Source: an uncultured Rhodospirillaceae bacterium
Lineage (GTDB): Bacteria > Pseudomonadota > Alphaproteobacteria > UBA8366
Assembly: GCA_964408805.1 (NCBI GenBank)
Contig: CAYPAV010000001.1
Span: 408,779-472,778, forward strand
Length of the DNA stretch: 64,000 nt
Direction: 5' to 3'
In this document: positions 1 to 64,000 of the stretch, one piece after another
Numbering within the stretch: the first letter of the stretch is position 1
Layout of the letters: each line of letters begins with the position of its first letter
Translations under genes and position numbers: made by a program
The notes under the pieces: model-generated
What the model saw: only the letters and a program-made list of their open reading frames with translations
Told to the model about the DNA's origin: nothing
Databases searched by the model: none

Positions 1-2109
1 GAACTCGAATCGGCCCGCCGGACCGCCGACGAGACCGAGGCCGCGAAGACGGCCGCCGAAGCCGGCGAATCGGATCAACGGCAAAAAATGCAGGAAGCTC
101 AGAGTGTCCGCGACCGGCTTCTGGCCGAGGAAAGCGCGCTCACGGATCTCCTGAAGGGCGCCGAGTCGGACCTCTTTCCGCCGCTGATCGATGCGCTTGG
201 CGTGACCGCCGGCTACGAGGCGGCGCTCGGCTCGGCCCTCGACGACGATCTCTCCGCCCCGCTCGATAGTGCCGCGCCGGTGCATTGGAAGACCTTGCCG
301 CCGATTCCGTCGATGGCGCCATTGCCGGAAGGCGCCACGCCGCTCTCCGCGCTGGTCAACGGCCCGCCGGTAATCGCGCGTCGTCTGGATGCGGTCGGCG
401 TGATCGAGAATTCGGCCGACGGCGACCGCCTGCAGGGCGATCTCCTGCCCGGCCAGCGCTTGGTCAGCCGGGACGGCGGCTTGTGGCGCTGGGACGGGTT
501 CACGGTGACGGCCGGGGCGCAGACGCCGGCGGCGATCCGTTTGAGCCAGCGGAACCGTTTGAAAGAGGTGCAAGGACAGCGCGCCGGCGCGGAGACGGCG
601 TTCGAGTCCGCGAGCCGTGCCCACGCCGCCAGCCGCGAGGCCGTCGCGGCGGCGGTGGAGAGCGACCGCGCCGCCCGGGCGGCGCTGCAGGCGGCGTATG
701 ACCGCCTGGCCGCGGCGCGGAAGGAGCAAGGGGCCCTTGCCGATCAGACGGCGAGTGCGCGGTCCCGCCTTGCCGCCCTTTCCGATATGGCGGAACGGCT
801 GGGCGGCGATCTGGCCGAGACGCGGGAACAACGGGTCGCGATCGAAAGTTCGGTCGCCCGGCTGGTCGATCCCATCGAGACGCGGGCGGAAATCGAGCGC
901 GTACGCGAGGAGATCGGAAACCTTCGCACCGAGGAAGGCGAACGGCGAAGTGCCCATGATCGAATTGCCGCCGCTGCCGAGCAACGCGAAGCGCGCCTCG
1001 CCGCGATCGATCGCGAGAAGAGTTCCTGGGACGAACGGGCCGGGGGTGCAACGGCCCGCATCGCAGATCTCGAGTCTCGCTGCGAGACCACGCAAGAAGA
1101 GCGCGCGCGTCTGGCGGCCCGACCGGCGGAAATCGAAACCCAGCGGGCGGCCCTGTTGGACGGTCTGGAGGCCGCCGAGACGAAACGGAATGCGGCGGCC
1201 GATCGTCTGAGCGAGGCGGAGGAGAAGCTCGGCGAAGCGGATGCGGCGCTTCGACGCGCGGAAGCGGTGCTGGCCGCCGCGCGCGAGGACCGGGTGCGCG
1301 ACGAGGGCCGGGTCGAACAGGCCGCCGCCGAATGCAATGTCATTGCCGAGAGAATCGCCGAACGCCTGGAAAGCACGCCCGAGACCCTGCTGGCGGATGC
1401 CGAGATCGATCCCGAAACCGATTTTCCCGAGCGGGATGCGGTCGAAATCAAGCTCGAGCGTCTGATTCGCGAGCGCGACAATATGGGACCGGTCAACCTC
1501 CGCGCCGAGGCCGAGCTGGAGGAGCTTGAGGCGCAGATCGATTCGATGCGAACCGAACGCGAGGACCTTCTTGCCGCGATCGCCCGCCTTCGCCAGGGAA
1601 TCTCGACCTTGAACCGCGAGGGGCGCGAGCGGCTGCTGGCGGCCTTCGAGAACGTCAACCGACACTTCGAGGATCTCTTCACACGGCTCTTCGGCGGCGG
1701 CCGGGCGCATCTCGCCCTGACCGAGGCCGAGGACCCGCTCGAGGCGGGGTTGGAGATCATGGCCAGCCCGCCCGGCAAGAAATTGCAGGTAATGTCGCTG
1801 CTGTCGGGTGGCGAACAGGCACTGACGGCGCTGGCACTGCTATTCGCGGTCTTCCTCACCAATCCTGCACCGATCTGCATCCTGGACGAGGTCGACGCCC
1901 CCCTCGACGACGCCAATGTCGATCGGTTCTGCCGGCTGCTCCAGGAAATCGCTCATTCCGGGAAAACGCGGTTCATCATCGTCACCCATCACCGCCTGAC
2001 CATGGCCGGCGTGGACCGGCTTTTCGGCGTTACCATGGGCGAGCGCGGGGTCAGCCAGTTGGTTTCGGTTGATTTGCGCGAGGCGGCGGCCATGCGCGAT
2101 ACGGCATAG
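1..2109 (+). CDS. smc: Chromosome segregation protein SMC, C-terminal ~700 codons (5' end lies outside the window)
   Basis: The frame is open from nt 1 with no stop before the ATG at 88. Long Ala/Glu/Arg-rich coiled coil, then ABC signature LSGGEQALTALALLFAVF and Walker B ICILDEVDAPLDDANV near the C-terminus. Confidence 0.9.
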   Translation, partial: ELESARRTADETEAAKTAAEAGESDQRQKMQEAQSVRDRLLAEESALTDLLKGAESDLFPPLIDALGVTAGYEAALGSALDDDLSAPLDSAAPVHWKTLPPIPSMAPLPEGATPLSALVNGPPVIARRLDAVGVIENSADGDRLQGDLLPGQRLVSRDGGLWRWDGFTVTAGAQTPAAIRLSQRNRLKEVQGQRAGAETAFESASRAHAASREAVAAAVESDRAARAALQAAYDRLAAARKEQGALADQTASARSRLAALSDMAERLGGDLAETREQRVAIESSVARLVDPIETRAEIERVREEIGNLRTEEGERRSAHDRIAAAAEQREARLAAIDREKSSWDERAGGATARIADLESRCETTQEERARLAARPAEIETQRAALLDGLEAAETKRNAAADRLSEAEEKLGEADAALRRAEAVLAAAREDRVRDEGRVEQAAAECNVIAERIAERLESTPETLLADAEIDPETDFPERDAVEIKLERLIRERDNMGPVNLRAEAELEELEAQIDSMRTEREDLLAAIARLRQGISTLNREGRERLLAAFENVNRHFEDLFTRLFGGGRAHLALTEAEDPLEAGLEIMASPPGKKLQVMSLLSGGEQALTALALLFAVFLTNPAPICILDEVDAPLDDANVDRFCRLLQEIAHSGKTRFIIVTHHRLTMAGVDRLFGVTMGERGVSQLVSVDLREAAAMRDTA

Positions 2110-2156
2110 GCCCGGAAACGGCGGAAAAGTGCGGTTTCAGGGGCGATCCGGGCCGC

Positions 2157-2185
2157 TTGACTTGGCCAAAATCGACCTTTATGGT
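2157..2185 (+). promoter_or_regulatory. Candidate sigma70-type promoter for the F0 atp operon (TTGACT-17 nt-TATGGT)
   Basis: TTGACT at 2157-2162, a 17-nt spacer, then TATGGT at 2180-2185, about 50 nt upstream of the atpI ATG in the smc-atpI gap. Confidence 0.35.
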
Positions 2186-2235
2186 GCGCCCGCCTTCGAC
2201 GCCGCTTCGGGCGTCAATTCGGTATCGACGCGAGG

Positions 2236-2598
2236 ATGTCAGACGAGCGCCCTTCTACTTCGCTAAACGAACTCGACGCGAAGCTGCAAGCCGCCCGCGC
2301 CCATCGGCGCGCGACCGAACCGAAAGACGATGAAGGCGATACCCGGGCCGGGAGCGGTCTCGCGCTCGGGATGCGCGTCGGTCTCGAATTCGTTTCCGCG
2401 ATCGGCGTCGGGGTGGTAATCGGGCTGTTGCTGGATTACTGGCTCGAGACCAAGCCTTGGTTTCTGGTCGGCTTTTTCCTGTTGGGAAGTGTCGCGGGGT
2501 TTTTGAACGTGTTTCGGGTGATGAGCGGGTTTGGTTATGCCGCCGGTTACGGTTCGACCAAGAAAGATTCGACCAAGAAAGGCTCGGGGAGCGAATAG
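2236..2598 (+). CDS. atpI: F0F1 ATP synthase accessory protein I (AtpI-like small membrane protein)
   Basis: 120 aa, directly upstream of atpB. Two hydrophobic helices (GMRVGLEFVSAIGVGVVIGLLLDYW and WFLVGFFLLGSVAGFLNVF). The call rests on position and size. Confidence 0.7.
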   Translation: MSDERPSTSLNELDAKLQAARAHRRATEPKDDEGDTRAGSGLALGMRVGLEFVSAIGVGVVIGLLLDYWLETKPWFLVGFFLLGSVAGFLNVFRVMSGFGYAAGYGSTKKDSTKKGSGSE

Positions 2599-2607
2599 GG
2601 TTTAGCC

Positions 2608-3345
2608 ATGGCAGCAGGCGGCGGACACAGCCCGCTCGAACAATTCGTCATCAAGCGCATCGTCCCGGTCGAAATCGGCGGCGTCGACGTCTCGTTCACC
2701 AATTCGGCGCTTTTCATGATGATCGCGATCGTGCTCGCATCGGTCTTCCTGGTGCTGGGCATGCGCCGCAGCGCCATCGTGCCGGGCCGCTGGCAGGTCG
2801 CCGTCGAACTCTGTTACGAATTCATCGCCAATTTGCTGCGCGACACGGTCGGCCAGGAAGGCCGCAAATACTTCCCCGTCGTGTTCGCGCTGTTCATCTT
2901 CGTGCTGCTCGGCAACCTGCTCGGCATGGTGCCCTACAGCTTCACCTTTACGAGCCATATCGTCGTCACCTTCGCGATGGCGGCGGTCGTCTTCATCGGG
3001 GTGACCATCCTCGGATTCGTGAAGCACGGATTTCATTTCTTCACCATTTTCGCGCCGCCGGGAACGCCCTGGGTGATGTTGCCGCTGCTGGTGCCGATCG
3101 AGATCATCTCCTACCTCTCGCGCCCGATCAGCCTTTCGGTGCGGCTCTTCGCCAACATGCTGGCGGGCCACACGCTGCTCAAGGTGATCGCCGGTTTCAT
3201 CGCAGTCCTCGGGGTGGTCGGCGTGTTGCCGCTCGCCCTCGTGGTGGCGCTGACCGGGCTGGAGATCCTGATCGCCTTCTTGCAAGCCTATGTTTTCACT
3301 ATTCTGACGTGCCTCTATATCAACGACGCGATTCACCTACATTAG
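2608..3345 (+). CDS. atpB: ATP synthase F0 subunit a
   Basis: 245 aa polytopic protein with the conserved Arg motif [18 protein letters not shown], in an atpI-a-c-b'-b context. Confidence 0.95.
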
Positions 3346-3417
3346 AACGCGGATCGCGCGGGGCCGCCGAACCAAAACCGTTTAACGAAGCAACACTATC
3401 TGGAAGAGGACAAAAAA

Positions 3418-3642
3418 ATGGATGCAGATGCCGCAAAGCTCATCGGTGCCGGTCTTGCCGTCATTGGCATGATCGGCTCGGGAATCGGTATCGGAAGCGT
3501 ATTCTCGTCGTTCATTCTGGCGGTCGGCCGCAACCCCGCCGCTCGCGGCGAGGTGTTCACGATGACGATGCTGGGCTTCGCGCTCGTGGAGGCGATCGCA
3601 CTTTTCGCCCTCGTCATCGCGCTTCTGATCCTGTTCGGCTGA
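3418..3642 (+). CDS. atpE: ATP synthase F0 subunit c
   Basis: 74 aa hairpin proteolipid with loop GRNPAARG and the proton-binding Glu in FALVEAIALF. Confidence 0.95.
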   Translation: MDADAAKLIGAGLAVIGMIGSGIGIGSVFSSFILAVGRNPAARGEVFTMTMLGFALVEAIALFALVIALLILFG

Positions 3643-3670
3643 TCGGCCGCCCTAGACTGGGCGACGACAG

Positions 3671-4165
3671 ATGCCGCAGCTCGATCCGTCGACATATCCA
3701 ACGCAGCTCGTTTGGCTGCTGATCACCTTCGCGATCCTGTTCCTCGTTGTGTGGCGCATGGCGTTGCCCCGAATTACCCAGGTGCGCGACAGCCGGCAGC
3801 GCCGAATCGAGGATGATCTGCAACGGGCCGAATCGCTTCGCGAGGAAGCCGAAACGGTGCTGGCGGTTCTGGAGAAGTCGCATGCCGACGCGGCCGAGGA
3901 GGCGTTGCGAATTCACCGCGAAGCCGCTCAGGCAATGTCCGAGGCTCGGGCCGAGAAGCAAGCCGAGGTCGCCGCCAGGCTGGCCGAGGAGACGGGGGCC
4001 GCCGAGCAACGGATCGCGGGCGAGAAAGACCGTGCCGCAACGACCATTCCCAACGTCGCGGCGGATGTGGTCCGCGCGGCGGTTGAACGCCTGGTTGGTG
4101 CTAGGGTCGGGGAAGTCGAAATTGAAACGGCGATCCAGGCGGCCGGGCGGAGGGGCGAGGGATGA
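3671..4165 (+). CDS. atpF2: ATP synthase F0 subunit b'
   Basis: 164 aa with a single N-terminal TM (LVWLLITFAILFLVVW) followed by a long charged Ala/Glu/Arg helix. It is the first of two b-type genes, as in alphaproteobacterial F0 operons. Confidence 0.85.
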   Translation: MPQLDPSTYPTQLVWLLITFAILFLVVWRMALPRITQVRDSRQRRIEDDLQRAESLREEAETVLAVLEKSHADAAEEALRIHREAAQAMSEARAEKQAEVAARLAEETGAAEQRIAGEKDRAATTIPNVAADVVRAAVERLVGARVGEVEIETAIQAAGRRGEG

Positions 4166-4653
4166 GTGCCTTGATCCACGATCCGACCTTCTGGGTACTG
4201 ATCTCGTTCATTCTGTTCGTGATCGCGGTCTACAAGCCGATCAAGAAGGCGATGCTCGGCGGGTTGGATGCGCGTATCGCCGAAATCCGCCGCGAGGTCG
4301 AGGACGCCGAGAAGCTGCGCGAGGAAGCGCAATCACTGCTCGCCAACTACCAGCGCCAGCAACGCCAGGCGATACAGGATGCCGAGGCGATCGTCGAGAA
4401 GGCCCGCGAGGACGCCGAACGCCACAAGACAGAAGCCGAGGACGCGATCACGGAAATGGTGCGCCGACAGGAAGAGCAGGCGACGGAAAAGATCGCCCAG
4501 GCCGAGGCCGCCGCCGTTCAAGAGGTCCGCGAGATGGCGGTCGATCTCGCCATCGCCGCGTCCGAGCGGCTGTTGGCGGAGCGCCTGTCGGGCGCCGAGG
4601 GCGAGGCCCTGGTCGACAAGGCGATCGAGGATCTGCCGACGAAGCTTCAATAG
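4162..4653 (+). CDS. atpF: ATP synthase F0 subunit b
   Basis: 163 aa with an N-terminal TM (FWVLISFILFVIAVY) plus a charged helix. Its ATG overlaps the b' stop (ATGA at 4162-4165). Confidence 0.85.
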   Translation: MSALIHDPTFWVLISFILFVIAVYKPIKKAMLGGLDARIAEIRREVEDAEKLREEAQSLLANYQRQQRQAIQDAEAIVEKAREDAERHKTEAEDAITEMVRRQEEQATEKIAQAEAAAVQEVREMAVDLAIAASERLLAERLSGAEGEALVDKAIEDLPTKLQ

Positions 4654-4676
4654 ACGCCGGCGACGACAGCGCGACT

Positions 4677-6386
4677 CTATCCGTCTTGGCTCTTACCCGC
4701 CGCCAAGAGAAAATCGAAATCGCAGCCCTGATCCGCTTGCAAGACATGGTCCTGGTAGAGCTTGGCATAGCCCCGGGGCTCCGCCGGCACGGGCTTCCAC
4801 TCGGCACGGCGGCGGGCTAGTTCTTCCTCTTCCACCAGGAGGTCGATCCGGCGGTCCTTGACCGAAAGGCGGATCCGGTCGCCGGTGCGAACGAGACCCA
4901 GCGGCGCGCCCTCGGCCGCTTCCGGAGTGACATGCAGCACGATGGTGCCGAAGGCGGTGCCGCTCATCCGGGCGTCGGAAATGCGCACCATGTCCTTGAC
5001 CCCGGCCCGGGCCAGCTTGCCCGGGATCGGCAGATAGCCGCATTCCGGCATGCCGTAGCCGCTCTTCGGTCCGGCATTTTGTAACACCAGAAAATCGTTT
5101 TCGGTGACGTCGAGGTTGGGATCGTCGATGCGATCGGCCAGATCGGCGGGGGAAGTGAAGACGACGGCGCGGCCCTCGCTTTCAAACAGGGTGTCGTCCG
5201 CCGCCGCCCGCTTCAGGATGGCGCCCTTCGGCGCCAGCGACCCGAACAGCGCCACCAACCCGCCGAGCGGGTAATGCGGTTCACCGATCGGCCGGATGAT
5301 ATTGCGGTCGATATGGCCCGGATCTTCCTCGAGGCGGTCCCCCAGCGTCTCGCCCGCAACGTTTTCGGTATCGAGATGCAGGAGCGGCTTCAATTCGCGA
5401 AGCACGGCGCCGAGGCCGCCACCTGCGAAGAAATCCTCCATGTAGTTGTCGCCGGACGGCTTCAAATTAACCAGCACCGGGGTCTCGTCGCTGATCTCGT
5501 TCAACCGGTCGAGCGAGATTTCCACCCCAGCCCGGCCGGCGATCGCGGTTAGATGGATGATCCCGTTCGTTGAGCCGCCGATGGCCAGCAGGACGCGAAG
5601 CGCGTTTTCGACCGATTTCTCCGTCACGATGCGATCCGGCGCGATCTCCGCGGCCGCCATTTCAACCGCGCGCTTGCCGCTCTCCTCGGCGGCTCGAAGA
5701 CGATCGGCGTGTACCGCCGGAATCGCCGCCGTTCCCGGCAAGGCCATGCCGAGCGCCTCGGTGATGCAGGCCATGGTGCTTGCCGTTCCCATGACCGGGC
5801 AGGTGCCGGCGGTGGTTGCAAGGCGGGATTCGATGTTCTCGATTTCGCCCTCCCCCAACTCGCCGGCGCGGTACATCGCCCAGAACCGGCGGCAGTCGGT
5901 GCACGCCCCCACCCGTTCGCCGTCATACATCCCGGTCATCATCGGCCCGCCGATCAACTGGATCGCCGGACGTCCGGCGGAGACCGCGCCCATCAACTGC
6001 GCCGGCACCGTCTTGTCGCAGCCGCCGACCAGGACGACCGCGTCCATCGGCTGCGCCTTGATCATCTCCTCGGTGTCCATCGACATCAGATTGCGGAACA
6101 TCATGGAGGTCGGAAACAGCATGGATTCCGCCAGCGAGACGGTGGGGAAGACGATCGGCAGGCCGCCCGCGGCAAGGACACCCCGCTTTACCGCTTCGAT
6201 CTGCTCGGGGAAATTCCGATGGCAATTGTTGTAGCCGCTGCCGGAATCGGCGATTCCGACGACCGGTTTCTCCAGGCTCTCCAGGCTGTAGCCCATTGCC
6301 TTGGCGAAGGACCGCCGGAGGTAGAGCGAGAAATCCCGATCCCCGTAATTGGTCAACCCGCGTCGGAGTCCGGTCTCGTCGGTCAT
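4677..6386 (-). CDS. IlvD/Edd family dehydratase (dihydroxy-acid or sugar-acid dehydratase; substrate not assignable)
   Basis: 569 aa with family blocks VLVGGCDKTVPAQLMGA, GTCPVMGTASTM and SDARMSGTAFG. It is shorter than canonical ~615 aa IlvD, so the specific substrate is left open. Confidence 0.85.
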   Translation of the reverse strand: MTDETGLRRGLTNYGDRDFSLYLRRSFAKAMGYSLESLEKPVVGIADSGSGYNNCHRNFPEQIEAVKRGVLAAGGLPIVFPTVSLAESMLFPTSMMFRNLMSMDTEEMIKAQPMDAVVLVGGCDKTVPAQLMGAVSAGRPAIQLIGGPMMTGMYDGERVGACTDCRRFWAMYRAGELGEGEIENIESRLATTAGTCPVMGTASTMACITEALGMALPGTAAIPAVHADRLRAAEESGKRAVEMAAAEIAPDRIVTEKSVENALRVLLAIGGSTNGIIHLTAIAGRAGVEISLDRLNEISDETPVLVNLKPSGDNYMEDFFAGGGLGAVLRELKPLLHLDTENVAGETLGDRLEEDPGHIDRNIIRPIGEPHYPLGGLVALFGSLAPKGAILKRAAADDTLFESEGRAVVFTSPADLADRIDDPNLDVTENDFLVLQNAGPKSGYGMPECGYLPIPGKLARAGVKDMVRISDARMSGTAFGTIVLHVTPEAAEGAPLGLVRTGDRIRLSVKDRRIDLLVEEEELARRRAEWKPVPAEPRGYAKLYQDHVLQADQGCDFDFLLAAGKSQDG

Positions 6387-6445
6387 GCTGGTGTTTCCTT
6401 CATGGGTCTTGCCATGCCGTTAAACTTGCCTGCGATGGCGCGGCG

Positions 6446-7792
6446 TCAGTTGCCGGCGACGGTCATGCCGTCGATGCGGAGGGTCGGGGCGTCGGTGCCG
6501 TATTTGAATTTGAGGTCGTTGGCCGGCGTCAGATTGAGAAACATGTCCTTCAGATTTCCGGCGATCGTCATCTCGCTCACCGGATAGGCGATCTCGCCCT
6601 TCTCGATCCAGAAACCGGCCGCCCCTCGGCTGTAATCGCCGGTGACGTTGTTGATGCCGAAGCCCATCAGCTCGGTCACGTAGAAGCCCTGGTCGATATC
6701 GGCGATGAGCTGCTCGGGCGTCGCCTGGCCCGCGACCAGGTACAGGTTGGTCGTGCTGGGGCTGGGCGGTGAGGAGGGGCCGCGCGCGGCGCGGGCCGTG
6801 CTCGGAAGGTCGAGCTGACGCGCCGTCGAAAGATCAAGCACCCAATTGGTCAGCACGCCGTCTTCGACCAGATGCATGGCCTCGTTGGCGAGTCCTTCCG
6901 CGTCGAAGGGTTTTGAATTGTGGCCCCGGAGCCGGCGCGGGTCGTCGATGATCTGGATGCCCTCGGCGAAGATCCGTTCGCCCATCTTGTCCTTCAGGAA
7001 GCTCGTGCCGCGCGCGACGGCGGCACCGTTGGCGGCGCTCGCGAGATGTCGGGGCAGGCCGCTGGCGATGCGCGGCGCATAGACGACGGGAACCTGCTGG
7101 GTGTCGACTTTTCGCGGATTCAACCGGCTGACCGCGCGCTCGCCCGCGGTTTGGCCGACGATCTCCGGCGTCTCCAGGTCTTCGGCGAAAGTGGCGCTGG
7201 TCGAATCGTAGTCGCGCTCCATCCCGGTGCCTTCGCCCGCCAGCACCGCGACCCAGAAACCATGGCCCGAGGTCCGGTAGCCGCCGGCGAACCCGTTCGA
7301 GGCCACAAGGGCGATATCGGCGCTCGACCATGAAGCCTCGGCCCCTTCGGAATTGTTGACGCCGTTGACCGCAAGCGCCGCCGCTTCGCAATCGTGCGCA
7401 CGCGTCGCCAGCGTCTCGCCCGAGGGTTCGGCCTCGTCGGCGATCGCAAGATCGGGAATTTCGCCGGTCAGGCGCTCGGCCGGATCGGCGAGGCCGCAAT
7501 AGGCATCATCCGGCACCGCCTTTGCCATCGATAGGGCCCGCTCGACCAGTTCGTCGAGGGCCGCCGCCGCCGGGTCGGTCGAGGACGCGACCGCTTGCTT
7601 TTGCCCGATGAAGACGCGAAGCCCGAGATCGCGGGTTTCCGACCGCTCGATCTTCTCGACGCCCCCCAGGCGCTCGGCATGCGAGACCGCGATCGATTTG
7701 AAATCGACCGCGTCGGCCGCGTCGGCGCCTGCTGCCAGGGCCTTTCGGATCAAGTCTTCCAGCAAGTCGAGCGTATCTTCCTGGCGCGCCAT
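6446..7792 (-). CDS. pmbA: TldD/PmbA family protein, PmbA (TldE)-type
   Basis: 448 aa with the C-terminal family block VTGDYSRGAAGFWIEKGEIAYPV. It lacks the HExxxH present in the TldD paralog at 23651. Confidence 0.85.
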   Translation of the reverse strand: MARQEDTLDLLEDLIRKALAAGADAADAVDFKSIAVSHAERLGGVEKIERSETRDLGLRVFIGQKQAVASSTDPAAAALDELVERALSMAKAVPDDAYCGLADPAERLTGEIPDLAIADEAEPSGETLATRAHDCEAAALAVNGVNNSEGAEASWSSADIALVASNGFAGGYRTSGHGFWVAVLAGEGTGMERDYDSTSATFAEDLETPEIVGQTAGERAVSRLNPRKVDTQQVPVVYAPRIASGLPRHLASAANGAAVARGTSFLKDKMGERIFAEGIQIIDDPRRLRGHNSKPFDAEGLANEAMHLVEDGVLTNWVLDLSTARQLDLPSTARAARGPSSPPSPSTTNLYLVAGQATPEQLIADIDQGFYVTELMGFGINNVTGDYSRGAAGFWIEKGEIAYPVSEMTIAGNLKDMFLNLTPANDLKFKYGTDAPTLRIDGMTVAGN

Positions 7793-7869
7793 TCCGTGCG
7801 TCCTCGTCGCTAATTTTGTTCGGTCTCAGGTGTAGCCGTCCCGCTCCCGCCTGTCCAATCGCCAGCACT

Positions 7870-8115
7870 TCAGGATTGCAGGCGCCAGATCACGATCAGC
7901 AGGACGAGCAGGAAAAGAGTCATCAGGAACTGCAGGCGGGCGCGGGCGAATTGGGTCGGCGTCACCTGTTCGTCGGGATCGTCGCCGCGCCCGGCGCGCG
8001 TCGCGCGCTTGGCCAAATCACGGCGTTTCAGGAAAATCCCGAACAGCACGCCGAACGCCAGCAGCGTCCCGATGATCCAGCTGTATTTCTGCAGGAAGGC
8101 GAGAAAATCGTTCAT
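7870..8115 (-). CDS. Small hypothetical membrane protein (2 TM)
   Basis: 81 aa with two clear hydrophobic helices (WIIGTLLAFGVLFGIFL and LMTLFLLVLLIVIW) separated by a charged loop. No family recognised. Confidence 0.5.
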   Translation of the reverse strand: MNDFLAFLQKYSWIIGTLLAFGVLFGIFLKRRDLAKRATRAGRGDDPDEQVTPTQFARARLQFLMTLFLLVLLIVIWRLQS

Positions 8116-8138
8116 AGAGTACTCGCACCGCGCTGTTG

Positions 8139-8172
8139 CCCGGCCCTCTCCTGCAACCGGGAAAGGGCCGGG
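8139..8172 (-). terminator. GC-rich hairpin just downstream of leuA (9-bp stem, 16-nt loop)
   Basis: CCCGGCCCT (8139-8147) pairs with AGGGCCGGG (8164-8172), 11 nt after the leuA stop. No U-tract follows, so terminator function is uncertain. Confidence 0.3.
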
Positions 8173-8182
8173 GTGACTCCCG

Positions 8183-9859
8183 TCATCCGCCGTTCCGGAT
8201 CGCCCGGTTGACGGCGCAGGTGACGGCGATCAGCGAGGCCGAGACGATGTTCGGGTCCTGGCCGATACCGTATAAATGGGTGCCGTCGACCTCGGTCTCG
8301 ACAAAGGCGATGGCAGTGGCGTCGGAGCCGCCGCCAACCGAGTGTTCGGAATAGCTGAACACCTTGATGTCGCGGCCCGAATCCTTCTTCAGGGCATCGA
8401 CATAGGCGTCGATCGGTCCGTTGCCCGTACCTTCGATCTCGATCTCCTTGCCGTCCCGCTTCATCTTCGCCGAGAGCAGCCGCTTCTCCGAGGCGTGGGT
8501 ATCGGCCCGGGTCTGGTGTTCGACGAACTCGTAGGGCGACTTGGCCCCGAGATATTCCTGCACAAAGGCGCTCCAGATATCCTCCGGCGTCTGCTCCTCG
8601 CCGGTGTGGTCGGAAATCTTCTGGACGGCACTCGAGAACTCGACCTGGAGTGCGCGCGGCATCTGGATACCGAACTCGGTCTCCATGATATAGGAAATGC
8701 CGCCCTTGCCGGACTGGCTGTTGATGCGGATCACCGCCTCGTAGGAAGCGCCGACATCGTTGGGATCGATCGGCAGGTAGGGCACATCCCAAACCTGGCT
8801 GTTCGAGTTTTCCATCGCCTTCAGCCCCTTGTTGATGGCGTCCTGATGGCTGCCGGAGAAGGCGGTGAAGACGAGATCGCCCGCGTAAGGATGGCGCGGA
8901 TGCACGGGCAGCTGGTTGCAATATTCGGCGACCGACCGCAATTCCCGCATGTTCCGCATATCCAGCTTCGAATCGACCCCCTGGCTCACCATGTTCATGG
9001 CCAGAGTGATGACGTCGACATTGCCGGTGCGCTCGCCATTGCCAAAGAGGGTGCCCTCGATCCGGTCGGCCCCGGCCATGACGCCGAACTCCGCCGCCGC
9101 GACGCCCGTCCCCCGGTCGTTATGGGGATGCAGCGACAGGATGACGCAATCGCGCTTCGAGAAATTACGGTGCATCCACTCGATCTGGTCGGCGTATATG
9201 TTGGCAGTCGCGGCCTCGACGGTGGCCGGCAGGTTGATGATGGTCTTGTCCTCGGGCGTCGGCTGCCAGACGTCCATCACCGCTTCGCAAACCTCCATTG
9301 CGTAGGGCAGTTCGGTCTGGGTGAAGCTTTCGGGCGAATATTGATGGATGATCTTGGTATTCGGCACGCTCGGCACCAGCTCCTTGATCAGCTCGGCCGC
9401 GTCGACGGCGATCTTCTGAACCCCCGCCATGTCGAGGCTGAAAACCACCCGGCGCTGGGTCGTCGAGGTGGAATTATAGAGATGCATGATCGCTTGCTTG
9501 GCGCCGTCGACGGCCTCGAACGAGCGCCGGATCAGCTCTTCCCGCGCTTGCGTTAGGACCTGGATTACCACGTCGTCGGGGATCAGGTTCTCGTCGATGA
9601 TCTTGCGGCAGAATTCGAAATCGGTTTCCGAGGCCGACGGGAACCCGACCTCGATCTCCTTGAAACCCATCTCGCAGAGCTTTTGGAACATCCTGAGTTT
9701 GCGTTCGGGCCCCATCGGTTCGATCAGCGCCTGGTTGCCGTCGCGAAGATCGACCGAGCACCAGGTCGGGCATTGGGTGATCGTATTGCCGGGCCAGGTC
9801 CGGTCCGGCAGGTCGATCGGCGTGAAGGGTTTGTATTTCTCGACAGGCATGATGGCCAT
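8183..9859 (-). CDS. leuA: 2-isopropylmalate synthase (long form)
   Basis: 558 aa with WCSVDLRDGNQ, the HPHNDRGTGVAAAE metal-site block and a C-terminal regulatory domain. AGGAG lies 8 nt before the ATG. Confidence 0.95.
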   Translation of the reverse strand: MAIMPVEKYKPFTPIDLPDRTWPGNTITQCPTWCSVDLRDGNQALIEPMGPERKLRMFQKLCEMGFKEIEVGFPSASETDFEFCRKIIDENLIPDDVVIQVLTQAREELIRRSFEAVDGAKQAIMHLYNSTSTTQRRVVFSLDMAGVQKIAVDAAELIKELVPSVPNTKIIHQYSPESFTQTELPYAMEVCEAVMDVWQPTPEDKTIINLPATVEAATANIYADQIEWMHRNFSKRDCVILSLHPHNDRGTGVAAAEFGVMAGADRIEGTLFGNGERTGNVDVITLAMNMVSQGVDSKLDMRNMRELRSVAEYCNQLPVHPRHPYAGDLVFTAFSGSHQDAINKGLKAMENSNSQVWDVPYLPIDPNDVGASYEAVIRINSQSGKGGISYIMETEFGIQMPRALQVEFSSAVQKISDHTGEEQTPEDIWSAFVQEYLGAKSPYEFVEHQTRADTHASEKRLLSAKMKRDGKEIEIEGTGNGPIDAYVDALKKDSGRDIKVFSYSEHSVGGGSDATAIAFVETEVDGTHLYGIGQDPNIVSASLIAVTCAVNRAIRNGG

Positions 9860-10285
9860 GGGTCTTGCTCCTGAAGTCGTCTTGATCGTGTTGCTGATAT
9901 CCGGTTCGAAGTAGCGGCCGGGATACAGCCATCGGGCAGCCGCGCTCAGGCCCGATGGCCGCCGCTAAGTCGAAGGCCGGCGCGCAACATTTCGGCGGAT
10001 ACGACACCATGGGACATCCCTCGAGCGAACCCGACTTCATCCCCGTGCAATTTCGTTTTTCGTGAATTCCCGACGATCATTTTTCGACCATCCCTTCCGA
10101 CTTTTCCTTCGATCCCAGCGCCCGGCCACCAGCCGAGCGCCCCCGACGCGGTTACTGCGCCGGGCCGGTAAGTCGAAGGCCAAGAAGCCGAATGGTGGTC
10201 AAAGTCGTCATAGCGCGCGGAGTTTAGGCGCGATTGGGTCGGGAAGGCAAGGGGCTGGCAAGAAATCAAGATTTCGGCTGGCCTG

Positions 10286-10684
10286 CTACCTCATCAAGTT
10301 TTCCATCGCCCCGAAGCTCTTCTCCATCTCGGCGCCGATGTGGAGCATGTAGAGGACGCCGCCCGCGTTCACCAAGAGCCAGACCGCGAGCCAGAGCCAG
10401 TCGGACAGCGGGCGGTCGAGGGCCGGGGTGCCCATGAATTGTTGCCGGTGGAGACGGGAGACGTGAAGCCCCATGCCGATAATGAGGAAATTTCCCCAAG
10501 TGAAGGCGGCGGCGGCGAGGAGAACCGGCTCCGTCAAGGCAACACCGCCGATCTCGTATTTGGCGTAATTGCGAAGATCGGCGAGGTGCCAGAGCAGGCC
10601 CGCGACGACAGCGGCGCCCGGGAGTCCCATCACCATCCCGCGGCGCGCCGACCACCAAAGCCGGGAGGGCCGCTCGCCCGTCAT
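10286..10684 (-). CDS. Hypothetical membrane protein (3-4 TM)
   Basis: Start re-picked at ATG 10684, which overlaps the stop of the upstream epimerase gene (ATGA). Hydrophobic helices MVMGLPGAAVVAGLLW, VLLAAAAFTWGNFLIIGMGL and WLWLAVWLLVNAGGVLYML. Confidence 0.55.
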   Translation of the reverse strand: MTGERPSRLWWSARRGMVMGLPGAAVVAGLLWHLADLRNYAKYEIGGVALTEPVLLAAAAFTWGNFLIIGMGLHVSRLHRQQFMGTPALDRPLSDWLWLAVWLLVNAGGVLYMLHIGAEMEKSFGAMENLMR

Positions 10685-11610
10685 GCGCCGGCGGTGCCGG
10701 GGCTTTGGCTCAAGAACCACTCGATATAAGCCGCGACGCCCCGCTCGATGGTCCATTCGGGGGTCCAGCCGAGGTCGCGTTCGGCGGCCGAGAGGTCGAA
10801 GCGTTCGCGTTTGTCGCGTCGGGGGTTCGAACCGAGTTCAACGAGGGCATTTGGGAAAGATTCGAAGACGAGCTCGGCGATCCGTTGCACGGCGGGCATG
10901 TCCGGACCGGCGACGTTGTAGGCGTATTGCGAGGTCGGCGGCGCGTGAACGGCGGCGGCGGTGGCCGCCACGATGTCCTCGACATAGACGAAGGGCCAGA
11001 ATTCGCCCGCCCCCCAATCGAGCTTGGTCTCGCGCCCGCTCATCGCGTCCTCGATCATGGTGCGGATGGCACAGTCGGTGGTCCGGCGGGGGCCATAGAC
11101 CGAGGAATAGCGAAGGCCGATGGCGTCCAGCCCGTATTCCGCGCGGTAGGCCATCAGCACGAGATCGGAGGCCGCCTTGGTGGCGCCGTAGAGCGTGGTT
11201 GGCCGGAAGGGCGTATCCTCTCGCACGGGCGAATCCGGGGTGACGCCATAGGCCGAGCCGGACGAGCAATAGACGAAGCGGGCGACGCCCGTGCGATAGG
11301 CGGCCTCCGCCAGGTCGAGGGTCGACACGAGATTCGTGCCGGTAATCAGGTGAGGTGCGTCGTTCGCCAGCATCGGCCCCGAGATGCCGCCCGCATGGAC
11401 GATTCTCCCGATCTCGTGTTCCTGGAGGAGGGCCAGCATCGCCGCGTAATCGCCGAAGCCTTCGCCGATATGGGTTACGCCATCGATCGCCGCCGGCGGG
11501 TCCGCGGGATCGAGCCCAACGACCCGGTCGCCCCGCGCCGCCAGCAGCTTGCTCAAGGGATATCCGACAAGGCCGCTCGCACCGGTGATCAGGATGGTTT
11601 CGGAGGGCAT
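10681..11610 (-). CDS. NAD-dependent epimerase/dehydratase family (extended SDR) protein
   Basis: 309 aa with N-terminal Rossmann ILITGASGLVG and catalytic YGATKAASD (YxxxK). Confidence 0.85.
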   Translation of the reverse strand: MPSETILITGASGLVGYPLSKLLAARGDRVVGLDPADPPAAIDGVTHIGEGFGDYAAMLALLQEHEIGRIVHAGGISGPMLANDAPHLITGTNLVSTLDLAEAAYRTGVARFVYCSSGSAYGVTPDSPVREDTPFRPTTLYGATKAASDLVLMAYRAEYGLDAIGLRYSSVYGPRRTTDCAIRTMIEDAMSGRETKLDWGAGEFWPFVYVEDIVAATAAAVHAPPTSQYAYNVAGPDMPAVQRIAELVFESFPNALVELGSNPRRDKRERFDLSAAERDLGWTPEWTIERGVAAYIEWFLSQSPGTAGA

Positions 11611-11631
11611 GGTGTCTGTCCTTTCTTGGTC

Positions 11632-11698
11632 ATTCCCGCGAAGGCGGGAATCCAGAATCGAACCGTTCGCGCAACCTGGACCCCCGCCGTCGCGGGGG
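11632..11698. repeat. Paired GC-rich hairpins resembling a REP/MITE-like intergenic repeat
   Basis: ATTCCCGC-GAAG-GCGGGAAT (11632-11651) and CCCCCGC-CGTC-GCGGGGG (11681-11698) in the ubiD/epimerase gap. Translated they give the IPAKAGI / AFAGMT peptides typical of spurious ORFs over such repeats in other proteobacteria. Only one copy occurs in this window. Confidence 0.45.
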
Positions 11699-11710
11699 TG
11701 ACGACAAATG

Positions 11711-13225
11711 TCACTTCCAAATACTCTTGCCGCCGCCGGGCAAGCCGAGGTCCGACCACATCGCGTCGACCTTCTCGATCACGTCTTCGGTCATGGCGAG
11801 CTTTTCGCCCCAGGCGCGGCTGACCTCGGGCGGCCATTTATTGGTGGCGTCGAGACCGATTTTGGAGCCGAGGCCCGGTTCCGGACTGGCGAAATCGAGG
11901 GTGTCGATCGGCGTGCCCTCGACGAGCGTGATGTCGCGCGCCGGGTCCATCCGGGTCGAGATCGCCCAGACGACGTCGGTCCATTTACGGGCGTCGATGT
12001 CGTCGTCGACCACGATGACCCATTTCGTATAGGTGAACTGCCGGAGATAGGACCAGACCCCCATCATGATCCGCTTGGCGTGCCCCGGATAGGCCTTCTT
12101 TATCGAGACCACCGCGACCCGGTAGGAGCAGGCCTCGGGCGGCAGCCAGAAATCGACGATCTCGGGGAATTGTTGCTGAAAGAGCGGAATGAAGACCTCG
12201 TTCAGCGCCTCGCCGAGGATCGAGGGCTCGTCCGGCGGGCGGCCGGTATAGGTCGAGAGATAGATGGGGTCGCGGCGCATGGTGACGGCGTCGATGGTGA
12301 AAACGGGAAAATCATCGACCGCGTTGAAATAACCGGTGTGGTCGCCATAGGGTCCTTCCCGGCCCGTCTCGGTCAGGGAGACATGGCCCTCGAGCACGAT
12401 CTCGGCCGCCGCCGGCACCTTGAGCGGGATCGTCTTGCAATCGACGAGATCGAGCCGACGTCCCCGCAGCAGCCCGGCGAACTGATATTCCGACAGCGTA
12501 TCCGGCACCGGCGTCACGGCGGCGAGCAAGGTGCCGGGATCGGCGCCGATGACAATGGCGGCCGGCAGCGGTTCCGGTGTCTCATCCTTCCAGCGGGCGA
12601 AATGCTGGGCGCCGCCGCGATGCTTCAGCCAGCGCATCAAGGTCGTGTTCCGCCCCGTCACCTGCATCCGGTAAATACCGAGATTGAAGGCGTCGGCCTT
12701 TCGGCCCTCGGGGTCGGGCCCCCGCGTCACCACGAGCGGCCAGGTGATGAGCGGCGCCGGCTCACCGGGCCAGCAGGTCTGGATCGGCAGTTTGGCGAGG
12801 TCGATCTCGTCGCCCGTCAACACGATTTCCTGGCAGGGAGCGCGGGACACCGATTTCGGCTTCATCGCCATTACGGTCTTCAACAGCGGCAATTGCCCGA
12901 GCGCGTCGCGGATCCCGCCCGGCGGCTCCGGCTGGCGGAGATAGGCCAACGTCTTGCCGACCTCGCGGAGTTGGTCCGGCTCCCGGTCCATGCCCCAGGC
13001 GACCCGCTCCACCGTTCCAAACAGATTGACCAGTACCGACATGCCGTAGGGCGCGCCCGTCTCGGTGACGACGTTCTCGAACAGGATGGCGGGGCCGCCC
13101 TCGGCGATCACCCGGGTCTGGATCTCGGTCATCTCCAGCGCCGGCGAGACCGGATGCGAGACGCGCACCAGCCGGCCCTCGCGGTCCAGCCGCTCGATGA
13201 AGTCGCGCAAGGAGTCGTAGGGCAT
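11711..13225 (-). CDS. ubiD: UbiD family decarboxylase (4-hydroxy-3-polyprenylbenzoate decarboxylase-like)
   Basis: 504 aa with N-terminus [22 protein letters not shown] and overall length and blocks typical of UbiD. No ubiX is adjacent. Confidence 0.88.
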
Positions 13226-13269
13226 GGGGCTAGCCTAGCGGTCGGGGCGGGATTGGCAACCAAGGGCGC

Positions 13270-14715
13270 TCACGGCTCGACCACCGGCTGGGCCAGAATC
13301 CACAGGCTGACCATGGTGTAGGCGACCATCAGCACCAGCATCGGGATCTGGCTGAGCAGGGCCGCCCGTACCGTCCGGTAAACCGAAAAGGCGATCCGGT
13401 GGGCGAGGTAGACGGCGGCGATATGACCCAGAACGACGGCGACCACGGCCGTGTACCAAACCATCTTGGCGCTTACGAGCTCGAGGCGGATCCGGTAGAG
13501 CTTGGTCTCGAAAAGGTCCCAGCCGAAGCCGAACGGATCGGAGGCCAGCGGAATCACCAGCTGGCCCGCGACCAGCAATAGCGACATGTAATGCGCCAGG
13601 TGATAGGCGATCGCGATCGGCACCAGGGTGAGCACGAAACGCCGCGCGGTCTCGCCGATCTCGGGCCCTTCACCGGCGCAGAGTCGCATCAGCGCCGCGA
13701 AACCGAGATAGACGCCGAGAAACAGGACGGGAAAAACTATAAGGCCGATTGTCGTCACCAGGGCCGGGATGTTCAGGCCGGCCTGGTGGAGCGGGAAGAG
13801 GACCGGGTGGAGAGTCTTCGACTCAAGCGCCAGATCCATGATGTCGACCCAGAGCGGCGTCTCCCGGAACCCGTCGAAGGTCACCGTCGCCAGGATCAGC
13901 AGCACGAAGCCCATCAGCGACGGCGATACCGGATCCTGGCTCAATAGCCCAACCGCCGGCGGGCGGAGCTCAAGGCGTCCGCGTCCCGTCTCTTCCCGGC
14001 GGTGGGCGAAGGGGGCAAAGCGCGCCAGAAGACCGAAGACTTGCTGAAACGCCTCGCCATGAGCGAGCCAGGTCTCGCGCCCCCAAACTAACATGCCGGC
14101 CCAGGCGATCACCGCATAGGTCAGGACCAGAAGCGAGAGCGTCCGCGGCGTCTCGCCGCCGAGCCAGACGATTTCCGTCCAAGCGAAGAGGAAGAAGAAC
14201 CCGGCCGCGGGCCAGACGCCGAGGCGGCTTGGCCAGGGCCGTTCGCCCCCGAGGCCGGGAACCAACGCTTCGCCCCATCGGAACAGGGTCGCGATCGGAT
14301 TGACCAGCCGCCAGAGATCGCCGAGAAGCGCCGAGAGATAGGCGAAGCCGATCCACCAGAGCACCCAAACCAGGGTCGGCGCGATGTTCTTGAACTGGTT
14401 CTGGATGCCGATGAAGCCGGCGACGATGACGAGGATAAAGACCGCGACCGCGATCAGCCGGAGCAGCAACAGAAGTGCTGGATGGCTGACAAGGCGACCC
14501 ACGGCGCCGGTGATGAAATCTAACCGGGGATAGGCAAGGCTCTTGTCGCGAACCGAGAGCGCCACCACCGCGAAGGAAACGGCGACGGCGGCCCCCGCCC
14601 CCCATAGGAAGAGCGACAGCGGCAGCGGCAGGTCATAACGCTGGCCGAACGCATGGGCCAGCACCGGGCCGGCCCAAAGGATCGCGATCAGCGCGATGGC
14701 GAGCCGGTATGCCAT
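13270..14715 (-). CDS. Polytopic membrane protein of unknown function with a cleavable signal peptide (predicted mature N-terminus His)
   Basis: 481 aa with ~12 hydrophobic segments. N-terminus MAYRLAIALIAILWAGPVLA|HAFGQRYDLPLPL. Starts 2 nt after the stop of the cupredoxin-like gene. Confidence 0.7.
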   Translation of the reverse strand: MAYRLAIALIAILWAGPVLAHAFGQRYDLPLPLSLFLWGAGAAVAVSFAVVALSVRDKSLAYPRLDFITGAVGRLVSHPALLLLLRLIAVAVFILVIVAGFIGIQNQFKNIAPTLVWVLWWIGFAYLSALLGDLWRLVNPIATLFRWGEALVPGLGGERPWPSRLGVWPAAGFFFLFAWTEIVWLGGETPRTLSLLVLTYAVIAWAGMLVWGRETWLAHGEAFQQVFGLLARFAPFAHRREETGRGRLELRPPAVGLLSQDPVSPSLMGFVLLILATVTFDGFRETPLWVDIMDLALESKTLHPVLFPLHQAGLNIPALVTTIGLIVFPVLFLGVYLGFAALMRLCAGEGPEIGETARRFVLTLVPIAIAYHLAHYMSLLLVAGQLVIPLASDPFGFGWDLFETKLYRIRLELVSAKMVWYTAVVAVVLGHIAAVYLAHRIAFSVYRTVRAALLSQIPMLVLMVAYTMVSLWILAQPVVEP

Positions 14716-14717
14716 GC

Positions 14718-15125
14718 CTAATCCGGATGGACCTCTATATAGAAGAGCGTTCTATGATGACCGTGTCCCTTGCCCTTGCCGTGGCGGGTCACCGGGAAGC
14801 GCCCGACGAGGTCGGCGGCGATGGAGAGCGTCGCGGCGGCGCCCGGGGTCACGTTCAATCGGCGGTCATAACCGTGAAGATGAAGCTCGGCCGATTTGTC
14901 GCTGGTCACGGTGAGCCGGACATCGTCGCCCTTCCGGACCCGAATCGTGCGCTGCCGCCGATCGACCTTGCCGCCCTTGATGGCGATCGTGAAGGATTTC
15001 GTCTCGGCCGCCGAGGAGGCGCGCGCAAGGCAAAGGACCGCGCCGGCAAGCAATCCGCCGCAAAAACCTCGGCGGGCGGCCAACATGCCTCCCGAAGGGA
15101 ATCGAATGTTTTTCACGTAGGTCAT
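14718..15125 (-). CDS. Secreted cupredoxin-like (EfeO N-domain-like) His-rich protein
   Basis: 135 aa with a signal peptide (LLAGAVLCLARASSA|AE), beta-strand-rich body with IRVRKGDDVRLTVTSDKSAELHLHGYD, and C-terminal HGKGKGHGHHRT. The fold call is from pattern memory only. Confidence 0.55.
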   Translation of the reverse strand: MTYVKNIRFPSGGMLAARRGFCGGLLAGAVLCLARASSAAETKSFTIAIKGGKVDRRQRTIRVRKGDDVRLTVTSDKSAELHLHGYDRRLNVTPGAAATLSIAADLVGRFPVTRHGKGKGHGHHRTLFYIEVHPD

Positions 15126-15181
15126 TTCACTATACTTATCATGAAGAAACAGGAATTCACGCGGAACAAGGGAGGGAACCC

Positions 15182-16363
15182 ATGATATTCGGTAGAATTT
15201 TAATCGTTGGCGCGACCGCGGCGGCTTTGCTGCTGCCCGGCCTGGCCGCGGGCGAGATCCTCGCGATGTTCAATTACGAGAGCAAGCCGGAACAAAGTCT
15301 CAAGAAACTGAAAATGTCGGGTACTGGCGCCCGGCGCGAGGGCATCGCGATCGTGGATGTCGATCCCAAATCACCGAACTACGGTAAACTGCTGGTCGAC
15401 ATGCCGCTGCCGAACGACAGCGTCGCGCATCACATTTTCTATAACAAGGACAACTCCAAGGGCTATGTGACGTCGCTCGGCAAAACGCGCATCTACGTCA
15501 TCGACCTGAAACAGAACCCCTTCCGGATCAAGCAGGTCGAGGTTCCGCAATGCAAGGTCGGCGAGGATGTCGTCTTCTCCCAGGACAACAAGACCTGGTA
15601 TCTGACCTGTATGGGCTCGGGCAATGTGGTCTACGGCGATGCCGTGAACGACACGGTCACCGGCGAGATCAAGCTGCCGGTCAAATACCCCCACGGTATC
15701 CATATCCATGAGGGAATCGACCGGATGCTGGTTACCGATACGGTTCGCGCCAGCGACCTCGGGGACGCAGGTGATACCATCGGCGTCATCGAGCTTAGCA
15801 CGGGCAAGTCGCTGGGGACGATCAAGGTCTCGAACAAGCCCTCGCCGGCCGGCGAGGCGCCGGTCGAGGTACTGTTCAAGGCGGGGTCGAATCCGCCGCT
15901 CGCCTATGTCACCAACATGTTCGGCGGACATCTTTGGTATCTTCAATGGAATGCCGCCAAGAAGACATTCGACAGCGGGATGGCGTTCGATTTCAACAAG
16001 ATCAAGGCGGGTGTTCCGCTCGAAATCTATTTCAATCGCAAAGGCGATCGGATGTACATCACCACGGCGAAGCCGGGGAAATTCCACATTTTCGACGTCA
16101 GTGGTGATCTTCGGAAACCGAAGCTGCTGAAGACCATCGAGGCGGACGAGGGCGCGCATCACGTCAGCATCACGCCGGACGAGAAGCTGGCCTGGGTGCA
16201 GAACAGCCTCATGAACTTGCCCGGCATGAGTTCGGGCACGGTGACGGTGATCGATCTCGAGAACCAGAAGCGGATCGGCGAACTCGACACCTTTTCGAAG
16301 CTCGGCTTGAATCTGAACCTGATCGTGCTGCTGCCGAAATGGTATCATCCGATCGGGCATTGA
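15182..16363 (+). CDS. Secreted beta-propeller protein, selenium-binding-protein (SBP56)/methanethiol-oxidase-like
   Basis: 393 aa with Sec signal MIFGRILIVGATAAALLLPGLAA|GE. Blocks IAIVDVDPKSPNYGKLLVDMPLP, TRIYVIDL, HLWYLQW, VPLEIYF and GDRMYITT...FHIFDVSG resemble SELENBP1 blocks recalled from memory. GGGAGGGA SD before the ATG. Confidence 0.55.
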   Translation: MIFGRILIVGATAAALLLPGLAAGEILAMFNYESKPEQSLKKLKMSGTGARREGIAIVDVDPKSPNYGKLLVDMPLPNDSVAHHIFYNKDNSKGYVTSLGKTRIYVIDLKQNPFRIKQVEVPQCKVGEDVVFSQDNKTWYLTCMGSGNVVYGDAVNDTVTGEIKLPVKYPHGIHIHEGIDRMLVTDTVRASDLGDAGDTIGVIELSTGKSLGTIKVSNKPSPAGEAPVEVLFKAGSNPPLAYVTNMFGGHLWYLQWNAAKKTFDSGMAFDFNKIKAGVPLEIYFNRKGDRMYITTAKPGKFHIFDVSGDLRKPKLLKTIEADEGAHHVSITPDEKLAWVQNSLMNLPGMSSGTVTVIDLENQKRIGELDTFSKLGLNLNLIVLLPKWYHPIGH

Positions 16364-16428
16364 TCCGAAATTTTCGGCGTTACACCGGGGCTGGGAATAT
16401 TCCCGGCCCGTCCATTCTTGAGGGCGCC

Positions 16429-17133
16429 ATGACCGATACGGCGGCGAAACTCGCCCGTGCACGGGACTATCCCTACCCCTATCCAGGCCGATCCTATACC
16501 TGGCGGTCGGGCCGGGTGGACGCGTTCGACCGCAATGAAATCCGGGACCGGACGGCTGTTCTGGCGGTCGGCTCGAACCGCGCGCCCGATCAGTTGAGCC
16601 GTAAATATTTCGGCAAGACCGACTCTCCCATTCCGGTCGAGCATGTTCGGCTCCGAGATTTCGACATCGTCTACGCGGCTCATCTGACGCGATACGGCGC
16701 CGTGCCGGCGATGCTGCAGCATGCCCCGGGCACGATCGTCGAGACCGCCGTCACCTGGCTCGACGGCGCACAGCTCGAGATTATGCATTTGACCGAAGGC
16801 GGTTATCACTACGCGGCGATCGAGGATATCGATCTCACATTCGATGACGGTGAAGAGGCCCGCTCGGTGCATCTCTATGTCGGTCGGGAAGGCCATCTGG
16901 TGCACGACGACGCGCCGGTTCCCCTGGCGGAGATCGCGGCCGAGAGACGAATTCAGCCCGCGCGGTCGACCGCCGAGGTCCTGAATCTCGTTCGTCGGCG
17001 CGTGGCGCCCGAGACCGATGGCGAGAGCTTTATCCTGCGGCTGATCGACGACGAAACCTATCGCCGGGGGCATACGGCGAGGATCGCCGCGGACGCCGTG
17101 CCCTTCGGTTATGGCTATGAATTGAAGGCTTAA
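16429..17133 (+). CDS. Hypothetical protein, possibly gamma-glutamylcyclotransferase-like fold
   Basis: Start moved to ATG 16429 (MTDTAAKL), since the upstream part of the ORF overlaps the preceding gene end. VLAVGSNRAPDQLSRKY resembles the YGSNL motif and MHLTEGGYHY resembles the catalytic-Glu block of GGCT-like proteins. The product call is weak. Confidence 0.4.
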   Translation: MTDTAAKLARARDYPYPYPGRSYTWRSGRVDAFDRNEIRDRTAVLAVGSNRAPDQLSRKYFGKTDSPIPVEHVRLRDFDIVYAAHLTRYGAVPAMLQHAPGTIVETAVTWLDGAQLEIMHLTEGGYHYAAIEDIDLTFDDGEEARSVHLYVGREGHLVHDDAPVPLAEIAAERRIQPARSTAEVLNLVRRRVAPETDGESFILRLIDDETYRRGHTARIAADAVPFGYGYELKA

Positions 17134-17675
17134 CGAATGTCGGGGAAATAGCGGGCCCGGGCCTCGGCCATGCGGCGGGCGCGGCGAAGACGATGCTTCC
17201 GCACGAAGGCGAGGCTCCAGACGAAACTGGCCCAACCGCAGAGAGCGGCCCAGGGCAGGCAACCGACCAGCATGCCGACACCCCAATCAGTAACGATGAT
17301 ATCGGCCCACTCGCCGAGTGAGTCCCAGAACCCCACCGTTGGATCGAGCACCACGTCCCAGAGCGCCACGAAACCGTTGTAGCCACTCACATCGTCGAAG
17401 CGCGCCAGCATCAATTGGCCCGTGACATAGAAAAGGTAGTAGATCGGCAACATGGTGAAAACGTTGGTGAGCCAGGTCCACGCCAACCCGTTGATCAGGC
17501 TGAAATCCCAACGAAACAACCGCCTTGCGACAACCCAGACCGCGAAAACGATCGCCATCTGAATGCCGACGGTGGGCATCATCGCGCAGACGACGCCGAC
17601 CATGACGCCCCGGGCGGTGTGCTCGGGCGTGTGGCGGCTACGCTTCAGGGGCACGAGCAGCTGGTATCGGATCAA
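17130..17675 (-). CDS. DUF2062 family membrane protein
   Basis: 181 aa. HTPEHTARGVMVGVVCAMMPTVGIQMAIVF followed by further TM helices matches the DUF2062 pattern. Its stop overlaps the convergent gene's stop (TTAA at 17130-17133). Confidence 0.7.
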   Translation of the reverse strand: MIRYQLLVPLKRSRHTPEHTARGVMVGVVCAMMPTVGIQMAIVFAVWVVARRLFRWDFSLINGLAWTWLTNVFTMLPIYYLFYVTGQLMLARFDDVSGYNGFVALWDVVLDPTVGFWDSLGEWADIIVTDWGVGMLVGCLPWAALCGWASFVWSLAFVRKHRLRRARRMAEARARYFPDIR

Positions 17676-17795
17676 CCGGCCGACCCGTGTCCAAGGACCG
17701 ATGTCGCTATGTCGTGTCAGCGGGCGCTCCCATGGTTCAAGGCGGTCGGAGTTTCGGTCGCGCGCGGCCGCTTTTCAAGTCGCGATTGGCGGGCA

Positions 17796-19493
17796 TCAGG
17801 TATCGTCGGGGAGTTCCAACGTCGCCGGGAGCGCGAAAATCTCAATCGTCTCGTCGCGGCCACGAACCTCGGCGTCGTGACGCGGATAGGCGGAAAGATC
17901 GAGACCCGCTTGTCGCGCGGTTTCGGTTGATACGACGAGATCGCAGCCATAGTCCTTGGTTAGCCCCTCGAGGCGCGCGGCCAGGTTCACGTTATCGCCA
18001 ATGGCACTCATATTCGGGCTGGTCGGCGGCCCCATCGAGCCGACGATCGCATCGCCGCCATGGATGCCGACCCCGATTTGAAGCGGGCGGCCGAGTTCGG
18101 CCTCGAAGGCGCGATTCAGGCGTCCCATGCGCCGCTGCATTTCCAGGCCGCCGGCGATGGCATCGCGGCAGCCGGCCGCGAATTCGCCGTCGAGACCGTA
18201 GAGCGCCATCAGCCCATCGCCGTTGAATTGCGCGTAATGGCCGTTCGTCTCCTTCAGCGCGTCGGCCATTTCGGCGAAGAACTGGTTGAGGATGAACACC
18301 ACGTCATAGGGTAGACGTGCCTCGCCCAAGCGGGTCGATCCTCGAAGATCGACGAACAGTATGGCGACCGAGAGCTCCTTTCCCTGCAGGCCGCCCGGCC
18401 GGCGCCCGTCGCGCGCCGTCGCCGTCGGCGGCAATAGCGGCAGGACCCCAGTATTGCGGCGCGGGCATGTCTGGCAGGCCAGCCGAACCTCCGGCTCCGC
18501 ATTGATTCTGGTCAATGCCCGGGCCTCCAATTCCGAAGGGGGTTCGAGGTCGGACAGCCCTGCGACGACCTGGACCCGGCAGGTGGTGCAGCGCCCACGC
18601 CCGCCGCAAACCGAGGCATGGGGCAGGCCGCCGAGGCGGCTCGCCTCCAGGATCGTGGCGCCGACCGGCGCCTCCACCGACTCGCCGCCCGGATAATCGA
18701 CCCGGATCGTCCCCCGCCGATTGCGGAACAATCGGCGGATTTGTCGGCCGACCAGCACCAAGCCGAGCAAGCCGGCGAACCCCCAGAGGGTGGCCGGCAA
18801 AGCGCGAACGAGGCCGGATATCAGTTCCGGCGGCGCTTGATAGAGATCCTTCCGCACGGCATTGAGCCAGGCCGGATCCGTCGCCAGGGACTCGACCGTC
18901 ATGCCGGCGCGCGAGAACCCGATCAAGGCCAGAAGCGGGACGAGCACGCCCATGACATGAAGGATCGGCGCCAGCCGCGCATGCCAGGGTTTCAAACGCA
19001 GCCAGAAATGAAGACCGATCGCGAAATGAGCCCAGACGATCACGATTAGCAGGGACTGCAGGATCGCTTGGCGTTGATCGAGCCAGATGAAGGAGAGGAC
19101 ATAACCGTAGGTCGCGTCGAACCCGATCAGCCAGGGGGCGATGCGGGCACCGATGATGTGCTCTATCAATAGGAAGGGAACCGCCAAGCCGAGCACGAGT
19201 TGGGCCCATTCCCAGGGCTTCAGCCTGAGGTGGCTGCGCCGGTAGAGCGCTTGCAAGCCGAGACAAAGATGGCAGAGGAGCGAGCCGTAGAGCAGAACGG
19301 TCCCCGGCGGGCTTTGCCAGATTGCGCCGTTGACGCGCCGGTAGGCGTCCATGGCTTCGATCGACAGGATGCCGAGCGAATGATTGACCAGATGCGAGAT
19401 GACATAGGCGGCGGCGATGAGTCCGGTGAACAGGCGGATGCCGCGGACGGAAGGCCGATGCCCGCCCAGGATTGCGCCCCAGCCCGGACTCAC
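17796..19493 (-). CDS. Membrane-anchored class III adenylate/guanylate cyclase with an internal plant-type 2Fe-2S ferredoxin domain
   Basis: N-terminal ~5 TM region with His-bearing helices (ISHLVNHS, LCHLCLG, LIEHIIG, VWAHFAIGLHFW). 2Fe-2S motif CGGRGRCTTCRV...RLACQT. Cyclase blocks ILFVDLRGSTRL, FNGDGLMALYG and IGDNVNLAARLE. Start chosen at GTG 19493, which overlaps the ubiA stop. The 169 upstream codons of the 734-aa ORF lie inside ubiA. Confidence 0.8.
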   Translation of the reverse strand: MSPGWGAILGGHRPSVRGIRLFTGLIAAAYVISHLVNHSLGILSIEAMDAYRRVNGAIWQSPPGTVLLYGSLLCHLCLGLQALYRRSHLRLKPWEWAQLVLGLAVPFLLIEHIIGARIAPWLIGFDATYGYVLSFIWLDQRQAILQSLLIVIVWAHFAIGLHFWLRLKPWHARLAPILHVMGVLVPLLALIGFSRAGMTVESLATDPAWLNAVRKDLYQAPPELISGLVRALPATLWGFAGLLGLVLVGRQIRRLFRNRRGTIRVDYPGGESVEAPVGATILEASRLGGLPHASVCGGRGRCTTCRVQVVAGLSDLEPPSELEARALTRINAEPEVRLACQTCPRRNTGVLPLLPPTATARDGRRPGGLQGKELSVAILFVDLRGSTRLGEARLPYDVVFILNQFFAEMADALKETNGHYAQFNGDGLMALYGLDGEFAAGCRDAIAGGLEMQRRMGRLNRAFEAELGRPLQIGVGIHGGDAIVGSMGPPTSPNMSAIGDNVNLAARLEGLTKDYGCDLVVSTETARQAGLDLSAYPRHDAEVRGRDETIEIFALPATLELPDDT

Positions 19494-20440
19494 GACGCCG
19501 CCGCCAGAATCGCGGCCGTGACGAGCAGGCCAAACCACAGATTCGATTTGAACTTTCGGAGACAATCCCCCGGATCTTCCGGATCGAGGGCATGGACCTG
19601 CCAAGCAAGCTGCGCCGCCCCAATGAGAAGACCGACGAGGAACAAAGCCTCGAGACCCGCGAAATATCCCGCCCCGGCCAGCAGCAGCATGGCACCGCCA
19701 TAGAACAGGGCAAGCCATGTCTTCGTGCGCGCCCCGAAAAGAAGGGCCGTCGAGCGGATTCCGACCATTAGGTCGTCCTCCTTGTCCTGGTGGGCATAGA
19801 TCGTGTCGTAGCCGAGGGTCCAGCAGAACCCGGACAGATAAAGCAGGAGCGCCGCCGGTGCCAACCCCTCCATCACCGCCGCCCAGCCAACGAGGGCCCC
19901 CCAATTGAAGGTGAGACCGAGCCAGGCCTGCGGCCAATAGGTCACCCGTTTCATCAAGGGATAGAAGACGACGAGCCCGAGCGAGCCGACAGCGAGCCAA
20001 ATGGTGAAACGGTTGAATTGCAGCAGAACCAGCAAACCGATCAGGGCCAACCCCACCATGAACACCGCCCCGCCGCGGACGGAGACGGTGCCGCTCGCAA
20101 TCGGGCGCTCCCGGGTGCGCTCGACGCGTCGGTCGTAGTCGCGGTCGAGAATATCATTCCATACGCATCCCGCGCTCCGCATGACGAAGGCGCCGATGGC
20201 GAATAGAAGGGCGTAGGCGAGACCGGTACCGAGATTGAGTCCGGCCACGCCGCCGGCCAGCGCCAGACCCCACCAACACGGCAGCAGCAGGAGCCAAGTG
20301 CCGATCGGCCGATCGATCCGGATAAGGGTCAAATAGGGATGCGTCGCCGTCGGCGCGAACCGATAGGCCCAATGGGTACGCGAAATATCGCTGCCCCCTC
20401 CGGCGTCTTTGGTTTCCAAGGTTTCTGCGATCTTGGACAT
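19490..20440 (-). CDS. ubiA: 4-hydroxybenzoate polyprenyltransferase
   Basis: UbiA superfamily motifs RIDRPIGTWLLLLPCWWG and NDILDRDYDRRVERTRERPIASG, with ~8 TM. Start taken at ATG 20440 (MSKIAE). The alternative ATG 20491 would leave only 2 nt of spacer before the divergent rsmE start. Confidence 0.88.
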   Translation of the reverse strand: MSKIAETLETKDAGGGSDISRTHWAYRFAPTATHPYLTLIRIDRPIGTWLLLLPCWWGLALAGGVAGLNLGTGLAYALLFAIGAFVMRSAGCVWNDILDRDYDRRVERTRERPIASGTVSVRGGAVFMVGLALIGLLVLLQFNRFTIWLAVGSLGLVVFYPLMKRVTYWPQAWLGLTFNWGALVGWAAVMEGLAPAALLLYLSGFCWTLGYDTIYAHQDKEDDLMVGIRSTALLFGARTKTWLALFYGGAMLLLAGAGYFAGLEALFLVGLLIGAAQLAWQVHALDPEDPGDCLRKFKSNLWFGLLVTAAILAAAS

Positions 20441-20493
20441 GGGGTAATCTAGCCGGAGTGCGCCTCGGCGCTCAAGCAAAGGAGCGATCACGG

Positions 20494-21297
20494 GTGAGCG
20501 GGCCGATTCGCGCGAGACTCTATGTGGCAGCCGATCTGGAAGCGGACGCGTCGATTGGGCTCGAGTCCGGTCAGGCGCATTACCTGAAGCATGTCCTGCG
20601 GTTGCGGGCGGGTGCGGGGGTGGCGCTCTTCAACGGCCGCGACGGCGAATGGCGGGGTGAAATCGACGCGCTCGGCAAGGGCTGGGGGTCGGTGGCGCTG
20701 ACCGAGCGGACCCGGGCACAAATCTTGGCACCCGATCCCTGGCTTCTGTTCGCGCCGATCAAGCGGGCACGGCTCGATTTCCTGATTCAGAAGGCGGTCG
20801 AACTCGGAGTTGCCGCGTTATGGCCGGTCATCACCGAACATACCGATGTCACCCGGGTCAACGTCGACCGCCATCGGGCCAATGCGATAGAGGCGGCGGA
20901 GCAGTGCGAACGTTTGACGGTTCCCGAGATCGCTCCGCCGCGTCGCCTTCCGGCGGCTCTCGAAGCGTTTCCCCGGAATCGTCGGCTTTTTGTCTGCGCC
21001 GAGCGGGGTCCCGCGATACCGATCATGACGGCACTCCAGGGCACCACCGATGATCAACCATGGGCTGTCCTGATCGGTCCGGAAGGCGGATTCGCGAAGT
21101 CGGAGCTTGACGCTCTCGCGAAACATCCCAATGTTACCGCCGTGAGTCTCGGGCCCCGCATCCTGCGGGCGGAAACGGCCGCGATCGCGGCTTTGTCATG
21201 TTGGCAAGCGGTATTGGGCGATTGGGGCCAGGGCGGCGCCGACGACCTCGCTGGTCGAGCCGAGGGTGCGAACCTAGTTTCTTTGCACAAGGAATAA
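20494..21297 (+). CDS. rsmE: 16S rRNA (uracil1498-N3)-methyltransferase RsmE
   Basis: Start at GTG 20494, preceded by AAGGAG at a 9-nt spacing. N-terminal IRARLYV, C-terminal [12 protein letters not shown] and [12 protein letters not shown], typical of RsmE. Confidence 0.85.
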
Positions 21298-21313
21298 CAA
21301 AACCGGGCAATTC

Positions 21314-22678
21314 ATGGCGGTATCAAATGAAGGCGGCGAACCGATCACGAGCAAGGCTCAGCTGGTCGACTATATCGCCGGCGGCTGCAAGCCGCGCGAG
21401 CAATGGCGGATCGGTACCGAGCACGAGAAATTTCCATACGACCTCGGTGATTTCAGTCGTCTGCCCTATGACGGTGACGCCGGCATCCGGGCCCTGCTCG
21501 ACGGAATGACCCGGTTCGGCTGGGAGCCGGTCCATGAGGGCGAGAACGTCATTGCGCTGCGCAAGCCGGATTGTTGCTCGATCACCTTGGAACCGGGCGG
21601 CCAACTCGAACTCTCGGGTGCGCAACTGGAAACCGTTCACCAGACCTGCGCCGAGGTTCACCGGCATCTCGATGAAGTGAAGGAAGTTTGCCTGGAAATT
21701 GGCGCCGGAATGCTCGGTGTCGGCTTCGATCCGAAGTGGCGCCGCGAGGATGTCCACTGGATGCCGAAGGGACGCTACGAGATCATGCGCGCCTATATGC
21801 CGACCAAGGGCGATCTTGGTCTCGATATGATGACCCGAAGCTGCACGGTCCAGGTCAATCTGGATTTCGACAGCGAGGCCGATATGGTCCGGAAGATGCG
21901 CGTTGGGTTGGCGCTGCAGCCGATCGCGACCGCGCTGTTCGCGAATTCGCCCTTCAGCGAGGGTAGGCCGAACGGCTATCTCAGCTATCGCAGCCATGTC
22001 TGGACCGACACGGACCCTGATCGCTGCGGCATGCTGCCCTTCGTCTTCGACGATGGATTCGGCTTCGAGGCCTGGGCCGACTACGTGCTCGACGTGCCTA
22101 TGTATTTCGTCTATCGCGGCGGAAACTACGTCGATGCGAGCGGCAAGTCCTTTCGGGATTTCATGGCCGGCAGGCTCGAGGGTTTCGAGGGCGAGCGGCC
22201 GCGAATCGATGATTGGGTCGATCAAATGACGATGCCCTTTCCGGAGGTTCGCCTGAAACGGTTCATCGAAATGCGGGGCACCGATGGCGGCCCCTGGCGG
22301 AGCCTTTGCGCGCTGCCGGCATTGTGGGTCGGCCTGCTCTATGACGCTTCGGCGCTCGACGCCGCCTGGCAAGTCTGCCGGGACTGGTCGGAGGCGGAAC
22401 GTGAATACCTTCGCAACGAGGTCCCGCGGGCCGGTCTCGCGACCCCCTTCCGGAACGAGACGGTGGGCGCGGTCGCCAAACGAATTCTTGCAATTTCCCG
22501 CGAAGGCTTAGCCCGACGGGCGCGGCTCAACGACCAAGATGAGGACGAGACGATGTTCCTCGACGAACTCGATATGATCGCCGAGAGCGGACTCACGCCG
22601 GCCGAGCATCTGCTTGAGGCTTATCGCGGCCGCTGGAACGGCGATATCGACCAAATCTACGAAGAATTGGCCTATTAA
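21314..22678 (+). CDS. gshA: Glutamate--cysteine ligase, plant/alphaproteobacterial type (GCS2)
   Basis: 454 aa with blocks [19 protein letters not shown] and RFIEMRGTD characteristic of the plant-type enzyme. Confidence 0.9.
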
Positions 22679-23172
22679 GCCTGTTTCTCGGGCACCGCCG
22701 TGCCGAGTACGATCTCCTTCCGCATGAAGATCCGCTGATAACCGTCGACGGTCGCCCGGTGCGTTTCCGACCAACCAAGCCGCTGGTAATACGCGACGTT
22801 GGCGGCCATCGCGACATGGGTATAGAGGCGAATTTCCCGATAGCCCCGCCGCGCCGCTTCCCTCTCGGCGAAGCCGACGAGACGACGTCCGATGCCGTCG
22901 CCCTGTGCCGCCGGATCGACAGCTACGTTGTCGAGTAGGAGATGGTCCGATTGGTCGATCAGAACCAGGACACCGACGACGCGACCGTCGGCGGTTCCGA
23001 CATGCGCCTCGCCCTTGCGGATCCGAAGCGCGTAATCGTCCAGCATCGGCGCCGGCGGCTTGTCCATTCGCGGCAGATAGACGCCGTAGGCCGCCGCGAC
23101 GACCCGATGAACGGAACCGAGATCGCCCACCGTTGCGGCGCGGATCACGGGATTCGAACGAATAGACGGCAT
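22675..23172 (-). CDS. GNAT family N-acetyltransferase
   Basis: 165 aa with the acetyl-CoA motif [24 protein letters not shown]. Its stop overlaps the gshA stop (TTAA). Confidence 0.8.
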
Positions 23173-23208
23173 GATATATTGGTGTCGGTGTCGCGGTCGG
23201 CGCAGCCG

Positions 23209-23640
23209 TTATTGGATGCGGACGCTCTCGCCGGCGACCGTCAGCGTCTTCTTTACCGACACATCGTTGCCGGCATCGTCCTTGCCCCAGTATTCGATGG
23301 TAATCGTGTCCTTGGCGAGGCGGGTCGCGACATGATGGTCCGGCTGTTCCAAGCTTTTCGTGGCGTCGATGCGGTAATTTACCCGCGCGCTGAGGCAGGC
23401 CTTTCCATTCTCGACGCAGACCTTGCCGGCCTGCAGGGTCACGCCGGTGCCGGCGGCTTCGGTATACCGGCGAAGATGGTGGTACTTGTGCCGGCCATCG
23501 ACGAATTCATATTTGAGTTTGGTGATTTCGAGCGACAGGCGCGCCGGTCCGTCGCCGATCTACTTTTTCGGCGCCTCCTCCAGGCAGGCCGTCAATCCCG
23601 CCATCAGCAGGACCGCGACTCCGATTTGAAAAGCGCGCAC
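23209..23640 (-). pseudogene. Small lipoprotein gene interrupted by an in-frame TAG (nonsense pseudogene, read-through or sequencing error)
   Basis: GTG 23640 (GAGGA 7 nt upstream, 10 nt after the tldD stop) opens VRAFQIGVAVLLMAGLTAC (lipobox LTAC), then LEEAPKK, then TAG at 23562-23560. The same frame then continues IGDGPARLSLEITKLKYEF... to TAA at 23209. I checked the frame by coordinate arithmetic. Confidence 0.5.
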
Positions 23641-23650
23641 GATCCGATCC

Positions 23651-25087
23651 TCAGCCCGCCGTTCCCCCAACCGTCAAGCCATCGATCCGCATGGTCGGCT
23701 GCCCGACCCCGACGGGAACGCCCTGGCCGTCCTTGCCGCATGTCCCGATGCCCGAATCGAGCGCCATGTCGTTCCCGATCAAGGCGACCTTGGTCAAGAT
23801 GTCCGGTCCGTTTCCGATCAGCGTCGCGCCTTTTACCGGTGCCTGTTTCCGGCCGTTTTCGATTATATAAGCCTCGGTGCATGTAAACACGAATTTGCCG
23901 CTGGTGATGTCGACCTGACCGCCACCGAAATTGACCGCGTAGAGGCCCCTGTCGACCGAGGCGATAATCTCGTCCGGGTCCTTGTCGCCCGACAGCATAA
24001 AGGTGTTGGTCATGCGCGGGATCGGCGCATGGGCGTGCGATTGCCGCCGGCCGTTCCCGGTCGCCGGCATATCCATCAGCCGCGCATTCAGACGGTCCTG
24101 CATATAACCGACGAGAATCCCATCCTCGATCAAGGTCGTGCTTGCCGCCGGCGTCCCCTCGTCATCGATAGAAAGCGAGCCGCGCCGATTCTCCATCGTG
24201 CCGTCGTCGATCACGGTGACCCCCTTCGAGGCCACCCGTTCGCCCATCAGACCCGCGAAAGCCGAGGTCTTCTTCCGATTGAAATCACCCTCCAGCCCGT
24301 GGCCGATCGCCTCGTGCAGCAGGACGCCCGGCCAGCCCGGTCCCAGCACCACCTGCATCTCGCCCGCCGGCGCCGGCACGGATTCGAGATTGACCAACGC
24401 TTGGCGCAAGGCCTCGTCGGCATAATCCCGCCAATTGTCGGGGTCGAAGTGGAAAGCGTATCCGGTACGTCCACCGGCCCCGTAGCTGCCGCTTTCCATC
24501 CGCTCGCCGTCCTTCGCCACCACCGCGACGTTGAGGCGAACGAGCGGGCGGATGTCGTCGGCGCGGTATCCGTCGGGCCGAATGATCTGAACCGCCTGCC
24601 ATTCCCCCGAAACCGTCGCCATTACCTGGCTCACCTTCGGATCCTTGGCGCGAAGATAGGCGTCGATCTCCGACAGCAGGGCAACCTTGGCATCGAAGTC
24701 GACATCGCCGAGCGGATTGGCGTCGGTGTAGAGCCGCGCATTGGTGCCGCCGGGTGCCGCAGCGTAACTGCCGCCATGGCCGGTTCGAACCGCTTTCACG
24801 GTGTCCCCGGCGCGGCGGATCGCGGCCTCGGAGAGCTCGTTCGAATGGGCGTAACCGGCGGCCTCGCCGGAGATCGACCGAAGCCCAAAGCCTTGGGTCG
24901 TATCGAAGCTCGCGCTCCGCACCCGGCCGTCATCGAAGGAAACACTTTCGGATTGGCAATATTCCAAAAAAAGTTCCCCGTCGTCGGCGCCGTCCAGCGC
25001 CTCGGCGACAATACCCTCCACCCTTGTTTGATCGAGGTTGGCGCGATTGAAAAACAGATCGTCGGTCGTCGTCAGATCAGCCATCAT
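23651..25087 (-). CDS. tldD: Metalloprotease TldD
   Basis: About 478 aa with the HExxxH zinc site in LLHEAIGHGLEGDF and C-terminal GGQVDITSGKFVF. Start at ATG 25087 (GAAAGG upstream). Confidence 0.9.
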   Translation of the reverse strand: MMADLTTTDDLFFNRANLDQTRVEGIVAEALDGADDGELFLEYCQSESVSFDDGRVRSASFDTTQGFGLRSISGEAAGYAHSNELSEAAIRRAGDTVKAVRTGHGGSYAAAPGGTNARLYTDANPLGDVDFDAKVALLSEIDAYLRAKDPKVSQVMATVSGEWQAVQIIRPDGYRADDIRPLVRLNVAVVAKDGERMESGSYGAGGRTGYAFHFDPDNWRDYADEALRQALVNLESVPAPAGEMQVVLGPGWPGVLLHEAIGHGLEGDFNRKKTSAFAGLMGERVASKGVTVIDDGTMENRRGSLSIDDEGTPAASTTLIEDGILVGYMQDRLNARLMDMPATGNGRRQSHAHAPIPRMTNTFMLSGDKDPDEIIASVDRGLYAVNFGGGQVDITSGKFVFTCTEAYIIENGRKQAPVKGATLIGNGPDILTKVALIGNDMALDSGIGTCGKDGQGVPVGVGQPTMRIDGLTVGGTAG

Positions 25088-25290
25088 CCGTACCTTTCGA
25101 TCTCGCACACAAACACCCCGCGCGCCACGATACTGTCCATCGCGAGGCCCGTGTTCAAAATTTCGACGTTAACCCTATCACATTATTAGATTTAAAGGGG
25201 GCATACACGCAAATTTATCTCTGCCAGCACGACGGTCGCAATTCGTCCATTTTGATATTTTGGCTAAGGGATGGCCATCCGCTTGAATTT

Positions 25291-25305
25291 GCGACATAGT
25301 GTCGC
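25291..25305. promoter_or_regulatory. Candidate RegA/PrrA/RegR-type response-regulator box (GCGAC-N5-GTCGC) upstream of ctaC
   Basis: GCGACATAGTGTCGC is a perfect inverted repeat. It matches all but one of the defined positions of the RegR box GNG(A/G)C(A/G)TTNNGNCGC as I recall it, about 200 nt upstream of the ctaC start. Confidence 0.3.
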
Positions 25306-25505
25306 GGTGAGTTCACGCGACTGGGCGTGATGCTATACAGAGCGCCGTAACTCTTTTAGTGGCGTGACGTCGTATCGGGTGGTCTTTGTCGCGCGGACGC
25401 ACCATTTCAGTGATGGAAAGGTATGCGTCAACTTGATTTCGGTCGTCGCCGTTTCCGCCTGTATCGACAGCGGTCGACCGAGCGAAGGCGTGGGGAGAGA
25501 ATAAC

Positions 25506-26357
25506 GTGAAGAAGGTTTTGGTGACAGTTTTCGCGGCTGCGACGGGATTGTTCGCGGCCGCTGCCTTGGCGAGTGAGCCGCTGCCTTGGCAAATGGGTCT
25601 GCAACCGGCGGCCTCGCCGACCGCGGAAGGCATTCACGATCTGCACAACATGATGCTGGTGATCATCACCTGCATCAGTGTTTTCGTGCTGGGTCTGTTG
25701 ATGTACACCTGCTGGCGGTTTCGCGAGAGCCGCAATCCGACGCCGTCGAAGACGACGCACAACACGCTGGTGGAAATCCTCTGGACGGCCATTCCGATCA
25801 TCATTCTGACTGTCATCGCGGTGCCGTCGATGAAACTTCTCTACATGGCCGATCGCATCGAGGACGGCGATATGACCCTAAAGGTGATCGGACATCAGTG
25901 GTATTGGGAATACCAATATCCGGATCACGGGAATTTCGCCTTCGACGCCAATATGATCGCGGACGAGGACTTGAAACCCGGGCAGAAACGCTTGATGGAC
26001 ACCGACCTACCGGTGGTCCTGCCGGTCGGTAAGAAGATTAGGCTCCTGTTCGCATCGGCGGATGTGATCCACAATTGGGCACTCACGTCGTTCGGCGTGC
26101 GGATCGACACGACACCGGGCCGACTCAACGAGACCTGGGTCGAGATCAACAAGCCCGGTGTTTATTACGGGTTCTGTTCTGAACTCTGCGGCGTCAACCA
26201 CACCTACATGCCGATCATGGTCAAGGCGGTGCCGCCCGCGGAGTTCGATCAATGGGTTAAGAAGGCGCAGAAGGAATTCGCCCAAGTGGACGAGGCGCCG
26301 GCGCCCGCGCCGGAATCGGGAGCCGTCAAGGTTGCCCAAAATAAAACCGTTCACTAA
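25506..26357 (+). CDS. ctaC: Cytochrome c oxidase (aa3) subunit II
   Basis: GTG start after GGGGAGAG. Signal peptide plus 2 TM, CuA site HNWALTSFGVRID...CSELCGVNHTYM. Confidence 0.95.
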   Translation: MKKVLVTVFAAATGLFAAAALASEPLPWQMGLQPAASPTAEGIHDLHNMMLVIITCISVFVLGLLMYTCWRFRESRNPTPSKTTHNTLVEILWTAIPIIILTVIAVPSMKLLYMADRIEDGDMTLKVIGHQWYWEYQYPDHGNFAFDANMIADEDLKPGQKRLMDTDLPVVLPVGKKIRLLFASADVIHNWALTSFGVRIDTTPGRLNETWVEINKPGVYYGFCSELCGVNHTYMPIMVKAVPPAEFDQWVKKAQKEFAQVDEAPAPAPESGAVKVAQNKTVH

Positions 26358-26380
26358 GGCGATAAGGCAAGGGGTTAGAC

Positions 26381-28000
26381 ATGGCTGAAGGAACCGCCGC
26401 TCAGGCGCATGGACACGACGATCACACGCCGTCTGGCTGGCGTCGTTGGCTTTATTCCACGAATCATAAAGACATCGGGACGATGTACATTATCCTCGCC
26501 GCGATCTCCGGCGTGATTGGTGGCGGCATCTCCGTTTACATGCGAATGGAATTAATGGAACCCGGCGTCCAATACATGACGCTGGCGGACGGCACGCCCG
26601 ATGGGCATGCGTGGAACGTTTTCATCACCGCGCACGGTCTGATCATGGTGTTTTTCGTTGTCATGCCGGCCTTGATCGGCGGTTTCGGCAATTGGATCGT
26701 GCCGCTGATGATCGGCGCGCCGGACATGGCGTTCCCGCGCATGAACAACATCAGTTTCTGGCTTCTCGTGCCCTCGTTGCTTCTGCTGGTGGGATCGGCC
26801 GTGATCGGTGGTGGTGCTGGTACCGGTTGGACGGTGTATCCGCCGCTCTCCAATATCGGCGGGTATGGACATGACACGCCGGCGGTCGACATGGCGATTT
26901 TCTCGCTTCATTTGGCGGGTGCGTCTTCGATCCTGGGCGCGGTGAACTTCATCACCACGATCTTCAACATGCGCGCGCCCGGCATGACGCTGCACAAGAC
27001 TCCGCTTTTCGTCTGGTCGATATTGATCACGGCGTTTCTACTGTTGCTGTCCTTGCCGGTGCTCGGCGGCGCCATCACGATGCTGCTGACCGACCGCAAC
27101 TTCGGGACAAGTTTCTTCAAGCCCGAGGGCGGCGGCGAGCCGGTGCTGTTCCAGCACCTGTTCTGGTTCTTCGGCCATCCCGAGGTCTACATCATGATCC
27201 TGCCGGGATTCGGCATCATGAGCCACATCGTGTCGACATTCTCCAAGAAGCCGGTCTTCGGCTATCTCGGCATGGCCTATGCGATGGTCTCGATCGGGTT
27301 CATCGGGTTCATCGTCTGGGCCCACCACATGTACACGGTCGGCATGGACGTCGATGTCCGGGCCTATTTCACCTTGGCGACGATGGTCATCGCGGTGCCG
27401 ACGGGGATCAAGATCTTCAGTTGGATCGCCACCATGTGGGGCGGTTCGATCCGCTTCGATACGCCGATGCTGTGGGCGATGGGGTTCATCTTCATGTTTA
27501 CCGTCGGCGGCGTAACCGGGGTCGTGTTGTCGAATTCCAGCGTCGATTTGGTGTTGCACGACACGTATTACGTGGTGGGGCATTTCCACTACGTGCTGTC
27601 GGTGGCCGCGGTGTTCGCGATCTTCGCGGGCATCTATTATTGGCTTGGCAAGATGACCGGCCGGCAATATCCGGAATGGGCGGGACGCCTGCATTTCTGG
27701 ACGACGTTCATCGGCGTCAACCTGACCTTCTTCCCGCAGCATTTCTCGGGTCTGCAAGGGATGCCGCGCCGCTATATCGATTACGCGGATGCGCTTGCGG
27801 GTTGGAACTATGTTTCGTCGATCGGGTCGTACATTTCATTCATTTCGGCGATGTTCTTCCTGGTGGTCCTGATCCATACGATTTATGCGGGCCGTCGCGT
27901 CGGCGAGAACTACTGGGGCGAAGGCGCCACGACGCTCGAATGGACCGTGTCGTCGCCGCCGCCGTTCCATAGCTACGACGAATTGCCGCAAATCAAGTAG
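26381..28000 (+). CDS. ctaD: Cytochrome c oxidase (aa3) subunit I
   Basis: 539 aa with 12 TM and blocks [30 protein letters not shown] and [13 protein letters not shown]. Confidence 0.97.
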
Positions 28001-28012
28001 CGGCGGGGGGCC

Positions 28013-28951
28013 GTGGGAGGATCTAGCGTGGCTCACACCGCGTATCAGAGCGTTCCGACACCAGGAGAATTAGGTGTCGGCGCCGTGGCGGAAGTCGGCG
28101 ATTACGTCGCCCTCTTGAAGCCCCGGGTTATGTCGCTCGTGGTGTTTACCGGTTTCGCGGGCCTGGTCGTCGCGCCGGGATCGATGCATCCCGTTCTCGG
28201 CGCCATCGCGGTTCTCTGCATTGCCGTGGCCGCGGGTGCCGCGGGCGCGATCAATATGTGGTATGACCGCGATATCGATGCGTTGATGAAGCGTACCCGC
28301 CGCCGTCCGATCCCCATGGGCCGCGTGGCGCCGGAAGATGCGCTCGTCTTCGGCGTCATGATGGCGATCGGTGCCGTGACGCTGATGTGGCTCGCGACGA
28401 ATATCATGGCGGCAGTTCTTTTGGCGACGGCGGTTCTTTTCTATGTCTTCGTCTACACCATCTGGCTGAAGCGCCGAACACCGCAAAACATTGTTATCGG
28501 CGGCGCGGCGGGCGCCTTTCCGCCGGCGATCGGTTGGGCGGCCGCGACGGGTGGAATCGGAATGGAGTCGGTACTCCTCTTCCTGATTATTTTCTTCTGG
28601 ACCCCGCCGCATTTCTGGGCGCTGGCGCTCTTTCGCAAGGACGAATACGCCGCCGCCGGTGTACCGATGCTGCCGGTGGTCCGCGGCCGGCGCGAGACCA
28701 AGCGGCAGATCCTGATCTATACCCTGATCATGGCGCCACTCGGCGTGGCGCCTGTTTTGTTCGGACTGGCGGGCTGGGCCTATGGCGTGGCGGCCGCGGC
28801 ACTGGGCGCCGTTTTTATCGCCGCGGCAGTGACCCTTTGGTTTGATCGGACCGATCGCGCCGCCAAGCGCTTGTTCGGATATTCCATTTTCTATCTTTTC
28901 GCGCTGTTCGCGCTCCTCGTCATTGACGGGGCCTATCCGGGTATGGTTTAG
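28013..28951 (+). CDS. ctaB: Protoheme IX farnesyltransferase (heme O synthase)
   Basis: UbiA-superfamily protein with NMWYDRDIDALMKRTRRRPIP and FFWTPPHFWALA. The start is ambiguous (GTG 28013 or GTG 28028). Confidence 0.9.
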   Translation: MGGSSVAHTAYQSVPTPGELGVGAVAEVGDYVALLKPRVMSLVVFTGFAGLVVAPGSMHPVLGAIAVLCIAVAAGAAGAINMWYDRDIDALMKRTRRRPIPMGRVAPEDALVFGVMMAIGAVTLMWLATNIMAAVLLATAVLFYVFVYTIWLKRRTPQNIVIGGAAGAFPPAIGWAAATGGIGMESVLLFLIIFFWTPPHFWALALFRKDEYAAAGVPMLPVVRGRRETKRQILIYTLIMAPLGVAPVLFGLAGWAYGVAAAALGAVFIAAAVTLWFDRTDRAAKRLFGYSIFYLFALFALLVIDGAYPGMV

Positions 28952-28963
28952 GGCGACGGTGCG

Positions 28964-29125
28964 ATGACGGATATAGCGATGACCAAGCCAAACGACAAAC
29001 GCGGCTTTCCAAGCGAAATGCATCGCCGCCAGCACAAGAAGAACCGGGCATTGCTGCTGATGCTTTTGGTTTGGGTGCTGATCTTCTATGTCGTGTCGAT
29101 TTTGCGTATCGGCGGCGGTTCATGA
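28964..29125 (+). CDS. Small single-TM protein between ctaB and ctaG (CoxF-like); absent from the supplied ORF track
   Basis: ATG 28964 to TGA 29123-29125 (53 aa): MTDIAMTKPNDKRGFPSEMHRRQHKKNRALLLMLLVWVLIFYVVSILRIGGGS. Its stop overlaps the ctaG ATG (ATGA). The position matches the small ORF seen in coxBA-E-F-G-C type clusters. Confidence 0.5.
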   Translation: MTDIAMTKPNDKRGFPSEMHRRQHKKNRALLLMLLVWVLIFYVVSILRIGGGS

Positions 29126-29730
29126 CCGATATCGCGCGGAAAAATAACCGGGTGCTTGCGAGCCTCGCCGCCGTCGTGGTTCTGATGGCGGGGGTCGCCT
29201 ATGCCGCGGTGCCGCTTTACGATCTCTTTTGCCGGGTGACGGGTTACGCCGGAACGACCAATGTCGCCTCCGAGCGAAGTGCCGTTACGACCGATCGGGT
29301 GATGAAAGTACGTTTCGATTCGATGGTGAACGGCATCGACTGGGCATTTCAGCCGGTTCGCCGCCAGATTGAGATCCGGGTCGGCGAGAATGCGTTGGCT
29401 TTCTATCGCGCCACGAACCGATCGAAGCAGCCGGTTACCGGCACCGCCGTCTTCAATGTAACCCCGTTGAAGGTCGGTGCCTATTTCAGCAAGACCGAAT
29501 GCTTTTGTTTCACGGAACAGCGTCTCGCGCCGGGCGAGACGATGGATATGCCGGTCGCATTTTTCGTCGATCCGGCGATCGAACAGGACCCCAACCTTGC
29601 CGATGTCAAGACGATCACGCTTTCCTACACGTTCTATCCCGCATCCGAAGGTGACTCGGCGCGGGATCAGGAACGGAAGGTCAGCGCGATCTTGCCTCCG
29701 GCCGAAGGCGCGGCGGGGTTGGTTCGGTAA
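29122..29730 (+). CDS. ctaG: Cytochrome c oxidase assembly protein CtaG/Cox11
   Basis: Start at ATG 29122 (MTDIARKNNRVL), N-terminal TM anchor, VPLYDLFCRVTGYAGT and the copper-binding TECFCFTEQ motif. Confidence 0.9.
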   Translation: MTDIARKNNRVLASLAAVVVLMAGVAYAAVPLYDLFCRVTGYAGTTNVASERSAVTTDRVMKVRFDSMVNGIDWAFQPVRRQIEIRVGENALAFYRATNRSKQPVTGTAVFNVTPLKVGAYFSKTECFCFTEQRLAPGETMDMPVAFFVDPAIEQDPNLADVKTITLSYTFYPASEGDSARDQERKVSAILPPAEGAAGLVR

Positions 29731-29768
29731 ATTGAACGACGTCAAAAGGCGACGAGCGAGGAATTGAG

Positions 29769-30626
29769 ATGAGCGCCACCACGGAAGAACACCACGGTCA
29801 CAAGCACCCTTACCACCTTGTGGACCCGAGCCCCTGGCCGGCGCTCGGCGCGTTGGGCGCATTTCTGCTGACTTTCGGCCTGATCATGTTCATGCATCCC
29901 GGAATTTTGGGCGAGGGCTTGGAGGAAGGGATCGAATCCCTCGGTATCTTGGCCTTCTTGCCCGGGATTATCGTTATTCTGGGCACGATGGCGGTCTGGT
30001 GGCGCGACGTCATCCAGGAGGCGACCTTCGACGGCTATCATACGCCGGTCGTCCAGCTTGGCATGCGCTACGGCATGGCGCTCTTCATCTGTTCGGAGGT
30101 CATGTTCTTCGTCGCCTTCTTCTGGGCTTTCTTCGAGTCGAGCCTGTTCCCGAAGGAGTTCCCTTACGATCTCGCCGGCGGCGTCTGGCCGCCGAAGGGG
30201 ATCGAGACCTTCGATCCCTTCGACGTACCTTTCATGAACACGGTAATCCTGCTGCTGTCGGGTGTTACGGTGACTTGGGCGCATCACGCGCTACGCGAAG
30301 GCAAGCAGGCCCAGACGGTCCGCGGTCTCGCCTATACCATTGGCCTTGGCATTCTGTTTACCGCCCTTCAGGCGTACGAATACATCCATGCCGGTTTTGG
30401 TTTCAAGGACGGGATCTATGGGTCTACCTTCTATATGGCGACGGGTTTCCATGGCGCCCACGTCATAATCGGCACGACCTTCCTGATCGTCTGCTTCTTC
30501 CGGGCAAAGAAGGGTCATTTCAAGCCTGAACATCATTTCGGGTTCGAGGCCGCCGCCTGGTATTGGCATTTCGTCGACGTGGTTTGGCTGTTCCTGTTTA
30601 GCTGTGTCTATTGGTGGGGTGGCTGA
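29769..30626 (+). CDS. ctaE: Cytochrome c oxidase (aa3) subunit III
   Basis: 285 aa with 7 [14 protein letters not shown] at the N-terminus, plus [11 protein letters not shown] and [14 protein letters not shown]. Confidence 0.95.
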
Positions 30627-30659
30627 TCCTAGGCTCGCGGCGCGGCGGCGGCGGCCGGC

Positions 30660-31046
30660 ATGAATACGCCTTATCCGCCCGTCTCGCCCTTTATGGCCGG
30701 AATGCGCGGTCGGTGCCCACGTTGCGGGGTTGGGCGGATGTTCGCGCGGTATCTAACGCTTGCCGGGACCTGTGATTCCTGTGGATTGGGGTTCAAGGCC
30801 GCCGATAGCGGCGATGGGCCGGCCGTCTTCGTCATTTTCATCGTCGGTCCGATCGCCGTTGGTCTTGCGTTCTGGCTGGAGATGGCGGCGGCACCGCCCT
30901 ATTGGCTCCATCTGGTCCTCTGGCCGCCCTTGATCCTGCTTGGGTCGATCGGTCTCTTGCGCCCGATGAAGGGCGTGTTGATCGCGCTGCAGTATCACCA
31001 CCGGGCGGGCGATACCGGCGGCAATACCTTCGACGGCGAGGACTGA
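30660..31046 (+). CDS. DUF983 domain protein (zinc-ribbon plus 2 TM), cox-cluster associated
   Basis: 128 aa with CPRCGVGRMF...CDSCG followed by two TM helices, the typical DUF983 layout and position. Confidence 0.8.
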   Translation: MNTPYPPVSPFMAGMRGRCPRCGVGRMFARYLTLAGTCDSCGLGFKAADSGDGPAVFVIFIVGPIAVGLAFWLEMAAAPPYWLHLVLWPPLILLGSIGLLRPMKGVLIALQYHHRAGDTGGNTFDGED

Positions 31047-31049
31047 AGC

Positions 31050-31757
31050 GTGGCGTTTCGTCCGACCTTGTGGCCGACCCTTTTCACCATTCCGGCCGTG
31101 ATCGTCCTTCTGGCGCTTGGGACCTGGCAAGTCCAGCGGCTCCATTGGAAGGCCGGGCTGATCGAGAAATTACAGGCGCGGAGCGTTGCCGCCCCTATTC
31201 CTCTACCCGCCAAGATCGGCAATCCGGGCGACTTCGAGTATCGCCGCGTGAAGGTTCGGGGACGGTTTCGTCACAAGAAGGAATACTATCTCGTCAACCG
31301 GTCGCGGGCCGGAAAACCGGGTCTTAATATTATCACCCCGCTGGCGCGCGCCGACGGCGGCGCCGATGTCCTGGTCAATCGTGGCTGGACACCGTTCGAA
31401 CTCCGCGAGCGCGAGTCCCGCGCGGCGGGCTTGGTCAAAGGTACCCACGAGGTCGAGGGCATCTTCCGGCTCGCCAAGGGCCCGGGCCTGTTCATGCCGA
31501 AGAACGAACCGCACAACAACACCTGGTTCTATATCGATCCGCCGGCGATGGCGGCGGCTGGCGCGCTGGGGCCGGTCGGTCCCTACTTTATCCTTGCCGG
31601 GGACAAATCGGTCGGCGGGTATCCGATCGACCATCGCTGGCAGGTCAATCTGCACAACGCCCATCTGGAATACGCCATTACCTGGTACGCGCTCGCGGTG
31701 GCGCTCGTCGTGATCTATTTCCTCTACCATCGCCGGCCGCGACCGTCCGACGAATGA
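31050..31757 (+). CDS. SURF1 family cytochrome oxidase biogenesis protein
   Basis: GTG start, 235 aa, TM helices at both ends, with LALGTWQVQRLHWK, VLVNRGW and NAHLEYAITWY blocks. Confidence 0.85.
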   Translation: MAFRPTLWPTLFTIPAVIVLLALGTWQVQRLHWKAGLIEKLQARSVAAPIPLPAKIGNPGDFEYRRVKVRGRFRHKKEYYLVNRSRAGKPGLNIITPLARADGGADVLVNRGWTPFELRERESRAAGLVKGTHEVEGIFRLAKGPGLFMPKNEPHNNTWFYIDPPAMAAAGALGPVGPYFILAGDKSVGGYPIDHRWQVNLHNAHLEYAITWYALAVALVVIYFLYHRRPRPSDE

Positions 31758-33247
31758 CTTCCGCCTACGCGGCGCTTGAACGGCATTTCCGGCGGCTCTC
31801 GCTCCTGCGCGATGCCAGCGCGATGTTGGGCTGGGACGCGGCGGTGATGATGCCCGCTTCGGCGAGCGCCGTTCGGGCCGAGCAGATCGCACTTCTCAAG
31901 CGCTTGGCGCACGAAATCCTCGCCGCGCCCGATTTCGCCGGCCTTCTCGACCGCGCCGAAGGCGAGGTTCTGGACGATTGGCAAGAGGATAATCTCCGAC
32001 AAATGCGCCGCCGCTGGCGGCACGTAACTGCGGTTCCGGCGGACCTCGTCGAGGCGGCGACCAGGGCCCATGCCGCCTGCGAGGCGATTTGGCGGACGGC
32101 GCGCCCCGGGAACGATTTCAAATCCGTACGGCCGGCCTTGGAGACCGTGCTGGCGCTAACCCGCGAGATCGCCGCCGCCAAGGGCGCCACCTTCGATCTG
32201 CCGCCCTATGAAGCGTTGATGGATCTCTACGAACCCGGCATGCGCTGTCAGCGGCTCGATCGGATTTTCGACGATTACGCCGCCTTTCTGCCGGATTTTC
32301 TGGCCCGTGTCATCGACCGGCAGGCCGCGCTGCCGGCACCCGCCCTTCCTGACGCACCTTTCGCCGAGGACGCCCAAGAGGCGCTTTGCCGCCGGATGGC
32401 CGAGGCGGTCGGTATCGATTTCGCGAGTGCCCGGCTCGATCCGACGCTGCATCCCTTTTCAGGCGGGGTGCCGGAAGACAGCCGCATCACGACCCGGTAC
32501 GATCCGGCGGATTTCAGTCAGGCGATGATGGGGGTGCTGCATGAATCCGGCCATGCGATGTATGAGCGCGGCCGGCCCGTCGAATGGCGCCACCAACCGG
32601 TCGGCGAGACGCCGGGGCTCGGCCTGCACGAGAGCCAGTCCCTCATCGTCGAGATGCAGGTCTGCCGCTCGCGCGAATTCTTCGCCTGGGCGGCGCCTGT
32701 CATCCGCGCCGCCTTCGAGGGCGCGGGTCCCGCCTGGGCGCCCGAAAACTTGCACCTCCTGTCAACCCAGGTCGCGCGCGGCTTCATCCGCGTCGACGCG
32801 GATGAGGTGACCTATCCGGCGCATGTCATCCTTCGTTATCGCTTGGAGCGGGCAATGATCGGCGGCGATCTGACGCCGGCGGAGCTGCCCGGCGCCTGGG
32901 CCGACGGCATGCGCGAATTGTTGGACGTGGTCCCGCCCGATGACCGGCGCGGCTGTTTGCAGGACATCCATTGGTATGATGGGGCGTGGGGCTATTTTCC
33001 GACCTATACCCTGGGGGCGATGGCGGCGGCACAGCTCTTTGCCGCCGCGCGCACGGCCGAACCCGAGATTCAACCCGCGATCGGCCGGGGCGATTTTGGG
33101 CCGCTGATGACCTGGCTTCGCCGCCATGTTCACGGCCAGGGGGCGCGCTACACCACGGACGAGATATTGAAACGCGCGACCGGTCAAGTGCTTGACCCGA
33201 CCGTCTTCAAGGTGCATCTCAAGAGCCGCTATCTGGAAGGCGCATGA
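31754..33247 (+). CDS. Carboxypeptidase M32 (Taq-type metallocarboxypeptidase)
   Basis: 497 aa with the HESGHAMYERG zinc site, LHPFSGG and GFIRVDADEVTYPAH blocks. The ATG overlaps the SURF1 stop (ATGA). Confidence 0.9.
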   Translation: MTSAYAALERHFRRLSLLRDASAMLGWDAAVMMPASASAVRAEQIALLKRLAHEILAAPDFAGLLDRAEGEVLDDWQEDNLRQMRRRWRHVTAVPADLVEAATRAHAACEAIWRTARPGNDFKSVRPALETVLALTREIAAAKGATFDLPPYEALMDLYEPGMRCQRLDRIFDDYAAFLPDFLARVIDRQAALPAPALPDAPFAEDAQEALCRRMAEAVGIDFASARLDPTLHPFSGGVPEDSRITTRYDPADFSQAMMGVLHESGHAMYERGRPVEWRHQPVGETPGLGLHESQSLIVEMQVCRSREFFAWAAPVIRAAFEGAGPAWAPENLHLLSTQVARGFIRVDADEVTYPAHVILRYRLERAMIGGDLTPAELPGAWADGMRELLDVVPPDDRRGCLQDIHWYDGAWGYFPTYTLGAMAAAQLFAAARTAEPEIQPAIGRGDFGPLMTWLRRHVHGQGARYTTDEILKRATGQVLDPTVFKVHLKSRYLEGA

Positions 33248-34089
33248 TGAACAAGACCGTCGACGAGCTCCGCAAGATCTACAACACCGTCATCGAGGTC
33301 GGTCTCGACTACGGTCTCGACCTGCTGGAAGCGGTGGTGATCCTGGTCGTCGGCTGGTGGCTGGCGGGCCGGCTCCGCCGCGGCGTCCGCCGCGCGCTCA
33401 AGAGATACCCCGCCATGGACGAGACCCTGAAGCCGCTGGTCTCCAACCTCGTTCGATATGCGGTTCTGATCTTCACGATCGTCGCCGTCCTTGCCCAGTT
33501 CGGCGTGCAAACCGCGAGCATTATCGCCGTCCTCGGTGCCGCGGGGCTTGCCATCGGCCTGGCCCTGCAAGGGACGCTGCAGAATATCGCGGCGGGGATC
33601 ATGCTGCTCTTCCTCCGGCCGTTCAAAGTGGGCGATTTCGTCGAGGCGGCGGGTCATGCGGGGACGGTTCGTGAACTCGGTCTGTTCACCTGCGAGTTCC
33701 GGACCGGCGACGGGTTGTTTATTTTCGTGCCGAACGCGGATATCTGGGGCTCGGCGATCAAGAATTTCTCCCGAAACGACACGCGGCGATCCGATCTGAT
33801 TGTCGGTATCTCCTATGACGACGATATCGGCGCGGCGATCAAGGTTCTCGAAGGTCTCATCGTTGCGGACGAGCGGATATTGGACGATCCGGCCCCGGCG
33901 ATCGATGTCGTGGCGCTCGCCGACAGCTCGGTCAATCTTCGTGCTCGCTATTGGACCGCCGCCGGCGACTTCGCGGCCGTGCAATTGGCGCTGAACCGCG
34001 CCGCGAAGGAAGGCCTGGAGGCGGCTGGTTGTAATCTCCCCTATCCGCAGCGCGACGTGCATCTCATCGGGGCGAAGACACCTCTGTAA
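33244..34089 (+). CDS. Mechanosensitive ion channel family protein (MscS-like)
   Basis: 281 aa with three N-terminal TM helices and the pore-helix block LQNIAAGIMLLFLRPFKVGDFV followed by a beta-domain. The ATG overlaps the M32 stop. Confidence 0.85.
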   Translation: MMNKTVDELRKIYNTVIEVGLDYGLDLLEAVVILVVGWWLAGRLRRGVRRALKRYPAMDETLKPLVSNLVRYAVLIFTIVAVLAQFGVQTASIIAVLGAAGLAIGLALQGTLQNIAAGIMLLFLRPFKVGDFVEAAGHAGTVRELGLFTCEFRTGDGLFIFVPNADIWGSAIKNFSRNDTRRSDLIVGISYDDDIGAAIKVLEGLIVADERILDDPAPAIDVVALADSSVNLRARYWTAAGDFAAVQLALNRAAKEGLEAAGCNLPYPQRDVHLIGAKTPL

Positions 34090-34104
34090 TCAGCCGGCCC
34101 GTAG

Positions 34105-34596
34105 TCAGCCGGCCATGGACGAAAACGTCTTTGACATATGGATCAGCGCGACCGGCGTACCGTCCGGATCCTGACGGGCCTCGATTGCGTGCGGGACAAA
34201 ACCGAGCTTGGGATAGAGCAGCAGCCCCACGACATTGGTGTTGAAGCAGGAGACGCCGATTTCGCTTGCCCCGAATTCGCGCCGGGCGATCTCCGTCATC
34301 ACCGCCATCAGATGCCGGGCGATGCCGCGGCCGCGGCGTTCGGGATCGACGACGACGTTGCCGATGCAGCAGCGCTCGCCCGGCACGACCCCATAGAGGT
34401 CGGCAAACCCCGCGATGTCGTTTCCATCCAGCACCACGGTCGGTGCCTCTCGGTCCGCTACCGTCCGTGCGAGGGCATCCGGTGTCAGCGGGAAATCGGT
34501 TCTCGGATGGAAATGAAACAACTCCTCGGCATTTCGCGGGAAGGCGCAAATTGGCGCGAGGTCGATCTCCTTCAGGCCGCGATGCGACAGGGTCAT
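34105..34596 (-). CDS. GNAT family N-acetyltransferase
   Basis: Start at ATG 34596, preceded by AAGGGAGAG. Acetyl-CoA motif VVVDPERRGRGIARHLM. Confidence 0.75.
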   Translation of the reverse strand: MTLSHRGLKEIDLAPICAFPRNAEELFHFHPRTDFPLTPDALARTVADREAPTVVLDGNDIAGFADLYGVVPGERCCIGNVVVDPERRGRGIARHLMAVMTEIARREFGASEIGVSCFNTNVVGLLLYPKLGFVPHAIEARQDPDGTPVALIHMSKTFSSMAG

Positions 34597-34682
34597 GGGT
34601 CTCTCCCTTTGCGGCCGGCGCGGATGCTTGCTTGGCCTCAATACGGGCGATACGGTAGCGCGTTCTCGAGGAGCATGTAAGC

Positions 34683-36089
34683 GTGCGTTATATCAGCACC
34701 CGTGGCCGGGCCCCGGTTCTGGAATTCGACGATGTTCTGCTGGCCGGTTTGGCAAGCGACGGGGGCCTCTACGTGCCCGAGAGCTGGCCCGAATGGTCGG
34801 CCGACGATTTCCGTGCGCTTCGTGGTCTAAGCTATCCCGAGCTTGCGGTGCGCGTGATGACGCCCTTTCTCGGCGGCAGGATCGAGGCTGAGGCGTTCAA
34901 TGCTCTGGTCCGGGACGCCTACACCGAATTCGGCCATGCCGCGACGGCACCGCTCAAGCAGCTGGAGGGGAACCTCTGGCTGATGGAGCTCTTTCACGGG
35001 CCGACCCTCGCCTTCAAGGACTATCCGATGCAGGTCGTGGGGCGGCTGTTCGATCATGTGCTCGGCCGGCGCGGCGAGCGCGTTACCATCGTCGGCGCCA
35101 CTTCGGGGGATACCGGTTCGGCGGCGATCGAGGCCTGCCGCGACCGCGACGCCATCGAGGTTTTCATCCTCTATCCCCATGGCCGGGTCTCCGAGGTGCA
35201 GCGCCGGCAGATGACCACGGTCGACGCCGCGAACGTTCACTGCATCGCCATCGAGGGTACTTTCGACGATTGCCAGGACTTGTTGAAGGCAATGTTCAAC
35301 GATGCGCCCTTTCGCGACGAAATGCGGCTATCGGCGGTCAATTCGATCAATTGGGCGCGGGTCATGGCGCAGATCGTCTATTACGTCCACGCATCGCTCG
35401 CCCTTGGCGGGCCCGACCGGCCGGTGAGCTTTGCGGTGCCGACGGGGAATTTCGGCAACGTGTTCGCCGCCTATGCCGCGCGCGCCATGGGGTTGCCGAT
35501 CGACCGTCTGATCATCGGTACCAACAGTAACGACATTCTGACCCGGTTTTTCGAGACGGGCGAGCTTGCCATGGGCGAGGTACGGCCGACGATCTCGCCG
35601 AGCATGGATATCCAGGTCTCGAGCAATTTCGAGCGCTATCTCTTCGATCTCTACGCCCGCGACGGGGCGACCCTGGAGGAAGCGATGCGAGTCTTCCGGG
35701 CCGACGGTGCCCTCGGTGTCGGCGACAATCGCTGGCGGGGGGCGGGGCAGGTCTTCTCGGCCCATCGCTTCGACGATACTGAAACAAAGAAAGAGATCGC
35801 GCATATCCATCGGACGACCGGTGAATTGGTCGATCCCCACACCGCGATCGGCATCGCGGCCGGCAGGATGGCGGCCGGTGATCCGGCGGTTCCGGTGATC
35901 GCCCAAGGGGCGGCCCATCCGGCGAAGTTTCCCGATGCGGTCGCTGCGGCATCGGGGATCACGCCCGAACTGCCGCCGCACCTGGCCGATCTCCACGCCC
36001 GATCCGAACGCTTCGAGGTGCTGGCCAACGATCTGGCCACGGTCGAAGGATTCGTGCGCGCGCGCGTGGCGCTGGCGGGTGCGGCATGA
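34683..36089 (+). CDS. thrC: Threonine synthase
   Basis: 468 aa with MRYISTRG at the N-terminus, the PLP-lysine block GPTLAFKDYPMQ and ATSGDTGSAA. Confidence 0.95.
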   Translation: MRYISTRGRAPVLEFDDVLLAGLASDGGLYVPESWPEWSADDFRALRGLSYPELAVRVMTPFLGGRIEAEAFNALVRDAYTEFGHAATAPLKQLEGNLWLMELFHGPTLAFKDYPMQVVGRLFDHVLGRRGERVTIVGATSGDTGSAAIEACRDRDAIEVFILYPHGRVSEVQRRQMTTVDAANVHCIAIEGTFDDCQDLLKAMFNDAPFRDEMRLSAVNSINWARVMAQIVYYVHASLALGGPDRPVSFAVPTGNFGNVFAAYAARAMGLPIDRLIIGTNSNDILTRFFETGELAMGEVRPTISPSMDIQVSSNFERYLFDLYARDGATLEEAMRVFRADGALGVGDNRWRGAGQVFSAHRFDDTETKKEIAHIHRTTGELVDPHTAIGIAAGRMAAGDPAVPVIAQGAAHPAKFPDAVAAASGITPELPPHLADLHARSERFEVLANDLATVEGFVRARVALAGAA

Positions 36090-37345
36090 CCATCGAGGTT
36101 TCGACGCTTGGCAACGGCATGCGGGTCGTCACCGAGCGAATGGCCAGTGTCGAGACCGTCTCCTGCGGCATCTGGGTCGGGGCCGGGGCGCGCAATGAAC
36201 CGGCCAAGATCAATGGGGTTGCGCATCTTTTGGAACACATGGCGTTCAAGGGGACGGAGCGGCGCTCGGCGCGGGAAATCGTGGAGGCGATCGAATCCGT
36301 CGGCGGCCATCTCAACGCCTATACCAGCCGCGAGCAAACCGCCTACTACGCCAAGATTCTGAAAGATAACCTTGGCCTGGCACTCGACATTCTGGCCGAC
36401 ATTCTGCAGAACGCGACCTTCGCTCCCGAGGAATTGGAACGCGAGCGCGCGGTCGTGCTGCAGGAGATCGGGCAGTGTCACGACACCCCCGACGACCGGG
36501 TCTTCGACCATATGCAATTGGCGGCCTTTCCGGACCAGGCGCTGGGCCGGCCGGTGCTCGGTTCGGCCGAGATCGTGGGCTCGATGGCGCGCGATACGAT
36601 CATGGGCTATATGCGGCGATCCTATGGCGGCGATCGCATGATCGTCGCTGCGGCCGGGAATCTGGATCACGAGGATGTCGTCAAGCGCGCTGAGGCGCTG
36701 TTTGCCGATTTACCGCCGGAGGCAGCCGTCGATGTGGAGCTCGGATGTTATCAAGGCGGCGATCATCGGGAGGCTCGCGATCTCGAACAGGTCCATTTGC
36801 TGCTCGGCTTTCCGGGAATCTCGTATAACGACAAGGCCTTTTACGCGATGACGGCAATGTCGACCCTGCTTGGCGGCGGCATGTCGTCCCGCCTTTTCCA
36901 GGAGATCCGCGAGCGCCGCGGCTTGGTCTATTCGATCTATTCCTATGCGTCCTGCTACCGCGATTGCGGTCTCTTGGGAATTTACGCGGGCACGGGCCCA
37001 AGCGATGTCCATGAATTGGTTCCCGCGATTTGCGAGGAAATTCGACTCTTGCCTGATAATCTGCGGAACGAGGAAGTCGAGCGCGCGCGAACCCAATTGA
37101 AGGCGGCGACCTTGATGTCGCTCGAATCGACCGGGGCCCGATGCGAACAACTGGGCCAGCAGATGCTTGTTTTCGGCCGGCCGTTGCCGACCGAGGAGCA
37201 GGTGGCGCGTATCGAGGCGGTCGGGGAAGAGGATATCGCCGAGGTCGCGCGGCGGGTATTTTCGGGACCGCCCACGATCGCCGCCGTGGGTCCGATCGAC
37301 GGGTTGATGGATCACGACGCCTTGGCCGGTGAACTCCTTGCATAA
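36086..37345 (+). CDS. M16 family (pitrilysin-like) zinc peptidase
   Basis: 419 aa with the inverted zinc motif HLLEHMAFKGT and downstream E in NAYTSREQT. The ATG overlaps the thrC stop (ATGA). Confidence 0.9.
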   Translation: MTIEVSTLGNGMRVVTERMASVETVSCGIWVGAGARNEPAKINGVAHLLEHMAFKGTERRSAREIVEAIESVGGHLNAYTSREQTAYYAKILKDNLGLALDILADILQNATFAPEELERERAVVLQEIGQCHDTPDDRVFDHMQLAAFPDQALGRPVLGSAEIVGSMARDTIMGYMRRSYGGDRMIVAAAGNLDHEDVVKRAEALFADLPPEAAVDVELGCYQGGDHREARDLEQVHLLLGFPGISYNDKAFYAMTAMSTLLGGGMSSRLFQEIRERRGLVYSIYSYASCYRDCGLLGIYAGTGPSDVHELVPAICEEIRLLPDNLRNEEVERARTQLKAATLMSLESTGARCEQLGQQMLVFGRPLPTEEQVARIEAVGEEDIAEVARRVFSGPPTIAAVGPIDGLMDHDALAGELLA

Positions 37346-37368
37346 CCGGACGTTGGGTAGAGCAGGTA

Positions 37369-37968
37369 ATGATCTTCGATATTTTCGGCCGCCGGCCACC
37401 AGGCACCACGCTCCGCGGCGAAACCATCTACCTCCGGCCGCCGCATCGGCGCGACCAGCGGCAATGGCTTCATGTTCGAAGGGTGAGCCGGGCGTTTCTG
37501 CAGCCTTGGGAACCGACTTGGCCCAAGGACGCGACCGAACGATCCGCGTTTCGCCGACGCCTCCGGCGCTTTAACGAGGATTGGCTTGCCGGAACCGCCT
37601 ATACCTTTTTTCTGTTCGATCGCGAATCGCATGATCTTCTCGGCGGTATAACGCTATCGAACTTGCGGGCCGGCGTGACCCAGAGCGGCACCATCGGCTA
37701 TTGGGTGGGCGAACCTTACGTTCGGCGCGGTCATATGAGTGCCGCGGTCGATCTGGTGCTCGACTATGCCTTCGACGAGCTTGGGCTTCACCGGGTCGAA
37801 GCGGCCTGTCTCATCGACAACGAGGCGAGCGCCGGGGTCCTCCGCAAGGTCGGTTTCACGGAGGAAGGCCTCGCGCGGCAGTATCTAAAGATCAATGGCA
37901 AATGGCAGGATCACCGAACCTTCGGCATTCTTCGGTCGGACCCAAGGCTCAATCGGGCGAACGGATAG
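37369..37968 (+). CDS. GNAT N-acetyltransferase, RimJ/RimL-like
   Basis: 199 aa with YWVGEPYVRRGHMSAAVDLVLDYAFDELGLHRVEAACLIDNEASAGVLRKVGF, typical of the RimJ/L subgroup. Confidence 0.8.
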   Translation: MIFDIFGRRPPGTTLRGETIYLRPPHRRDQRQWLHVRRVSRAFLQPWEPTWPKDATERSAFRRRLRRFNEDWLAGTAYTFFLFDRESHDLLGGITLSNLRAGVTQSGTIGYWVGEPYVRRGHMSAAVDLVLDYAFDELGLHRVEAACLIDNEASAGVLRKVGFTEEGLARQYLKINGKWQDHRTFGILRSDPRLNRANG

Positions 37969-37990
37969 CCGTCGTCAAACAATGGCGTCT

Positions 37991-38569
37991 TCAGGCGTGA
38001 CCCGCCTCTCCCGACAGAAGCGAGATGTCGACCCCGATCTTCGCGATTGCCCGCTCCCATTTCGCGTCGTCGTCGGCATGAAACAGTAGACCCATATCGG
38101 CCGGCACGTGCAGCCATGCATTCTGTTGAATCTCGCCGTCGAGCTGGCCCGGCCCCCAGCCCGCATATCCGAGCGCCAAAAGGACTTCCGCCGGGCCTTT
38201 TTCCTCCGCGATGTCGCGCAATACGTCGATCGTCGCGGTCAGCCCAATCTCGTCGCCGACCATGATCGTGTCGTCCTGACGATAATCGCCCGAATGCAGG
38301 ACGAACCCCCGGCCCGTTTCCACCGGGCCACCGAAATAGACCGGCAGATTGCGCACCACGCCAAGGGTTTCGATCTCGAGCTGTTCCAGGAGATGCGGGA
38401 AGGTGAGGGAATCAGCGACCTTGTTGACGATCAATCCCATCGCCCCTTCCGCGTTGTGCACGCACATATAGATAACCGACCGTTCGAAGCGCGGGTCGCC
38501 CATCGCCGGCATGGCGATCAGCAACTGTCCCGTCAAATAATCGGCGGGCCGACCGTCGAGGGTCATCAC
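37991..38569 (-). CDS. YqgE/AlgH family protein (UPF0301)
   Basis: 192 aa with LLIAMPAMGDPRFERSVIYMCVHNAEGAMGLIVNK and GYAGWGPGQLDGEI blocks. Confidence 0.85.
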   Translation of the reverse strand: MMTLDGRPADYLTGQLLIAMPAMGDPRFERSVIYMCVHNAEGAMGLIVNKVADSLTFPHLLEQLEIETLGVVRNLPVYFGGPVETGRGFVLHSGDYRQDDTIMVGDEIGLTATIDVLRDIAEEKGPAEVLLALGYAGWGPGQLDGEIQQNAWLHVPADMGLLFHADDDAKWERAIAKIGVDISLLSGEAGHA

Positions 38570-38746
38570 CGGTCTCCCTTTGTGCGTGAACGCTCCGAGC
38601 CTTCCAAGTTATGATACCGGCGTTGACGCCGTTTGGATATAGCGGCCCGTCCAGGTCCGCGGCGGCCACGGGATCGTGAGCGAACGTGCGGGGCGGTGTC
38701 GGGCGAAGCTGTTTATAACCTGTCCATCCCAAGCTGGAGTAACGGT

Positions 38747-40870
38747 GTGCGGTTGGCGTTGAAGACCCTGGTTGTTCTTGGTTGCCTGATCGTGGCGGTG
38801 ACGACCGTCGCCCGGCCCGTCTCGGCGACAAGCGGTCCCTGGGCACGGAACGACCTCGCCGCGGTCCGCCTTGTCGCCGCGATCGACGGGGTCGGCGACC
38901 GGGCGACGGTGCCGCTCGGCTTGCACTTCAAGCTGCGGCCCGGTTGGAAGATCTATTGGCGATCGCCCGGCGACGCGGGATATCCGCCGCGCTCGGATTG
39001 GCGGCAATCGACGAATGTCGATTCGGTGACGGTTCACTGGCCGGCGCCAACGCGCTTCAGCATTTTCGATCTGGAAACGCTCGGCTATACGGACGAGGTG
39101 GTCCTTCCGCTGACCGCGAAACTGTCGACGCCTGGCGCGCCGGCGGCGATCGCCGCGTCGGTCGACTACCTGATCTGCAAGGAAGTCTGCGTGCCGCAGA
39201 GCGCGCAACTCAAGCTTCAACTGCCGCAAGGGCCGGCGCGCCTGTCGGCCATGGCTCGTCTGATAAATCGATATTCGGATCGCGTGCCCGATGCCAGCGG
39301 CCGGCACGGTCTCGTCATCGAAAAGGTCGCCCTTGCGACCGCGGGGGACGGTTTCTCGCTTCGGGTCAAGGTCCGCGCGGCCGACCCCTTCGTTGCCCCG
39401 GACCTCTTCGTCGAAGGGCCGGAGGGAAGTTATTTCGGCAGGCCCCGGGTCCGGCTGACCGCCGGCGGTCTGTCGGCCGACCTCACGATCGAGGGCGGCG
39501 GGACGGACCCCGTCGCCGGCGAGTCGGTACCGCTGACATTGACCCTCGTCGATGGCGGCAGGATGGCGGAGAAGGCGGTGCTGGCGAGCTATTCGAGAGG
39601 CGACGAGCACCCGCTACCGGACCAAGATCCGGCGGAGGCCACGTCCTATGCGACGATCCTCCTCTTGGCGCTGCTTGGCGGTCTGATTCTCAACCTCATG
39701 CCCTGCGTGTTGCCCGTACTCTCACTCAAACTGTTGAGCGTGGTTAGTCACGGCGGCGGCGGCGGCGGTTCGGTCCGCGTCGGTTTCATCGCCTCGGCGG
39801 CGGGCATCGTTTTCTCCTTCCTTCTTTTGGCCGGCACGCTCATCGCGGCCCGGGCCGCGGGCGTCTCGGTTGGCTGGGGAATCCAATTCCAGCAACCTAT
39901 TTTCCTCGCGGTCATGACATTGATCGTGACACTCTTTGCCTGGAACCTCCTCGGGTTCTTCGAGATCCGACTGCCAGGACGAATCGCTGATCTTGCGGGC
40001 GGTGGCGGTCCATCGCATTCGCTGGCGGGTCATTTCGCGACCGGTGCTTTCGCGACCTTGTTGGCGACGCCGTGCTCGGCACCCTTTCTCGGCACCGCGA
40101 TCGGCTTCGCGCTCAGCCGCGGGTCCGCCGATATCCTCGCTATTTTCCTTTGTTTGGGGCTGGGCTTGGCATTGCCCTATTTGACGGTGGCGGCGTTTCC
40201 CGCCCTGGCGACAAGACTGCCGCGGCCGGGCGCCTGGATGATCTGGCTTCGTCGACTCCTCGCATTGGCGCTTATTGCCACCGCGATTTGGCTTGTGAGC
40301 GTGATCTGGGTTCAGATTGGGTCGGATGGCGCGATTTCGATCGGCGTCCTCACGGCATTGACGGGCGCGGTCTTGTGGACGGCGCGGTTGCCCGACTCGC
40401 GCCTCGGCCGGCATGCCGGCAAGATCGCGGCCGTGTTGGCGGTCGCGGTAATCGCGCTCGCGGCCAGAGGACCCGATGGCCCGTCGACGGCTCGGGCGGA
40501 TGCCGGCTGGCGGTCCTTCGATCTCGCGGAGATCGACCGTCTGACGGCGAATGGCAAGACGGTGTTCGTCGATGTGACTGCAGATTGGTGTCTGACCTGC
40601 AAGGTCAACAAGCAATTGGTCCTCGAACGGCCGCCGGTCTCCGATTGGCTGGCCCGCGACGACGTCGTGGGCATGCGGGCCGACTGGACCCGGCCGAGCG
40701 ACGCCATCGCGGCCTATCTGGCGAGCTTCGGGCGCTATGGCATCCCCTTCAACGCGATCTATGCGCCGAAGGCGCCGAAAGGGGTGGCTTTGCCGGAACT
40801 CTTGACCAGCGGTGCGACCATGGCCGTCGCAGATCGGCTCCAAAAAGATGGGGCGGTCGCGAAGCGATAG
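38747..40870 (+). CDS. DsbD/ScsB-like thiol:disulfide reductant transporter (N-terminal periplasmic domain + CcdA-like TM core + C-terminal thioredoxin)
   Basis: Start at GTG 38747 (GGAG upstream) giving signal peptide VRLALKTLVVLGCLIVAVTTVARPVSA. DYLICKEVCVPQ in the N-domain, TM-core cysteines LMPCVLPVLSLK and TPCSAPFLG, thioredoxin ADWCLTCK. Confidence 0.85.
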   Translation: MRLALKTLVVLGCLIVAVTTVARPVSATSGPWARNDLAAVRLVAAIDGVGDRATVPLGLHFKLRPGWKIYWRSPGDAGYPPRSDWRQSTNVDSVTVHWPAPTRFSIFDLETLGYTDEVVLPLTAKLSTPGAPAAIAASVDYLICKEVCVPQSAQLKLQLPQGPARLSAMARLINRYSDRVPDASGRHGLVIEKVALATAGDGFSLRVKVRAADPFVAPDLFVEGPEGSYFGRPRVRLTAGGLSADLTIEGGGTDPVAGESVPLTLTLVDGGRMAEKAVLASYSRGDEHPLPDQDPAEATSYATILLLALLGGLILNLMPCVLPVLSLKLLSVVSHGGGGGGSVRVGFIASAAGIVFSFLLLAGTLIAARAAGVSVGWGIQFQQPIFLAVMTLIVTLFAWNLLGFFEIRLPGRIADLAGGGGPSHSLAGHFATGAFATLLATPCSAPFLGTAIGFALSRGSADILAIFLCLGLGLALPYLTVAAFPALATRLPRPGAWMIWLRRLLALALIATAIWLVSVIWVQIGSDGAISIGVLTALTGAVLWTARLPDSRLGRHAGKIAAVLAVAVIALAARGPDGPSTARADAGWRSFDLAEIDRLTANGKTVFVDVTADWCLTCKVNKQLVLERPPVSDWLARDDVVGMRADWTRPSDAIAAYLASFGRYGIPFNAIYAPKAPKGVALPELLTSGATMAVADRLQKDGAVAKR

Positions 40871-40891
40871 AGGGCGATCGGAGGGTATTGT

Positions 40892-40917
40892 TATTCATGC
40901 GAATAGGAATTATTCGC
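40892..40917. promoter_or_regulatory. Overlapping AT-rich palindromes, candidate operator upstream of the peroxiredoxin gene
   Basis: TATTC-ATGC-GAATA (40892-40905) and GCGAATA-GGAAT-TATTCGC (40899-40917) share the central GAATA arm. They lie about 125 nt upstream of the prx ATG in an otherwise GC-rich genome. Confidence 0.3.
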
Positions 40918-41039
40918 TGGACTATGCTTCCGCGGCGCCTAACTCTTCAGGGAAGTGGGCGGCCTCGGAAACGGTGTCGGCCCAACCTAGAAGCGTGATG
41001 GAAAGCAACCAAGATCGGCATGGAAAAGGGGAGACTGGC

Positions 41040-41522
41040 ATGACAATTCAAGTGGGAGACAAAATTCCCTCGGCGACAGTCTACCGGATGGGGGCGGACG
41101 GGCCGGAGGCGGTCGAAACCGAGGCCTATTTCGCGGACCGCAAGGTCGTCATGTTTGGATTGACCGGCGCTTTCACGCCGACCTGTTCGGCGAAGCATCT
41201 GCCGGGATACGTGACCAACGCGGATGCCCCGAAAGCCAAGGGCGTCCAGGAGATCACCTGCATTTCGGTCAACGATGCCTTCGTCATGGGCGCTTGGGGG
41301 AACGACCAGGGTGTCGGCGACAAGGTAACGATGCTGGGCGACGGTGCCGGGGCGCTGACCGAGAAGCTCGGCCTCTCGTTTGACTTGACCGAACGCGGTC
41401 TCGGTGTTCGCTCCGAACGCTATGCGATGGTGGTCGAGGACGGCGTGGTCACGCATCTGGCGCTCGAGGGCGGCGGCGGGTTGGAGCATTCGGGCGCCGA
41501 GGAGATCCTGAAGGCGCTCTGA
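41040..41522 (+). CDS. Peroxiredoxin, Prx5/PrxD subfamily
   Basis: Start at ATG 41040 (GGGGAG upstream), 160 aa, peroxidatic Cys in LTGAFTPTCS. No signal peptide. Confidence 0.9.
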   Translation: MTIQVGDKIPSATVYRMGADGPEAVETEAYFADRKVVMFGLTGAFTPTCSAKHLPGYVTNADAPKAKGVQEITCISVNDAFVMGAWGNDQGVGDKVTMLGDGAGALTEKLGLSFDLTERGLGVRSERYAMVVEDGVVTHLALEGGGGLEHSGAEEILKAL

Positions 41523-41543
41523 TCGGGCACGGACGATCCGCTA

Positions 41544-41996
41544 TCAGTCGACTTCCGGGCGCGAGACCGCGTTTCGCGCCAGTTCATCCGCGCGTTCGTT
41601 TTCGGGATGGCCGGCATGTCCCTTGACCCAGCGCCAATCGACCTCGTGACCTTCCAATGCGGTCTCCAGCGCCTGCCAGAGATCGACATTCTTGACCGGT
41701 TTTTTTCGCGCGGTCTTCCAGCCGTTTCGCTTCCAGTTCTCGATCCAGCCGGTAATGCCGTCCTTCACATAGGTGCTGTCGGTGTGGATGCGAACGCGAA
41801 CCGGGCGCCGCATCGCGCGCAGCCCCTCGATCGCGGCGGTGAGTTCCATGCGATTGTTGGTCGTCTCGGCTTCGCCGCCGGAGAGTTCCCGCTCCACACC
41901 GTTGTAGCGCAGCACCACGCCCCAGCCCCCCGGGCCGGGGTTTCCGCTGCAGGCGCCATCGGTAAAAATGTCAACGATGTTCTCCCCCGGCATCAA
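41544..41996 (-). CDS. rnhA: Ribonuclease HI
   Basis: 150 aa with [29 protein letters not shown] and TDSTYV blocks. The ATG overlaps the thrB stop. Confidence 0.92.
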
Positions 41997-42955
41997 TCGA
42001 GACCGTAGTCGCCGGCGCTCGCGACACCCTGATGAAACTGCATGATCGAAAGATATTCGAGCGGGTCCTTGGGCTTGACCAGAGCGCCTTCCGGACGATG
42101 GAGCCAGTCGTACAGCCGGGTCAGAAGGAAGCGCATCGCGGCCCCTCGCGCCATGATTGGAAGGGCGTCGATCTCGCTGGCCGAAATCGACCGGTCGCCG
42201 CGATAGGCGGCCAACAGGCGGCGCGCCTTGGTGATGTTGAAGCTGCTATCGCGTTCGAAGCACCAGGCGTTGAGACAGATCGCCAGGTCATAGACGAGAA
42301 AATCGTTGCAGGCGAAATAGAAATCGATCAGGCCGGAGACCGCCTCGCCCATGAAAAATACGTTATCGGGGAAAAGATCGGCGTGGCAGATCCCCACCGG
42401 AAGATCGTCCGGCCAATGTGACTTGAGATAGTCGAGTTCCCGGTCCAGGGCATCGGCCAGCCCCGCTTGCACGGTATCCGCCCGATCCGCGGAGGCTTCG
42501 AAAAGCGGCCGCCAATCCGGTTGGGTGAGGGCGTTGGGACGGTGCATGGGAAACGAATCCCCCGCCAGATGCAATTGCGCGAGGGCACTGCCAAGGCCCG
42601 TGCAATGGTGGGGCTGAATACGCCGCGGCCACATACCCTTCAGGAAGGTGATGATCGCCGCCGGTCGATCGCAGAGGCGACGAAGGGCCTTGCCGTCGCG
42701 GCCATGCAGCGGTGTCGGACAGGGGATACCCTCGGTGGCGAGATGTTCCATCAGATCGAGGAAATAGGGTAGGTCCTTCGGCGCCACGCGCTTTTCATAG
42801 AGCGTCAGAATGTATTGGTCGCGCTCGGTCTGGAGCAGATAGTTGGTATTTTCAACGCCTTCGGCGATCCCCTTGCAGGCAAAGACCTGGCCGATGTCGT
42901 ATTCGGCCACGAAGGCGTCGAGATCCTCGTCGGAGACTTCGGTATATACGGCCAT
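41993..42955 (-). CDS. thrB: Homoserine kinase, type II (kinase-like fold ThrB)
   Basis: 320 aa with [22 protein letters not shown] at the N-terminus, GVENTNYLL, and the catalytic region [13 protein letters not shown]. Confidence 0.88.
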
Positions 42956-43011
42956 TTCGAGGTCTTCGAGCTCCTGTCCGATTGAAGATCTTCTATCATT
43001 TCGGCGCCGGC

Positions 43012-43040
43012 TTGTCGCGCGGCGGCGCGTTACCTAATAT
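43012..43040 (+). promoter_or_regulatory. Candidate sigma70-type promoter (TTGTCG-17 nt-TAATAT) for the CDGSH/lipoprotein pair
   Basis: TTGTCG at 43012-43017, a 17-nt spacer, then TAATAT at 43035-43040, 65 nt upstream of ATG 43105. A 9-bp inverted repeat (GCGGCGGCG/CGCCGCCGC, 43019-43049) overlaps the spacer and -10. Confidence 0.3.
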
Positions 43041-43104
43041 CGCCGCCGCCCGGAACGGGCGATTGATCGAGATATTACGTCCTGAACCAGGAAGGAAAAA
43101 GCCC

Positions 43105-43344
43105 ATGACGGATCCCGTTGTCGCGCAGAAATCGCCTTACGGCGTTGAAGTCGAGGCCGGCGAGGAATATTGGTGGTGTTCGTGCGGCCAAAGCGAAAAA
43201 CAACCTTTCTGCGATGGCAGCCACAAAGGGACGGATTTCAAGCCGGAGAAATTCGCCGCCGAGGAAAGCAAGACGGTATGGTTCTGTGGATGCAAGAGTA
43301 CCGGGAAGTCGCCGGTCTGCGACGGCACGCATTCGAAACTGTGA
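43105..43344 (+). CDS. CDGSH iron-sulfur domain protein (two CDGSH motifs)
   Basis: 79 aa with CSCGQSEKQPFCDGSH and CGCKSTGKSPVCDGTH. GGAAGGAAAAA lies before the ATG. The long 210-aa ORF upstream extension is not supported. Confidence 0.85.
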   Translation: MTDPVVAQKSPYGVEVEAGEEYWWCSCGQSEKQPFCDGSHKGTDFKPEKFAAEESKTVWFCGCKSTGKSPVCDGTHSKL

Positions 43345-43892
43345 CTCGGGCCTTCGGATGGTGGTGCCCGGCGGTCCTGATCGCGGCGGTACTGCTTGCG
43401 GGCTGCGGCAAGGGCGGCAGCGGTATCTTCGGTCCCGAGCCGGTCACGGGACTGGCCTGCCCGCAGGTCGCGATCCTTGACGGCCCCGACGAGTTGATTC
43501 GTTTCAAGGGCGGCGGGATCGGCACGATTACCAGCGTTCTCTTCCAGGCGGAAATGGAAATCGGCGAAGCGTTTTGCGAATTGGCGCCGGAAAAAGTCGT
43601 GGTGGGCGCCGAGTTGGAGTTGCGGATAGCGCTTGGTCCGGCGGAAACCAAACGCGAGGCGAAACTCGCCTATTTCGTCGCCGTCTTGGATCCCGAGCGT
43701 CGGATTATTCTTCGCGAATATTTCCCGCTGGTGATTAAGTTTGAAAAGAACCTTCGAAGGATCCGATTCTTCGAATCCGTTGGAATCCAGATTAACAAGG
43801 AGAAGTTCGAGGACCCGGCGGCCTACACGCTCTATATCGGCTTCGAGATGACGCCGGCCGAGCTTGAGTTCGCGCGCCGCCGCAAGGGTTGA
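43341..43892 (+). CDS. Hypothetical lipoprotein
   Basis: GTG 43341 overlaps the CDGSH stop (GTGA). Signal peptide plus lipobox VLIAAVLLAGC|GKGG. 183 aa, no family recognised. Confidence 0.6.
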   Translation: MTRAFGWWCPAVLIAAVLLAGCGKGGSGIFGPEPVTGLACPQVAILDGPDELIRFKGGGIGTITSVLFQAEMEIGEAFCELAPEKVVVGAELELRIALGPAETKREAKLAYFVAVLDPERRIILREYFPLVIKFEKNLRRIRFFESVGIQINKEKFEDPAAYTLYIGFEMTPAELEFARRRKG

Positions 43893-43898
43893 GTTCTG

Positions 43899-43926
43899 TT
43901 GACTTTCATACGCTAGCTTGTAGCCT
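43899..43926 (+). promoter_or_regulatory. Candidate promoter for the riboswitch-gcvTHP transcript (TTGACT-16 nt-TAGCCT)
   Basis: TTGACT at 43899-43904, a 16-nt spacer, then TAGCCT at 43921-43926, about 55 nt upstream of the first glycine aptamer. Confidence 0.3.
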
Positions 43927-43982
43927 GGGTTCGTGGGGTGTCGCGCCGATGGCGCATCATTCCAAGACATGTTCGACGATCC

Positions 43983-44156
43983 CCGTGGGAGAGACCCGCG
44001 CCAGTCGCGGGCGCCGAAGGAGCAACCGCCCCGGAATCTCTCAGGCAAAAGGACCGTGGGGAGAGGACACTCTGGAAAGCAGGCGTCTCGCGCGCCTCAC
44101 CGAAGGGGTAAGCCGGCCGGGCCGGTGACACTCTCAGGTTCCACGACAGAGCGGGG
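43983..44156 (+). promoter_or_regulatory. Tandem glycine riboswitch (two aptamers) controlling gcvT-gcvH-gcvP
   Basis: Aptamer 1: GGGAGAG...CGCCGAAGGAGCAA...TCTCTCAGGCAAAAGGACC. Aptamer 2: GGGAGAGG...CACCGAAGGGGTAA...CTCTCAGGTTCCACGACAGAGCGG. Both carry the conserved GGAGAG / CCGAAGG / CTCAGG...GAC cores, and the pair lies immediately 5' of gcvT. Confidence 0.88.
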
Positions 44157-44212
44157 TTTTCCGTCGCCTTCGGGCGGGGGAAGCCCATGAACGCGTTGTC
44201 GAAGGAACTAAA

Positions 44213-45346
44213 ATGGCGGGAACCGCCGAAAAATCCGAAACCGATGGGTCCGTCCAGGCGACGCCCCTTCATGCCCTGCATGTGGAATTGGGTGCCAAGA
44301 TGGTGCCGTTCGCCGGATACGAGATGCCGATCCAATATCCAGCGGGCATCCTCCGGGAACACCTCCACACGCGCGAGGCCGCAGGGCTCTTCGATGTCTC
44401 GCATATGGGCCAAGTCGATCTGATCGGCGACGGCGCCGCCGCGGCGTTGGAGCGGCTGGTCCCGGGCGACATATTGGGTCTTGGCGAGGATCGCACCCGA
44501 TACACCCAATTTACCAACGAGTGCGGCGGCATTCTCGACGATCTCATGGTGACCAAGGCAGGCGACCGGCTGCGGCTGGTCGTCAACGCGGCTTGCAGAG
44601 AGGCCGACATCCGCCATTTGCGGGACGGTCTCGGTGCCGGTATCGAGGTGGCGGAACGCGCCGATCGGGCGCTGGTGGCGCTTCAAGGACCGGCCGCGGC
44701 GGCCGTCCTCGGCCGTCATGGCGCGGCCGCGCTGGCGACCATGCCCTTCATGGGTTTCGTGGAATCTTCGGTCGGTGGGATCGACTGTCTGGTCTGGCGG
44801 TCGGGGTATACCGGCGAGGACGGCTACGAAATATCTGCTGCGGCGGAGGATGCGGAAGCGCTCGCCAGGTTGCTGCTCGCCGAGGCGGAAGTGATGCCCA
44901 TCGGGCTCGGGGCCCGCGATTCGCTGAGGCTTGAGGCCGGACTCTGCCTTCACGGCCACGATATCGACGAGACGACGACGCCGATCGAGGCCGGTCTATT
45001 GTGGTCCATTGGAAAACGGCGGCGCGAGGCCGGCGGGTTTCCGGGTGACGGCGTGATCCAGAGTCAGATTGAGGACGGGGTGGATCGCCGCCGCGTCGGC
45101 ATTCGTCCCGAGGGCCGCGCGCCCGCGCGCGAAGGCACCGAACTTCGCGACGCGGCGGATACGCCGGTCGGCGAAATCACCAGCGGCGGCTTCGGTCCCA
45201 GCGTGGGCGGACCGGTCGCAATGGGTTACGTGACGACGGCGTCGGCGAAGGACGCGACACCGTTGACGGCGATGGTCCGCGGCCGGCCGCTTGCGGCCCG
45301 CGTGGCCCGCCTGCCCTTCGTCGAACAGCGCTACTACCGGGGATAA
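44213..45346 (+). CDS. gcvT: Glycine cleavage system aminomethyltransferase T
   Basis: 377 aa with TPLHALHVELGAKMVPFAGYEMPIQY and FDVSHMGQV blocks. GAAGGA lies before the ATG. Confidence 0.95.
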   Translation: MAGTAEKSETDGSVQATPLHALHVELGAKMVPFAGYEMPIQYPAGILREHLHTREAAGLFDVSHMGQVDLIGDGAAAALERLVPGDILGLGEDRTRYTQFTNECGGILDDLMVTKAGDRLRLVVNAACREADIRHLRDGLGAGIEVAERADRALVALQGPAAAAVLGRHGAAALATMPFMGFVESSVGGIDCLVWRSGYTGEDGYEISAAAEDAEALARLLLAEAEVMPIGLGARDSLRLEAGLCLHGHDIDETTTPIEAGLLWSIGKRRREAGGFPGDGVIQSQIEDGVDRRRVGIRPEGRAPAREGTELRDAADTPVGEITSGGFGPSVGGPVAMGYVTTASAKDATPLTAMVRGRPLAARVARLPFVEQRYYRG

Positions 45347-45364
45347 GGAGAGGGAGACCAAATC

Positions 45365-45739
45365 GTGGCGGATATGCACTTTACCAAGGACCATGAATGG
45401 ATTCGGGTGGCGGACGATATCGGCATCGTCGGCATCACCGAATTCGCCCAGGAGCAGCTCGGCGATATCGTTTTCGTCGAATTGCCGGAAAAAGGCGCGG
45501 TATTCGCCAAGGGCGAACAGGCGGTGGTGATCGAATCGGTGAAGGCGGCCTCGGAAGCCTACGCGCCGGTCGGCGGCGAAATCGTCGAGGTCAACGGCAT
45601 GCTCGAGGATCAACCGGAGACCGTAAATGCCGAAGCGGAAGCGGGCGGCTGGTTCTTCAAGATCAGAATAACCGATCCGAGCGAGCTCGACTCCCTGCTC
45701 GACGAGGCGGCCTACAAGGAATTAACCGCCGACGCATAG
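45365..45739 (+). CDS. gcvH: Glycine cleavage system protein H
   Basis: About 121-124 aa with FTKDHEWI and the lipoyl-lysine block [11 protein letters not shown]. The start is GTG 45365 or ATG 45374. Confidence 0.93.
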
Positions 45740-45772
45740 AACGCGCCGCTGCGAGCGAAGAGAGGAAGGGCC

Positions 45773-48640
45773 ATGGCGAATACGGAACCGACGTTGGAGG
45801 CATTGGAGGCCCGGGACGACTTCGTCGGCCGCCATATCGGCCTTCGCTGGGGCGATATCGAAGACATGCTGGCGGTGCTCGGGCTCGATTCGATCGATGC
45901 GATGATCCGGACGGCGGTCCCGGAATCGATCCTCGATCCTCGTCCCCTGGACCTGCCGGAGAGCCGCCCCGAGACGGTTGTTCTAACCGAGCTCCGCGCC
46001 ATGGCCGACGCCAACAAGCCGATGACGTCACTTATCGGCATGGGTTACTACAATTCCACGACGCCGACGGTCGTGCTGCGGAACGTTCTCGAAAATCCCG
46101 GCTGGTACACCGCCTATACCCCCTATCAGCCCGAGATTTCGCAAGGCCGCTTGGAGGCGTTGCTGAACTTCCAGACCATGGTCTCCGATCTAACCGGCCT
46201 GGAAATCGCCAACGCCTCGCTCCTCGACGAGGCGACCGCGGCGGCCGAGGCGATGACTATGTGCCGCCGGGTCAACAAACACGACAGCAACGGCTTCTTC
46301 GTCGCCGAGGATTGCCACCCCCAAACCATTGCCGTGCTGCAAACACGGGCGGCCCCGCTCGGCATCGAGGTGATTGTCGGCGATCCCATGCGCGAGCTCG
46401 ATCCCGCCGCTGTCTACGGCGCCTTGCTGCAATATCCCGGCAGCGGCGGCGCGGTTCCCGACTATCGTGTCCTCGCCGAGCAACTCAAGGCGGCGGGGGC
46501 GATGGTCGTCGTGGCGACCGACCTACTGGCGCTGACCTTACTGAGTCCGCCCGGGGAATGGGGGGCGGACGTCGCCGTCGGCAGCGCCCAGCGGTTCGGG
46601 GTGCCGCTCGGCTTCGGCGGGCCGCATGCGGCGTTTTTCGCGACCAGCGACAAGCACAAACGGGCGATGCCGGGGCGCCTTGTCGGCGTCTCGATCGACA
46701 GCGGCGGGCGGCCCGCCCTTCGCCTAGCCCTGCAGACTCGCGAACAGCATATCCGGCGCGAGAAGGCGACCAGCAATATCTGCACGGCGCAGGTCCTGCT
46801 CGCGGTGATGGCCGGTCTCTACGCGGTTTATCACGGGCCCGAGCGGTTGCGAACGATCGCGACCCGAACCCATCGCCTGACCGCGATCCTTGCGGAAGGG
46901 CTTCGACGCTCCGGAATCGAGGTCCTCAACGAGACCTTTTTCGATACCTTGACGATTCGCGTGGACGCGGCGGCGCCCGTTCATGCGCGCGCGCGGGACC
47001 GGGGCTACAATCTCCGGGAAGTCGACGAAACGACGATCGGCTTGTCGCTCGACGAGCGCGGCACCCGTCACGACGTGACCGCCCTTTGGGACATTCTTAC
47101 GGATGCGTCCCCGGACCTGGCGGCGATCGAAGCCGACCGACCCTCCGCGCTACCGGACGATCTTCGTCGCGAAAGCGACTTTCTCACCCATCCGGCCTTC
47201 AACAGTCATCACGCCGAGACAGAGATGCTCCGTTATCTGCGCCAGTTGCAGCAGAAGGACATCGCCCTCGACCGCTCGATGATCCCGCTCGGCTCCTGCA
47301 CCATGAAGCTGAATGCGACGACCGAGATGATCCCCATCAGCTGGCCTGAATTCGCCGACATTCATCCTTTCGTGCCGGCCGACCAGGCGGCGGGTTATCA
47401 CCGGCTGATCGACGGGCTGGAGGACGCGCTCTGCCGAATCACGGGTTTCGCCGCGGTCTCGCTCCAACCGAATGCGGGCTCGCAGGGCGAGTTCGCGGGC
47501 CTGCTGGCGATCCGCCGCTATCACGAGAGCCGGGGCGAGGGCGAGCGCGACGTCTGCCTCATCCCAAGCTCGGCCCACGGCACCAACCCCGCCAGTGCCG
47601 TCATGGCGGGCATGCGGGTGATCGTGGTCGACTGCGATGAGGACGGTAATATCGATCTGGCCGATCTGGTGGAAAGGGCGGCGGCGCACGGCGCCGCACT
47701 CGCCGCGCTGATGGTGACCTATCCCTCGACCCACGGCGTCTTCGAGGCCGGCATCCGCGAGATCTGCGAGATCGTCCATGGTCATGGCGGGCAGGTCTAT
47801 ATGGACGGGGCCAATCTGAACGCACTGGTCGGTCTCGCACGGCCCGGCGAATTCGGTCCCGACGTGGCCCATCTCAATCTTCACAAGACCTTCTGCATTC
47901 CCCATGGCGGCGGCGGTCCCGGAGTCGGGCCGATCGGTGTCGCGGCCCATCTCGAGTCCTTCCTGCCGGGACCCGCGCATCTTTCGGGCGACTCCCCGCC
48001 GGTTTCGGCGGCCCCTTGGGGCAGCGCGGGCATCTTGGCGATTTCTTGGACCTATATCGCCTTGATGGGAGCGGGCGGCCTCAAGCGCGCGACAGAGGCC
48101 GCAATCCTGAGCGCCAATTACATCGCGCGGCGGCTCGAGCCGCATTATCCCGTCCTCTACAAGGGGGCGGGCGGCCTGGTGGCGCATGAATGCATCATCG
48201 ACGTTCGCGCGTTCAAGGACAGCGCCGGCATCGGCGTCGACGATATCGCGAAGCGGCTGATGGATTACGGGTTTCACGCACCGACCATGTCCTGGCCGGT
48301 CGCGGGAACGTTGATGATCGAGCCGACCGAGAGCGAGCCCAAATCCGAACTCGACCGGTTCTGCGAAGCGATGATCGCGATCCGTGCTGAAATCGGCGAC
48401 ATCGAATCGGGCGCCGCCGGCCGCGAGGACAACCCCCTGGTCCTGGCGCCGCATACGCTGGACGATCTCGTCGGCGACTGGGATCGCGCCTATACCCGCG
48501 AGACCGCCGCCTATCCGGTACCGGCGCTACGGGCGGACAAATACTGGCCGCCGGTCAACCGGGTCGACCAAGTCCACGGGGACCGCCATCTCGTCTGCGC
48601 CTGTCCGCCCGTCGAGGCCGATCTCGACGCGGCCGAGTAG
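45773..48640 (+). CDS. gcvP: Glycine dehydrogenase (decarboxylating), single-chain P protein
   Basis: 955 aa with [21 protein letters not shown] and the PLP-lysine block [16 protein letters not shown]. Confidence 0.95.
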
Positions 48641-48656
48641 GCGAGGGTCAAACCGA

Positions 48657-49274
48657 TCAGAGGATATTGTCGTCGTCGGCGACGAGGTTGGTAAGGGCCG
48701 ACATGTTGCTCCGAAGGGCGCGGCGGTTGATCAGCTTGCTCTGCGCCATGTTCGGAAAATCGGTGAAGTTGATCACGTTCTTGCCGATCAGGACATCGAT
48801 CAGATCCTCGGTGATCCGGGCCATCTCCATGTCGGAGGCGTCGAGTTGCGTTTGCGTGGAGCCATCGGAATCGCCAGGGGCGTCGGCCGTCGGTTGTGGC
48901 GCCGCCGCCTGTTGGTCCGGGGCCGCCTGTTGGTCCGTGGCTGGCGATGGCGCGGGTTGCGGCGGCGGTTCGGCCGGCGGCTCGGTCCTGGGCGGGGGTT
49001 CGGACACTGCCGCCGTCATGGGCGGTGTCTCTGGCACGGGCGGCGCTTCCGCAATTGGTTGCGGCATCGGTGGCGGTTCCGGCGGCGGGGTCGCCACTGC
49101 AGTTGCCGCGACACTATACGCCGCCCCGCCATGCCCGGCCGACTGTGTCGGCGCCAGGCCGAGAAACTTCAAGAGCTCGGGATCGTTGGCGCGTACCCGC
49201 TCCTTCGAATCCCGGCGGGGTCGGTCGAACACCGCCGTGATGCGCCCGGCGGCGGAGCGTTTGACGTAAGGCAT
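48657..49274 (-). CDS. Hypothetical protein with a Pro/Ala/Gln-rich central linker
   Basis: Start moved to ATG 49274 (MPYVKRSAAGRITAVF). The ordered N- and C-terminal parts (C-terminal MEMARITEDLIDVLIGKNVINFTDFPNMAQSKLINRR) flank a ~90-aa PPEPPPMPQP.../TDQQAAPDQQAAAPQ low-complexity region. No family recognised. Confidence 0.55.
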   Translation of the reverse strand: MPYVKRSAAGRITAVFDRPRRDSKERVRANDPELLKFLGLAPTQSAGHGGAAYSVAATAVATPPPEPPPMPQPIAEAPPVPETPPMTAAVSEPPPRTEPPAEPPPQPAPSPATDQQAAPDQQAAAPQPTADAPGDSDGSTQTQLDASDMEMARITEDLIDVLIGKNVINFTDFPNMAQSKLINRRALRSNMSALTNLVADDDNIL

Positions 49275-49409
49275 CCTGCGCCTGTCTTTCGTCGTTCGGG
49301 CCTCGATCCTAAGCGCCGCCGGGGCGCCTGACAACGCACGCAATTCCTAGTTCCAATTGTGGCATTGCTCTACAATTTAGCCAGCGAATGAACAGAAGGA
49401 AGCCGCTGG

Positions 49410-50462
49410 ATGTCGGATATCCCCCGGTTCGGCCGGGAACGACAACTTCTCGAATTCGAATATGAAGGGCGCGCCGGCGAGCTGCTGCCGATCGTCCTGG
49501 TCAATTCCCTACTGAACATCGTCACCCTCACCATCTACGGGTTCTGGGGCAAGACCCGGGTGCGCCGTTATCTTTGGCAAGGCGTCACAGTTCTCGGCGA
49601 TCGCTTCGAATACACCGGCACGGGCGGCGAGTTGTTCAAGGGATTCCTCATCGTGTTTTTCGCTGTTCTGCTGCCGTTCGCCATTCTCAGCGGTGTGATC
49701 GAGGCGAATTTTAACGAGGAGGACTCCGAATATATATTTTTCAAATTGGCCTTCGGTCTGGTGTTCGTCTTTCTGCTCGGCATTGCCGTTTATCGGGCGC
49801 GACGCTATCGGCTGAGCCGCACGATGTGGCGCGGCGTGCGCGGCGGTCAGACAGGCTCCGCCGTCGCTTATGCCGGCGCGTATTTCGGTTGGTTGATCTT
49901 GAACGGGCTTACCCTTAGCTGGACCTATCCCAAGATGCGGCTGGAGTTGATGCGGCGGGTAATGAACAACACCTATTTCGGCGATCGGCGGTTTCACTTC
50001 GAGGGCGAAGCCGGGCCGCTGTATCGCAGTTTCGCGATCGCTTGGGGGGCGATCGTCGGGCTCCTGATCGTACTCGGCGCGCTGGCGATGTTGAGCGAGG
50101 CCGAAGCCGTGCTGCCGCTCCTCGTGATCGTGGTGTTCCTCGTCGTCCTGCCGATCGTGTTCGCGATATACAAGGCGGCGGAGATTCGCCATTTCGCGCG
50201 TTGCACAACCTTGGAGGGGCTGGAGTTCGAATTGGAAGCGACCGCCGGCAGCCTGATGGGGTTGGTAGCGGGCAACACGCTGATCAATGTGTTGACCCTG
50301 GGATTCGGTCTTCCCTTCGCGCAGCTCCGCACCTTCAGGTATGTTTGCATCCGCCTAAAGGCGCAAGGCACGATCGATATCGAGGCCATCCTGCAAAGCG
50401 CCGACAAAGGGCCCGGCGTCGGCGAGGGGTTGGCGGATGCCCTCGATGTCGGCGCCGTCTAG
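49410..50462 (+). CDS. DUF898 (YjgN) family membrane protein
   Basis: 350 aa with EFEYEGRAGELLPIVLVNSLLNIVTLTIYGFWGKTRVRRYLW at the N-terminus and a repeated FxGxxxxxY/F...LTLG...P architecture across ~8 TM. Confidence 0.8.
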   Translation: MSDIPRFGRERQLLEFEYEGRAGELLPIVLVNSLLNIVTLTIYGFWGKTRVRRYLWQGVTVLGDRFEYTGTGGELFKGFLIVFFAVLLPFAILSGVIEANFNEEDSEYIFFKLAFGLVFVFLLGIAVYRARRYRLSRTMWRGVRGGQTGSAVAYAGAYFGWLILNGLTLSWTYPKMRLELMRRVMNNTYFGDRRFHFEGEAGPLYRSFAIAWGAIVGLLIVLGALAMLSEAEAVLPLLVIVVFLVVLPIVFAIYKAAEIRHFARCTTLEGLEFELEATAGSLMGLVAGNTLINVLTLGFGLPFAQLRTFRYVCIRLKAQGTIDIEAILQSADKGPGVGEGLADALDVGAV

Positions 50463-50468
50463 CGTCGG

Positions 50469-51539
50469 GTGTCCAACGGGATCTATTTCGACGGCCGCTC
50501 GGCGCGGCGTCACGACGTCCGGGTCGTGCTGGTCGGCGAGACGCTGGAAATTCGAGGCGCCACCGGCGGGCCGCTGGCGCGCTGGCCCGTAGCCGAGTTG
50601 ACGGCCGTTGCCGAAGGGGGCGAGGGGCGGCTTCGTATCCAGCGCCGCGACGGCGACGAGGCCCGGCTGATCCTGGATGACGCGGGGCTTGCCGACCGAT
50701 TGGCCAATTTGGCGCCGGACCTCCGGCCGGGGCCAAGGCGCCGGCGGACGGTCGGTTTCCATTTTATCTTGGTTGTCCTGCTGGTGGCGGTATTCGGGAC
50801 CGCCGTCTATTACGGAGTTCCGGCCCTGTCGCGGCCCCTGGCCCGGATCGTGCCGCTTTCCTGGGAGGAGAAGCTCGGCCGAATCGCGATGCGATCGATT
50901 CTGGGCGAGGCCAAACCTTGCCATTCGCCGCAAGGGGATCGGGCGCTCGATGCTCTGGCGAACCGCCTGACGGCGGTGATGACGCTGCCCTATCCGGTCG
51001 ATATCGCGATCGTCGATATGGCGCGGGAAAATGCCTTTGCCGCCCCCGGCGGACACGTCGTCGTCGGCGCCAAGCTTATCGCCGCGATGGAAAGTCCCGA
51101 CGAACTGGCGGGGGTTCTGGCGCATGAGCTGGGCCATGTCGAAGCCCGCCATCCGATCGCCGGCGCCATTCGAATCCTCGGCCTCTCGCTCCTGTTCGAT
51201 ATGATGGTCGGCGGCGAAACCGGTATCGCCGACAACATCGCAAAGGGGGCGGGGCTGTTGTTGGCGCTCTCCTATTCCCGCGACGACGAACGCGCGGCCG
51301 ACCGGACCGCCGTCGAGACGCTGCGCCGGGTCGGCATCCGCGCCGATGGTCTGCGGCAATTTTTCGAGCGTCTGGCAAAGACGCATGGGGCCGGGGCCGG
51401 CATTCTCGCCTGGATCAACACCCATCCGAGTTTTTCCGAACGCATCGACAAGAGCACGGTCGCACCCAATCGCAATCTTCCGCCTGCTCTTCCACCGGCC
51501 GCGTGGACGGCGCTGAAGACGATTTGCGACGGAAATTAA
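50469..51539 (+). CDS. M48 family zinc metallopeptidase with an N-terminal cytoplasmic domain and TM anchor
   Basis: GTG start 6 nt after the DUF898 stop. The N-terminal ~90 aa soluble domain (GIYFDGRSARRHDV...) is followed by a TM helix, HELGHVEARH and a downstream SRDDEREAD-like block. Confidence 0.85.
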   Translation: MSNGIYFDGRSARRHDVRVVLVGETLEIRGATGGPLARWPVAELTAVAEGGEGRLRIQRRDGDEARLILDDAGLADRLANLAPDLRPGPRRRRTVGFHFILVVLLVAVFGTAVYYGVPALSRPLARIVPLSWEEKLGRIAMRSILGEAKPCHSPQGDRALDALANRLTAVMTLPYPVDIAIVDMARENAFAAPGGHVVVGAKLIAAMESPDELAGVLAHELGHVEARHPIAGAIRILGLSLLFDMMVGGETGIADNIAKGAGLLLALSYSRDDERAADRTAVETLRRVGIRADGLRQFFERLAKTHGAGAGILAWINTHPSFSERIDKSTVAPNRNLPPALPPAAWTALKTICDGN

Positions 51540-51552
51540 TAGCCCGGCCACC

Positions 51553-52959
51553 TTAAGAAACCGCGACGACCCCGCTCATCCCGGCCGCGGCGTGTTCGAG
51601 GACATGGCAATGGAACAGCCATTTTCCCGGATTGTCGGCGACGAGCGCCACTTCCGCCGTCTCGCGCGGGTCGACCAGCACCGTATCCGACCAGACCGGC
51701 GGATCGACCGGTCGGCCGTCCCGGCGCAGGAGCTTCATCGGGTGGCCGTGGAGATGCATCGGATGCGGCCAGGCGGTCTCGTTCCGGAACTTGAGAATAT
51801 AGCTTCGTCCGCGCGACAGGCGCAGCATCGGAGTCATCGCCATGCCGTGCGCCGCGATCCCGTTGATCGCCCAGACCTTCTTGTGCTGGGCGAGGGTGCG
51901 GATATCCATCTCCTGGCCCTTGAAAGTGGCGCTTACCATGCCGCCCATGGCGCCGCCCGTCAGCAGCACGTCGTGCCGGGCGGCCCCGGCGAGATCGGGT
52001 TCGGCCAGCGGGTTCGCTTCGAGGGCCAGGGGCGCATCGAGCGGTGAGTCGCGAAGCGGCGGGTCCGGCGCATAGACGAGATCGAGATATTTGTAATTCT
52101 GCCGCCGATAGTAACTGTCCGTGACCGCATAACGGGACCCGGGTTTCCCGCCGAGATCCACGATGATATCGGCGCGCTGCGCCGGTGCCAGCACGATGCG
52201 CCCGTCCTTTGGTGTATGCGGCCGGGTCGGCTGGCCTTCCCGCGCGATCACGACCGGTTTGTGTCCCTCGAAGGTCAAGGCGAAGTTGCGCGCGTTGGCC
52301 GTGTTGATGAGGCGAAGGCGGAGACGCTCGCCGGCGCGGACCTGGAAGGTGCCGCTGTCGATCCCGTTCAGACTGGCGACATTGCCGATGCGGCCGGCAT
52401 GGCTCAGCACGCCAAGTTGATCGAAGGGTTCGACCAGCCGCCCCTCCCGGTCGATCCGCCAGTCGTCGATCACCCAGACGATATCTCGATCGACGTTGGG
52501 CGGGTTCCTTTCCTCGATGATAAAGGCGCCCTGCAATCCGCGCTCGATCTGTTCCGAGGTTTGCAGGTGGGCGTGATACCAGTAGGTGCCGGCGTCGGGG
52601 AGCGAAAATTCGTAATTGAAGCCGGCTCCCGGCGCCACCGGCGGTTGGGTGAGATAAGGCACGCCGTCCATCGCGTTCGGCACCCGAAGCCCGTGCCAGT
52701 GCACCGTCGTCGGCACGTCGAGGTCGTTCTTGAATTCGATCCGCGCCTGGCCGCCTTGGCACATTCGAATCTCGGGGCCCGGCACCTTGCCGTTATAAGC
52801 CCAGACCGGAGTCTTCCGGGCCGCCGGCCCCAACAGCGGTACCTCGGTCGCCGCGGCCCTGAGGGAGAACGCGCCCGGCGTGGCGGCCGCGCCCAAGCGC
52901 GAGAGCAGCGGGGCCGCGCCGAGGGCGCCGCTTCCAGCTAGAAAGCGCCGTCGATCCAT
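51553..52959 (-). CDS. Tat-exported multicopper oxidase
   Basis: Twin-arginine signal MDRRRFLAGSGALGAA. Copper-ligand blocks TTVHWHGL, YWYHAH, HPMHLHGH and LFHCHVLEHAAAGM. Confidence 0.87.
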   Translation of the reverse strand: MDRRRFLAGSGALGAAPLLSRLGAAATPGAFSLRAAATEVPLLGPAARKTPVWAYNGKVPGPEIRMCQGGQARIEFKNDLDVPTTVHWHGLRVPNAMDGVPYLTQPPVAPGAGFNYEFSLPDAGTYWYHAHLQTSEQIERGLQGAFIIEERNPPNVDRDIVWVIDDWRIDREGRLVEPFDQLGVLSHAGRIGNVASLNGIDSGTFQVRAGERLRLRLINTANARNFALTFEGHKPVVIAREGQPTRPHTPKDGRIVLAPAQRADIIVDLGGKPGSRYAVTDSYYRRQNYKYLDLVYAPDPPLRDSPLDAPLALEANPLAEPDLAGAARHDVLLTGGAMGGMVSATFKGQEMDIRTLAQHKKVWAINGIAAHGMAMTPMLRLSRGRSYILKFRNETAWPHPMHLHGHPMKLLRRDGRPVDPPVWSDTVLVDPRETAEVALVADNPGKWLFHCHVLEHAAAGMSGVVAVS

Positions 52960-52970
52960 GGAACCTCACG

Positions 52971-54149
52971 TCAAATAGATGTGACCTTTCGCGCCACCAT
53001 ATCCTCGATCGCGGCGGGGTCGTAACCGTGCGCCGCCAAAATCTCCTCGCTGTGCTCGCCGATCCCCGGTGAATGGGCCAGGTCGTTCTGCTGATCGAAC
53101 GGCGTTAGGCCCGGCACGTTCGGCACCGGAACGCGGCCGACACCGGGATGATCGAGCCAGGAGATCAGCCCCGTTGCCTTGACCTGTGGATGTTCGAGGA
53201 ATTCGAGGTAGCTGTTGACGCGCTCGTGCATGATCCGCGCCTCGATCAGCTTCGCCGACAGTTCCTCACAGGTCTGCCGTTTGAAGGCCGCGCGAATGGC
53301 CGGCATGATCTCGGCCTCGTGTTCCAGTCGTTCGGCATTGGTGCCGAAGCGGGGATCGCTGCCGATCTCGGGAATCCCGAGCAGGTCGCAGAGCTTCGGA
53401 AATTCCGCATCGCGGAACATCAGGATGGTGATGTAACCGCCGTCCTTGGCCTCGATCACGCCATAGGGCACGCGGCCCACCATATAGGCGCCCTTGGTGA
53501 GATGGACCATCATCATGCGAACGGCGCCGAGACAGGCCGCGCCCTGCATCAAATTGGTCTCGATCAGGCAGCCCTTGTCCTCGGATTGCCGGGCGTAAAG
53601 CGCCGCCGAGAGCGCTTGAAAGGCATAAAGCGCAGTCGCCATGTCGCAGATCACGACGCCGATCCGGTGCGGCAGACCATCGCCGCCTTCATTGACCGAC
53701 ATCAGTCCCGTGAAGGCCTGCAGCACCGGGTCCATGGCCGGGCGCTCGCGGAACGGGCCCGTCGTCCCGAATCCGGAGACCGAAAGATAGATCGCCCGGG
53801 GGCTAATCTTCGCGACCTCTTCGTATGAAAAGCCGAGGCGCTCGGTGACCCCGGGGCGGAAGTTCTCGATGAAGACATCGGCGTCCTCGATCAGCCGGCG
53901 AAGCGCCGCCTTGCCGCCTTCTTCCTTCAGGTCGAGCGAGATCGCCCGCTTGCCGAGATTGGCGGCAACCGAGAAGGCTGAGTGATTGTCGTAATCCTGG
54001 CTGATGAACCGGCCCCACTCGCCGTCCAGCGGTTCGACCTTGATCACCTCGGCGCCGTATTGCGCCATCAACATGCCCGCATAAGGGCCGGATACCCCCT
54101 GGCTGATATCGATGACCTTCAGCCCCGCAAAGGGTGCTTCGTAACCCAT
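52971..54149 (-). CDS. CoA-transferase family III (CaiB/BaiF-type)
   Basis: 392 aa with LKVIDISQGVSGPYAGMLMAQYGAEVIKVEP, ENFRPGVTERLG and the catalytic-Asp region VVICDMATA. Confidence 0.88.
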   Translation of the reverse strand: MGYEAPFAGLKVIDISQGVSGPYAGMLMAQYGAEVIKVEPLDGEWGRFISQDYDNHSAFSVAANLGKRAISLDLKEEGGKAALRRLIEDADVFIENFRPGVTERLGFSYEEVAKISPRAIYLSVSGFGTTGPFRERPAMDPVLQAFTGLMSVNEGGDGLPHRIGVVICDMATALYAFQALSAALYARQSEDKGCLIETNLMQGAACLGAVRMMMVHLTKGAYMVGRVPYGVIEAKDGGYITILMFRDAEFPKLCDLLGIPEIGSDPRFGTNAERLEHEAEIMPAIRAAFKRQTCEELSAKLIEARIMHERVNSYLEFLEHPQVKATGLISWLDHPGVGRVPVPNVPGLTPFDQQNDLAHSPGIGEHSEEILAAHGYDPAAIEDMVARKVTSI

Positions 54150-54252
54150 GATTCGAACTCGCTGCCCTGTTCTCGGTGCCTCAATATGCTATATGCCTCT
54201 AGCGGAGGCGATGGCAATCGGGTCTTCGTTTCCGGAGCGGGAGAGTGCCGGC

Positions 54253-55449
54253 ATGGACTTGCAGTTTTCCAACGAACACAGCGACTTTCAGCGCGAGGTC
54301 CGCGACTTCATTGAGGCGAAGCTGCCGCATGACATTCGCGACAAGGTCGCGCGCGGCCTGAAGCTCCACAAGGACGATTACGTGCGCTGGAACAAGATCC
54401 TGCATGAGAAGGGTTGGAGTGCCCCGGCCTGGCCAAAGAAGTACGGCGGCGCCGAGTGGAGCGCCGTTCAGCGCTATATCTTCGAGGAAGAGACCGCCCG
54501 CGGCCATTGTCCGCGTCTGATCGCCTTCGGCCTCACCATGGTCGGTCCGGTGATCTACACCTTTGGCAGCGAGGCCCAGAAGGAACGCTTCCTGCCGCCG
54601 ATCCTTTCGGCCGAGACCTTCTGGTGTCAGGGCTATTCCGAACCGGGCTCGGGCTCCGATCTCGCCTCGCTGCAAACCAAGGCGGTGCGGGACGGCGACC
54701 ACTATATCGTCAACGGCCAGAAGACCTGGACCACGATGGCGCAGATGGCGGATTGGATCTTCTGTCTGGTCCGCACCTCCAGCGAAGGCAAGAAGCAGGA
54801 GGGTATTTCCTTCCTGCTGATCGACATGAACACGCCGGGGGTCGAGGTCCGTCCGATCATCACCATGGATGGCGCCCACGAGGTCAACAGCACCTATCTC
54901 ACCGATGTCAGGGTGCCGGTCGAGAACCGCGTCGGCGAGGAGAACAAGGGCTGGACCTATGCCAAGTTCCTGCTCGGCAACGAACGGTCGGGGATCGCCC
55001 GGGTTGGCGCCTCGAAGGCCCGGCTCCAGCGTCTGAAGGAAATCGCGACGGTGGAGAAGTCGGGCGGGCGGCCGTTGCTCGAGGACAGCGACTATCGGCG
55101 CCGGATCGCCGATGTGGAGATCGGCTTGAAGGCGCTCGAATATACCGAACTTCGTTTCCTGATGGCCGCCGCCGCCGGCAACGAGCCGGGTGCGGAGGCC
55201 AGCATGCTCAAGATTCGCGGCACCGAAATCCAGCAGGAGATTTCCGAGCTTCTGATGAAGGCGATGGGTATCTACGCCCAGCCGCATTTGCCGGAAGCGA
55301 TGGAATACGGTTGGAACGAGGATGCCATCGGACCCGAGGCGACCCCCGTCGCCACGCCGACCTATCTCAATATGCGGAAGACGTCGATCTACGGCGGTAC
55401 CAACGAAATTCAGAAGAACATCATGGCCAAGATGGTGCTGGGGCTCTAA
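54253..55449 (+). CDS. Acyl-CoA dehydrogenase family protein
   Basis: Start at ATG 54253 (GGGAGAG upstream), 398 aa. Blocks WCQGYSEPGSGSDLASL, GQKTWTT and C-terminal IYGGTNEIQKNIMAK. Confidence 0.88.
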   Translation: MDLQFSNEHSDFQREVRDFIEAKLPHDIRDKVARGLKLHKDDYVRWNKILHEKGWSAPAWPKKYGGAEWSAVQRYIFEEETARGHCPRLIAFGLTMVGPVIYTFGSEAQKERFLPPILSAETFWCQGYSEPGSGSDLASLQTKAVRDGDHYIVNGQKTWTTMAQMADWIFCLVRTSSEGKKQEGISFLLIDMNTPGVEVRPIITMDGAHEVNSTYLTDVRVPVENRVGEENKGWTYAKFLLGNERSGIARVGASKARLQRLKEIATVEKSGGRPLLEDSDYRRRIADVEIGLKALEYTELRFLMAAAAGNEPGAEASMLKIRGTEIQQEISELLMKAMGIYAQPHLPEAMEYGWNEDAIGPEATPVATPTYLNMRKTSIYGGTNEIQKNIMAKMVLGL

Positions 55450-55482
55450 CCCGCTCCGGCCGGCCGAAAGGGAGATCAAGAC

Positions 55483-56616
55483 ATGGACTTCTCGCTTACC
55501 GAAGAGCAACAGCTTCTCAAGGACAGCGTCGACCGCTTCGTGCGGGAGAACTACGAATTCGAGGACCGGCGCAAGCTGGCCGCGACGACGGAAGGGTATA
55601 GCGAGGAAAATTGGAAGCAGATGGCGGAACTCGGCTGGCTCGGCGTTGCCTTGCCCGAGGAATATGGCGGCATCGGCGGCGGCGCCACCGAGATCATGGT
55701 GATCATGGAAGGCTTCGGGCGCGGCCTCGTGCTGGAACCGTTTTTCGCCAGCGTCGTGCTCGGCGGCAATCTGATCGTCGAAGCCGGGAGCACTGCCCAG
55801 AAGGAAGATCTGCTGCCGAAACTCGCCGATGGTGGATTGAAGCTCGCCTTCGCCTATGCGGAGCGCCAGGCCCGGTTCGACCTGTTCGATGTCGCCACCA
55901 CGGCCGAGAAGGTTGGCGACGGCTATGTCCTCAAGGGCGACAAGGGGGTCGTCTTCGGGGCCGGAACGGCGGATAAGATCATCGTCTCGGCGCGGACCTC
56001 CGGCGGCCAGCGCGACACGGACGGCATCACGCTCTTCCTGGTCGATAACGATGCCGATGGGTTGGAGCGGCGCGACTACGCCACTAACGACGCCGGCCGC
56101 GCTTCGGAGGTCTCGCTCAATGGGGTCAAACTCGGTGCCGACGCGGTGCTGGGTACGGTCGGCGACGGCTATGCGGCGATCGAGGCGGTGGCCGAAAAGG
56201 CGGTCGCGGCCCTTTGCGCCGAAGCGGTCGGCTGCTTCGATGTGCTCAAGGAAGAGACCAATGAATACCTGAAGACCCGCGAGCAGTTCGGCCAGCCGAT
56301 CGGCAAGTTCCAGGTGTTGCAACATCGCATGGTCGATATGCTGATCAATTGCGAGGAAGCCCGTTCGATGTGCTACGTCGCGACCGCCATGGTCGACAGC
56401 GACGACGCGGCGGAGCGCGCCCGCTCGATCGCCGCCGCGAAGGCGCAGATCGGCAAGAGCGGCCGCTTCGTCGGGCAGAACGCCATCCAGCTACATGGCG
56501 GCATGGGCATGACCGACGAGTTGAAGGTCGGCCACTACTTCAAGCGCGCGACCCTGATCGACCTCACCTTCGGCGACCAGGATCATCACACCAAGCGCTT
56601 CGCCGAGATGACCTGA
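55483..56616 (+). CDS. Acyl-CoA dehydrogenase family protein (second, adjacent paralog)
   Basis: 377 aa with MDFSLTEEQQLLKDSV, KFQVLQHRMVDM and IQLHGGMGMTDE blocks. Confidence 0.88.
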   Translation: MDFSLTEEQQLLKDSVDRFVRENYEFEDRRKLAATTEGYSEENWKQMAELGWLGVALPEEYGGIGGGATEIMVIMEGFGRGLVLEPFFASVVLGGNLIVEAGSTAQKEDLLPKLADGGLKLAFAYAERQARFDLFDVATTAEKVGDGYVLKGDKGVVFGAGTADKIIVSARTSGGQRDTDGITLFLVDNDADGLERRDYATNDAGRASEVSLNGVKLGADAVLGTVGDGYAAIEAVAEKAVAALCAEAVGCFDVLKEETNEYLKTREQFGQPIGKFQVLQHRMVDMLINCEEARSMCYVATAMVDSDDAAERARSIAAAKAQIGKSGRFVGQNAIQLHGGMGMTDELKVGHYFKRATLIDLTFGDQDHHTKRFAEMT

Positions 56617-56641
56617 CCGGCGGCGGCCTCAGTGCCGCCGG
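56617..56641. terminator. Hairpin between convergent ACAD and hsp20 genes (8-bp GC stem)
   Basis: CCGGCGGC (56617-56624) pairs with GCCGCCGG (56634-56641) across a 9-nt loop that contains the hsp20 stop. There is no U-tract, so function is uncertain. Confidence 0.25.
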
Positions 56642-57060
56642 ACCGGGATCTTCAACGCCGGCTCGGCGCCGTTGGCCCGTTTCGGCACCTTGATCGTCAG
56701 CACGCCGTCGGTGAAATTGGCGCCGATCTTTTCGGGCGCCACATCCTCGGGAATGCGGAACGACCGGTGGAAGGTGCCGTATCGCCGTTCGGAGAAGTAG
56801 AATGTCTTACCCTTCTCCTCATGGGCGGTGCGCTTCTCGCCCTTCACGGTCAGGATATTGTCCTTTAATTCGACCATGATGTCGTCTTCCGAGATTCCCG
56901 GCAGCTCCATATTGATTTCATAGAAATCGTCGGTTGCCGCCGCATCGGCGGAAGGGGCGAAGAAGTCGGCGATCTTGTCGCCCAACTGCTTCATGGGGTC
57001 CATGACATGCGGCCAGAACCCCGTCTCGTGACCGGCCGCGGTATGCGTTTTTTCGACCAT
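56629..57060 (-). CDS. Hsp20/alpha-crystallin family small heat-shock protein
   Basis: 143 aa with an alpha-crystallin domain containing INMELPGISEDDIMVELKDNILTVKGEK...RRYGTFHRSFRIPEDV...GVLTIKVPK. Confidence 0.9.
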   Translation of the reverse strand: MVEKTHTAAGHETGFWPHVMDPMKQLGDKIADFFAPSADAAATDDFYEINMELPGISEDDIMVELKDNILTVKGEKRTAHEEKGKTFYFSERRYGTFHRSFRIPEDVAPEKIGANFTDGVLTIKVPKRANGAEPALKIPVRRH

Positions 57061-57106
57061 CGTCGATCCTCCGCTTCAATGGTGATCCGATAGTCAGAGC
57101 GTAGGA
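57061..57106 (-). promoter_or_regulatory. Candidate ROSE-like RNA thermometer (SD-masking helix) in the hsp20 5' UTR
   Basis: On the mRNA strand, UCCUACGCU (57106-57098) can pair with AGCGGAGGA (57075-67), which contains the SD 6 nt before the AUG. This gives 8 pairs with one internal A.G mismatch and a 22-nt loop. The anti-SD aCGCU is close to the ROSE U(U/C)GCU motif. Confidence 0.3.
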
Positions 57107-57149
57107 CCGCCCCGGGGTGCGGGGCATTGAGGGAAATCAATATTCCGCG

Positions 57150-59108
57150 TTAAAGCACTAGGCCCAGCAGATGGCCACCCTGGATCGCCGACATCAGGTC
57201 GCGGGGCGACTGGCAATCGCCGATGCGGTGGGTGGCGACCCGCCCCTCGAGGTCCTGACTCAATTCGTCCCGGGCGATGCGCGGCGTGGCATGGATCACC
57301 CGCGCAATGTCGTCGATCACGCGGGCATCTTCGGTAAAGACGTTGCGGAGGGTCACGGTGCCGTCCCGGTAATCGGTCAGGTCGTGGGCGGGGAGGATTT
57401 CGACACCCGCCTGATGCAGCCGGCGATGGACGCCGATGGCGCTGCAATAATTCACGTTCCGGGCGATCTCGGGGCGTGGTGTGGCGAGAACGACGCCGGC
57501 ATGGCGGGCCGCAAGCAGATCCGCGATGCCGTAAACCGTCGGGCCATGGTCCATGTCGAAGAGAAGGGCGCGTTCCGACCTCGATGAGGACGTTTCGTCG
57601 GCCGCGATATAATCCCGCGCATCGATCACGGGATCTGCGTTGTCGACGAGGTTCGGCGGCCGGCGCGATCTCGCACCGGTGGCCAGAACCACGATATCGG
57701 GCGCTTCGGCCAGCAGCGCCACCGCCGCAATTCGCGCGCCCAACCGGAAGGTTACACCCGCCGCTTCCGCCATCCGCCGTTGATAGTCGATGATCCCCGC
57801 CATGGCGCTCCGTCCCGGAAGCCGGGCGTCGAGGCGAAGGTTCCCGCCGGGCTCTTCTCCGGCCCCGAACAGGATCACCGCGTGACCGCGCGCCGCCGCA
57901 ACCCAGGCGGCTTCGAGCCCGGCCGGCCCGGCGCCCACGACCAACACGCGGCACGGTGTTTCCGTCGGCGTCAGGCGGGTTTCAGCCTCGGCTTCACCAT
58001 TGGTTCCGAGGTAAGGGTTGTGATGTTCGGCAAGCGGTTTGCCCATATGCACCTCGCCCCAGCACCAGTTGTCGAAGACGCTTGGGCGAATGGTGTCGGA
58101 CCGGCCAGCCTCGGCCTTTCGCGGCCAGGCCGCATCCGCGATCAGCGCCCGTGTGGTACCGACGAGGTCACCATAACCCTCCGCCACGACCTTTTCCGCA
58201 AGATCGGGCGTGCCGATGCGGCCAAGGGCGATCACCGGCACGCCTTTCGCCGCCGCCCGCATGCGCTTCGGAATATCGATGAAATGACCGGGCCGGAAAT
58301 GAAGGTCCGGCACGTGGGTTTCCAGGCTGAGACTGAAATTGCCCTGACCGTAGGCGAAATAGTCGAAATCCCCACTCCCCGCGAGATGGCCAGTCAGGCG
58401 CGCCGCTTCTTCCACGTCGATGCCGCCGGGAACGCCTTCATCCCCCGGCATCTTCAGGCCGACAATGAATCCCGCCCCGCAGTGCGCGCGGATGCCGCCC
58501 GCGATCTCCCGGGCAAAGCGCGCGCGGCCTTCCAGGTCGCCGCCATATCGATCAGTGCGCGTGTTCGACCAGGGGGAGAGGAACTGACCGATCAGATAAC
58601 CGTGCGCGCCGTGCAGTTCCACGCCGGCGAAGCCACAGCGATGGAGGCGTTCGGCGGTCGCGACATAGGCGGCGGCGATCCGTTCGATCTCGTCCGCCGC
58701 CATGACGTGCGGCACGGTCCAGCTCAAGGCGTCGGGCAGGTCGGAGACGCCCATCGGCGACTTGGTCGGATGCCAAAGCTGCTGGCGGCCGGGATGCCAG
58801 AGCTGGCCGACCAACAACCCGCCCGCTTCCTCGACGGCCTCCGCCGTTCGCCGGAATCCCTCCTCGTTGGTGGCGTCGAAGCCGGTGACGATCGCCTGCT
58901 GGGCCAGGGCTTCCGCGTCGACCGCGATGATCTCCGACACCAGCAGTCCAACACCGCCCTTGGCGCGTTCGACCAGAAAATTCGTCCAGCGATCGGTGAC
59001 CTGGTTGGCCCGGCCGTAATTGGTCAGTGTCGCCGGTAGGACCGTGCGGTTTCGTACCCGCCGGCCGGCGATTTCGATCGGCGAGAAGAGCCGCGGGTAG
59101 GGAGACAT
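57150..59108 (-). CDS. Two-domain flavin oxidoreductase: N-terminal Old Yellow Enzyme TIM barrel + C-terminal FAD/NAD(P)-binding domain (FadH/NADH-oxidase-like architecture)
   Basis: 652 aa with LFSPIEIAGRRVRNR, VELHGAHGYLIGQFLSPWSNTRTDRYGG (OYE) and VLVVGAGPAGLEAAWVAAARGH (Rossmann). The inter-domain segment reads IRPSVFDNWCWGEV, where relatives carry a multi-Cys Fe-S motif. Confidence 0.85.
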   Translation of the reverse strand: MSPYPRLFSPIEIAGRRVRNRTVLPATLTNYGRANQVTDRWTNFLVERAKGGVGLLVSEIIAVDAEALAQQAIVTGFDATNEEGFRRTAEAVEEAGGLLVGQLWHPGRQQLWHPTKSPMGVSDLPDALSWTVPHVMAADEIERIAAAYVATAERLHRCGFAGVELHGAHGYLIGQFLSPWSNTRTDRYGGDLEGRARFAREIAGGIRAHCGAGFIVGLKMPGDEGVPGGIDVEEAARLTGHLAGSGDFDYFAYGQGNFSLSLETHVPDLHFRPGHFIDIPKRMRAAAKGVPVIALGRIGTPDLAEKVVAEGYGDLVGTTRALIADAAWPRKAEAGRSDTIRPSVFDNWCWGEVHMGKPLAEHHNPYLGTNGEAEAETRLTPTETPCRVLVVGAGPAGLEAAWVAAARGHAVILFGAGEEPGGNLRLDARLPGRSAMAGIIDYQRRMAEAAGVTFRLGARIAAVALLAEAPDIVVLATGARSRRPPNLVDNADPVIDARDYIAADETSSSRSERALLFDMDHGPTVYGIADLLAARHAGVVLATPRPEIARNVNYCSAIGVHRRLHQAGVEILPAHDLTDYRDGTVTLRNVFTEDARVIDDIARVIHATPRIARDELSQDLEGRVATHRIGDCQSPRDLMSAIQGGHLLGLVL

Positions 59109-59115
59109 GCTTCGC

Positions 59116-59484
59116 TCAGGTATCGCGCGCGCGCCGGGCCGCCTCGAGAACCGCCTCCGTTACCCGGACCGGCAGGGTTAAGGCAAGAAAGGACAGCGCC
59201 TTGCCGTGCCCGTCGAGATTGAGGCTGCTGTTGACCCCGCCCTGCAGCACGTCATCGAGGACAAAATTGAACGCCGCCAGCTTCGGCAGGTCGTAGCGCA
59301 CCGCCCGACTGGCGCCGCGATGGGCGAAGACCTCCAGCATCCGCGCCTCGGTCGCCTGCTCGGCGATCGGCGCATAGCCGCTGGGGTCATAGGGGATGAT
59401 GCTGACGTTCAACCGGTCGCCCTTGTCGCCGGTGCGGCCATGGGCGATTTCGTAGAGCGGGACTTCGACGGTGGCCTCAGTCAT
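59116..59484 (-). CDS. DUF4387-like small protein (partner of AtuA/DUF1446 proteins)
   Basis: Start at ATG 59484, overlapping the DUF1446 gene end by 8 nt. 122 aa, beginning MTEATVEVPLYEIAHGRTGDKGDRLNVSIIPYD. The rest of the 199-aa ORF is a spurious upstream extension. Confidence 0.7.
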   Translation of the reverse strand: MTEATVEVPLYEIAHGRTGDKGDRLNVSIIPYDPSGYAPIAEQATEARMLEVFAHRGASRAVRYDLPKLAAFNFVLDDVLQGGVNSSLNLDGHGKALSFLALTLPVRVTEAVLEAARRARDT

Positions 59485-60856
59485 CGCCGGCCTCGACCAG
59501 GCCGACTTTCGCCGAGACCGCGGCGCGCGGGACCAGGCAGGACCCGGTCTTGACCCGCCAGGTGGTCGAGCGACGAACGCCGGCCCCGCCCGCGGGACCG
59601 CTGCAATAGAGCGATTCGACCTCGCGCGCCACCAGGGCGGCGGTCGCCTCGTCGGCCGCATTGGCAGCGACCCGAAGGCGGACATCCTCGGGTGTTTCGG
59701 CGTCGAATGCGGCATTCAAGTCGCCGCTATCGCCGTCGAAGACGCTGACCGTGCCGATGAGGTCGGTCCGGAGATCGCAATCGAGCCCCAACACCTCGAC
59801 TCGTTCCTTCATGGTCTTGGCCGCCAATTGCGCGCGCGCCAATGCGTTCCGGCCGGCATAGGAAATCTCCCCCTCGCCGAGCCAGCCGCCATCGACGCTG
59901 ACCGTGGTCTTCAAGGTCTCGGGCGCGGGCCGACCCTTGGCGCCATGGATGCGGACCCGGTCCGGCCCGACCGCTTCGACCTCGACCTCGGAAATGTCCA
60001 AGGTCACATCCGGGGTCAAATAGGCGCGGGGATCGGAAATCTCGTAGAGGATCTGCTCCTTCACCGTTCGCGTGTTCACGACGCCGCCGGTGCCCTCGGG
60101 CTTGGTGACGATGAAACTCCCGTCCGGCTCCACTTCGGCGATGGGATAGCCCATCATGGCCATGCCGGACACGTCTTTCCGGCCGGGGTCGGCGTGGTAG
60201 CCGCCGGTGACCTGGGCGCCGCACTCCAACACATGACCCGCCAGGACGCCCGCCGCCATTAGGTCCCAATCGTCGTCGGCCCAGCCGAAATAATGCATCA
60301 AGGGCCCTAGGGTGAGGGCGGAATCGGTGACCCGTCCCGTGACCACTACATGGGGATCGAGAGCCAGCGCATCGGCGATCGGCCGCGATCCGAGATAGAC
60401 GTTGGCGGCGATGATCTCGGTATTGGCGAGGTCGAGCTGAACCTCTTCCTCCCAGGCCTCGGTCTCGATCCCGCGGATGCGATCGCGCAGGTCGTCGCCC
60501 TCGACGACCGCGATCCGGAGTCCCTCTATCCCGAGTTCTTCGGCGAGCCGGTGCAGCCGTTTCGCGGCACCGCGCGGGTTGGCGGCGCCGAAATTGCCGA
60601 TGATCGGCACACCGCTCTCGACACAGCGCCGCAGGACCGGGCCGAGGAACCCCGCGAGGTCCGCGGTATACCCCGCATCCGGGTCGGATTTCCGTTCCCG
60701 CTGGGCGATTGCGAGGGTGCGTTCGGCGAGCGTCTCGTAGCCGAGCGCCGCCGGCACGCCGGCCGCGATCAGGGCGTCGGCCACGGGCGCGCCCACATCC
60801 ATCCGATCGTTGGCGAAGCCGGCAGCGTTGCCGATGTGAACCTTGGGTGGAGTCAT
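59477..60856 (-). CDS. DUF1446 / AtuA-like (acyclic terpene utilisation protein A family) protein, biochemical function unknown
   Basis: 459 aa. N-terminus IGNAAGFANDRMD, plus YETLAERTLA, GANPRGAA and TGRVTDSALTLGPLMHYFGW blocks as I remember for this family. Confidence 0.75.
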   Translation of the reverse strand: MTPPKVHIGNAAGFANDRMDVGAPVADALIAAGVPAALGYETLAERTLAIAQRERKSDPDAGYTADLAGFLGPVLRRCVESGVPIIGNFGAANPRGAAKRLHRLAEELGIEGLRIAVVEGDDLRDRIRGIETEAWEEEVQLDLANTEIIAANVYLGSRPIADALALDPHVVVTGRVTDSALTLGPLMHYFGWADDDWDLMAAGVLAGHVLECGAQVTGGYHADPGRKDVSGMAMMGYPIAEVEPDGSFIVTKPEGTGGVVNTRTVKEQILYEISDPRAYLTPDVTLDISEVEVEAVGPDRVRIHGAKGRPAPETLKTTVSVDGGWLGEGEISYAGRNALARAQLAAKTMKERVEVLGLDCDLRTDLIGTVSVFDGDSGDLNAAFDAETPEDVRLRVAANAADEATAALVAREVESLYCSGPAGGAGVRRSTTWRVKTGSCLVPRAAVSAKVGLVEAGDD

Positions 60857-60860
60857 ACTC

Positions 60861-61700
60861 TCAAACCTTCTTCTTGGCGGCGCCGACAGCGAAATCCTGG
60901 CAGGTCAGGCCGGCGCGCAAGCCCCAAAGCCGCGCCGTCTCATTGATATGACTTACCACGCCGCTCTCCCAAAGCGAGCGGGCGTCGCCGATCCGCGCCG
61001 TCTTACCGTCGATCACCGCCCCCGCGATGCCCTTGTCGTCGAGCAGCGGCAGGCGGCTGAGCCCGGCCTGGTCTCGGCCGATACCGGCGTCATGGAAGAC
61101 CGCCGCCTTTACGGGCTGGTAGATGGCGGTGCCGCTCGCCCGGTTGGCCGCCAGCACGCCGCCGTGCGAGCCGGTGATGACGATCCGCCCGGCATCCTCC
61201 GGGATCAGGAGGGAGGCCGAATCGAGACCCCAGACCTCCGGCTCGCCGGGCTCGGCGCGCAGCTTGTAGCGGGCCTCCTCGAACGGGTCGGGCGCCATCG
61301 TCGCGACCGGGCCGAGGCGCATCTTCCGGGCGGCCTCCAGGGCCGCTTCCCCGACGGCGCAGCCGAGCGCCCCCGCCGCCTTGTTGGTATAGCTGACGAT
61401 GCCGCGCTGGATCATGTCCTCGCCGTCGCCGATGCGGCCCGTCATGTGCGCGATCGTCGCCGCCGCGATGCCGAAGGCGTCCAGGTAATCGAGGCTGGCG
61501 ATCCCCGCCTTATCCTTGCCGATCCCCGCATCGTTCAGGATGACGCCCCGCGCCGCCGCCTTGGCGATCAGATAACCGGGATAGACGCCGCCATGGCTGC
61601 CGGCCACGATGACGGAATCCTCATGCTCGGGCGCCGGTTTGGTGACCGTATCGAGCACCCAGATCGGCACGTCGTCGTCGGAGGCATTGCGGCCGGCCAT
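60861..61700 (-). CDS. Unknown-function protein built from two tandem copies of a ~120-aa domain (GSHGG / DAGIG[KR]D / RIGD motifs)
   Basis: 279 aa. Half 1 (IWVLDT...VIVAGSHGGV...ILNDAGIGKDKAGIASLDYLD..GRIGDGEDM..GIVSYTN) aligns by eye with half 2 (VWGLDS...IVITGSHGGV...VFHDAGIGRDQAGLSRLPLLD..ARIGDARSL..GVVSHIN). AAGGAG SD upstream. The stop lies 4 nt before the DUF1446 ATG. Confidence 0.65.
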   Translation of the reverse strand: MAGRNASDDDVPIWVLDTVTKPAPEHEDSVIVAGSHGGVYPGYLIAKAAARGVILNDAGIGKDKAGIASLDYLDAFGIAAATIAHMTGRIGDGEDMIQRGIVSYTNKAAGALGCAVGEAALEAARKMRLGPVATMAPDPFEEARYKLRAEPGEPEVWGLDSASLLIPEDAGRIVITGSHGGVLAANRASGTAIYQPVKAAVFHDAGIGRDQAGLSRLPLLDDKGIAGAVIDGKTARIGDARSLWESGVVSHINETARLWGLRAGLTCQDFAVGAAKKKV

Positions 61701-61735
61701 TTTCCATGGGCTCCTTGTTCGGAATTGACCCCAAA

Positions 61736-61764
61736 GATATAACGCACCGCGAAATTTGTCGGAA
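61736..61764 (-). promoter_or_regulatory. Candidate internal promoter (TTCCGA-17 nt-TATATC on the minus strand) ahead of the duplicated-domain/DUF1446/DUF4387/OYE genes
   Basis: In the only sizeable gap (67 nt) of the cluster: -35 at 61764-61759, -10 at 61741-61736, 35 nt before ATG 61700. Confidence 0.25.
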
Positions 61765-61767
61765 ACC

Positions 61768-62793
61768 CTAATCCACTTTGATCAGCAGCTTGCCGGTATT
61801 CTCGCCGCGATAGAGCATTTCGATGGCGCCGGGGGCGTGGTCCAGCCCGTCCAAGATATGTTCCTGGTAGGTCAGCTTTCCGTCGCGCACCCAATCGGCC
61901 AACTTGTCGATCGCCTCGCCGTAGCGATCGATGTAATCGAACAGCAGGAACCCCTGCATCCGGGCGCGCTTGACCAGCAGATGGCGATGTACCCGGGGGC
62001 CGGCGGGCCAAGGCACCCAATCGGCCACCGACGCGGTTCCGCAGATCGAAATCCGCGCGCCCATCGCCAAATGTTCCATCACCGCGTCGCTGATCGGGCC
62101 GCAGGTATTGTCGAAATAGACATCGACCCCGTCGGGGCAGGCCGCGCCGATCTCCCGGACCAGATCGCCGCCGCTCTTGTAGTCGATGGCCGTGTCGTAG
62201 CCGAAGCTCTCGCGGCAAAGCGCGATCTTTTCAGGCCCGCCGGCGATGCCGACGGTGCGGCAGCCGAGGATCTTTGCGATCTGGCCGACGCAGGATCCGA
62301 CCGAACCCGCCGCCGTAGAGACGACGACCGTCTCGCCCGCTTTCGGGTCGGTGATATCGATCAGGCCGAAATAGGCGGTGACCCCGTTCACCCCCAGGAT
62401 GCCGAGCGCCAGTGAGATCGGCAGGTCCGTCTCCCGCACCTCGCGGGTGACGCTCTCTCCCGTGGCGGCCGCGAAGCGCTGCCAGCCGAACATGCCGGCC
62501 ACGATGGCCCCTTCGGCGTAATCCGGGTTGCGGGACGCCACCACCTCGCCCACGGCGAACGACCGCATGACGTCGCCGACCGGGACGGGTGGGGAATAAT
62601 TCGGCGCGTCGTTGACCCAGCCCCGCATCGCCGGATCGACCGAAAGAAAATGATTGTGGACGAGGATTTCGCCGTCCGCGAGCTCGGCGACCGGTGCCTC
62701 CTCGACCCGAAAATGGCCGGGGGTCGGCACCCCTTTCGGGCGGTCGGCGAGAACGACGCGCCGGTTGACCAGATTGGCGGGATCGACGGTCAT
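61768..62793 (-). CDS. NADP-dependent oxidoreductase, MDR superfamily (alkenal/one or enone reductase-like, zinc-independent)
   Basis: 341 aa with ETVVVSTAAGSVGSCVGQIAKILGCRTVGIAGG (AxxGxxG) and C-terminal LYRGENTGKLLIKV, typical of the YncB/CurA/leukotriene-B4-dehydrogenase subgroup. Confidence 0.85.
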   Translation of the reverse strand: MTVDPANLVNRRVVLADRPKGVPTPGHFRVEEAPVAELADGEILVHNHFLSVDPAMRGWVNDAPNYSPPVPVGDVMRSFAVGEVVASRNPDYAEGAIVAGMFGWQRFAAATGESVTREVRETDLPISLALGILGVNGVTAYFGLIDITDPKAGETVVVSTAAGSVGSCVGQIAKILGCRTVGIAGGPEKIALCRESFGYDTAIDYKSGGDLVREIGAACPDGVDVYFDNTCGPISDAVMEHLAMGARISICGTASVADWVPWPAGPRVHRHLLVKRARMQGFLLFDYIDRYGEAIDKLADWVRDGKLTYQEHILDGLDHAPGAIEMLYRGENTGKLLIKVD

Positions 62794-62805
62794 TGGGCTC
62801 TCCCC

Positions 62806-64000
62806 TCAGGCGGCGAGCAGCTCCGCGGATTTGGCCCGCGCCGCCGCCGCTTCTTCATTCGCCTCCGCGGCATCGAGCGCATCCGCATAGAGCGCCCAGG
62901 AGGGGCCGCTCGTCGGATTGACGGTTGTGCGCTCGGCCAGGAGGGCACGGGCAAGACTGTCCCGACCGTCCTTGATCGCCGCATGGATCAGCATCCGCAC
63001 CCAGACATCGCGCTGTGCGTGGCTGCCGCCGAGCGGCACCATGCGATAACGCGTATCCATCATGATCTCGATCACCCGGGCGTAATCACGGTCGGCATGG
63101 GCGAGAATCGCTTCGGCGACCGGAATGCCGGCATTGCGATAGACGCCGGCGACCGTCACGGCGTCGCCCGGATTGTCCGCGGCGAAAGCGCGCATCGAGG
63201 CCAGCATCTCGTCCGCTTCCGCGCGCCGCCCAGAGAGGGCCAGCGCCATGATGTAATGCAGATCATTGAAGGGGCGAAGGCGGTGGTCTATGCGGCCGGC
63301 GGAAATCTCCGCGACCGGTTGCCAGCGGTCGCCCACATCGAGCCCCAACATATCGAGACGCATCAGCATGCCGGCCGCGTTGCAGATATCGGTGTTGTCT
63401 TCCGAGGGCTCGGCCCAGAACTCCTCGTCGAAGGCGGCCATCACCTTGTCGAATTGTTCCAGCTCCAAATAGCAGAGTGCGCGGTGCCACCACATATGAT
63501 GCGCGAAGAGGCCGCGTTCGCGCCAGACCGCCTGGTGTTCGTCGACCCAGTTCATGCCTTCCTGGCGGCGGCCCTGCATCTCCAATACGTGGGAGACCGC
63601 GTGGCCGGCCCAAATGTCCTGCTCGTTGATCTCGACGGCGCGCTTTCCGATCGGCTCCGCCGCCGCGTATTCTCCGTTCTCCTCCAAGGCAAAGGACCGG
63701 CAGCCGAGCACGAACCCGTAGCCCGGCATCGACTCGTCCCAGCGCGGCATCACGCGGGCCGTCGAATCCCGCATCAGTGGCAGATCGCCGATGAAGAAAT
63801 GCAGGAAGTTCGCCAGCTTGATCGCCAGGATATCATGCGGGTGATCGACCAGGATCGCATCCCAGATAGCGTTGGTCCGCCGCAGATCGCCGGCGCACCA
63901 GGCGCCGAGAGCGGCCACATGCATCCGTTCACGCTCGCTGCCCTGATCGGCCATGGCTTCCGCCTTCGCAAGGGCGTCGAAGCTCTGCTCGGTCAGATGG
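62806..64000 (-). CDS. Tetratricopeptide-repeat protein, TTC38-like (N-terminus outside the window)
   Basis: The frame stays open upstream of ATG 63954 to the window edge (..HLTEQSFDALAKAEAMADQG..). Helical repeat protein with RERMHVAALGAW..W.AILVDHPHDILAIKLA, as in the TTC38 family. Confidence 0.65.
   Translation of the reverse strand, partial: HLTEQSFDALAKAEAMADQGSERERMHVAALGAWCAGDLRRTNAIWDAILVDHPHDILAIKLANFLHFFIGDLPLMRDSTARVMPRWDESMPGYGFVLGCRSFALEENGEYAAAEPIGKRAVEINEQDIWAGHAVSHVLEMQGRRQEGMNWVDEHQAVWRERGLFAHHMWWHRALCYLELEQFDKVMAAFDEEFWAEPSEDNTDICNAAGMLMRLDMLGLDVGDRWQPVAEISAGRIDHRLRPFNDLHYIMALALSGRRAEADEMLASMRAFAADNPGDAVTVAGVYRNAGIPVAEAILAHADRDYARVIEIMMDTRYRMVPLGGSHAQRDVWVRMLIHAAIKDGRDSLARALLAERTTVNPTSGPSWALYADALDAAEANEEAAAARAKSAELLAA

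Follow-up and report, generated by a model that had tools for sequence, protein, structure and literature searches.

A widespread cupredoxin and membrane-protein gene pair, linked to a secreted SBP56-related propeller, as a candidate copper-handling module

Little is understood of how bacteria import copper and supply it to copper enzymes in the periplasm and membranes, and to our knowledge few copper importers are known (CcoA and YcnJ/CopD). In the YcnI/YcnJ system of copper acquisition in Bacillus subtilis, the membrane protein YcnJ is built from CopC, CopD and YtkA domains. YtkA, one of these domains, is involved in oxidase assembly (PMC13344008). Enzymes of the SBP56 family are copper-dependent, and their activity requires the XHHX motif, which is H73/H74 in SELENBP1 (PMC10362175).

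Here, we have analysed a locus of three genes in a stretch of 64,000 nucleotides (the window). The original prediction had proposed that a secreted propeller resembling SBP56 and methanethiol oxidase is encoded next to a cupredoxin-like protein and a membrane protein, on the two sides of a 56-bp AT-rich gap. The three open reading frames were found at exactly the coordinates it gave, and the gap and the 2-nt spacer between the stop codon of the cupredoxin gene and the ATG of the membrane gene are also as it described. The features of the locus are as follows.

13270–14715, minus strand: membrane protein of 481 residues from an unannotated family (open reading frame, AF2 model, family searches).
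14656–14715, minus strand: its predicted signal peptide, residues 1–20, ending in VLA (helix at 2–13, low pLDDT at 17–27, −3/−1 rule).
14620–14655, minus strand: peptide HAFGxRYDLPxP, which starts at the invariant His21 (codon 14653–14655) and precedes TM1 (alignments).
13399–13602, minus strand: two C-terminal TM helices with invariant histidines, His372 and His375 (AYHLAHY) and His431 and His439 (GHxxAVYLAH).
14718–15125, minus strand: secreted, Cys-free cupredoxin-like protein of 135 residues (Pfam, profile matches, family conservation).
15126–15181, no strand: divergent intergenic gap of 56 bp, 44.6% GC.
15182–16363, plus strand: secreted 7-bladed beta-propeller of 393 residues (open reading frame, AF2, Foldseek, Pfam, conservation in 94 homologs).

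The GC content of the window is 63.7%, compared with 44.6% in the gap. A TATA(A/C)T-like element in the gap is common to many of the orthologous gaps. We also looked for a metal-regulator box in the gap and recognised none, neither a copper-regulator box nor an evident Fur-type box. The genes within about 5 kb encode UbiD, an epimerase, a DUF2062 protein, UbiA, an adenylate cyclase and an RsmE-like methyltransferase, and no SCO1- or MauG-type gene is found in this range, in agreement with what had been reported for the locus. The lower GC content of the propeller gene was confirmed (0.573 versus 0.635–0.655 in adjacent genes). Since its GC3 is 0.789 and that of its neighbours is 0.765–0.865, the drop comes mostly from amino-acid composition, so that the case for horizontal transfer is weak.

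Comparison of loci across genomes supports that the three genes are evolutionarily linked. The cupredoxin gene immediately precedes the membrane gene in the same orientation in at least 61 of the 75 loci that have room for it. The membrane gene is divergently upstream of the propeller gene in 49 of 55 propeller loci, and the cupredoxin gene is missing in 11 of these 49. When the 65 membrane-gene loci with enough flank are considered, 12 have the propeller and 44 have the cupredoxin without the propeller. The dependence of the propeller on the membrane protein is, as a result, one-way, and since most loci contain the pair but no propeller, the pair is a general module rather than a dedicated partner of the propeller. 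The partnership that had been proposed is therefore upheld by the linkage of most propeller loci, but not as an exclusive one. Of the refuting outcomes named in the original prediction, none came about in full: loci without an SBP56-like neighbour of the pair exist, but no unrelated function is known for it. Cultured Janthinobacterium carries all three genes and Variovorax and Bradyrhizobium carry only the pair, which makes genetic tests feasible.

The membrane protein has no sequence match in Pfam, NCBIfam or PDB, its model has no Foldseek match in PDB (best E-value 0.17), and no Pfam match at E ≤ 1 recurs in 95 members of the family. We considered a CopD (PF05425) or FTR1 (PF03239) permease and rejected both, as the 95 members give no such Pfam signal. 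The profile of the family finds 6,695 clusters at 50% identity. The module is common across Gram-negative bacteria and Chloroflexota, and it has distant homologs in Actinobacteria and haloarchaea. The AF2 model (pLDDT 90.3) has a signal peptide and about 10 TM helices in a predicted N-out/C-out topology; the protein is polytopic as first described, with fewer helices than the 12 or so that had been counted. The invariant residues in the TM helices include E181, D281, H372, H375, Q385, H431 and H439; of these, H375, H431 and H439 persist in the actinobacterial and archaeal homologs as well. Acidic residues are located at the outer ends of TM helices and histidines form a cluster in mid-membrane, a clustering deduced from helix positions and not from measured distances. 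In 26 of 107 homologs, a predicted cytoplasmic loop carries a CxxC...CxxC insert.

At the N-terminus of the membrane protein, the model shows a short h-region helix at residues 2–13 and low pLDDT or disorder at residues 17–27. The candidate cleavage site is of the AxA type and lies between VLA and HAFGQRYDLP. Among 95 homologs, the −3 position is Ala in 83, the −1 position is Ala, Gly or Ser in all 95, and the +1 position is His in all 95. Cleavage at this site is predicted to leave His as the first residue of the mature protein, in line with the original proposal. That this His would belong to a histidine brace holds less well. Four actinobacterial homologs have only 4–10 residues, and no signal peptide, ahead of the sequence AHG.G..DLP.P, so that the His in their N-terminal region is internal and not residue 1, and the H. 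volcanii homolog is without the N-terminal His. A strict histidine brace as a requirement of the whole family was rejected on these grounds. Moreover, His21 lies in the AF2 model on a peptide of 12 residues right before TM1, and not on a folded beta-sandwich that would supply a second His. Judging from the model, a second ligand for His21 would have to come from elsewhere in the membrane protein or from the cupredoxin.

Profile comparisons place the product of 14718..15125 in the cupredoxin superfamily, and the cupredoxin-like strands seen at the outset are supported at that level. The best Pfam match is Cupredoxin_1, at 24.7 bits for a cut-off of 27. The profile of the family has matches at E-values of 2e-6 to 1e-4 to Cu nitrite reductase (5.8e-6), CuA domains (1.6e-5) and two-domain laccases, those to the laccases extending from about 2e-5 to 1e-3. 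Translation could also begin at Met14 (position 15086). The conserved residues are D76, H82-L-H84-G-Y-D87, GRFP and H115. The stretch HGKGKGHGHH had been described as a tail, but it is an internal loop ahead of the last strand, and H115 is the only residue of that region that is conserved. No conserved Cys was found in the family. A type-1 (blue) copper or CuA protein was ruled out by the missing Cys, the residues kept being HxH and one further His. Any copper site in this protein would be type-2-like, that is, all His and possibly with Asp.

The membrane family has independent gene neighbourhoods that suggest a link with copper. In Sulfitobacter, the membrane homolog has as its divergent neighbour a gene for a PCu(A)C-domain protein (31.8 bits, cut-off 29.4). 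On pHV4 of H. volcanii, the membrane homolog follows a P19-like protein and is followed by a P1B-ATPase with two HMA domains. On plasmids of M. dioxanotrophicus and M. chubuense, genes for SigC, a cupredoxin-like protein and a membrane homolog adjoin those of a copper membrane monooxygenase (CuMMO); a role of SigC in preventing copper starvation has been reported for M. tuberculosis (PMC7924339). These two mycobacterial clusters are related plasmid regions and do not count as independent observations. A YtkA-like domain is fused to the membrane homolog in P0294, and a neighbour with a weak YtkA-like match is found in Dehalococcoidia loci. At one propeller locus that lacks the pair, a CusF gene (68.7 bits) adjoins the propeller gene. 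Among 80 genome loci, cytochrome oxidase genes are present in 6 and P1B-ATPases in 4; most of the 80 have no copper-related neighbour at all, and the copper associations, which are a minority, were weighed against a rough expectation.

The propeller has a signal peptide at residues 1–24. Its Sec-type site, with Ala, Gly or Ser at −1 in all 94 homologs and Glu at +1 in 89, bears out the secretion signal reported earlier. Its AF2 model (pLDDT 90.2) is a confident 7-bladed fold, and among all Foldseek matches the top TM-score is to SBP56 (PDB: 2ece; TMq 0.72, E-value 1e-13), with generic YVTN and lactonase propellers at TM 0.61–0.65. The search with the Pfam SBP56 profile (PF05694) that the original prediction called for gave 34.0 bits, which equals the cut-off of 34, over model positions 34–142 of 453 only. 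A weak SBP56 match is present in 78 of 94 members and is the most consistent match of the family. Residues 45–121 align significantly with 2ece, and the PDB profile search aligns positions 49–89 only. The blocks VDVDPKSP.Y and.RIYVID and the HH pair are in the significant alignment, but the other blocks quoted as SBP56-like are unsupported, and the propeller shares with SBP56 the first blade and the HH motif only. These results support that the propeller is a secreted, distant and shortened relative of SBP56 in structure and sequence.

In all 94 homologs of the propeller, an inner-strand ring made of H83, H84, E128, D129, H171, E229, E281, H326, H327 and N379 is invariant. H83 and H84 align with the HH of 2ece (XHHX motif), and C124, C143, H302 and the C-terminal residue H393 are invariant or nearly so. 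In SELENBP1, the HXXH motif (H137/H140) is needed for copper binding and activity. No HXXH is conserved in the propeller family: H171-x-x-H174 is present here, but 84 of 94 homologs have Ala at position 174. The NCBIfam model of MtoX (NF052453) covers residues 43–119 only and gives 51.3 bits for an equivalog cut-off of 650. Its low score and the missing HXXH, together with the length of 393 residues, rule out an orthologue of MtoX or SELENBP1, so that of the original assignment the distant SBP56 kinship stands and the methanethiol oxidase does not. NCBI labels homologs of the propeller as YncE family, a membership ruled out by 18.5 bits for a cut-off of 400 (NF052280). A lactonase-type or split NosZ made of propeller and cupredoxin was also rejected, with the propeller at 21.2 bits for a cut-off of 700 (NF052460), the cupredoxin at 17.5 for 625 (TIGR04246), and no Cys in the mature part of the latter.

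We suggest that the locus is a conserved two-gene copper-handling module, made of the cupredoxin and the 10-TM protein, to which the propeller is attached as an optional and dependent client. We give this reading a probability of roughly 45%. In this proposal, the all-His site of the periplasmic cupredoxin (HxH and one His) would bind copper, and the extracytoplasmic N-terminal His of the membrane protein, its outer acidic residues and its mid-membrane His cluster could form a path for the metal. The module would bind copper at the outer surface of the cytoplasmic membrane, from where it would move or relay the metal, either for uptake or for delivery to extracytoplasmic copper proteins. The propeller would be a secreted metalloprotein with its ring of His, Glu and Asp around a central tunnel (placed from strand positions, not measured distances), and may depend on the module, probably for metal loading. 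What the analysis shows is that the genes are linked, that the residues are conserved, which folds the proteins have and that the membrane family has no annotation; copper as the metal, transport or relay as the function and the client relationship are what we infer. The pair, and not the propeller, is in our view the main discovery, being both widespread and unannotated. A bolder version, which we regard as doubtful, is that the membrane family makes up a so far undescribed superfamily of bacterial and archaeal permeases or insertases for copper, that its tethered His and the HxH of the cupredoxin form an intermolecular copper site like a split PmoB CuB, and that it metalates secreted multi-histidine propeller enzymes of a new class, akin to MtoX but distinct from it.

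Alternatively, the locus could serve metal uptake, with the propeller as a non-enzymatic periplasmic metallochaperone or scavenger that feeds a membrane permease, the cupredoxin as a second chaperone, and copper, zinc or another cation as the metal. The one-way dependence of the propeller on the membrane protein is what one would expect of an accessory chaperone, and its central His-rich site and C-terminal His would suit metal capture. AztD is a zinc metallochaperone propeller, and AztD propellers are among the fold matches, but at a TM-score of about 0.52 they are weaker than SBP56 or the lactonases. Moreover, some 10 invariant polar residues, two invariant Cys and an identity of 58–70% among the top 120 database matches, Alpha- and Gammaproteobacteria included, resemble an active site more than they do a simple transfer site. 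We consider this explanation unlikely.

The pair might also take up iron in an oxidase-dependent manner like EfeUOB, FetMP and FtrABCD, in which case the cupredoxin would correspond to FtrB or the Cup domain of EfeO, with the membrane protein standing in for the FTR1-type permease. Downstream of the membrane homolog in Haladaptatus are genes for a DyP-like protein and a P19-type Fe2+ transport protein, and these P19 and DyP contexts in haloarchaea, the P19-like protein of H. volcanii among them, fit iron uptake as well as copper. The best Pfam match of the cupredoxin, Cupredoxin_1 (PF13473), is a domain that we take to be of the EfeO/FtrB type. However, a REXXE-type motif is found in none of the 95 membrane members, which also lack any FTR1 signal; the associations with PCuAC, P1B-ATPase, CuMMO, CusF and YtkA are copper-specific; P19 proteins themselves bind copper; and the gap has no evident Fur-type box. 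Iron uptake is, in our judgement, quite improbable.

A redox chain, in which the membrane protein exchanges electrons with the quinone pool through cofactors on its TM histidines and the cupredoxin shuttles them to a propeller dehydrogenase or reductase, is more improbable still. Four conserved TM histidines on two helices, the classic role of cupredoxins as electron carriers and the weak matches to NosZ models would speak for it, as NosZ and related propeller enzymes need electron partners. Yet without a Cys ligand the cupredoxin has no type-1 or CuA site, which makes the electron-transfer role once proposed for it unlikely. In addition, the spacings of the TM histidines (i,i+3 and i,i+8) misfit two stacked b hemes, a redox enzyme is usually not found near the pair, and the NosZ scores are negligible. 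Finally, the original reading of the propeller as a compact but genuine methanethiol oxidase, with the pair as dedicated copper maturation in place of SCO1/MauG, has the consistent SBP56 matches, the best TM-score to 2ece with its common HH motif and the absence of SCO1/MauG genes in its favour, but we hold it to be very improbable in view of the failed MtoX model, a likeness confined to the first blade, the unconserved HXXH and a pair that is not propeller-specific.

If the membrane family traffics copper, as our preferred reading of a copper-handling module with a propeller client would have it, it would fill part of the gap in copper import and delivery. Thousands of genes labelled “hypothetical” or “YncE family” in soil and marine genomes would also become more tractable. 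The propeller would be a testable family of client enzymes, with an active-site ring unlike those of methanethiol oxidase, thiocyanate dehydrogenase and NosZ.

Compared with EfeUOB, FtrABCD and FetMP, the pair likewise has a periplasmic component of the cupredoxin type alongside a polytopic membrane protein, and its haloarchaeal homologs have P19-like and DyP-like neighbours; the membrane protein is, however, not FTR1 and has no REXXE, and most other associated genes are copper-specific. With multicopper oxidases, nitrite reductases and CuA proteins, the cupredoxin shares significant profile homology. Its HLHG falls in the aligned laccase/nitrite-reductase region, where the HxHG copper-ligand motif presumably lies, and its H115 falls in the C-terminal ligand loop. 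It differs from them in being a single small domain that lacks a ligand set with Cys or Met and has a membrane protein, instead of further cupredoxin domains, as its partner.

PmoB joins an N-terminal His and an HxH on a cupredoxin fold in one chain. The locus resembles the PmoB CuB site, CopC and LPMOs in the His predicted to follow signal-peptide cleavage and in the HxH on a cupredoxin fold, and membrane homologs adjoin CuMMO operons in mycobacteria. It differs in that the His and the HxH are on two separate proteins, and from histidine-brace proteins in the internal His of the actinobacterial homologs without a signal peptide. The propeller shares with SBP56, SELENBP1 and MtoX the seven blades, the first-blade block, the inner-strand XHHX and a cavity lined by acidic residues and His, and like bacterial SBP56 members it is secreted. 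In contrast to them, it is about 80 residues shorter, G-E-D replaces the HXXH on blade 2 (inner strand V-G-E-D), blade 6 carries another HH pair, two Cys and the C-terminal His are invariant, and it adjoins the cupredoxin/membrane pair instead of SCO1/MauG.

The likeness to YcnI/YcnJ lies in an extracytoplasmic copper-binding partner, here putative, that accompanies a polytopic membrane protein (PMC12154828, PMC13344008). In both systems, the N-terminal His of the membrane protein is extracytoplasmic and its TM domain contains a conserved, putative metal site, YtkA-like domains are fused or adjacent in some members here, and both are linked to copper enzymes and oxidases. Unlike YcnI/YcnJ, the module has no sequence signal of CopC, CopD or DUF1775, its N-terminal His is on a 12-residue peptide rather than on the CopC beta-sandwich, and the partner is a cupredoxin with HxH and one His. 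By analogy, the module would be a functional counterpart of YcnI/YcnJ that is built from unrelated sequence.

The three genes are open reading frames (ORFs) exactly where the original prediction had placed them, and the pattern around the N-terminal His of the membrane protein, described below, also agrees with it; the observation itself was largely right:

15182..16363, plus strand: propeller gene, ORF of 393 aa
14718..15125, minus strand: cupredoxin-like protein gene, ORF of 135 aa
13270..14715, minus strand: membrane protein gene, ORF of 481 aa

A 2-nt spacer lies between the cupredoxin and membrane protein genes, and a 56-bp gap of 44.6% GC separates the divergent starts of the propeller and the cupredoxin. 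Comparison of 76 orthologous divergent gaps gave a -10-like TATA(A/G)T as the sole recurring element, with no Fur, Zur, CueR or CsoR-like box evident among them; a sigma-70 scan of the gap gave no match. The propeller gene is indeed less GC-rich than the adjacent genes (0.573 vs 0.635-0.655). As its GC3 of 0.789 lies inside the neighbours' range of 0.765-0.865, the low GC mostly reflects amino-acid composition, and reading it as a sign of horizontal transfer was rejected.

The neighbours of the trio encode UbiD, an epimerase, DUF2062, UbiA, a 2Fe-2S/adenylate-cyclase fusion and an RsmE-like methyltransferase; within about 5 kb there is no SCO1- or MauG-type gene, as had been predicted. The ubiquinone biosynthesis genes ubiD (11711..13225, minus strand) and ubiA (19490..20491, minus strand) lie on either side. 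Since ubiD also adjoins the trio in the nearest relatives (loci L001 and L007), this flanking is local synteny, and functional linkage is unlikely. The 3' end of the propeller gene is overlapped by a 264-aa ORF (16339..17133, plus strand) that probably begins at Met31 (position 16429); neither Pfam nor NCBIfam matches it, and none of 160 related loci keeps it beside the propeller. The 734-aa fusion (17796..20000, minus strand) joins an N-terminal polytopic membrane region to a 2Fe-2S ferredoxin (PF00111) and an adenylate/guanylate cyclase domain (PF00211), which would be an unusual, redox-sensing cyclase architecture. Further away, a hydrophobic 156-aa ORF without family match (10286..10756, minus strand) lies next to an NAD-dependent epimerase gene. 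A cytochrome c oxidase operon (26399..30617, plus strand; Cox1 26399..27970, Cox3 ~30240..30617), detected by tblastn only, follows downstream of the trio at a distance of ~10 kb.

Cupredoxin and membrane protein form a general module that is very widespread and has no annotation, and the propeller is one of its occasional companions. We scanned genomes with the membrane family and analysed the best 80 loci of 561 relatives, which come from Alpha-, Beta- and Gammaproteobacteria, Nitrospinota, Chloroflexota, Methylomirabilota, Gemmatimonadota and Deinococcota. Cultured carriers among them are Janthinobacterium, with the whole trio in sp. S3T4 (L055), and Variovorax and Bradyrhizobium, with the pair alone. 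Of the 75 loci that have space for it, 61 show the cupredoxin gene directly upstream of the membrane gene, both being on one strand. The propeller is found in 19/80 of these best loci, or 12/65 where at least 2.5 kb of flank is available, and in 44 of the same 65 the cupredoxin occurs without it. When metagenomes were searched with the propeller family instead (80 loci, 55 of them with at least 1 kb upstream), a membrane gene was divergently upstream in 49/55; the cupredoxin is present in 38 of these 49 and absent in the other 11, where the gap is too small for it. It follows from the two scans that the propeller is nearly always accompanied by the membrane protein and that the pair usually stands alone, which contradicts the proposal that the pair is a dedicated maturation partner of the propeller.

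Clustering of all neighbouring ORFs of the membrane loci revealed no other widely conserved partner, and no account of the pair came up in the literature searches. Other secreted proteins, each lineage-specific, stand in the propeller's place: a propeller with LVIVD repeats, in Bradyrhizobium-type loci a 393-aa protein, and in Dehalococcoidia a YtkA-like protein. The LVIVD-repeat protein (~600 aa, secreted, often in several copies) replaces the SBP56-like propeller in Casimicrobiaceae-, Burkholderiales- and Gemmatimonadaceae-type loci (L029, L037, L051, L061, L063, L065, L069 and L080), and this replacement suggests that the pair serves different propeller clients.

The propeller belongs to a family with 3,529 matches among the candidates scored, whose members (386-411 aa) are nameless or labelled "YncE family"; none of the public names for homologs is informative, and the literature searched does not describe the family either. 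The Pfam SBP56 model scores the window protein at 34.0 bits, exactly its cut-off, over model positions 34-142 of 453 only, and SBP56 is the commonest weak Pfam match in the family (78/94 members). Scores are far from the cut-offs for the NCBIfam MtoX equivalog (51 vs 650 bits), YncE (18.5 vs 400) and lactonase-type NosZ (21 vs 700). A search of PDB sequences aligned 2ece, the SBP56 structure from Sulfolobus, to residues 45-121 only, a part with VDVDPKS, the HH pair and RIYVID; with the family profile the aligned part is positions 49-89 only. The AlphaFold model, built with 94 homologs (pLDDT 90.2), has 28 strands forming seven four-stranded blades. Among the Foldseek matches, 2ece has the second-best E-value (1e-13) and the best TM-score (0.72), followed by generic YVTN/lactonase propellers (0.61-0.65), with AztD and thiocyanate dehydrogenase below.

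Using the YVTN repeat pattern as a guide for aligning the blades, we counted conservation over the 94 homologs. The residues at the inner-strand starts, HH 83/84, ED 128/129, H171, E229, E281, HH 326/327 and N379, are invariant (94/94), and we infer from their strand positions in the model that this ring would face the tunnel. C143 is also invariant, C124 and H302 are kept in 93/94 and 92/94, and the last residue is His in 93/94. The copper-dependent activity of SELENBP1 requires XHHX, HXXH, D189 and E252 (PMC10362175). The propeller retains HH, whereas HXXH is not conserved in its family, residue 174 being Ala in 84/94 homologs. This pattern points to a secreted, metalloprotein-like, distant and shortened SBP56 relative that is not an MtoX orthologue: the SBP56 likeness of the original prediction stands, but MtoX has to be given up. 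The weak NCBIfam matches had also raised the idea of a split NosZ, with the propeller as CuZ domain and the cupredoxin as CuA domain; it was rejected for its tiny scores and the lack of Cys.

The 135-aa protein is a cupredoxin. Pfam Cupredoxin_1 gives it 24.7 bits, slightly below the cut-off of 27, and a family profile of 40 members matches copper nitrite reductase (E 5.8e-6), CuA domains (1.6e-5), two-domain laccases (about 2e-5 to 1e-3) and nitrosocyanin. Its HLHG motif falls within the region aligned to laccase and nitrite reductase, and H115 is in the loop where CuA domains have their Cys. Conserved throughout the family are D76, H82, H84, D87, GRFP and H115 but no Cys, so that any copper site would be all-His and type-2-like. 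The assignment to the cupredoxins is upheld, but the putative all-His site counts against a role as an electron shuttle. Twin-arginine export (MLAARRGF in the window protein) was dropped, since a crude RR-plus-hydrophobic test picked out only 14/55 homologs, against 13/95 of the membrane protein family used as control.

The membrane protein has no Pfam, NCBIfam or PDB sequence match, no Pfam match recurs over 95 family members even at E <= 1, and Foldseek finds nothing credible in the PDB (best E 0.17, TM below 0.2). An exhaustive profile search returned 6,695 clusters at 50% identity (E <= 1e-3), or 1,697 at E <= 1e-30. Its AlphaFold model is confident (pLDDT 90.3) and shows a short N-terminal helix, disorder at 17-27 and about ten long transmembrane helices, fewer than the ~12 first proposed. 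At the start of the conserved HAFGxRYDLPxP peptide, the 95 homologs follow the signal-peptidase rule, with Ala at -3 in 83, A/G/S at -1 in 95 and His at +1 in 95, and this cleavage pattern bears out His as the predicted mature residue 1. Distant homologs qualify the idea of a histidine brace: four actinobacterial proteins keep AHG.G..DLP.P preceded by only 4-10 residues and no signal peptide, and that of H. volcanii is without the N-terminal His. H375, H431 and H439 are retained in all of these, and the invariant transmembrane residues of the family include E181, D281, H372, H375, Q385, H431 and H439. Their His spacings are unsuited to a di-heme cytochrome b, a reading we rejected.

The positive-inside rule and C-terminal fusions indicate an N-out/C-out topology, and the prediction has the conserved SDPFGxGW loop on the outer side. 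The same topology places a CxxC...CxxC insert of ~25-40 aa, found in 26/107 homologs, in a cytoplasmic loop; it resembles a zinc-ribbon or metal-binding motif (among the carriers are L086 3274..4899 and the family members P0145, P0169, P0212 and P0226). Several different kinds of C-terminal extension recur: a beta domain of 104 aa, a domain of ~400 aa that is of unknown family and whose SBP_bac_5-like motif is non-significant, TPR repeats and, in one member, a YtkA-like domain (25.7 bits vs a cut-off of 25.9). Carriers are the loci L028, L030, L032 and L060 and the proteins P0198, P0217, P0242, P0256, P0247 and P0325. The 104-aa domain is beta-rich and bears an IHYHEG motif; as a cupredoxin substitute it was ruled out because it occurs together with a separate cupredoxin.

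The annotated contexts of distant membrane homologs are informative on the metal, and these associations concern a minority of loci. On two mycobacterial hydrocarbon-monooxygenase plasmids (L081 4338..7404, L170 5440..8062), SigC, a cupredoxin-like lipoprotein (HVHVHGYD) and a membrane homolog adjoin copper membrane monooxygenase genes. In M. tuberculosis, SigC reportedly prevents starvation for copper (PMC7924339); a published review considers SigC on these plasmids only as a possible monooxygenase regulator. A His-rich lipoprotein of 353 aa and a zf-HC2 anti-sigma factor are also encoded in the M. dioxanotrophicus locus. A Sulfitobacter homolog has a divergent neighbour with a PCu(A)C domain above the Pfam cut-off, and on H. 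volcanii pHV4 the order is a P19-like protein, a small protein, the membrane homolog and a P1B-ATPase with two HMA domains. Within 10 kb of the best 80 genome loci there are cytochrome oxidase genes in 6 and P1B-ATPases in 4. In the Sulfitobacter locus (L172 4877..5635, minus strand) a small domain without Pfam recognition (GEGHAHIYLNG) is fused to PCuAC, and a similar motif (GEGHAHVYVDG, L047) is fused to cupredoxin in at least one Dehalococcoidia locus (genes considered: L047 9049..9846 and L072 9163..9912, both plus strand); the domain links PCuAC and cupredoxin as periplasmic partners. In L109, a locus without the pair, a CusF gene (68.7 bits) and an exported MsrA lie beside the propeller. 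MsrA is directly upstream of the propeller in L109 (5173..7832) and in the related, equally pair-less L130 (941..2748), and CusF is downstream of it in L109 only; both were set aside as anecdotal partners.

We argue that the best-supported reading is a copper-handling module with the propeller as its dependent client, to which we give a probability of roughly 0.45, a little under even. The leading rival is an AztD-like chaperone role for the propeller; AztD scores below both 2ece and the YVTN/lactonase propellers in Foldseek. Iron uptake by the module is a less likely rival. The P19 context and that of Haladaptatus, where the membrane homolog is followed by DyP-like and P19-like proteins, would fit it equally well; the 76 orthologous gaps, with no evident Fur-like box, argue against it. 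A redox chain would need a cupredoxin that passes electrons, and is disfavoured by the putative all-His site without Cys.

If the module handles copper, its nearest functional analogue may be YcnI/YcnJ of B. subtilis. Three domains make up YcnJ: CopC, which is extracellular and has a histidine brace, CopD, which is in the membrane and has a putative copper site, and YtkA; Cu(II) is exchanged between YcnJ and YcnI (PMC12154828, PMC13344008). The module has parallel parts of unrelated sequence: its N-terminal His is extracytoplasmic, histidines are conserved in the membrane, a periplasmic protein of copper type is encoded separately, and YtkA-like or PCuAC partners turn up occasionally. In the CuB site of PmoB, the N-terminal His and an HxH motif on a cupredoxin belong to one chain. 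Here the two elements are split over two proteins, which suggests by analogy that the His21-type N-terminal His of the membrane protein and the HxH of the cupredoxin could form a shared intermolecular copper site.

Follow-up and report, generated by a model that had tools for sequence, protein, structure and literature searches.

A possible lineage-specific catabolic operon around a CmlAB-like lyase in an uncultured marine alphaproteobacterium

The gene cluster at one end of the 64,000-nt stretch of DNA analysed here (the window) is tentatively read as a catabolic operon, specific to its lineage and carried by an uncultured marine alphaproteobacterium, that is organised around a CmlAB-like acetate-releasing lyase and provided with a hydroxylase and C=C reductases. 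We put the probability of this reading at about 0.45. The core would be a heteromeric AtuA-type C-C lyase, in which overlapping genes encode AtuA as the large subunit and a ferredoxin-like protein as the small one. By analogy with CmlAB and with the tentative AtuA reaction, it would most likely cleave a 3-hydroxy carboxylate with a substituted carbinol carbon, giving acetate and a ketone or 2-oxo acid without a biotin carboxylase. A duplicated protein (dup), encoded 4 nt upstream of AtuA, may serve as an optional accessory partner, and four genes (dinuclear-metal oxygenase, TPR protein, MDR reductase and OYE) would have been recruited to the core in this genome. The upstream amidohydrolase-related dinuclear-metal oxygenase is predicted to install the hydroxyl by C-H hydroxylation, probably feeding the lyase, while the MDR and OYE enzymes would saturate a C=C bond conjugated to the carbonyl or carboxyl group of the substrate or lyase product. 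We infer the lyase chemistry of this AtuA, the order of steps and a single substrate for all seven genes; that substrate would be a carboxylic acid, branched and/or unsaturated and possibly of isoprenoid origin. The operon appears real but one-off, and its genes taken together do not form a conserved new module.

Gene order and predicted products

Six ORFs lie in one direction on the minus strand within the window, at 62806-63954 and beyond, 61768-62793, 60861-61700, 59477-60856, 59116-59484 and 57150-59108, with intergenic spacings from gene 1 to gene 6 of 12, 67, 4, -8 and 7 nt, exactly as given in an earlier note on this DNA. The tight packing claimed there, plausibly on a single transcript, is evident from the gaps of 4, -8 and 7 nt. 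The six ORFs stand, but the operon does not end with them: gene 1 extends past the window edge and a seventh co-directional gene lies upstream. GC3 was uniform across the operon genes (0.78-0.89). Terminator-like sites within the operon showed no excess over shuffled sequence and all fell inside coding sequence, and neither a terminator nor a promoter-like site was found in the 67-nt gap before dup. This gap, with a ribosome-binding site of dup's own (AAGGAG), would permit two transcription units.

The seventh gene, 29 nt upstream of gene 1 in the source contig and beyond the window, encodes a 404-aa PF04909 protein. Its best PDB relative is PtmU3 (5.8e-26), with DitZ (1.9e-18), AibH and SfbO-type oxygenases also matched, and all oxygenase matches rank above any decarboxylase or hydratase. 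The protein bears both a D-x-H motif (D11-M-H13) and a D-x-P-H-x-D motif (DYPHFD), which are missing from characterised PF04909 hydrolases and decarboxylases (ARO paper, PMC13154177); these two motifs are the signature of dinuclear-metal hydroxylases of the PtmU3/DitZ type, and the protein is predicted to be one. Gene 1 is represented in the window by the 3' 1195 nt (62806-64000, minus strand) of a gene for a 463-aa TPR-like protein, called TTC38-like in the earlier note, which starts at about 64197, beyond the window, and was called at 7504-8895 of the source contig locus L001 (GC3 0.81). Its sole Pfam/NCBIfam match was a sub-threshold TPR_14; neither database contains a TTC38 model. The 2118 homologues, mostly of 463 aa, are named just 'tetratricopeptide repeat protein'.

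Gene 2 (61768-62793, minus strand) encodes a 341-aa protein, assigned by Pfam/NCBIfam to the NADPH alkenal/one (enone) reductases of the MDR superfamily (CurA/PTGR1/YncB type), and the Pfam matches (ADH_N_2, 1.2e-37; ADH_zinc_N, 9.4e-21) agree with the previous MDR call. Gene 6 (57150-59108, minus strand) encodes a two-domain flavoprotein of FadH/NCR/TMADH architecture, with an OYE (FMN) domain joined to a FAD/NAD domain; the fusion proposed before was recovered as Oxidored_FMN (1.4e-53) plus Pyr_redox_2. Two different C=C-reductase families therefore do bracket the AtuA pair, as had been noted. The closest PDB matches of the OYE fusion were NCR 6qkg (2e-62) and FadH 1ps9 (2e-58). It retains one of the four Fe-S cysteines (pattern S-D-C-E), in keeping with the multi-cysteine motif having been reported as missing; C-C-C-C is present in about 110 of the 134 nearest representatives and the cysteines are kept by about 97% of the nearest relatives. 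The classical His-x-x-His-x-Tyr motif is retained as HGAHGY. In two other loci (L009 and L106) the gene directly after that for the AtuA small subunit encodes a 68%-identical orthologue with the same S-D-C-E pattern. The operon's OYE has lost the Fe-S cluster and probably acts as an FMN ene-reductase of the simple kind, and the rarity of this Fe-S-less clade is a modestly new observation.

The AtuA pair and its relation to citramalate lyase

The AtuA-family large subunit (459 aa; 59477-60856, minus strand), a CmlA homologue, matched PF07287 with an E value of 1.8e-135 (452 bits, model positions 1-435 of 437), and its earlier assignment to DUF1446/AtuA holds. The 122-aa small subunit (59116-59484, minus strand), whose start overlaps the AtuA stop by 8 nt, had been called DUF4387 (PF14330). 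This assignment was rejected, as Pfam gives PF23544, AtuA_ferredoxin, instead (E 1.2e-30), and in a profile comparison the small subunit showed no significant relation to CmlB, a true DUF4387 protein. In Pseudomonas AtuA, a fused protein, the PF23544 domain presumably makes up the C-terminal portion.

The activity of AtuA had been described as unknown, which is out of date: CmlAB, an AtuA-family protein with a small subunit, has been deposited as citramalate lyase (PDB 9ERQ/9EVF). [quoted passage not shown] In the literature AtuA has been tentatively classed as an acetate-releasing lyase, converting 3-hydroxy-3-isohexenylglutaryl-CoA to a 3-oxoacyl-CoA and acetate. The AF2 model of the operon's AtuA (pLDDT 88) matched 9evf_A, 'Citramalate lyase - ADP - pyruvate complex', with a Foldseek E value of 1.2e-22 and a TM of 0.70, the next match being 19 orders of magnitude weaker. 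Its profile also matched 9erq_A (E 9.4e-6), an entry that carries two names, 'AtuA family protein' and 'Citramalate lyase, subunit A'; chains A and B of 9erq are near-identical to ECs_0760 and ECs_0759 of E. coli O157. Alignment of the AtuA clade with ECs_0760 by hhalign gave a probability of 95.7% (E 1e-8), and three invariant motifs (GGRxxDxA, LECxA and LYExSDP) are common to the clade and CmlA. Its relation to the recently solved citramalate lyase suggests a plausible reaction for the operon's central enzyme, and the conserved core is plausibly a two-subunit C-C lyase related to CmlAB. Since AtuA is only 16% identical to CmlA and no relation between the small subunit and CmlB is detectable, the chemistry may differ. 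A known reaction explaining all six genes had been foreseen as an objection to a new module; a reaction is now known for the family, but it does not explain all six.

The protein encoded by dup (279 aa; 60861-61700, minus strand) is a tandem of DUF1805-like halves in which the motifs SHG, NDAGxG and RIGD recur; these motifs are invariant among its homologues. The internal duplication seen before is real, the halves being 37% identical (E 2e-21). HMM search gave no family above threshold, consistent with the former description of a protein without a recognisable family; weak PF08827 matches were obtained in 51 of 62 homologues (best 2.6e-7). Its AF2 model (pLDDT 96.4) had no significant Foldseek match among PDB folds.

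Conservation of the neighbourhood and alternative explanations

We compared 160 loci, 80 from genomes anchored on AtuA and 80 from metagenomes anchored on dup. The six-gene order was not conserved in any of them, and homologues of the MDR, TPR and PF04909 genes were found beside the core in none. The earlier note had itself named a lack of conservation in relatives as refuting its reading. The cluster is therefore a mosaic, and not the self-contained module proposed there; from that interpretation the packing, the flanking C=C reductases, the absence of canonical atu partners and the Fe-S loss survive, while the self-contained module and the 'unknown' AtuA do not. Just AtuA and its small subunit were universal, the latter following AtuA in 78 of the 80 genome loci; OYE accompanied the pair in two loci. 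In the 80 loci anchored on it, dup adjoined AtuA in 10, and in 26 or more it lay next to a ThDP enzyme. The protein is an optional partner of the pair, accompanying AtuA in close relatives, and the pairing of a tandem DUF1805-like protein with ThDP enzymes elsewhere is modestly new as well. In 72 genome loci the AtuA pair most often had a TctC carboxylate-binding protein (33 loci) or a divergent LysR regulator (31 loci) as its neighbour, a pattern that points to free carboxylates as substrates of the wider family. The core of the marine relatives has TauD-family dioxygenases at its flanks, so a hydroxylase beside the lyase is a recurring theme.

As none of these loci repeats the association of the hydroxylase, TPR and MDR genes with the core, their functional link to it depends on operon packing in one lineage. 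They may instead form a unit independent of dup, AtuA, small subunit and OYE, acting on different substrates, perhaps from one transcript. The 67-nt gap with its ribosome-binding site would suit such a division, as would the very different partners of the core elsewhere (HMG-CoA-lyase-like, SucCD-like, Zn-ADH and TctC) and the unrelated neighbourhoods of TPR homologues of 60-70% identity, which adjoin sulfatases, gamma-glutamyltranspeptidase or 2OG oxygenases. Yet a single transcript would agree with the upstream gaps of 29 and 12 nt and with a 67-nt gap that contains no terminator and nothing promoter-like, codon composition is uniform, and the hydroxylase recurs in kind as TauD; we hold such independence to be rather unlikely. 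It is improbable that the pair of this clade is a nucleotide-dependent, kinase- or ligase-like enzyme that merely has the CmlA fold. CmlA was crystallised with ADP (9EVF), its identity to our AtuA is low, ADP-forming SucCD-like CoA ligases are recurrently linked to the AtuA pair, and Foldseek also returned aspartate kinases, but these matches were weak (TM about 0.2, probabilities 0.1-0.6), the clade-invariant motifs are present in CmlA too, and both activities proposed for the family are those of acetate-releasing lyases.

The pair could also be a fragment of the acyclic-terpene Atu pathway, with 3-hydroxy-3-isohexenylglutaryl-CoA supplied by enzymes whose genes lie at other sites of the genome. 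The nearly full-length AtuA match, the PF23544 domain and the assignment of AtuA to this step in the literature agree with such an origin. Against it, the 64-kb window showed no signature of a carboxylase, hydratase or CoA ligase, and a crude motif scan detected no biotinyl or ATP-grasp signatures in any of its genes; the canonical atu partners are absent, as stated earlier. None of the 160 related loci had atu-type partners, and TctC and LysR suggest free carboxylates. We consider this quite improbable. Least credible is an ordinary FadH-like 2,4-dienoyl-CoA reductase, only incidentally adjacent to AtuA and serving beta-oxidation together with two PimC/PimD-like acyl-CoA dehydrogenases and a family III CoA-transferase located within 4 kb. 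The FadH/NCR architecture (E 2e-58 to 2e-62) and these neighbours speak for it, but the OYE protein has lost three of the four Fe-S cysteines on which FadH-type enzymes depend for electron transfer from FAD to FMN, FadH differs at the His-x-x-His-x-Tyr motif, and two other loci that lack those dehydrogenases also have this protein after the AtuA small subunit.

Comparison with known systems

The OYE fusion aligns end to end with FadH, 2-naphthoyl-CoA reductase, trimethylamine dehydrogenase and 'mycofactocin system FadH/OYE family oxidoreductase 2', sharing the N-terminal FMN TIM barrel and the C-terminal FAD/NAD(P) domains. It differs in having S-D-C-E in place of C-x2-C-x2-C...C, in the change of the ribose-binding Glu after GxGxxG to Gly, and in falling below the NCBIfam mycofact_OYE_2 cutoff (487 against 793 bits). 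The MDR reductase shares the ADH_N_2 and ADH_zinc_N layout of CurA, YncB and PTGR1 (leukotriene B4 12-hydroxydehydrogenase) and aligns full-length with the CurA model, but stays under both equivalog cutoffs (CurA, 366 bits, cutoff 440; B4_12hDH, 234 bits, cutoff 580); it is a family member and an orthologue of neither. Each half of dup gives a weak match to DUF1805/YunC (PF08827) that recurs across its family, and the model has a marginal Foldseek match to TA1206 (PDB 1qw2), whereas dup has two tandem domains and every match lies below the Pfam cutoff. The PF04909 protein has ARO enzymes (PtmU3, DitZ, AibH1H2, SfbO) as its best solved relatives and shares both signature motifs with them, but no Rieske ferredoxin gene, a frequent partner of ARO enzymes (PMC13154177), lies near it.

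With CmlAB (PDB 9ERQ/9EVF; Raoultella planticola cmlAB; E. coli O157:H7 ECs_0760/ECs_0759) the AtuA pair shares a large subunit of about 456-459 aa, its fold and motifs, and a following small-subunit gene that overlaps the large-subunit stop codon. In contrast, identity is about 16%, the small subunit belongs to PF23544 and not PF14330 and cannot be aligned to CmlB, glutamate mutase, methylaspartase and mesaconase are absent from the operon context, and there is an extra tandem DUF1805-like partner. From these differences, the substrate of the operon's lyase is probably not citramalate. Compared with the acyclic-terpene AtuA, the pair has the domains on separate overlapping genes, whereas Thauera AtuA is listed as a single 615-aa protein, and none of atuB-H is near the operon; the full-length PF07287 match and the AtuA ferredoxin-like domain are shared, and the reaction proposed for that AtuA, acetate release from a tertiary 3-hydroxy acid, is of the same kind as that of CmlAB.

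Layout of the operon and of the genes around it

The operon occupies 57150-64000 of the window, on the minus strand, and its genes, numbered along that strand, encode a TPR-like protein (gene 1, 62806-63954+), an MDR reductase (gene 2, 61768-62793), an internally duplicated protein here called dup (gene 3, 60861-61700), an AtuA protein (gene 4, 59477-60856), a small, AtuA ferredoxin-like subunit (gene 5, 59116-59484) and an OYE fusion (gene 6, 57150-59108). The ORF list agreed exactly with the six co-directional genes and the gaps of 12, 67, 4, -8 and 7 nt read earlier from the sequence. The coupling proposed for the last four genes also held, the dup-AtuA-small subunit-OYE block being translationally coupled (gaps 4, -8 and 7 nt). 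An AAGGAG ribosome-binding site is present inside the 67-nt gap preceding gene 3. Terminator-like sites in the operon showed no excess over shuffled sequence and were all intragenic. GC3 was uniform over the operon genes (0.78-0.89) and, therefore, acquisition by horizontal transfer found no support.

Sequence identical to the window is carried by a 350-kb metagenome contig (JGI 3300008735, locus L001), from which gene 1, truncated by the window edge, could be completed to 463 aa with its start at window-equivalent 64197. A co-directional PF04909 gene (L001 6260-7474, window-equivalent 64227-65441, beyond the window edge) lies 29 nt upstream of gene 1 and probably opens the operon; upstream of it is a housekeeping gene, a fused anthranilate synthase. 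The oxygenase-like PF04909, TPR and MDR enone reductase genes thus precede the dup-AtuA-small subunit-OYE block in the same orientation. The amidohydrolase-related dinuclear oxygenases (ARO), which hydroxylate C-H bonds, are defined by an N-terminal D-x-H and a C-terminal D-x-P-H-x-D/E motif (PMC13154177). Both motifs are present in the PF04909 protein (D11-M-H13 and DYPHFD), and the solved structures nearest to it are those of PtmU3, DitZ, AibH and SfbO-type proteins. On these features the protein is a predicted ARO-type oxygenase and no hydrolase. A LigJ-type hydratase or decarboxylase was considered and ruled out, in view of its closest relatives, the ARO oxygenases, and of the two ARO motifs that it carries. 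The sole annotation of the gene is Amidohydro_2, despite its PtmU3/DitZ/SfbO-type dinuclear Fe/Mn oxygenase motifs.

Gene 2 proved to be an MDR reductase as proposed (ADH_N_2 1.2e-37, ADH_zinc_N), nearest to the CurA and PTGR1 models and under both cutoffs. The TPR protein gave only a sub-threshold TPR_14 match, and its homologues are named just 'tetratricopeptide repeat protein'. No PDB relative of it was found, Pfam/NCBIfam hold no TTC38 model, and a literature search on bacterial TTC38 returned nothing.

An HSP20 gene follows the operon, and a search for a ROSE thermometer before it found none. Beyond it lie a PimC/PimD-like heteromeric acyl-CoA dehydrogenase pair on the plus strand (509 and 443 bits, both under cutoff) and a family III CoA-transferase on the minus strand, together at 52971-56616, which could represent dicarboxyl-CoA metabolism tied to the operon. 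A 708-aa ORF antisense to both acyl-CoA dehydrogenase genes (54199-56325, minus strand) is a high-GC artefact and no gene; long shadow ORFs of similar type occur throughout the region. A tandem glycine riboswitch (Rfam RF00504, 75.8 and 49.1 bits) at 43976-44153 on the plus strand stands just upstream of three plus-strand ORFs at 44213-48640 (377, 124 and 955 aa), which, from their sizes and position, we take to be the putative glycine cleavage genes gcvT, gcvH and gcvP.

The AtuA pair as a predicted CmlAB-like lyase

The assignment of gene 4 to the AtuA (DUF1446) family was upheld by a PF07287 match of 452.5 bits (cutoff 22.8) that spans positions 1-435 of the 437 in the model. Searches of PDB sequences with AtuA, the small subunit or dup alone gave no match. 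The AF2 model of AtuA, built on 45 homologues (pLDDT 88), matched 9evf_A in Foldseek with E 1.2e-22 (TMq 0.70, TMt 0.71), far above other entries, and a profile of the window clade matched the same protein among PDB sequences at E 9.4e-6. This entry, released in October 2025, is titled 'Citramalate lyase - ADP - pyruvate complex', and the depositors name its large subunit, CmlA, both 'Acyclic terpene utilization AtuA family protein' and 'Citramalate lyase, subunit A (cmlA)'. Alignment of the window clade with ECs_0760 of E. coli O157:H7 by hhalign gave a probability of 95.7% over 256 columns, in which GGRxxDxA, LECxA and LYExSDP, invariant in the window clade, were aligned.

Chains A and B of 9ERQ have near-identical counterparts in ECs_0760 (456 aa) and ECs_0759 (105 aa, DUF4387), and the arrangement of these two genes matches that in the window, where the small second subunit gene is also directly downstream of the large one, overlapping it by 8 nt. 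The DUF1446 gene corresponding to ECs_0760 was noted by Kronen et al. (2015), when the fate of citramalate was unexplained (PMC4682846). RefSeq calls ECs_0760 '3-methylaspartate ammonia-lyase' and ECs_0759 'acyl-CoA synthetase' (E. coli O157:H7 Sakai, locus L174, 21934-23618), names which are out of date because the two proteins are near-identical to CmlA and CmlB (PDB 9ERQ). The acetate-releasing C-C lyase activity of the family, like its ADP binding, is known only from PDB entry titles and a preprint; in the CmlAB reaction, as in that tentatively assigned to AtuA, acetate is released from a tertiary 3-hydroxy acid and a carbonyl is left. On the strength of the fold match to CmlA, the profile match and the common motifs, we interpret genes 4 and 5 as a predicted CmlAB-like lyase for a different substrate, with the caution that identity to CmlA is about 16% and that the small subunits show no detectable sequence relation.

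Two statements of the earlier note did not survive this comparison. The AtuA family had been described as one without known activity, a view overtaken by the CmlAB structure (9ERQ/9EVF). Gene 5 had been called DUF4387, but it matched PF23544 only (E 1.2e-30) and not PF14330, to which true CmlB matches at 2.6e-39; in hhalign, the window small-subunit clade and CmlB gave a probability of 0.5%, with no detectable sequence relation. The absence of the canonical atu partners was, on the other hand, confirmed, none being found by Pfam annotation in 20 kb around the operon, and a crude scan for biotinyl (AMKM) and ATP-grasp (GGGGKG) motifs found none in 58 called window genes.

Conservation of gene order and the partners of dup

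Since a genome-contig scan with the window AtuA as single query gave no match, an AtuA alignment was used as the anchor, and genomes scanned one per species yielded 80 loci with 45-76% identity, onto which the L001 proteins were mapped by tblastn. The small subunit adjoins AtuA in 78 of the 80, the remaining two contigs ending early. Dup adjoins AtuA in two and OYE in one, while MDR, TPR and PF04909 genes are adjacent in none; an MDR homologue about 6.5 kb from AtuA on the opposite strand in L052 was the sole such case. Neighbours were counted in the 72 loci where a GC3-based gene caller recovered the AtuA gene, and the counts are approximate because this caller miscalled the TPR gene. The commonest were a same-strand TctC carboxylate-binding protein (33/72) and a divergent LysR regulator (31/72), others being sporadic. 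In Betaproteobacteria and Acetobacteraceae (L012-L087, e.g. L054 10001-12752 and L073 8942-11667), a minimal cassette consisting of divergent LysR, AtuA, small subunit and TctC binding protein is common, and this suggests that an imported hydroxy-carboxylate is cleaved directly.

A second anchor, dup, yielded another 80 loci from metagenomes. Dup precedes the AtuA pair in 10 of these (62-71% identity), where an HMG-CoA-lyase-like gene usually comes after the pair, and an IclR regulator, TauD dioxygenases, an enolase-superfamily protein, a glyoxalase and a family III CoA-transferase are found around it. OYE follows the small subunit in L009 and L106 only (68% identity). Some AtuA relatives have a Zn-ADH downstream. 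In L185/L186 (3039-9750) and L093 (2157-8162), whose AtuA proteins are 64-71% identical to that of the window, the pair comes after genes for an aldehyde dehydrogenase and a SucC/SucD-like ADP-forming CoA ligase, and L185 has a histidine-phosphatase-family gene in place of dup. Homologues of the TPR protein with 60-70% identity occur in three unrelated neighbourhoods.

The earlier note had staked its undescribed module on a six-gene order kept in relatives, and this order was not conserved in genome or metagenome loci. As the neighbours vary across AtuA- and dup-anchored loci, the order is peculiar to the window lineage. Conservation is nested: AtuA with its small subunit is universal, dup is added in close relatives and OYE in a few.

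Dup was indeed internally duplicated, its halves being 37% identical (E 2e-21), and without a recognisable family, as nothing in Pfam/NCBIfam exceeded threshold. Its AF2 model was confident (pLDDT 96.4) and had no PDB match in Foldseek better than E 0.19; a profile search of PDB sequences gave chance-level DNA polymerase IV matches only. Dup scored 15 bits (E 0.031) against PF08827 (DUF1805), below the gathering cutoff of 29.5, and weak DUF1805 matches involving both halves were obtained for 51 of 62 dup homologues (best 2.6e-7). The motifs SHG, NDAGxG and RIGD are invariant and common to both halves. A literature search on DUF1805 found nothing.

In at least 26 of the 80 metagenome loci (within L107-L172; 49-58% identity), as well as in L004 (8001-10565), L006 and L183 (8001-10573), the gene immediately after dup encodes an acetolactate-synthase-like ThDP enzyme of about 580 aa. 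The gap between the two is -4 nt or more, and E1 alpha/beta dehydrogenase genes are often divergent from the pair. The one family, beside AtuA in some loci and beside the ThDP enzyme in others, is thus a partner of two unrelated enzymes that cleave or form C-C bonds. Although dup lies within a few nucleotides of the AtuA or ThDP gene, most AtuA loci lack it, which points to an optional accessory partner.

The OYE fusion, a possible route and comparison with known systems

The fusion of an OYE barrel with a FAD/NAD(P) domain was confirmed (Oxidored_FMN at residues 7-338, the pyridine-nucleotide-disulphide oxidoreductase domain Pyr_redox_2 at 387-617, GAGPAG at 392-397), and its alignment with 2-naphthoyl-CoA reductase and with FadH runs over the whole length. 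The Fe-S motif suspected to be missing is missing, positions 343/346/349/361 being S, D, C and E. We aligned 134 sequences, comprising the window protein, 131 full-length proteins from the 150 nearest cluster representatives, drawn from a 1.8-billion-protein library, and the L009 and L106 orthologues. Cys is present at both 343 and 361 in 130 of them and all four Fe-S cysteines in about 110; the only exceptions are the three proteins linked to AtuA and a single protein of 49% identity from another context. Loss of the cluster is thus real, rare and derived. The 49%-identical relative (P0361, L181 4055-6025) has the pattern A-T-S-E and belongs to an SDR-glyoxalase-OYE operon that has LysR, ABM and TctC genes as neighbours and no AtuA.

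The His-x-x-His/Asn pair and proton-donor Tyr of the FMN domain would have the roles known from YqjM-type OYEs. The corresponding His-x-x-His-x-Tyr motif is retained (HGAHGY, residues 166-171, conserved in L009 and L106), as is GxGxxG, and the ADP-ribose Glu position is Gly or Ala. The simplest reading of these residues is an FMN ene-reductase whose C-terminal domains would no longer relay electrons. OYE as electron donor to the oxygenase is not favoured, because OYE stays with the AtuA core in loci where TauD enzymes replace the oxygenase.

In the scheme that we propose, the oxygenase would hydroxylate a carboxylic acid at a carbon beyond ordinary beta-oxidation, the AtuA-type lyase would then split off acetate to give a ketone or 2-oxo acid, and the MDR and OYE reductases, acting either ahead of the cleavage or following it, would saturate double bonds in conjugation with the carbonyl or carboxyl. 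TauD-family hydroxylases recurring beside the core in marine relatives give some support to the hydroxylase-lyase scheme, but it is weakened by the failure of the specific partner genes to recur. Our best guess for the substrate class is a branched or unsaturated acid, possibly isoprenoid-derived, because the characterised AROs (DitZ, PtmU3) and AtuA are tied to terpenoid acids.

A bolder joint reading has four parts. An ARO or TauD hydroxylase with an AtuA-type lyase would form an undescribed oxygen-dependent 'beta-hydroxylate then retro-aldol' route, by which beta-branched or quaternary carbons would be removed from carboxylic acids without CoA-carboxylase chemistry; dup would be a new interchangeable auxiliary subunit of AtuA lyases and acetolactate-synthase-like ThDP enzymes; its role might be substrate/enolate handling, or regulatory; and reduction of the lyase product would be the dedicated task of the FadH-like flavoprotein that lacks Fe-S. 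We give roughly one chance in eight to all four parts being right together.

The locus is one among many catabolic clusters and not a new kind of system, and the main draw of the earlier note, an enzyme family without known activity, has been superseded by the CmlAB structure. Its contents are a divergent new member of the AtuA/CmlA lyase family, a FadH-type flavoprotein variant devoid of Fe-S and a tandem DUF1805-like family, uncharacterised so far, that pairs with either of two enzymes. Of the very large AtuA family (at least 7587 matches at E <= 1e-10), only one member has had its structure solved and its reaction named; a divergent split pair with a hydroxylase, two ene-reductases and a partner protein offers concrete candidate substrates and partners. 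A FadH-like flavoprotein without the Fe-S cluster is informative on electron flow in that family, and the partner-switching dup and the degenerate flavoprotein still deserve specialist attention.

Among known systems, the atu cluster has geranyl-CoA carboxylase subunits, a hydratase, an acyl-CoA dehydrogenase and a CoA ligase beside atuA, an arrangement not seen at the window locus, and the locus is not a cml/methylaspartate cluster either. Gene 2 scores 366 bits against CurA (NF058644), under the equivalog cutoff of 440. With the FadH/TMADH-type flavoproteins, the window protein shares the OYE barrel and the GxGxxG FAD domain but not the four-Cys 4Fe-4S motif. With CmlAB, although identity is about 16% and the small subunits are not detectably related in sequence, the window pair has in common the fold of the large subunit and a small subunit encoded downstream of it.

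Follow-up and report, generated by a model that had tools for sequence, protein, structure and literature searches.

One of the described systems closest to the locus analysed here is the citramalate lyase of Raoultella, which is expressed from cmlAB and is described as converting citramalate directly to pyruvate and acetate by a CoA-independent route (10.64898/2026.01.16.699985, 2026 preprint). In the PDB, the entries 9erq and 9evf bear the molecule names 'Acyclic terpene utilization AtuA family protein' and 'Citramalate lyase, subunit A (cmlA)', and 9evf_A is titled 'Citramalate lyase - ADP - pyruvate complex'. A DUF1446 gene of unknown function has been reported to adjoin a methylaspartate ammonia-lyase gene (PMC4682846). 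A second point of comparison is YunC (DUF1805, PF08827), a single domain of about 100 residues. The literature on DUF1805, YunC, DUF4387 and AtuA yielded no functional data on YunC or on the protein treated here, and both belong to families of unknown function.

The window, i.e. the whole stretch of 64,000 nucleotides that was analysed, carries this protein, which we call X, directly in front of an AtuA-family gene. The genes of the locus and the signal preceding X are as follows:

57150 to 59108, minus strand: OYE/FadH-like FMN and FAD/NAD oxidoreductase, 652 aa, next gene in the same direction
59116 to 59484, minus strand: AtuA_ferredoxin-like gene, 122 aa (PF23544, E 4.9e-30), overlapping the end of AtuA by 8 nt, probable second lyase subunit
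59477 to 60856, minus strand: AtuA-family gene, 459 aa (PF07287, E 1.8e-135), its start at 60856 lying 4 nt after the X stop codon
60861 to 61700, minus strand: gene X, 279 aa, two tandem alpha/beta domains of about 125 residues, uncurated family (ORF and translation)
61711 to 61716, minus strand: Shine-Dalgarno sequence AAGGAG, 10 nt 5' of the X ATG, read from the sequence
61768 to 62793, minus strand: ADH_N_2/zinc-ADH-type enone reductase of 341 aa on the upstream side of X, 67 nt away

X is a genuine, well-conserved gene and encodes a genuine cytoplasmic protein of about 30 kDa. Its description as a 279-aa ORF with an AAGGAG Shine-Dalgarno sequence, ending 4 nt before the AtuA-like gene, was confirmed in the sequence. 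A promoter/terminator scan detected no promoter-like sites, and terminator-like sites were at chance level. Within the 64,000 nt there is no second copy of X, no ThDP partner and no E1 partner.

The AlphaFold2 model of the window AtuA (pLDDT 88.7) matches 9evf_A over the whole chain (Foldseek E 6e-24, TM 0.71/0.72, 16% identity). The locus resembles CmlAB in that its AtuA is structurally homologous to CmlA over the full length (TM 0.71) and has an AtuA_ferredoxin-like gene behind it. By analogy, AtuA_ferredoxin would be the counterpart of the second Cml subunit, and both window proteins together may make up a hydroxy-acid lyase of the Cml type that acts on another substrate. Because AtuA is a CmlA homologue accompanied by an AtuA_ferredoxin-like gene, the product of the operon is very probably a hydroxy-acid lyase of this new type, either CoA-independent or acting on CoA esters, and the identity of only 16% indicates that its substrate probably differs from that of CmlA. 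CmlAB, however, is expressed from two genes only and contains no part like X, which resembles neither subunit. No PDB chain resembling X by sequence or fold was found, and X would not be part of a minimal Cml-type enzyme.

The first-pass annotation had described X as two tandem copies of a domain that align without gaps and share four motifs, and had called for a formal self-alignment. The duplication is borne out. BLASTP of residues 1-140 against residues 141-279 gave 45/129 identities (35%, E = 4e-24), and the Smith-Waterman score of half against half was 192, compared with 32.4 +/- 5.8 (maximum 63) in 2000 shuffles (z = 27.6), giving the repeat statistical support. All four motifs are found in both halves: GSHGG (residues 34-38 and 177-181), DAGIG[KR]D (57-63 and 204-210), RIGD (89-92 and 236-239) and G[IV]VS[YH] (100-104 and 247-251). 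The absence of gaps was slightly too strong a claim, because an indel of 4 residues (2 in most relatives) separates the halves between GSHGG and DAGIG, and a further indel lies close to the C-terminus. X arose via internal duplication of an alpha/beta domain of about 125 residues. The repeats and their first conserved loops map as follows:

60864 to 61253, minus strand: C-terminal repeat of X, residues 150-279, with the family-invariant residues W157, D160-S161, S178-H179-G180, D204-A205-G206, R216, I237-G238 and S242
61158 to 61172, minus strand: GSHGG loop of repeat 2 (residues 177-181), from alignment, model and family profile
61293 to 61679, minus strand: N-terminal repeat of X, residues 8-136, with the family-invariant residues T20, S35-H36-G37, D57-A58-G61, I90-G91 and N106
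61587 to 61601, minus strand: GSHGG loop of repeat 1 (residues 34-38) at a strand-turn-helix junction, from model secondary structure and alignment

A word-indexed search detected 2495 homologues of X among 90%-identity clusters, all unnamed or 'hypothetical'. In addition, one homologue is named YunC by JGI. When 1.84 billion cluster representatives were searched exhaustively with a profile, 1513 from 50%-identity clusters reached E <= 0.001, 420 of them E <= 1e-30. Almost all of the best 150 of these 1513 are 260-290 aa long and match over their full length, and there is no half-size single-domain relative among these 150. With one genome per GTDB species, a relative of X is encoded in 504 stretches. 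The best 80 of the 504 come nearly all from MAGs, mainly of Alphaproteobacteria, with some from Poribacteria, Eremiobacterota, Latescibacterota, Burkholderiales and Gammaproteobacteria. Homologues with 28-43% identity are located on plasmids of cultured Haloterrigena, Haloarcula, Natrinema, Rhodococcus, Rhizobium leguminosarum, Aminobacter, Methylovirgula and Ponticoccus.

Among 92 distinct sequences, 40 positions of X are conserved to at least 97%. These include S35-H36-G37, D57-A58-G59-G61 and I90 in the first repeat and S178-H179-G180, D204-A205-G206 and I237-G238 in the second. In a profile of both halves the residues S, H, G, D, A, G, G, I and G are invariant. In the most distant homologues (28-42% identity) H36 is replaced by Tyr or Asn and S178 by Gly or Ala, while S35, H179 and D204 are unchanged. 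The two repeats are therefore not equivalent: the catalytic-type loop residues that remain invariant at this distance are S35 in repeat 1 and H179 and D204 in repeat 2.

The AlphaFold2 model of X, built on a 30-sequence alignment, has a pLDDT of 95.5 and a pTM of 0.91. It is a single compact two-lobed protein in which both repeats are packed into one globule, in agreement with the pseudo-dimeric fold proposed for the duplicated protein. Each repeat is modelled as short N-terminal strands followed by three strand-loop-helix units. In the first repeat, unit 1 comprises strand 30-36, the GSHGG loop and helix 39-47, unit 2 strand 52-56, the NDAGIG loop and helix 62-74, and unit 3 strand 79-83, a loop containing RIGD and helix 93-99. 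Strand 101-105 and two short helices follow. From this layout, the conserved loops are predicted to lie at the C-terminal ends of strands and the N-termini of helices. In alpha/beta proteins the C-terminal strand ends are the usual position of ligands and active sites, so that the model is consistent with the earlier suggestion that the conserved glycine loops mark a ligand site. Residues A33-G34-S35-H36-G37-G38, between strand 30-36 and helix 39-47, fit the nucleophile elbow pattern Sm-x-Ser-x-Sm-Sm. We propose that the conserved loops make up the functional site, which would probably be single, composite and asymmetric and lie between the repeats. A site made by both repeats is suggested by the glycine-rich loops at the strand ends, the elbow-like A-G-S-H-G-G and the asymmetric retention of S35, H179 and D204.

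In contigs identical to the window the ADH_N_2 reductase, X, AtuA, AtuA_ferredoxin and the OYE/FadH-like gene follow each other in one direction. The reductase upstream of X is restricted to these contigs; the OYE/FadH-like gene after AtuA_ferredoxin is also kept in three other loci (L011, L098 and L100). Homologues of X with 62-69% identity retain the order X, AtuA, AtuA_ferredoxin. Around them there is usually a divergent VOC/glyoxalase gene upstream (11 loci), while the downstream side usually carries an HMG-CoA-lyase-like gene (12 loci); genes of the MR_MLE and TauD families are also found in the vicinity.

In a reverse search starting from AtuA, X was found directly upstream in 11/11 metagenomic AtuA loci at 74-78% identity, i.e. 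all those having upstream sequence. The AtuA of locus L106 (71% identity) also has X directly upstream; there, X comes after genes for an aldehyde dehydrogenase and for beta and alpha subunits like those of succinyl-CoA synthetase. In locus L013, X (64% identity) follows such succinyl-CoA-synthetase-like genes with no AtuA downstream. X is absent beside AtuA relatives with 63% (L107), 57% (L108, Roseomonas) and 34-36% identity (L103, L104). The co-occurrence is strict only at an AtuA identity of 71% and above. In a neighbour-joining tree the AtuA-linked X proteins (13 distinct sequences) group in a clade of their own that includes no other X; the X of L106, collected later, was left out of this tree.

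Across the whole family the neighbourhood is a different one. Among species-level loci with a same-strand ORF downstream of X, this ORF encodes a three-domain ThDP enzyme in 35/74 and AtuA in 2/74. BLAST with reference proteins placed an ALS-like ThDP enzyme within about 3 kb of X in 53/80 species-level loci (the best 80 of the 504 stretches), E1 alpha near X in 52/80, E1 beta in 51/80 and AtuA in 2/80. The typical layout has E1 beta and E1 alpha running one way and X and the ThDP enzyme the other, with a gap between X and the ThDP gene of mostly -4 to about +25 nt. X is the first of the gene pair in nearly every lineage. The ThDP enzyme (TPP_enzyme_N/M/C, about 583 aa) stays under all NCBIfam equivalog cut-offs, the best being ALS large subunit with about 380 bits vs 538, and its nearest solved relative is BbmA (E 5e-70).

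Further recurrent neighbours of X are SDRs (17-18 loci), TauD (9), OYE (8), UxaA/GarD-type dehydratases (8) and family III CoA-transferases (7). In Haloterrigena and Haloarcula a TRAP transporter, an HpcH-type aldolase, an SDR and a divergent VOC-type gene, the last so annotated in Haloterrigena only, lie upstream of X, which is followed by a RuBisCO-like protein and a DUF1537 'four-carbon acid sugar kinase'. On a plasmid of Rhodococcus WAY2, X precedes genes for an OB-fold protein of the DUF35 type, for an AMP-binding enzyme and for a thiolase and an enoyl-CoA hydratase. The Aminobacter cluster comprises a CoA-transferase, HMG-CoA lyase, RraA, VOC and X, and in R. leguminosarum a valine-type acyl-CoA cluster ends in an SDR and X. 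The copy in Ponticoccus is isolated. In twelve loci none of the partner enzymes of these various lineages lies near X.

We favour, with a probability of roughly 45%, the reading that X works on its own, either as an enzyme or as a ligand binder, through a site of conserved glycine loops, and that it would feed or follow a C-C lyase. X is more likely an enzyme of its own than a fixed subunit of AtuA, because its relatives usually adjoin C-C bond-cleaving enzymes, of at least four structurally unrelated kinds. We speak of an enzyme on grounds of conservation and gene context, since no activity, ligand or characterised homologue was found. X seems to handle a small carboxylic acid, a CoA ester or a phosphorylated acid, and its ligand would be the substrate or product of the adjacent C-C bond enzyme. 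It may thus represent a constant step or a constant type of ligand, the adjacent C-C lyase having been exchanged during evolution: in the window this lyase would be the CmlAB-like pair of AtuA and AtuA_ferredoxin, elsewhere a ThDP enzyme, a RuBisCO-like protein or a thiolase/DUF35 set. The putative composite site would be built from loops of both repeats. The tight gene coupling of X, 4 nt from AtuA and -4 to about +25 nt from the ThDP gene, would also fit a physical complex; the most economical reading of the link with the lyase is metabolic rather than structural coupling.

A more far-reaching version, which we consider speculative and rather unlikely, is that X founds a new enzyme family. 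Its pseudo-dimeric alpha/beta fold would carry a composite Ser-His-Asp-type site (S35, H179 and D204) for a step such as hydrolysis, isomerisation or the transfer of an acyl or phosphoryl group, with labile tertiary-hydroxy or beta-keto carboxylic acids as substrates; the step would be obligatorily channelled to the following C-C lyase of Cml-, ThDP-, RuBisCO-like or thiolase-type. The favoured reading of X as an enzyme or binder also draws on a scan of all 32 half-domains at E <= 1, which gave recurrent weak matches to Abhydrolase_6 and UPF0227, 7 each, with a best E-value of 4e-4. These alpha/beta hydrolase matches cover the nucleophile-elbow region and place S35 on the catalytic Ser of G-x-S-x-G-G, and the elbow segment aligns weakly to G-T-S-L-G-G of 3bwx. 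The likeness comprises the A-G-S-H-G-G strand-turn-helix, the helix and a hydrophobic strand leading to N-D-x-G. Alpha/beta hydrolases, however, have eight strands compared with about five in a domain of X, and their canonical Ser-Asp-His order along one chain is absent from X. X does not qualify as an alpha/beta hydrolase, the HMM matches being far below threshold and the Foldseek matches including neither such a hydrolase nor another enzyme fold.

The first-pass annotation had regarded X as probably a stoichiometric partner of AtuA. The strict pairing in the subclade of the window agrees with this idea, but it does not extend to the family. If the lyase encoded downstream, be it AtuA/AtuA_ferredoxin here or the ThDP enzyme elsewhere, needed X as a third subunit, as an activator or as a chaperone, this would account for the 4-nt gap, for the presence of X in all 11 AtuA loci at 74-78% and the one at 71%, for the exclusive clade of AtuA-linked X sequences and for the ThDP enzyme immediately downstream of X in 35/74 loci. 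Against it, the partners (AtuA, ThDP, RuBisCO-like and thiolase/DUF35 proteins) are structurally unrelated, whereas the conserved core of X is the same whatever the neighbouring enzyme is, AtuA-linked and ThDP-linked X differing in only about six conservative substitutions. Moreover, citramalate lyase is obtained from cmlAB alone, no PDB chain is X-like, AtuA proteins at 57-63% identity occur without X, other X genes stand beside unrelated enzymes and some have no such neighbour at all. With AtuA near X in 2/80 loci vs the ThDP enzyme in 53/80, a stoichiometric partnership with AtuA is unsupported as stated, and we think it unlikely that X is an obligate subunit of any of these lyases. The regulatory subunit of ALS (IlvN/IlvH, with ACT domains) is likewise a small two-domain protein encoded beside an ALS-type ThDP subunit. 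X differs from it in being encoded upstream rather than downstream, in also accompanying enzymes unrelated to ALS and in lacking ACT similarity: no match to the ACT family was obtained at E <= 10 with the whole protein or at E <= 1 with half-domains.

To a similar degree it is doubtful that X is a non-catalytic ligand binder, i.e. an effector sensor, a nucleotide or phosphate binder or a phospho-histidine carrier acting via the S-H-G-G loops. A glycine-rich loop at the N-terminus of a helix is a classical geometry for anion and phosphate binding. X has three glycine-rich loops before helices and an invariant His beside the elbow, and its neighbours point in the same direction: the CmlA homologue of AtuA was crystallised with ADP, ADP-forming CoA ligase genes adjoin X in L013 and L106, and a DUF1537 kinase is present in the haloarchaeal clusters. 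However, H36 changes to Tyr or Asn in distant homologues, and half-domains gave no nucleotide-binding, PTS EIIA or Ligase_CoA match even at E <= 1.

As stated in the first reading of the sequence, X could be placed in no characterised family. A Pfam and NCBIfam scan gave no model at threshold. PDB sequence searches with X, a family profile and a half-domain profile returned chance-level matches only (DinB E 0.02, asparaginase E 0.39), and Foldseek of the model against the PDB gave no significant match. A relation to Y-family DNA polymerases (IMS, PF00817) was discarded, the local match covering only about 30-75 residues (6jum, E 0.022); window X has no IMS match, and Foldseek matches to pol eta span 30 residues only.

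The nearest candidate is DUF1805. It would be quite improbable, though, that X is a tandem DUF1805/YunC protein with the role of YunC. For a few homologues of X the model scores 30-33 bits, just over its cut-off of 29.5 bits, in two stretches, and 10/32 half-domains match it weakly at E <= 1. Foldseek aligns 58 residues of the X model with 1qw2 (TA1206, Thermoplasma acidophilum) with an rmsd of 2.3 Å and a probability of 0.54, and there is the JGI name of one homologue. On these marginal Pfam and Foldseek grounds, the last 55 or so residues of each repeat, a strand-helix-strand-helix-helix tail with the pattern ..RIGD..M...G.IS.VN..A..LG...GM, faintly resemble the C-terminal part of YunC. Window X, on the other hand, reaches only 15.0 bits (E 0.031, residues 71-127), below the gathering threshold of 29.5 bits, and hhalign of a half-domain profile against a genuine YunC/TA1206 alignment gave a probability of 13% over the last 27 columns only. 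The match is limited to the C-terminal part of each repeat, the YunC signature G-Y-x-M-C-G (... R-x-x-G-V) is absent from X, and SHG, DAG and RIGD of X are absent from YunC. YunC is one domain of about 100 residues, X a tandem pair of about 125 residues each; in a comparison by eye, an extra strand-loop-helix unit with DAGxG seems to explain the larger repeat. Since the profiles agree in only 27 columns at 13% and the motifs are mutually absent, X can be no more than a very distant relative of the DUF1805 tail, one that has been duplicated and enlarged. It would at best be a remote, duplicated derivative of the uncharacterised DUF1805 superfamily.

That the frame 60861-61700 is open merely by chance, the DNA being GC-rich, or was wrongly annotated as a gene can practically be dismissed: many long spurious ORFs overlap the region in other frames, but thousands of bacterial and archaeal homologues conserve length, start and motifs, the gene is called identically on independent contigs and its AlphaFold2 model is highly confident, the conservation already refuting this reading.

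The domain of X is uncharacterised, its family being without a curated model, name or structure. The family is large (about 1,500 clusters at 50% identity) and occurs in Alphaproteobacteria, Poribacteria, Eremiobacterota, Actinomycetes and haloarchaea, and it is embedded in catabolic clusters centred on C-C bond cleavage, including the recently recognised AtuA/Cml-type lyases. Assigning an activity would fill a recurrent gap in pathway reconstructions of marine and soil bacteria and could clarify the substrates of the orphan ALS-like and E1 alpha/beta clusters as well as the haloarchaeal RuBisCO-like/DUF1537 clusters. For enzyme discovery X is a target worth taking up rather than a new mechanism already demonstrated, and it is experimentally testable because cultured hosts exist, namely Rhizobium leguminosarum WSM2304, Haloterrigena, Haloarcula and Rhodococcus.

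Two long homologues (P0183 and P0160) were set aside as informative fusions, their N-terminal extensions containing no domain and looking like mis-called starts. The Aminobacter homologue has an N-terminus that is signal-peptide-like.

The protein encoded next to the two-repeat protein in the minus-strand operon, a member of the AtuA family, was compared as an AlphaFold2 model (pLDDT 88.7) with PDB structures. The genes considered here in the window are:

59477-60856, minus strand: AtuA-family gene, structural match to the citramalate lyase subunit CmlA
57150-59108, minus strand: OYE + FAD/NAD oxidoreductase of 652 aa, downstream of AtuA_ferredoxin
62806-63954, minus strand: ORF of 382 aa, upstream of the reductase gene
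54148-55449, plus strand: acyl-CoA dehydrogenase gene, next to a second such gene
55483-56616, plus strand: acyl-CoA dehydrogenase gene, next to the first one
56629-57060, minus strand: HSP20 gene

In Foldseek, the AtuA-family protein matched the ADP-pyruvate complex of CmlA (PDB 9evf) with an E-value of 6e-24 and a TM-score of 0.71 at an identity of only 16%. The protein is a structural homologue of CmlA over its full length, a relationship wholly missed by sequence searches of the PDB.

In the mechanical ORF list, the AtuA_ferredoxin gene begins with an ATG at 59715 and codes for 199 aa (59116-59715, minus strand). Gene calls on identical contigs as well as homologues support a product of 122 aa starting at 59484; with this start, the gene shares 8 nt with the end of the AtuA gene. 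The oxidoreductase of 652 aa is retained 3' of AtuA_ferredoxin at several related loci; its best match was the 'mycofactocin system FadH/OYE family oxidoreductase 2', with a score (487 bits) well below the cut-off of 793. Upstream of the reductase gene, the only family match of the 382-aa ORF was a sub-threshold one to TPR_14 (22.7 vs 23.5 bits). On contigs identical to the window, a family III CoA-transferase gene lies beyond the acyl-CoA dehydrogenase and HSP20 genes. Together with the two acyl-CoA dehydrogenases, it is suggestive of CoA-ester chemistry in the neighbourhood of the operon.

In other genomes, homologues of the two-repeat protein are found in different surroundings. A module of four genes, in which E1beta-E1alpha is divergent from the homologue and an ALS-like ThDP enzyme, recurs at L004, L006, L008 and about 50 more loci. 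There are no E2 or E3 genes near this module, and its ThDP enzyme reaches no NCBIfam equivalog cut-off. On two haloarchaeal plasmids the homologue regions are:

L111, 7989-11526: Haloterrigena plasmid
L112, 6944-10498: Haloarcula plasmid

In both, genes for a RuBisCO-like protein and for a four-carbon acid-sugar kinase (DUF1537) come after that for the homologue; the other members of the cluster include a TRAP transporter, an HpcH-type aldolase, an SDR and an IclR regulator. This gene content suggests an acid-sugar catabolic cluster with one step unassigned.

The two-repeat protein (residues ~87-160) and its homologues P0102, P0024 and P0269 show a local resemblance to the palm of Y-family DNA polymerases, with Pfam IMS scores that reach 35 bits in some homologues. 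DinB (PDB 6jum) was matched with an E-value of 0.022, and pol eta in Foldseek over 30 residues (rmsd 1.7 Å). This probably does not reflect homology; a common strand-helix-loop-helix motif (..G.IS.VN..A..LG...GM..) is likelier.

In two apparently long, N-terminally extended forms, P0183 (566 aa) and P0160 (372 aa), no domain was detected in the extensions; they look less like fusions than like the result of mis-called start codons. A distant homologue of 317 aa is encoded on Aminobacter aminovorans pAA02:

L115, 6794-7747: distant homologue of the two-repeat protein

Its N-terminal extension resembles a signal peptide (MNRRIFLGSSALLVVSLL...ALAQA), suggesting from the sequence that it may be a periplasmic member of the family.
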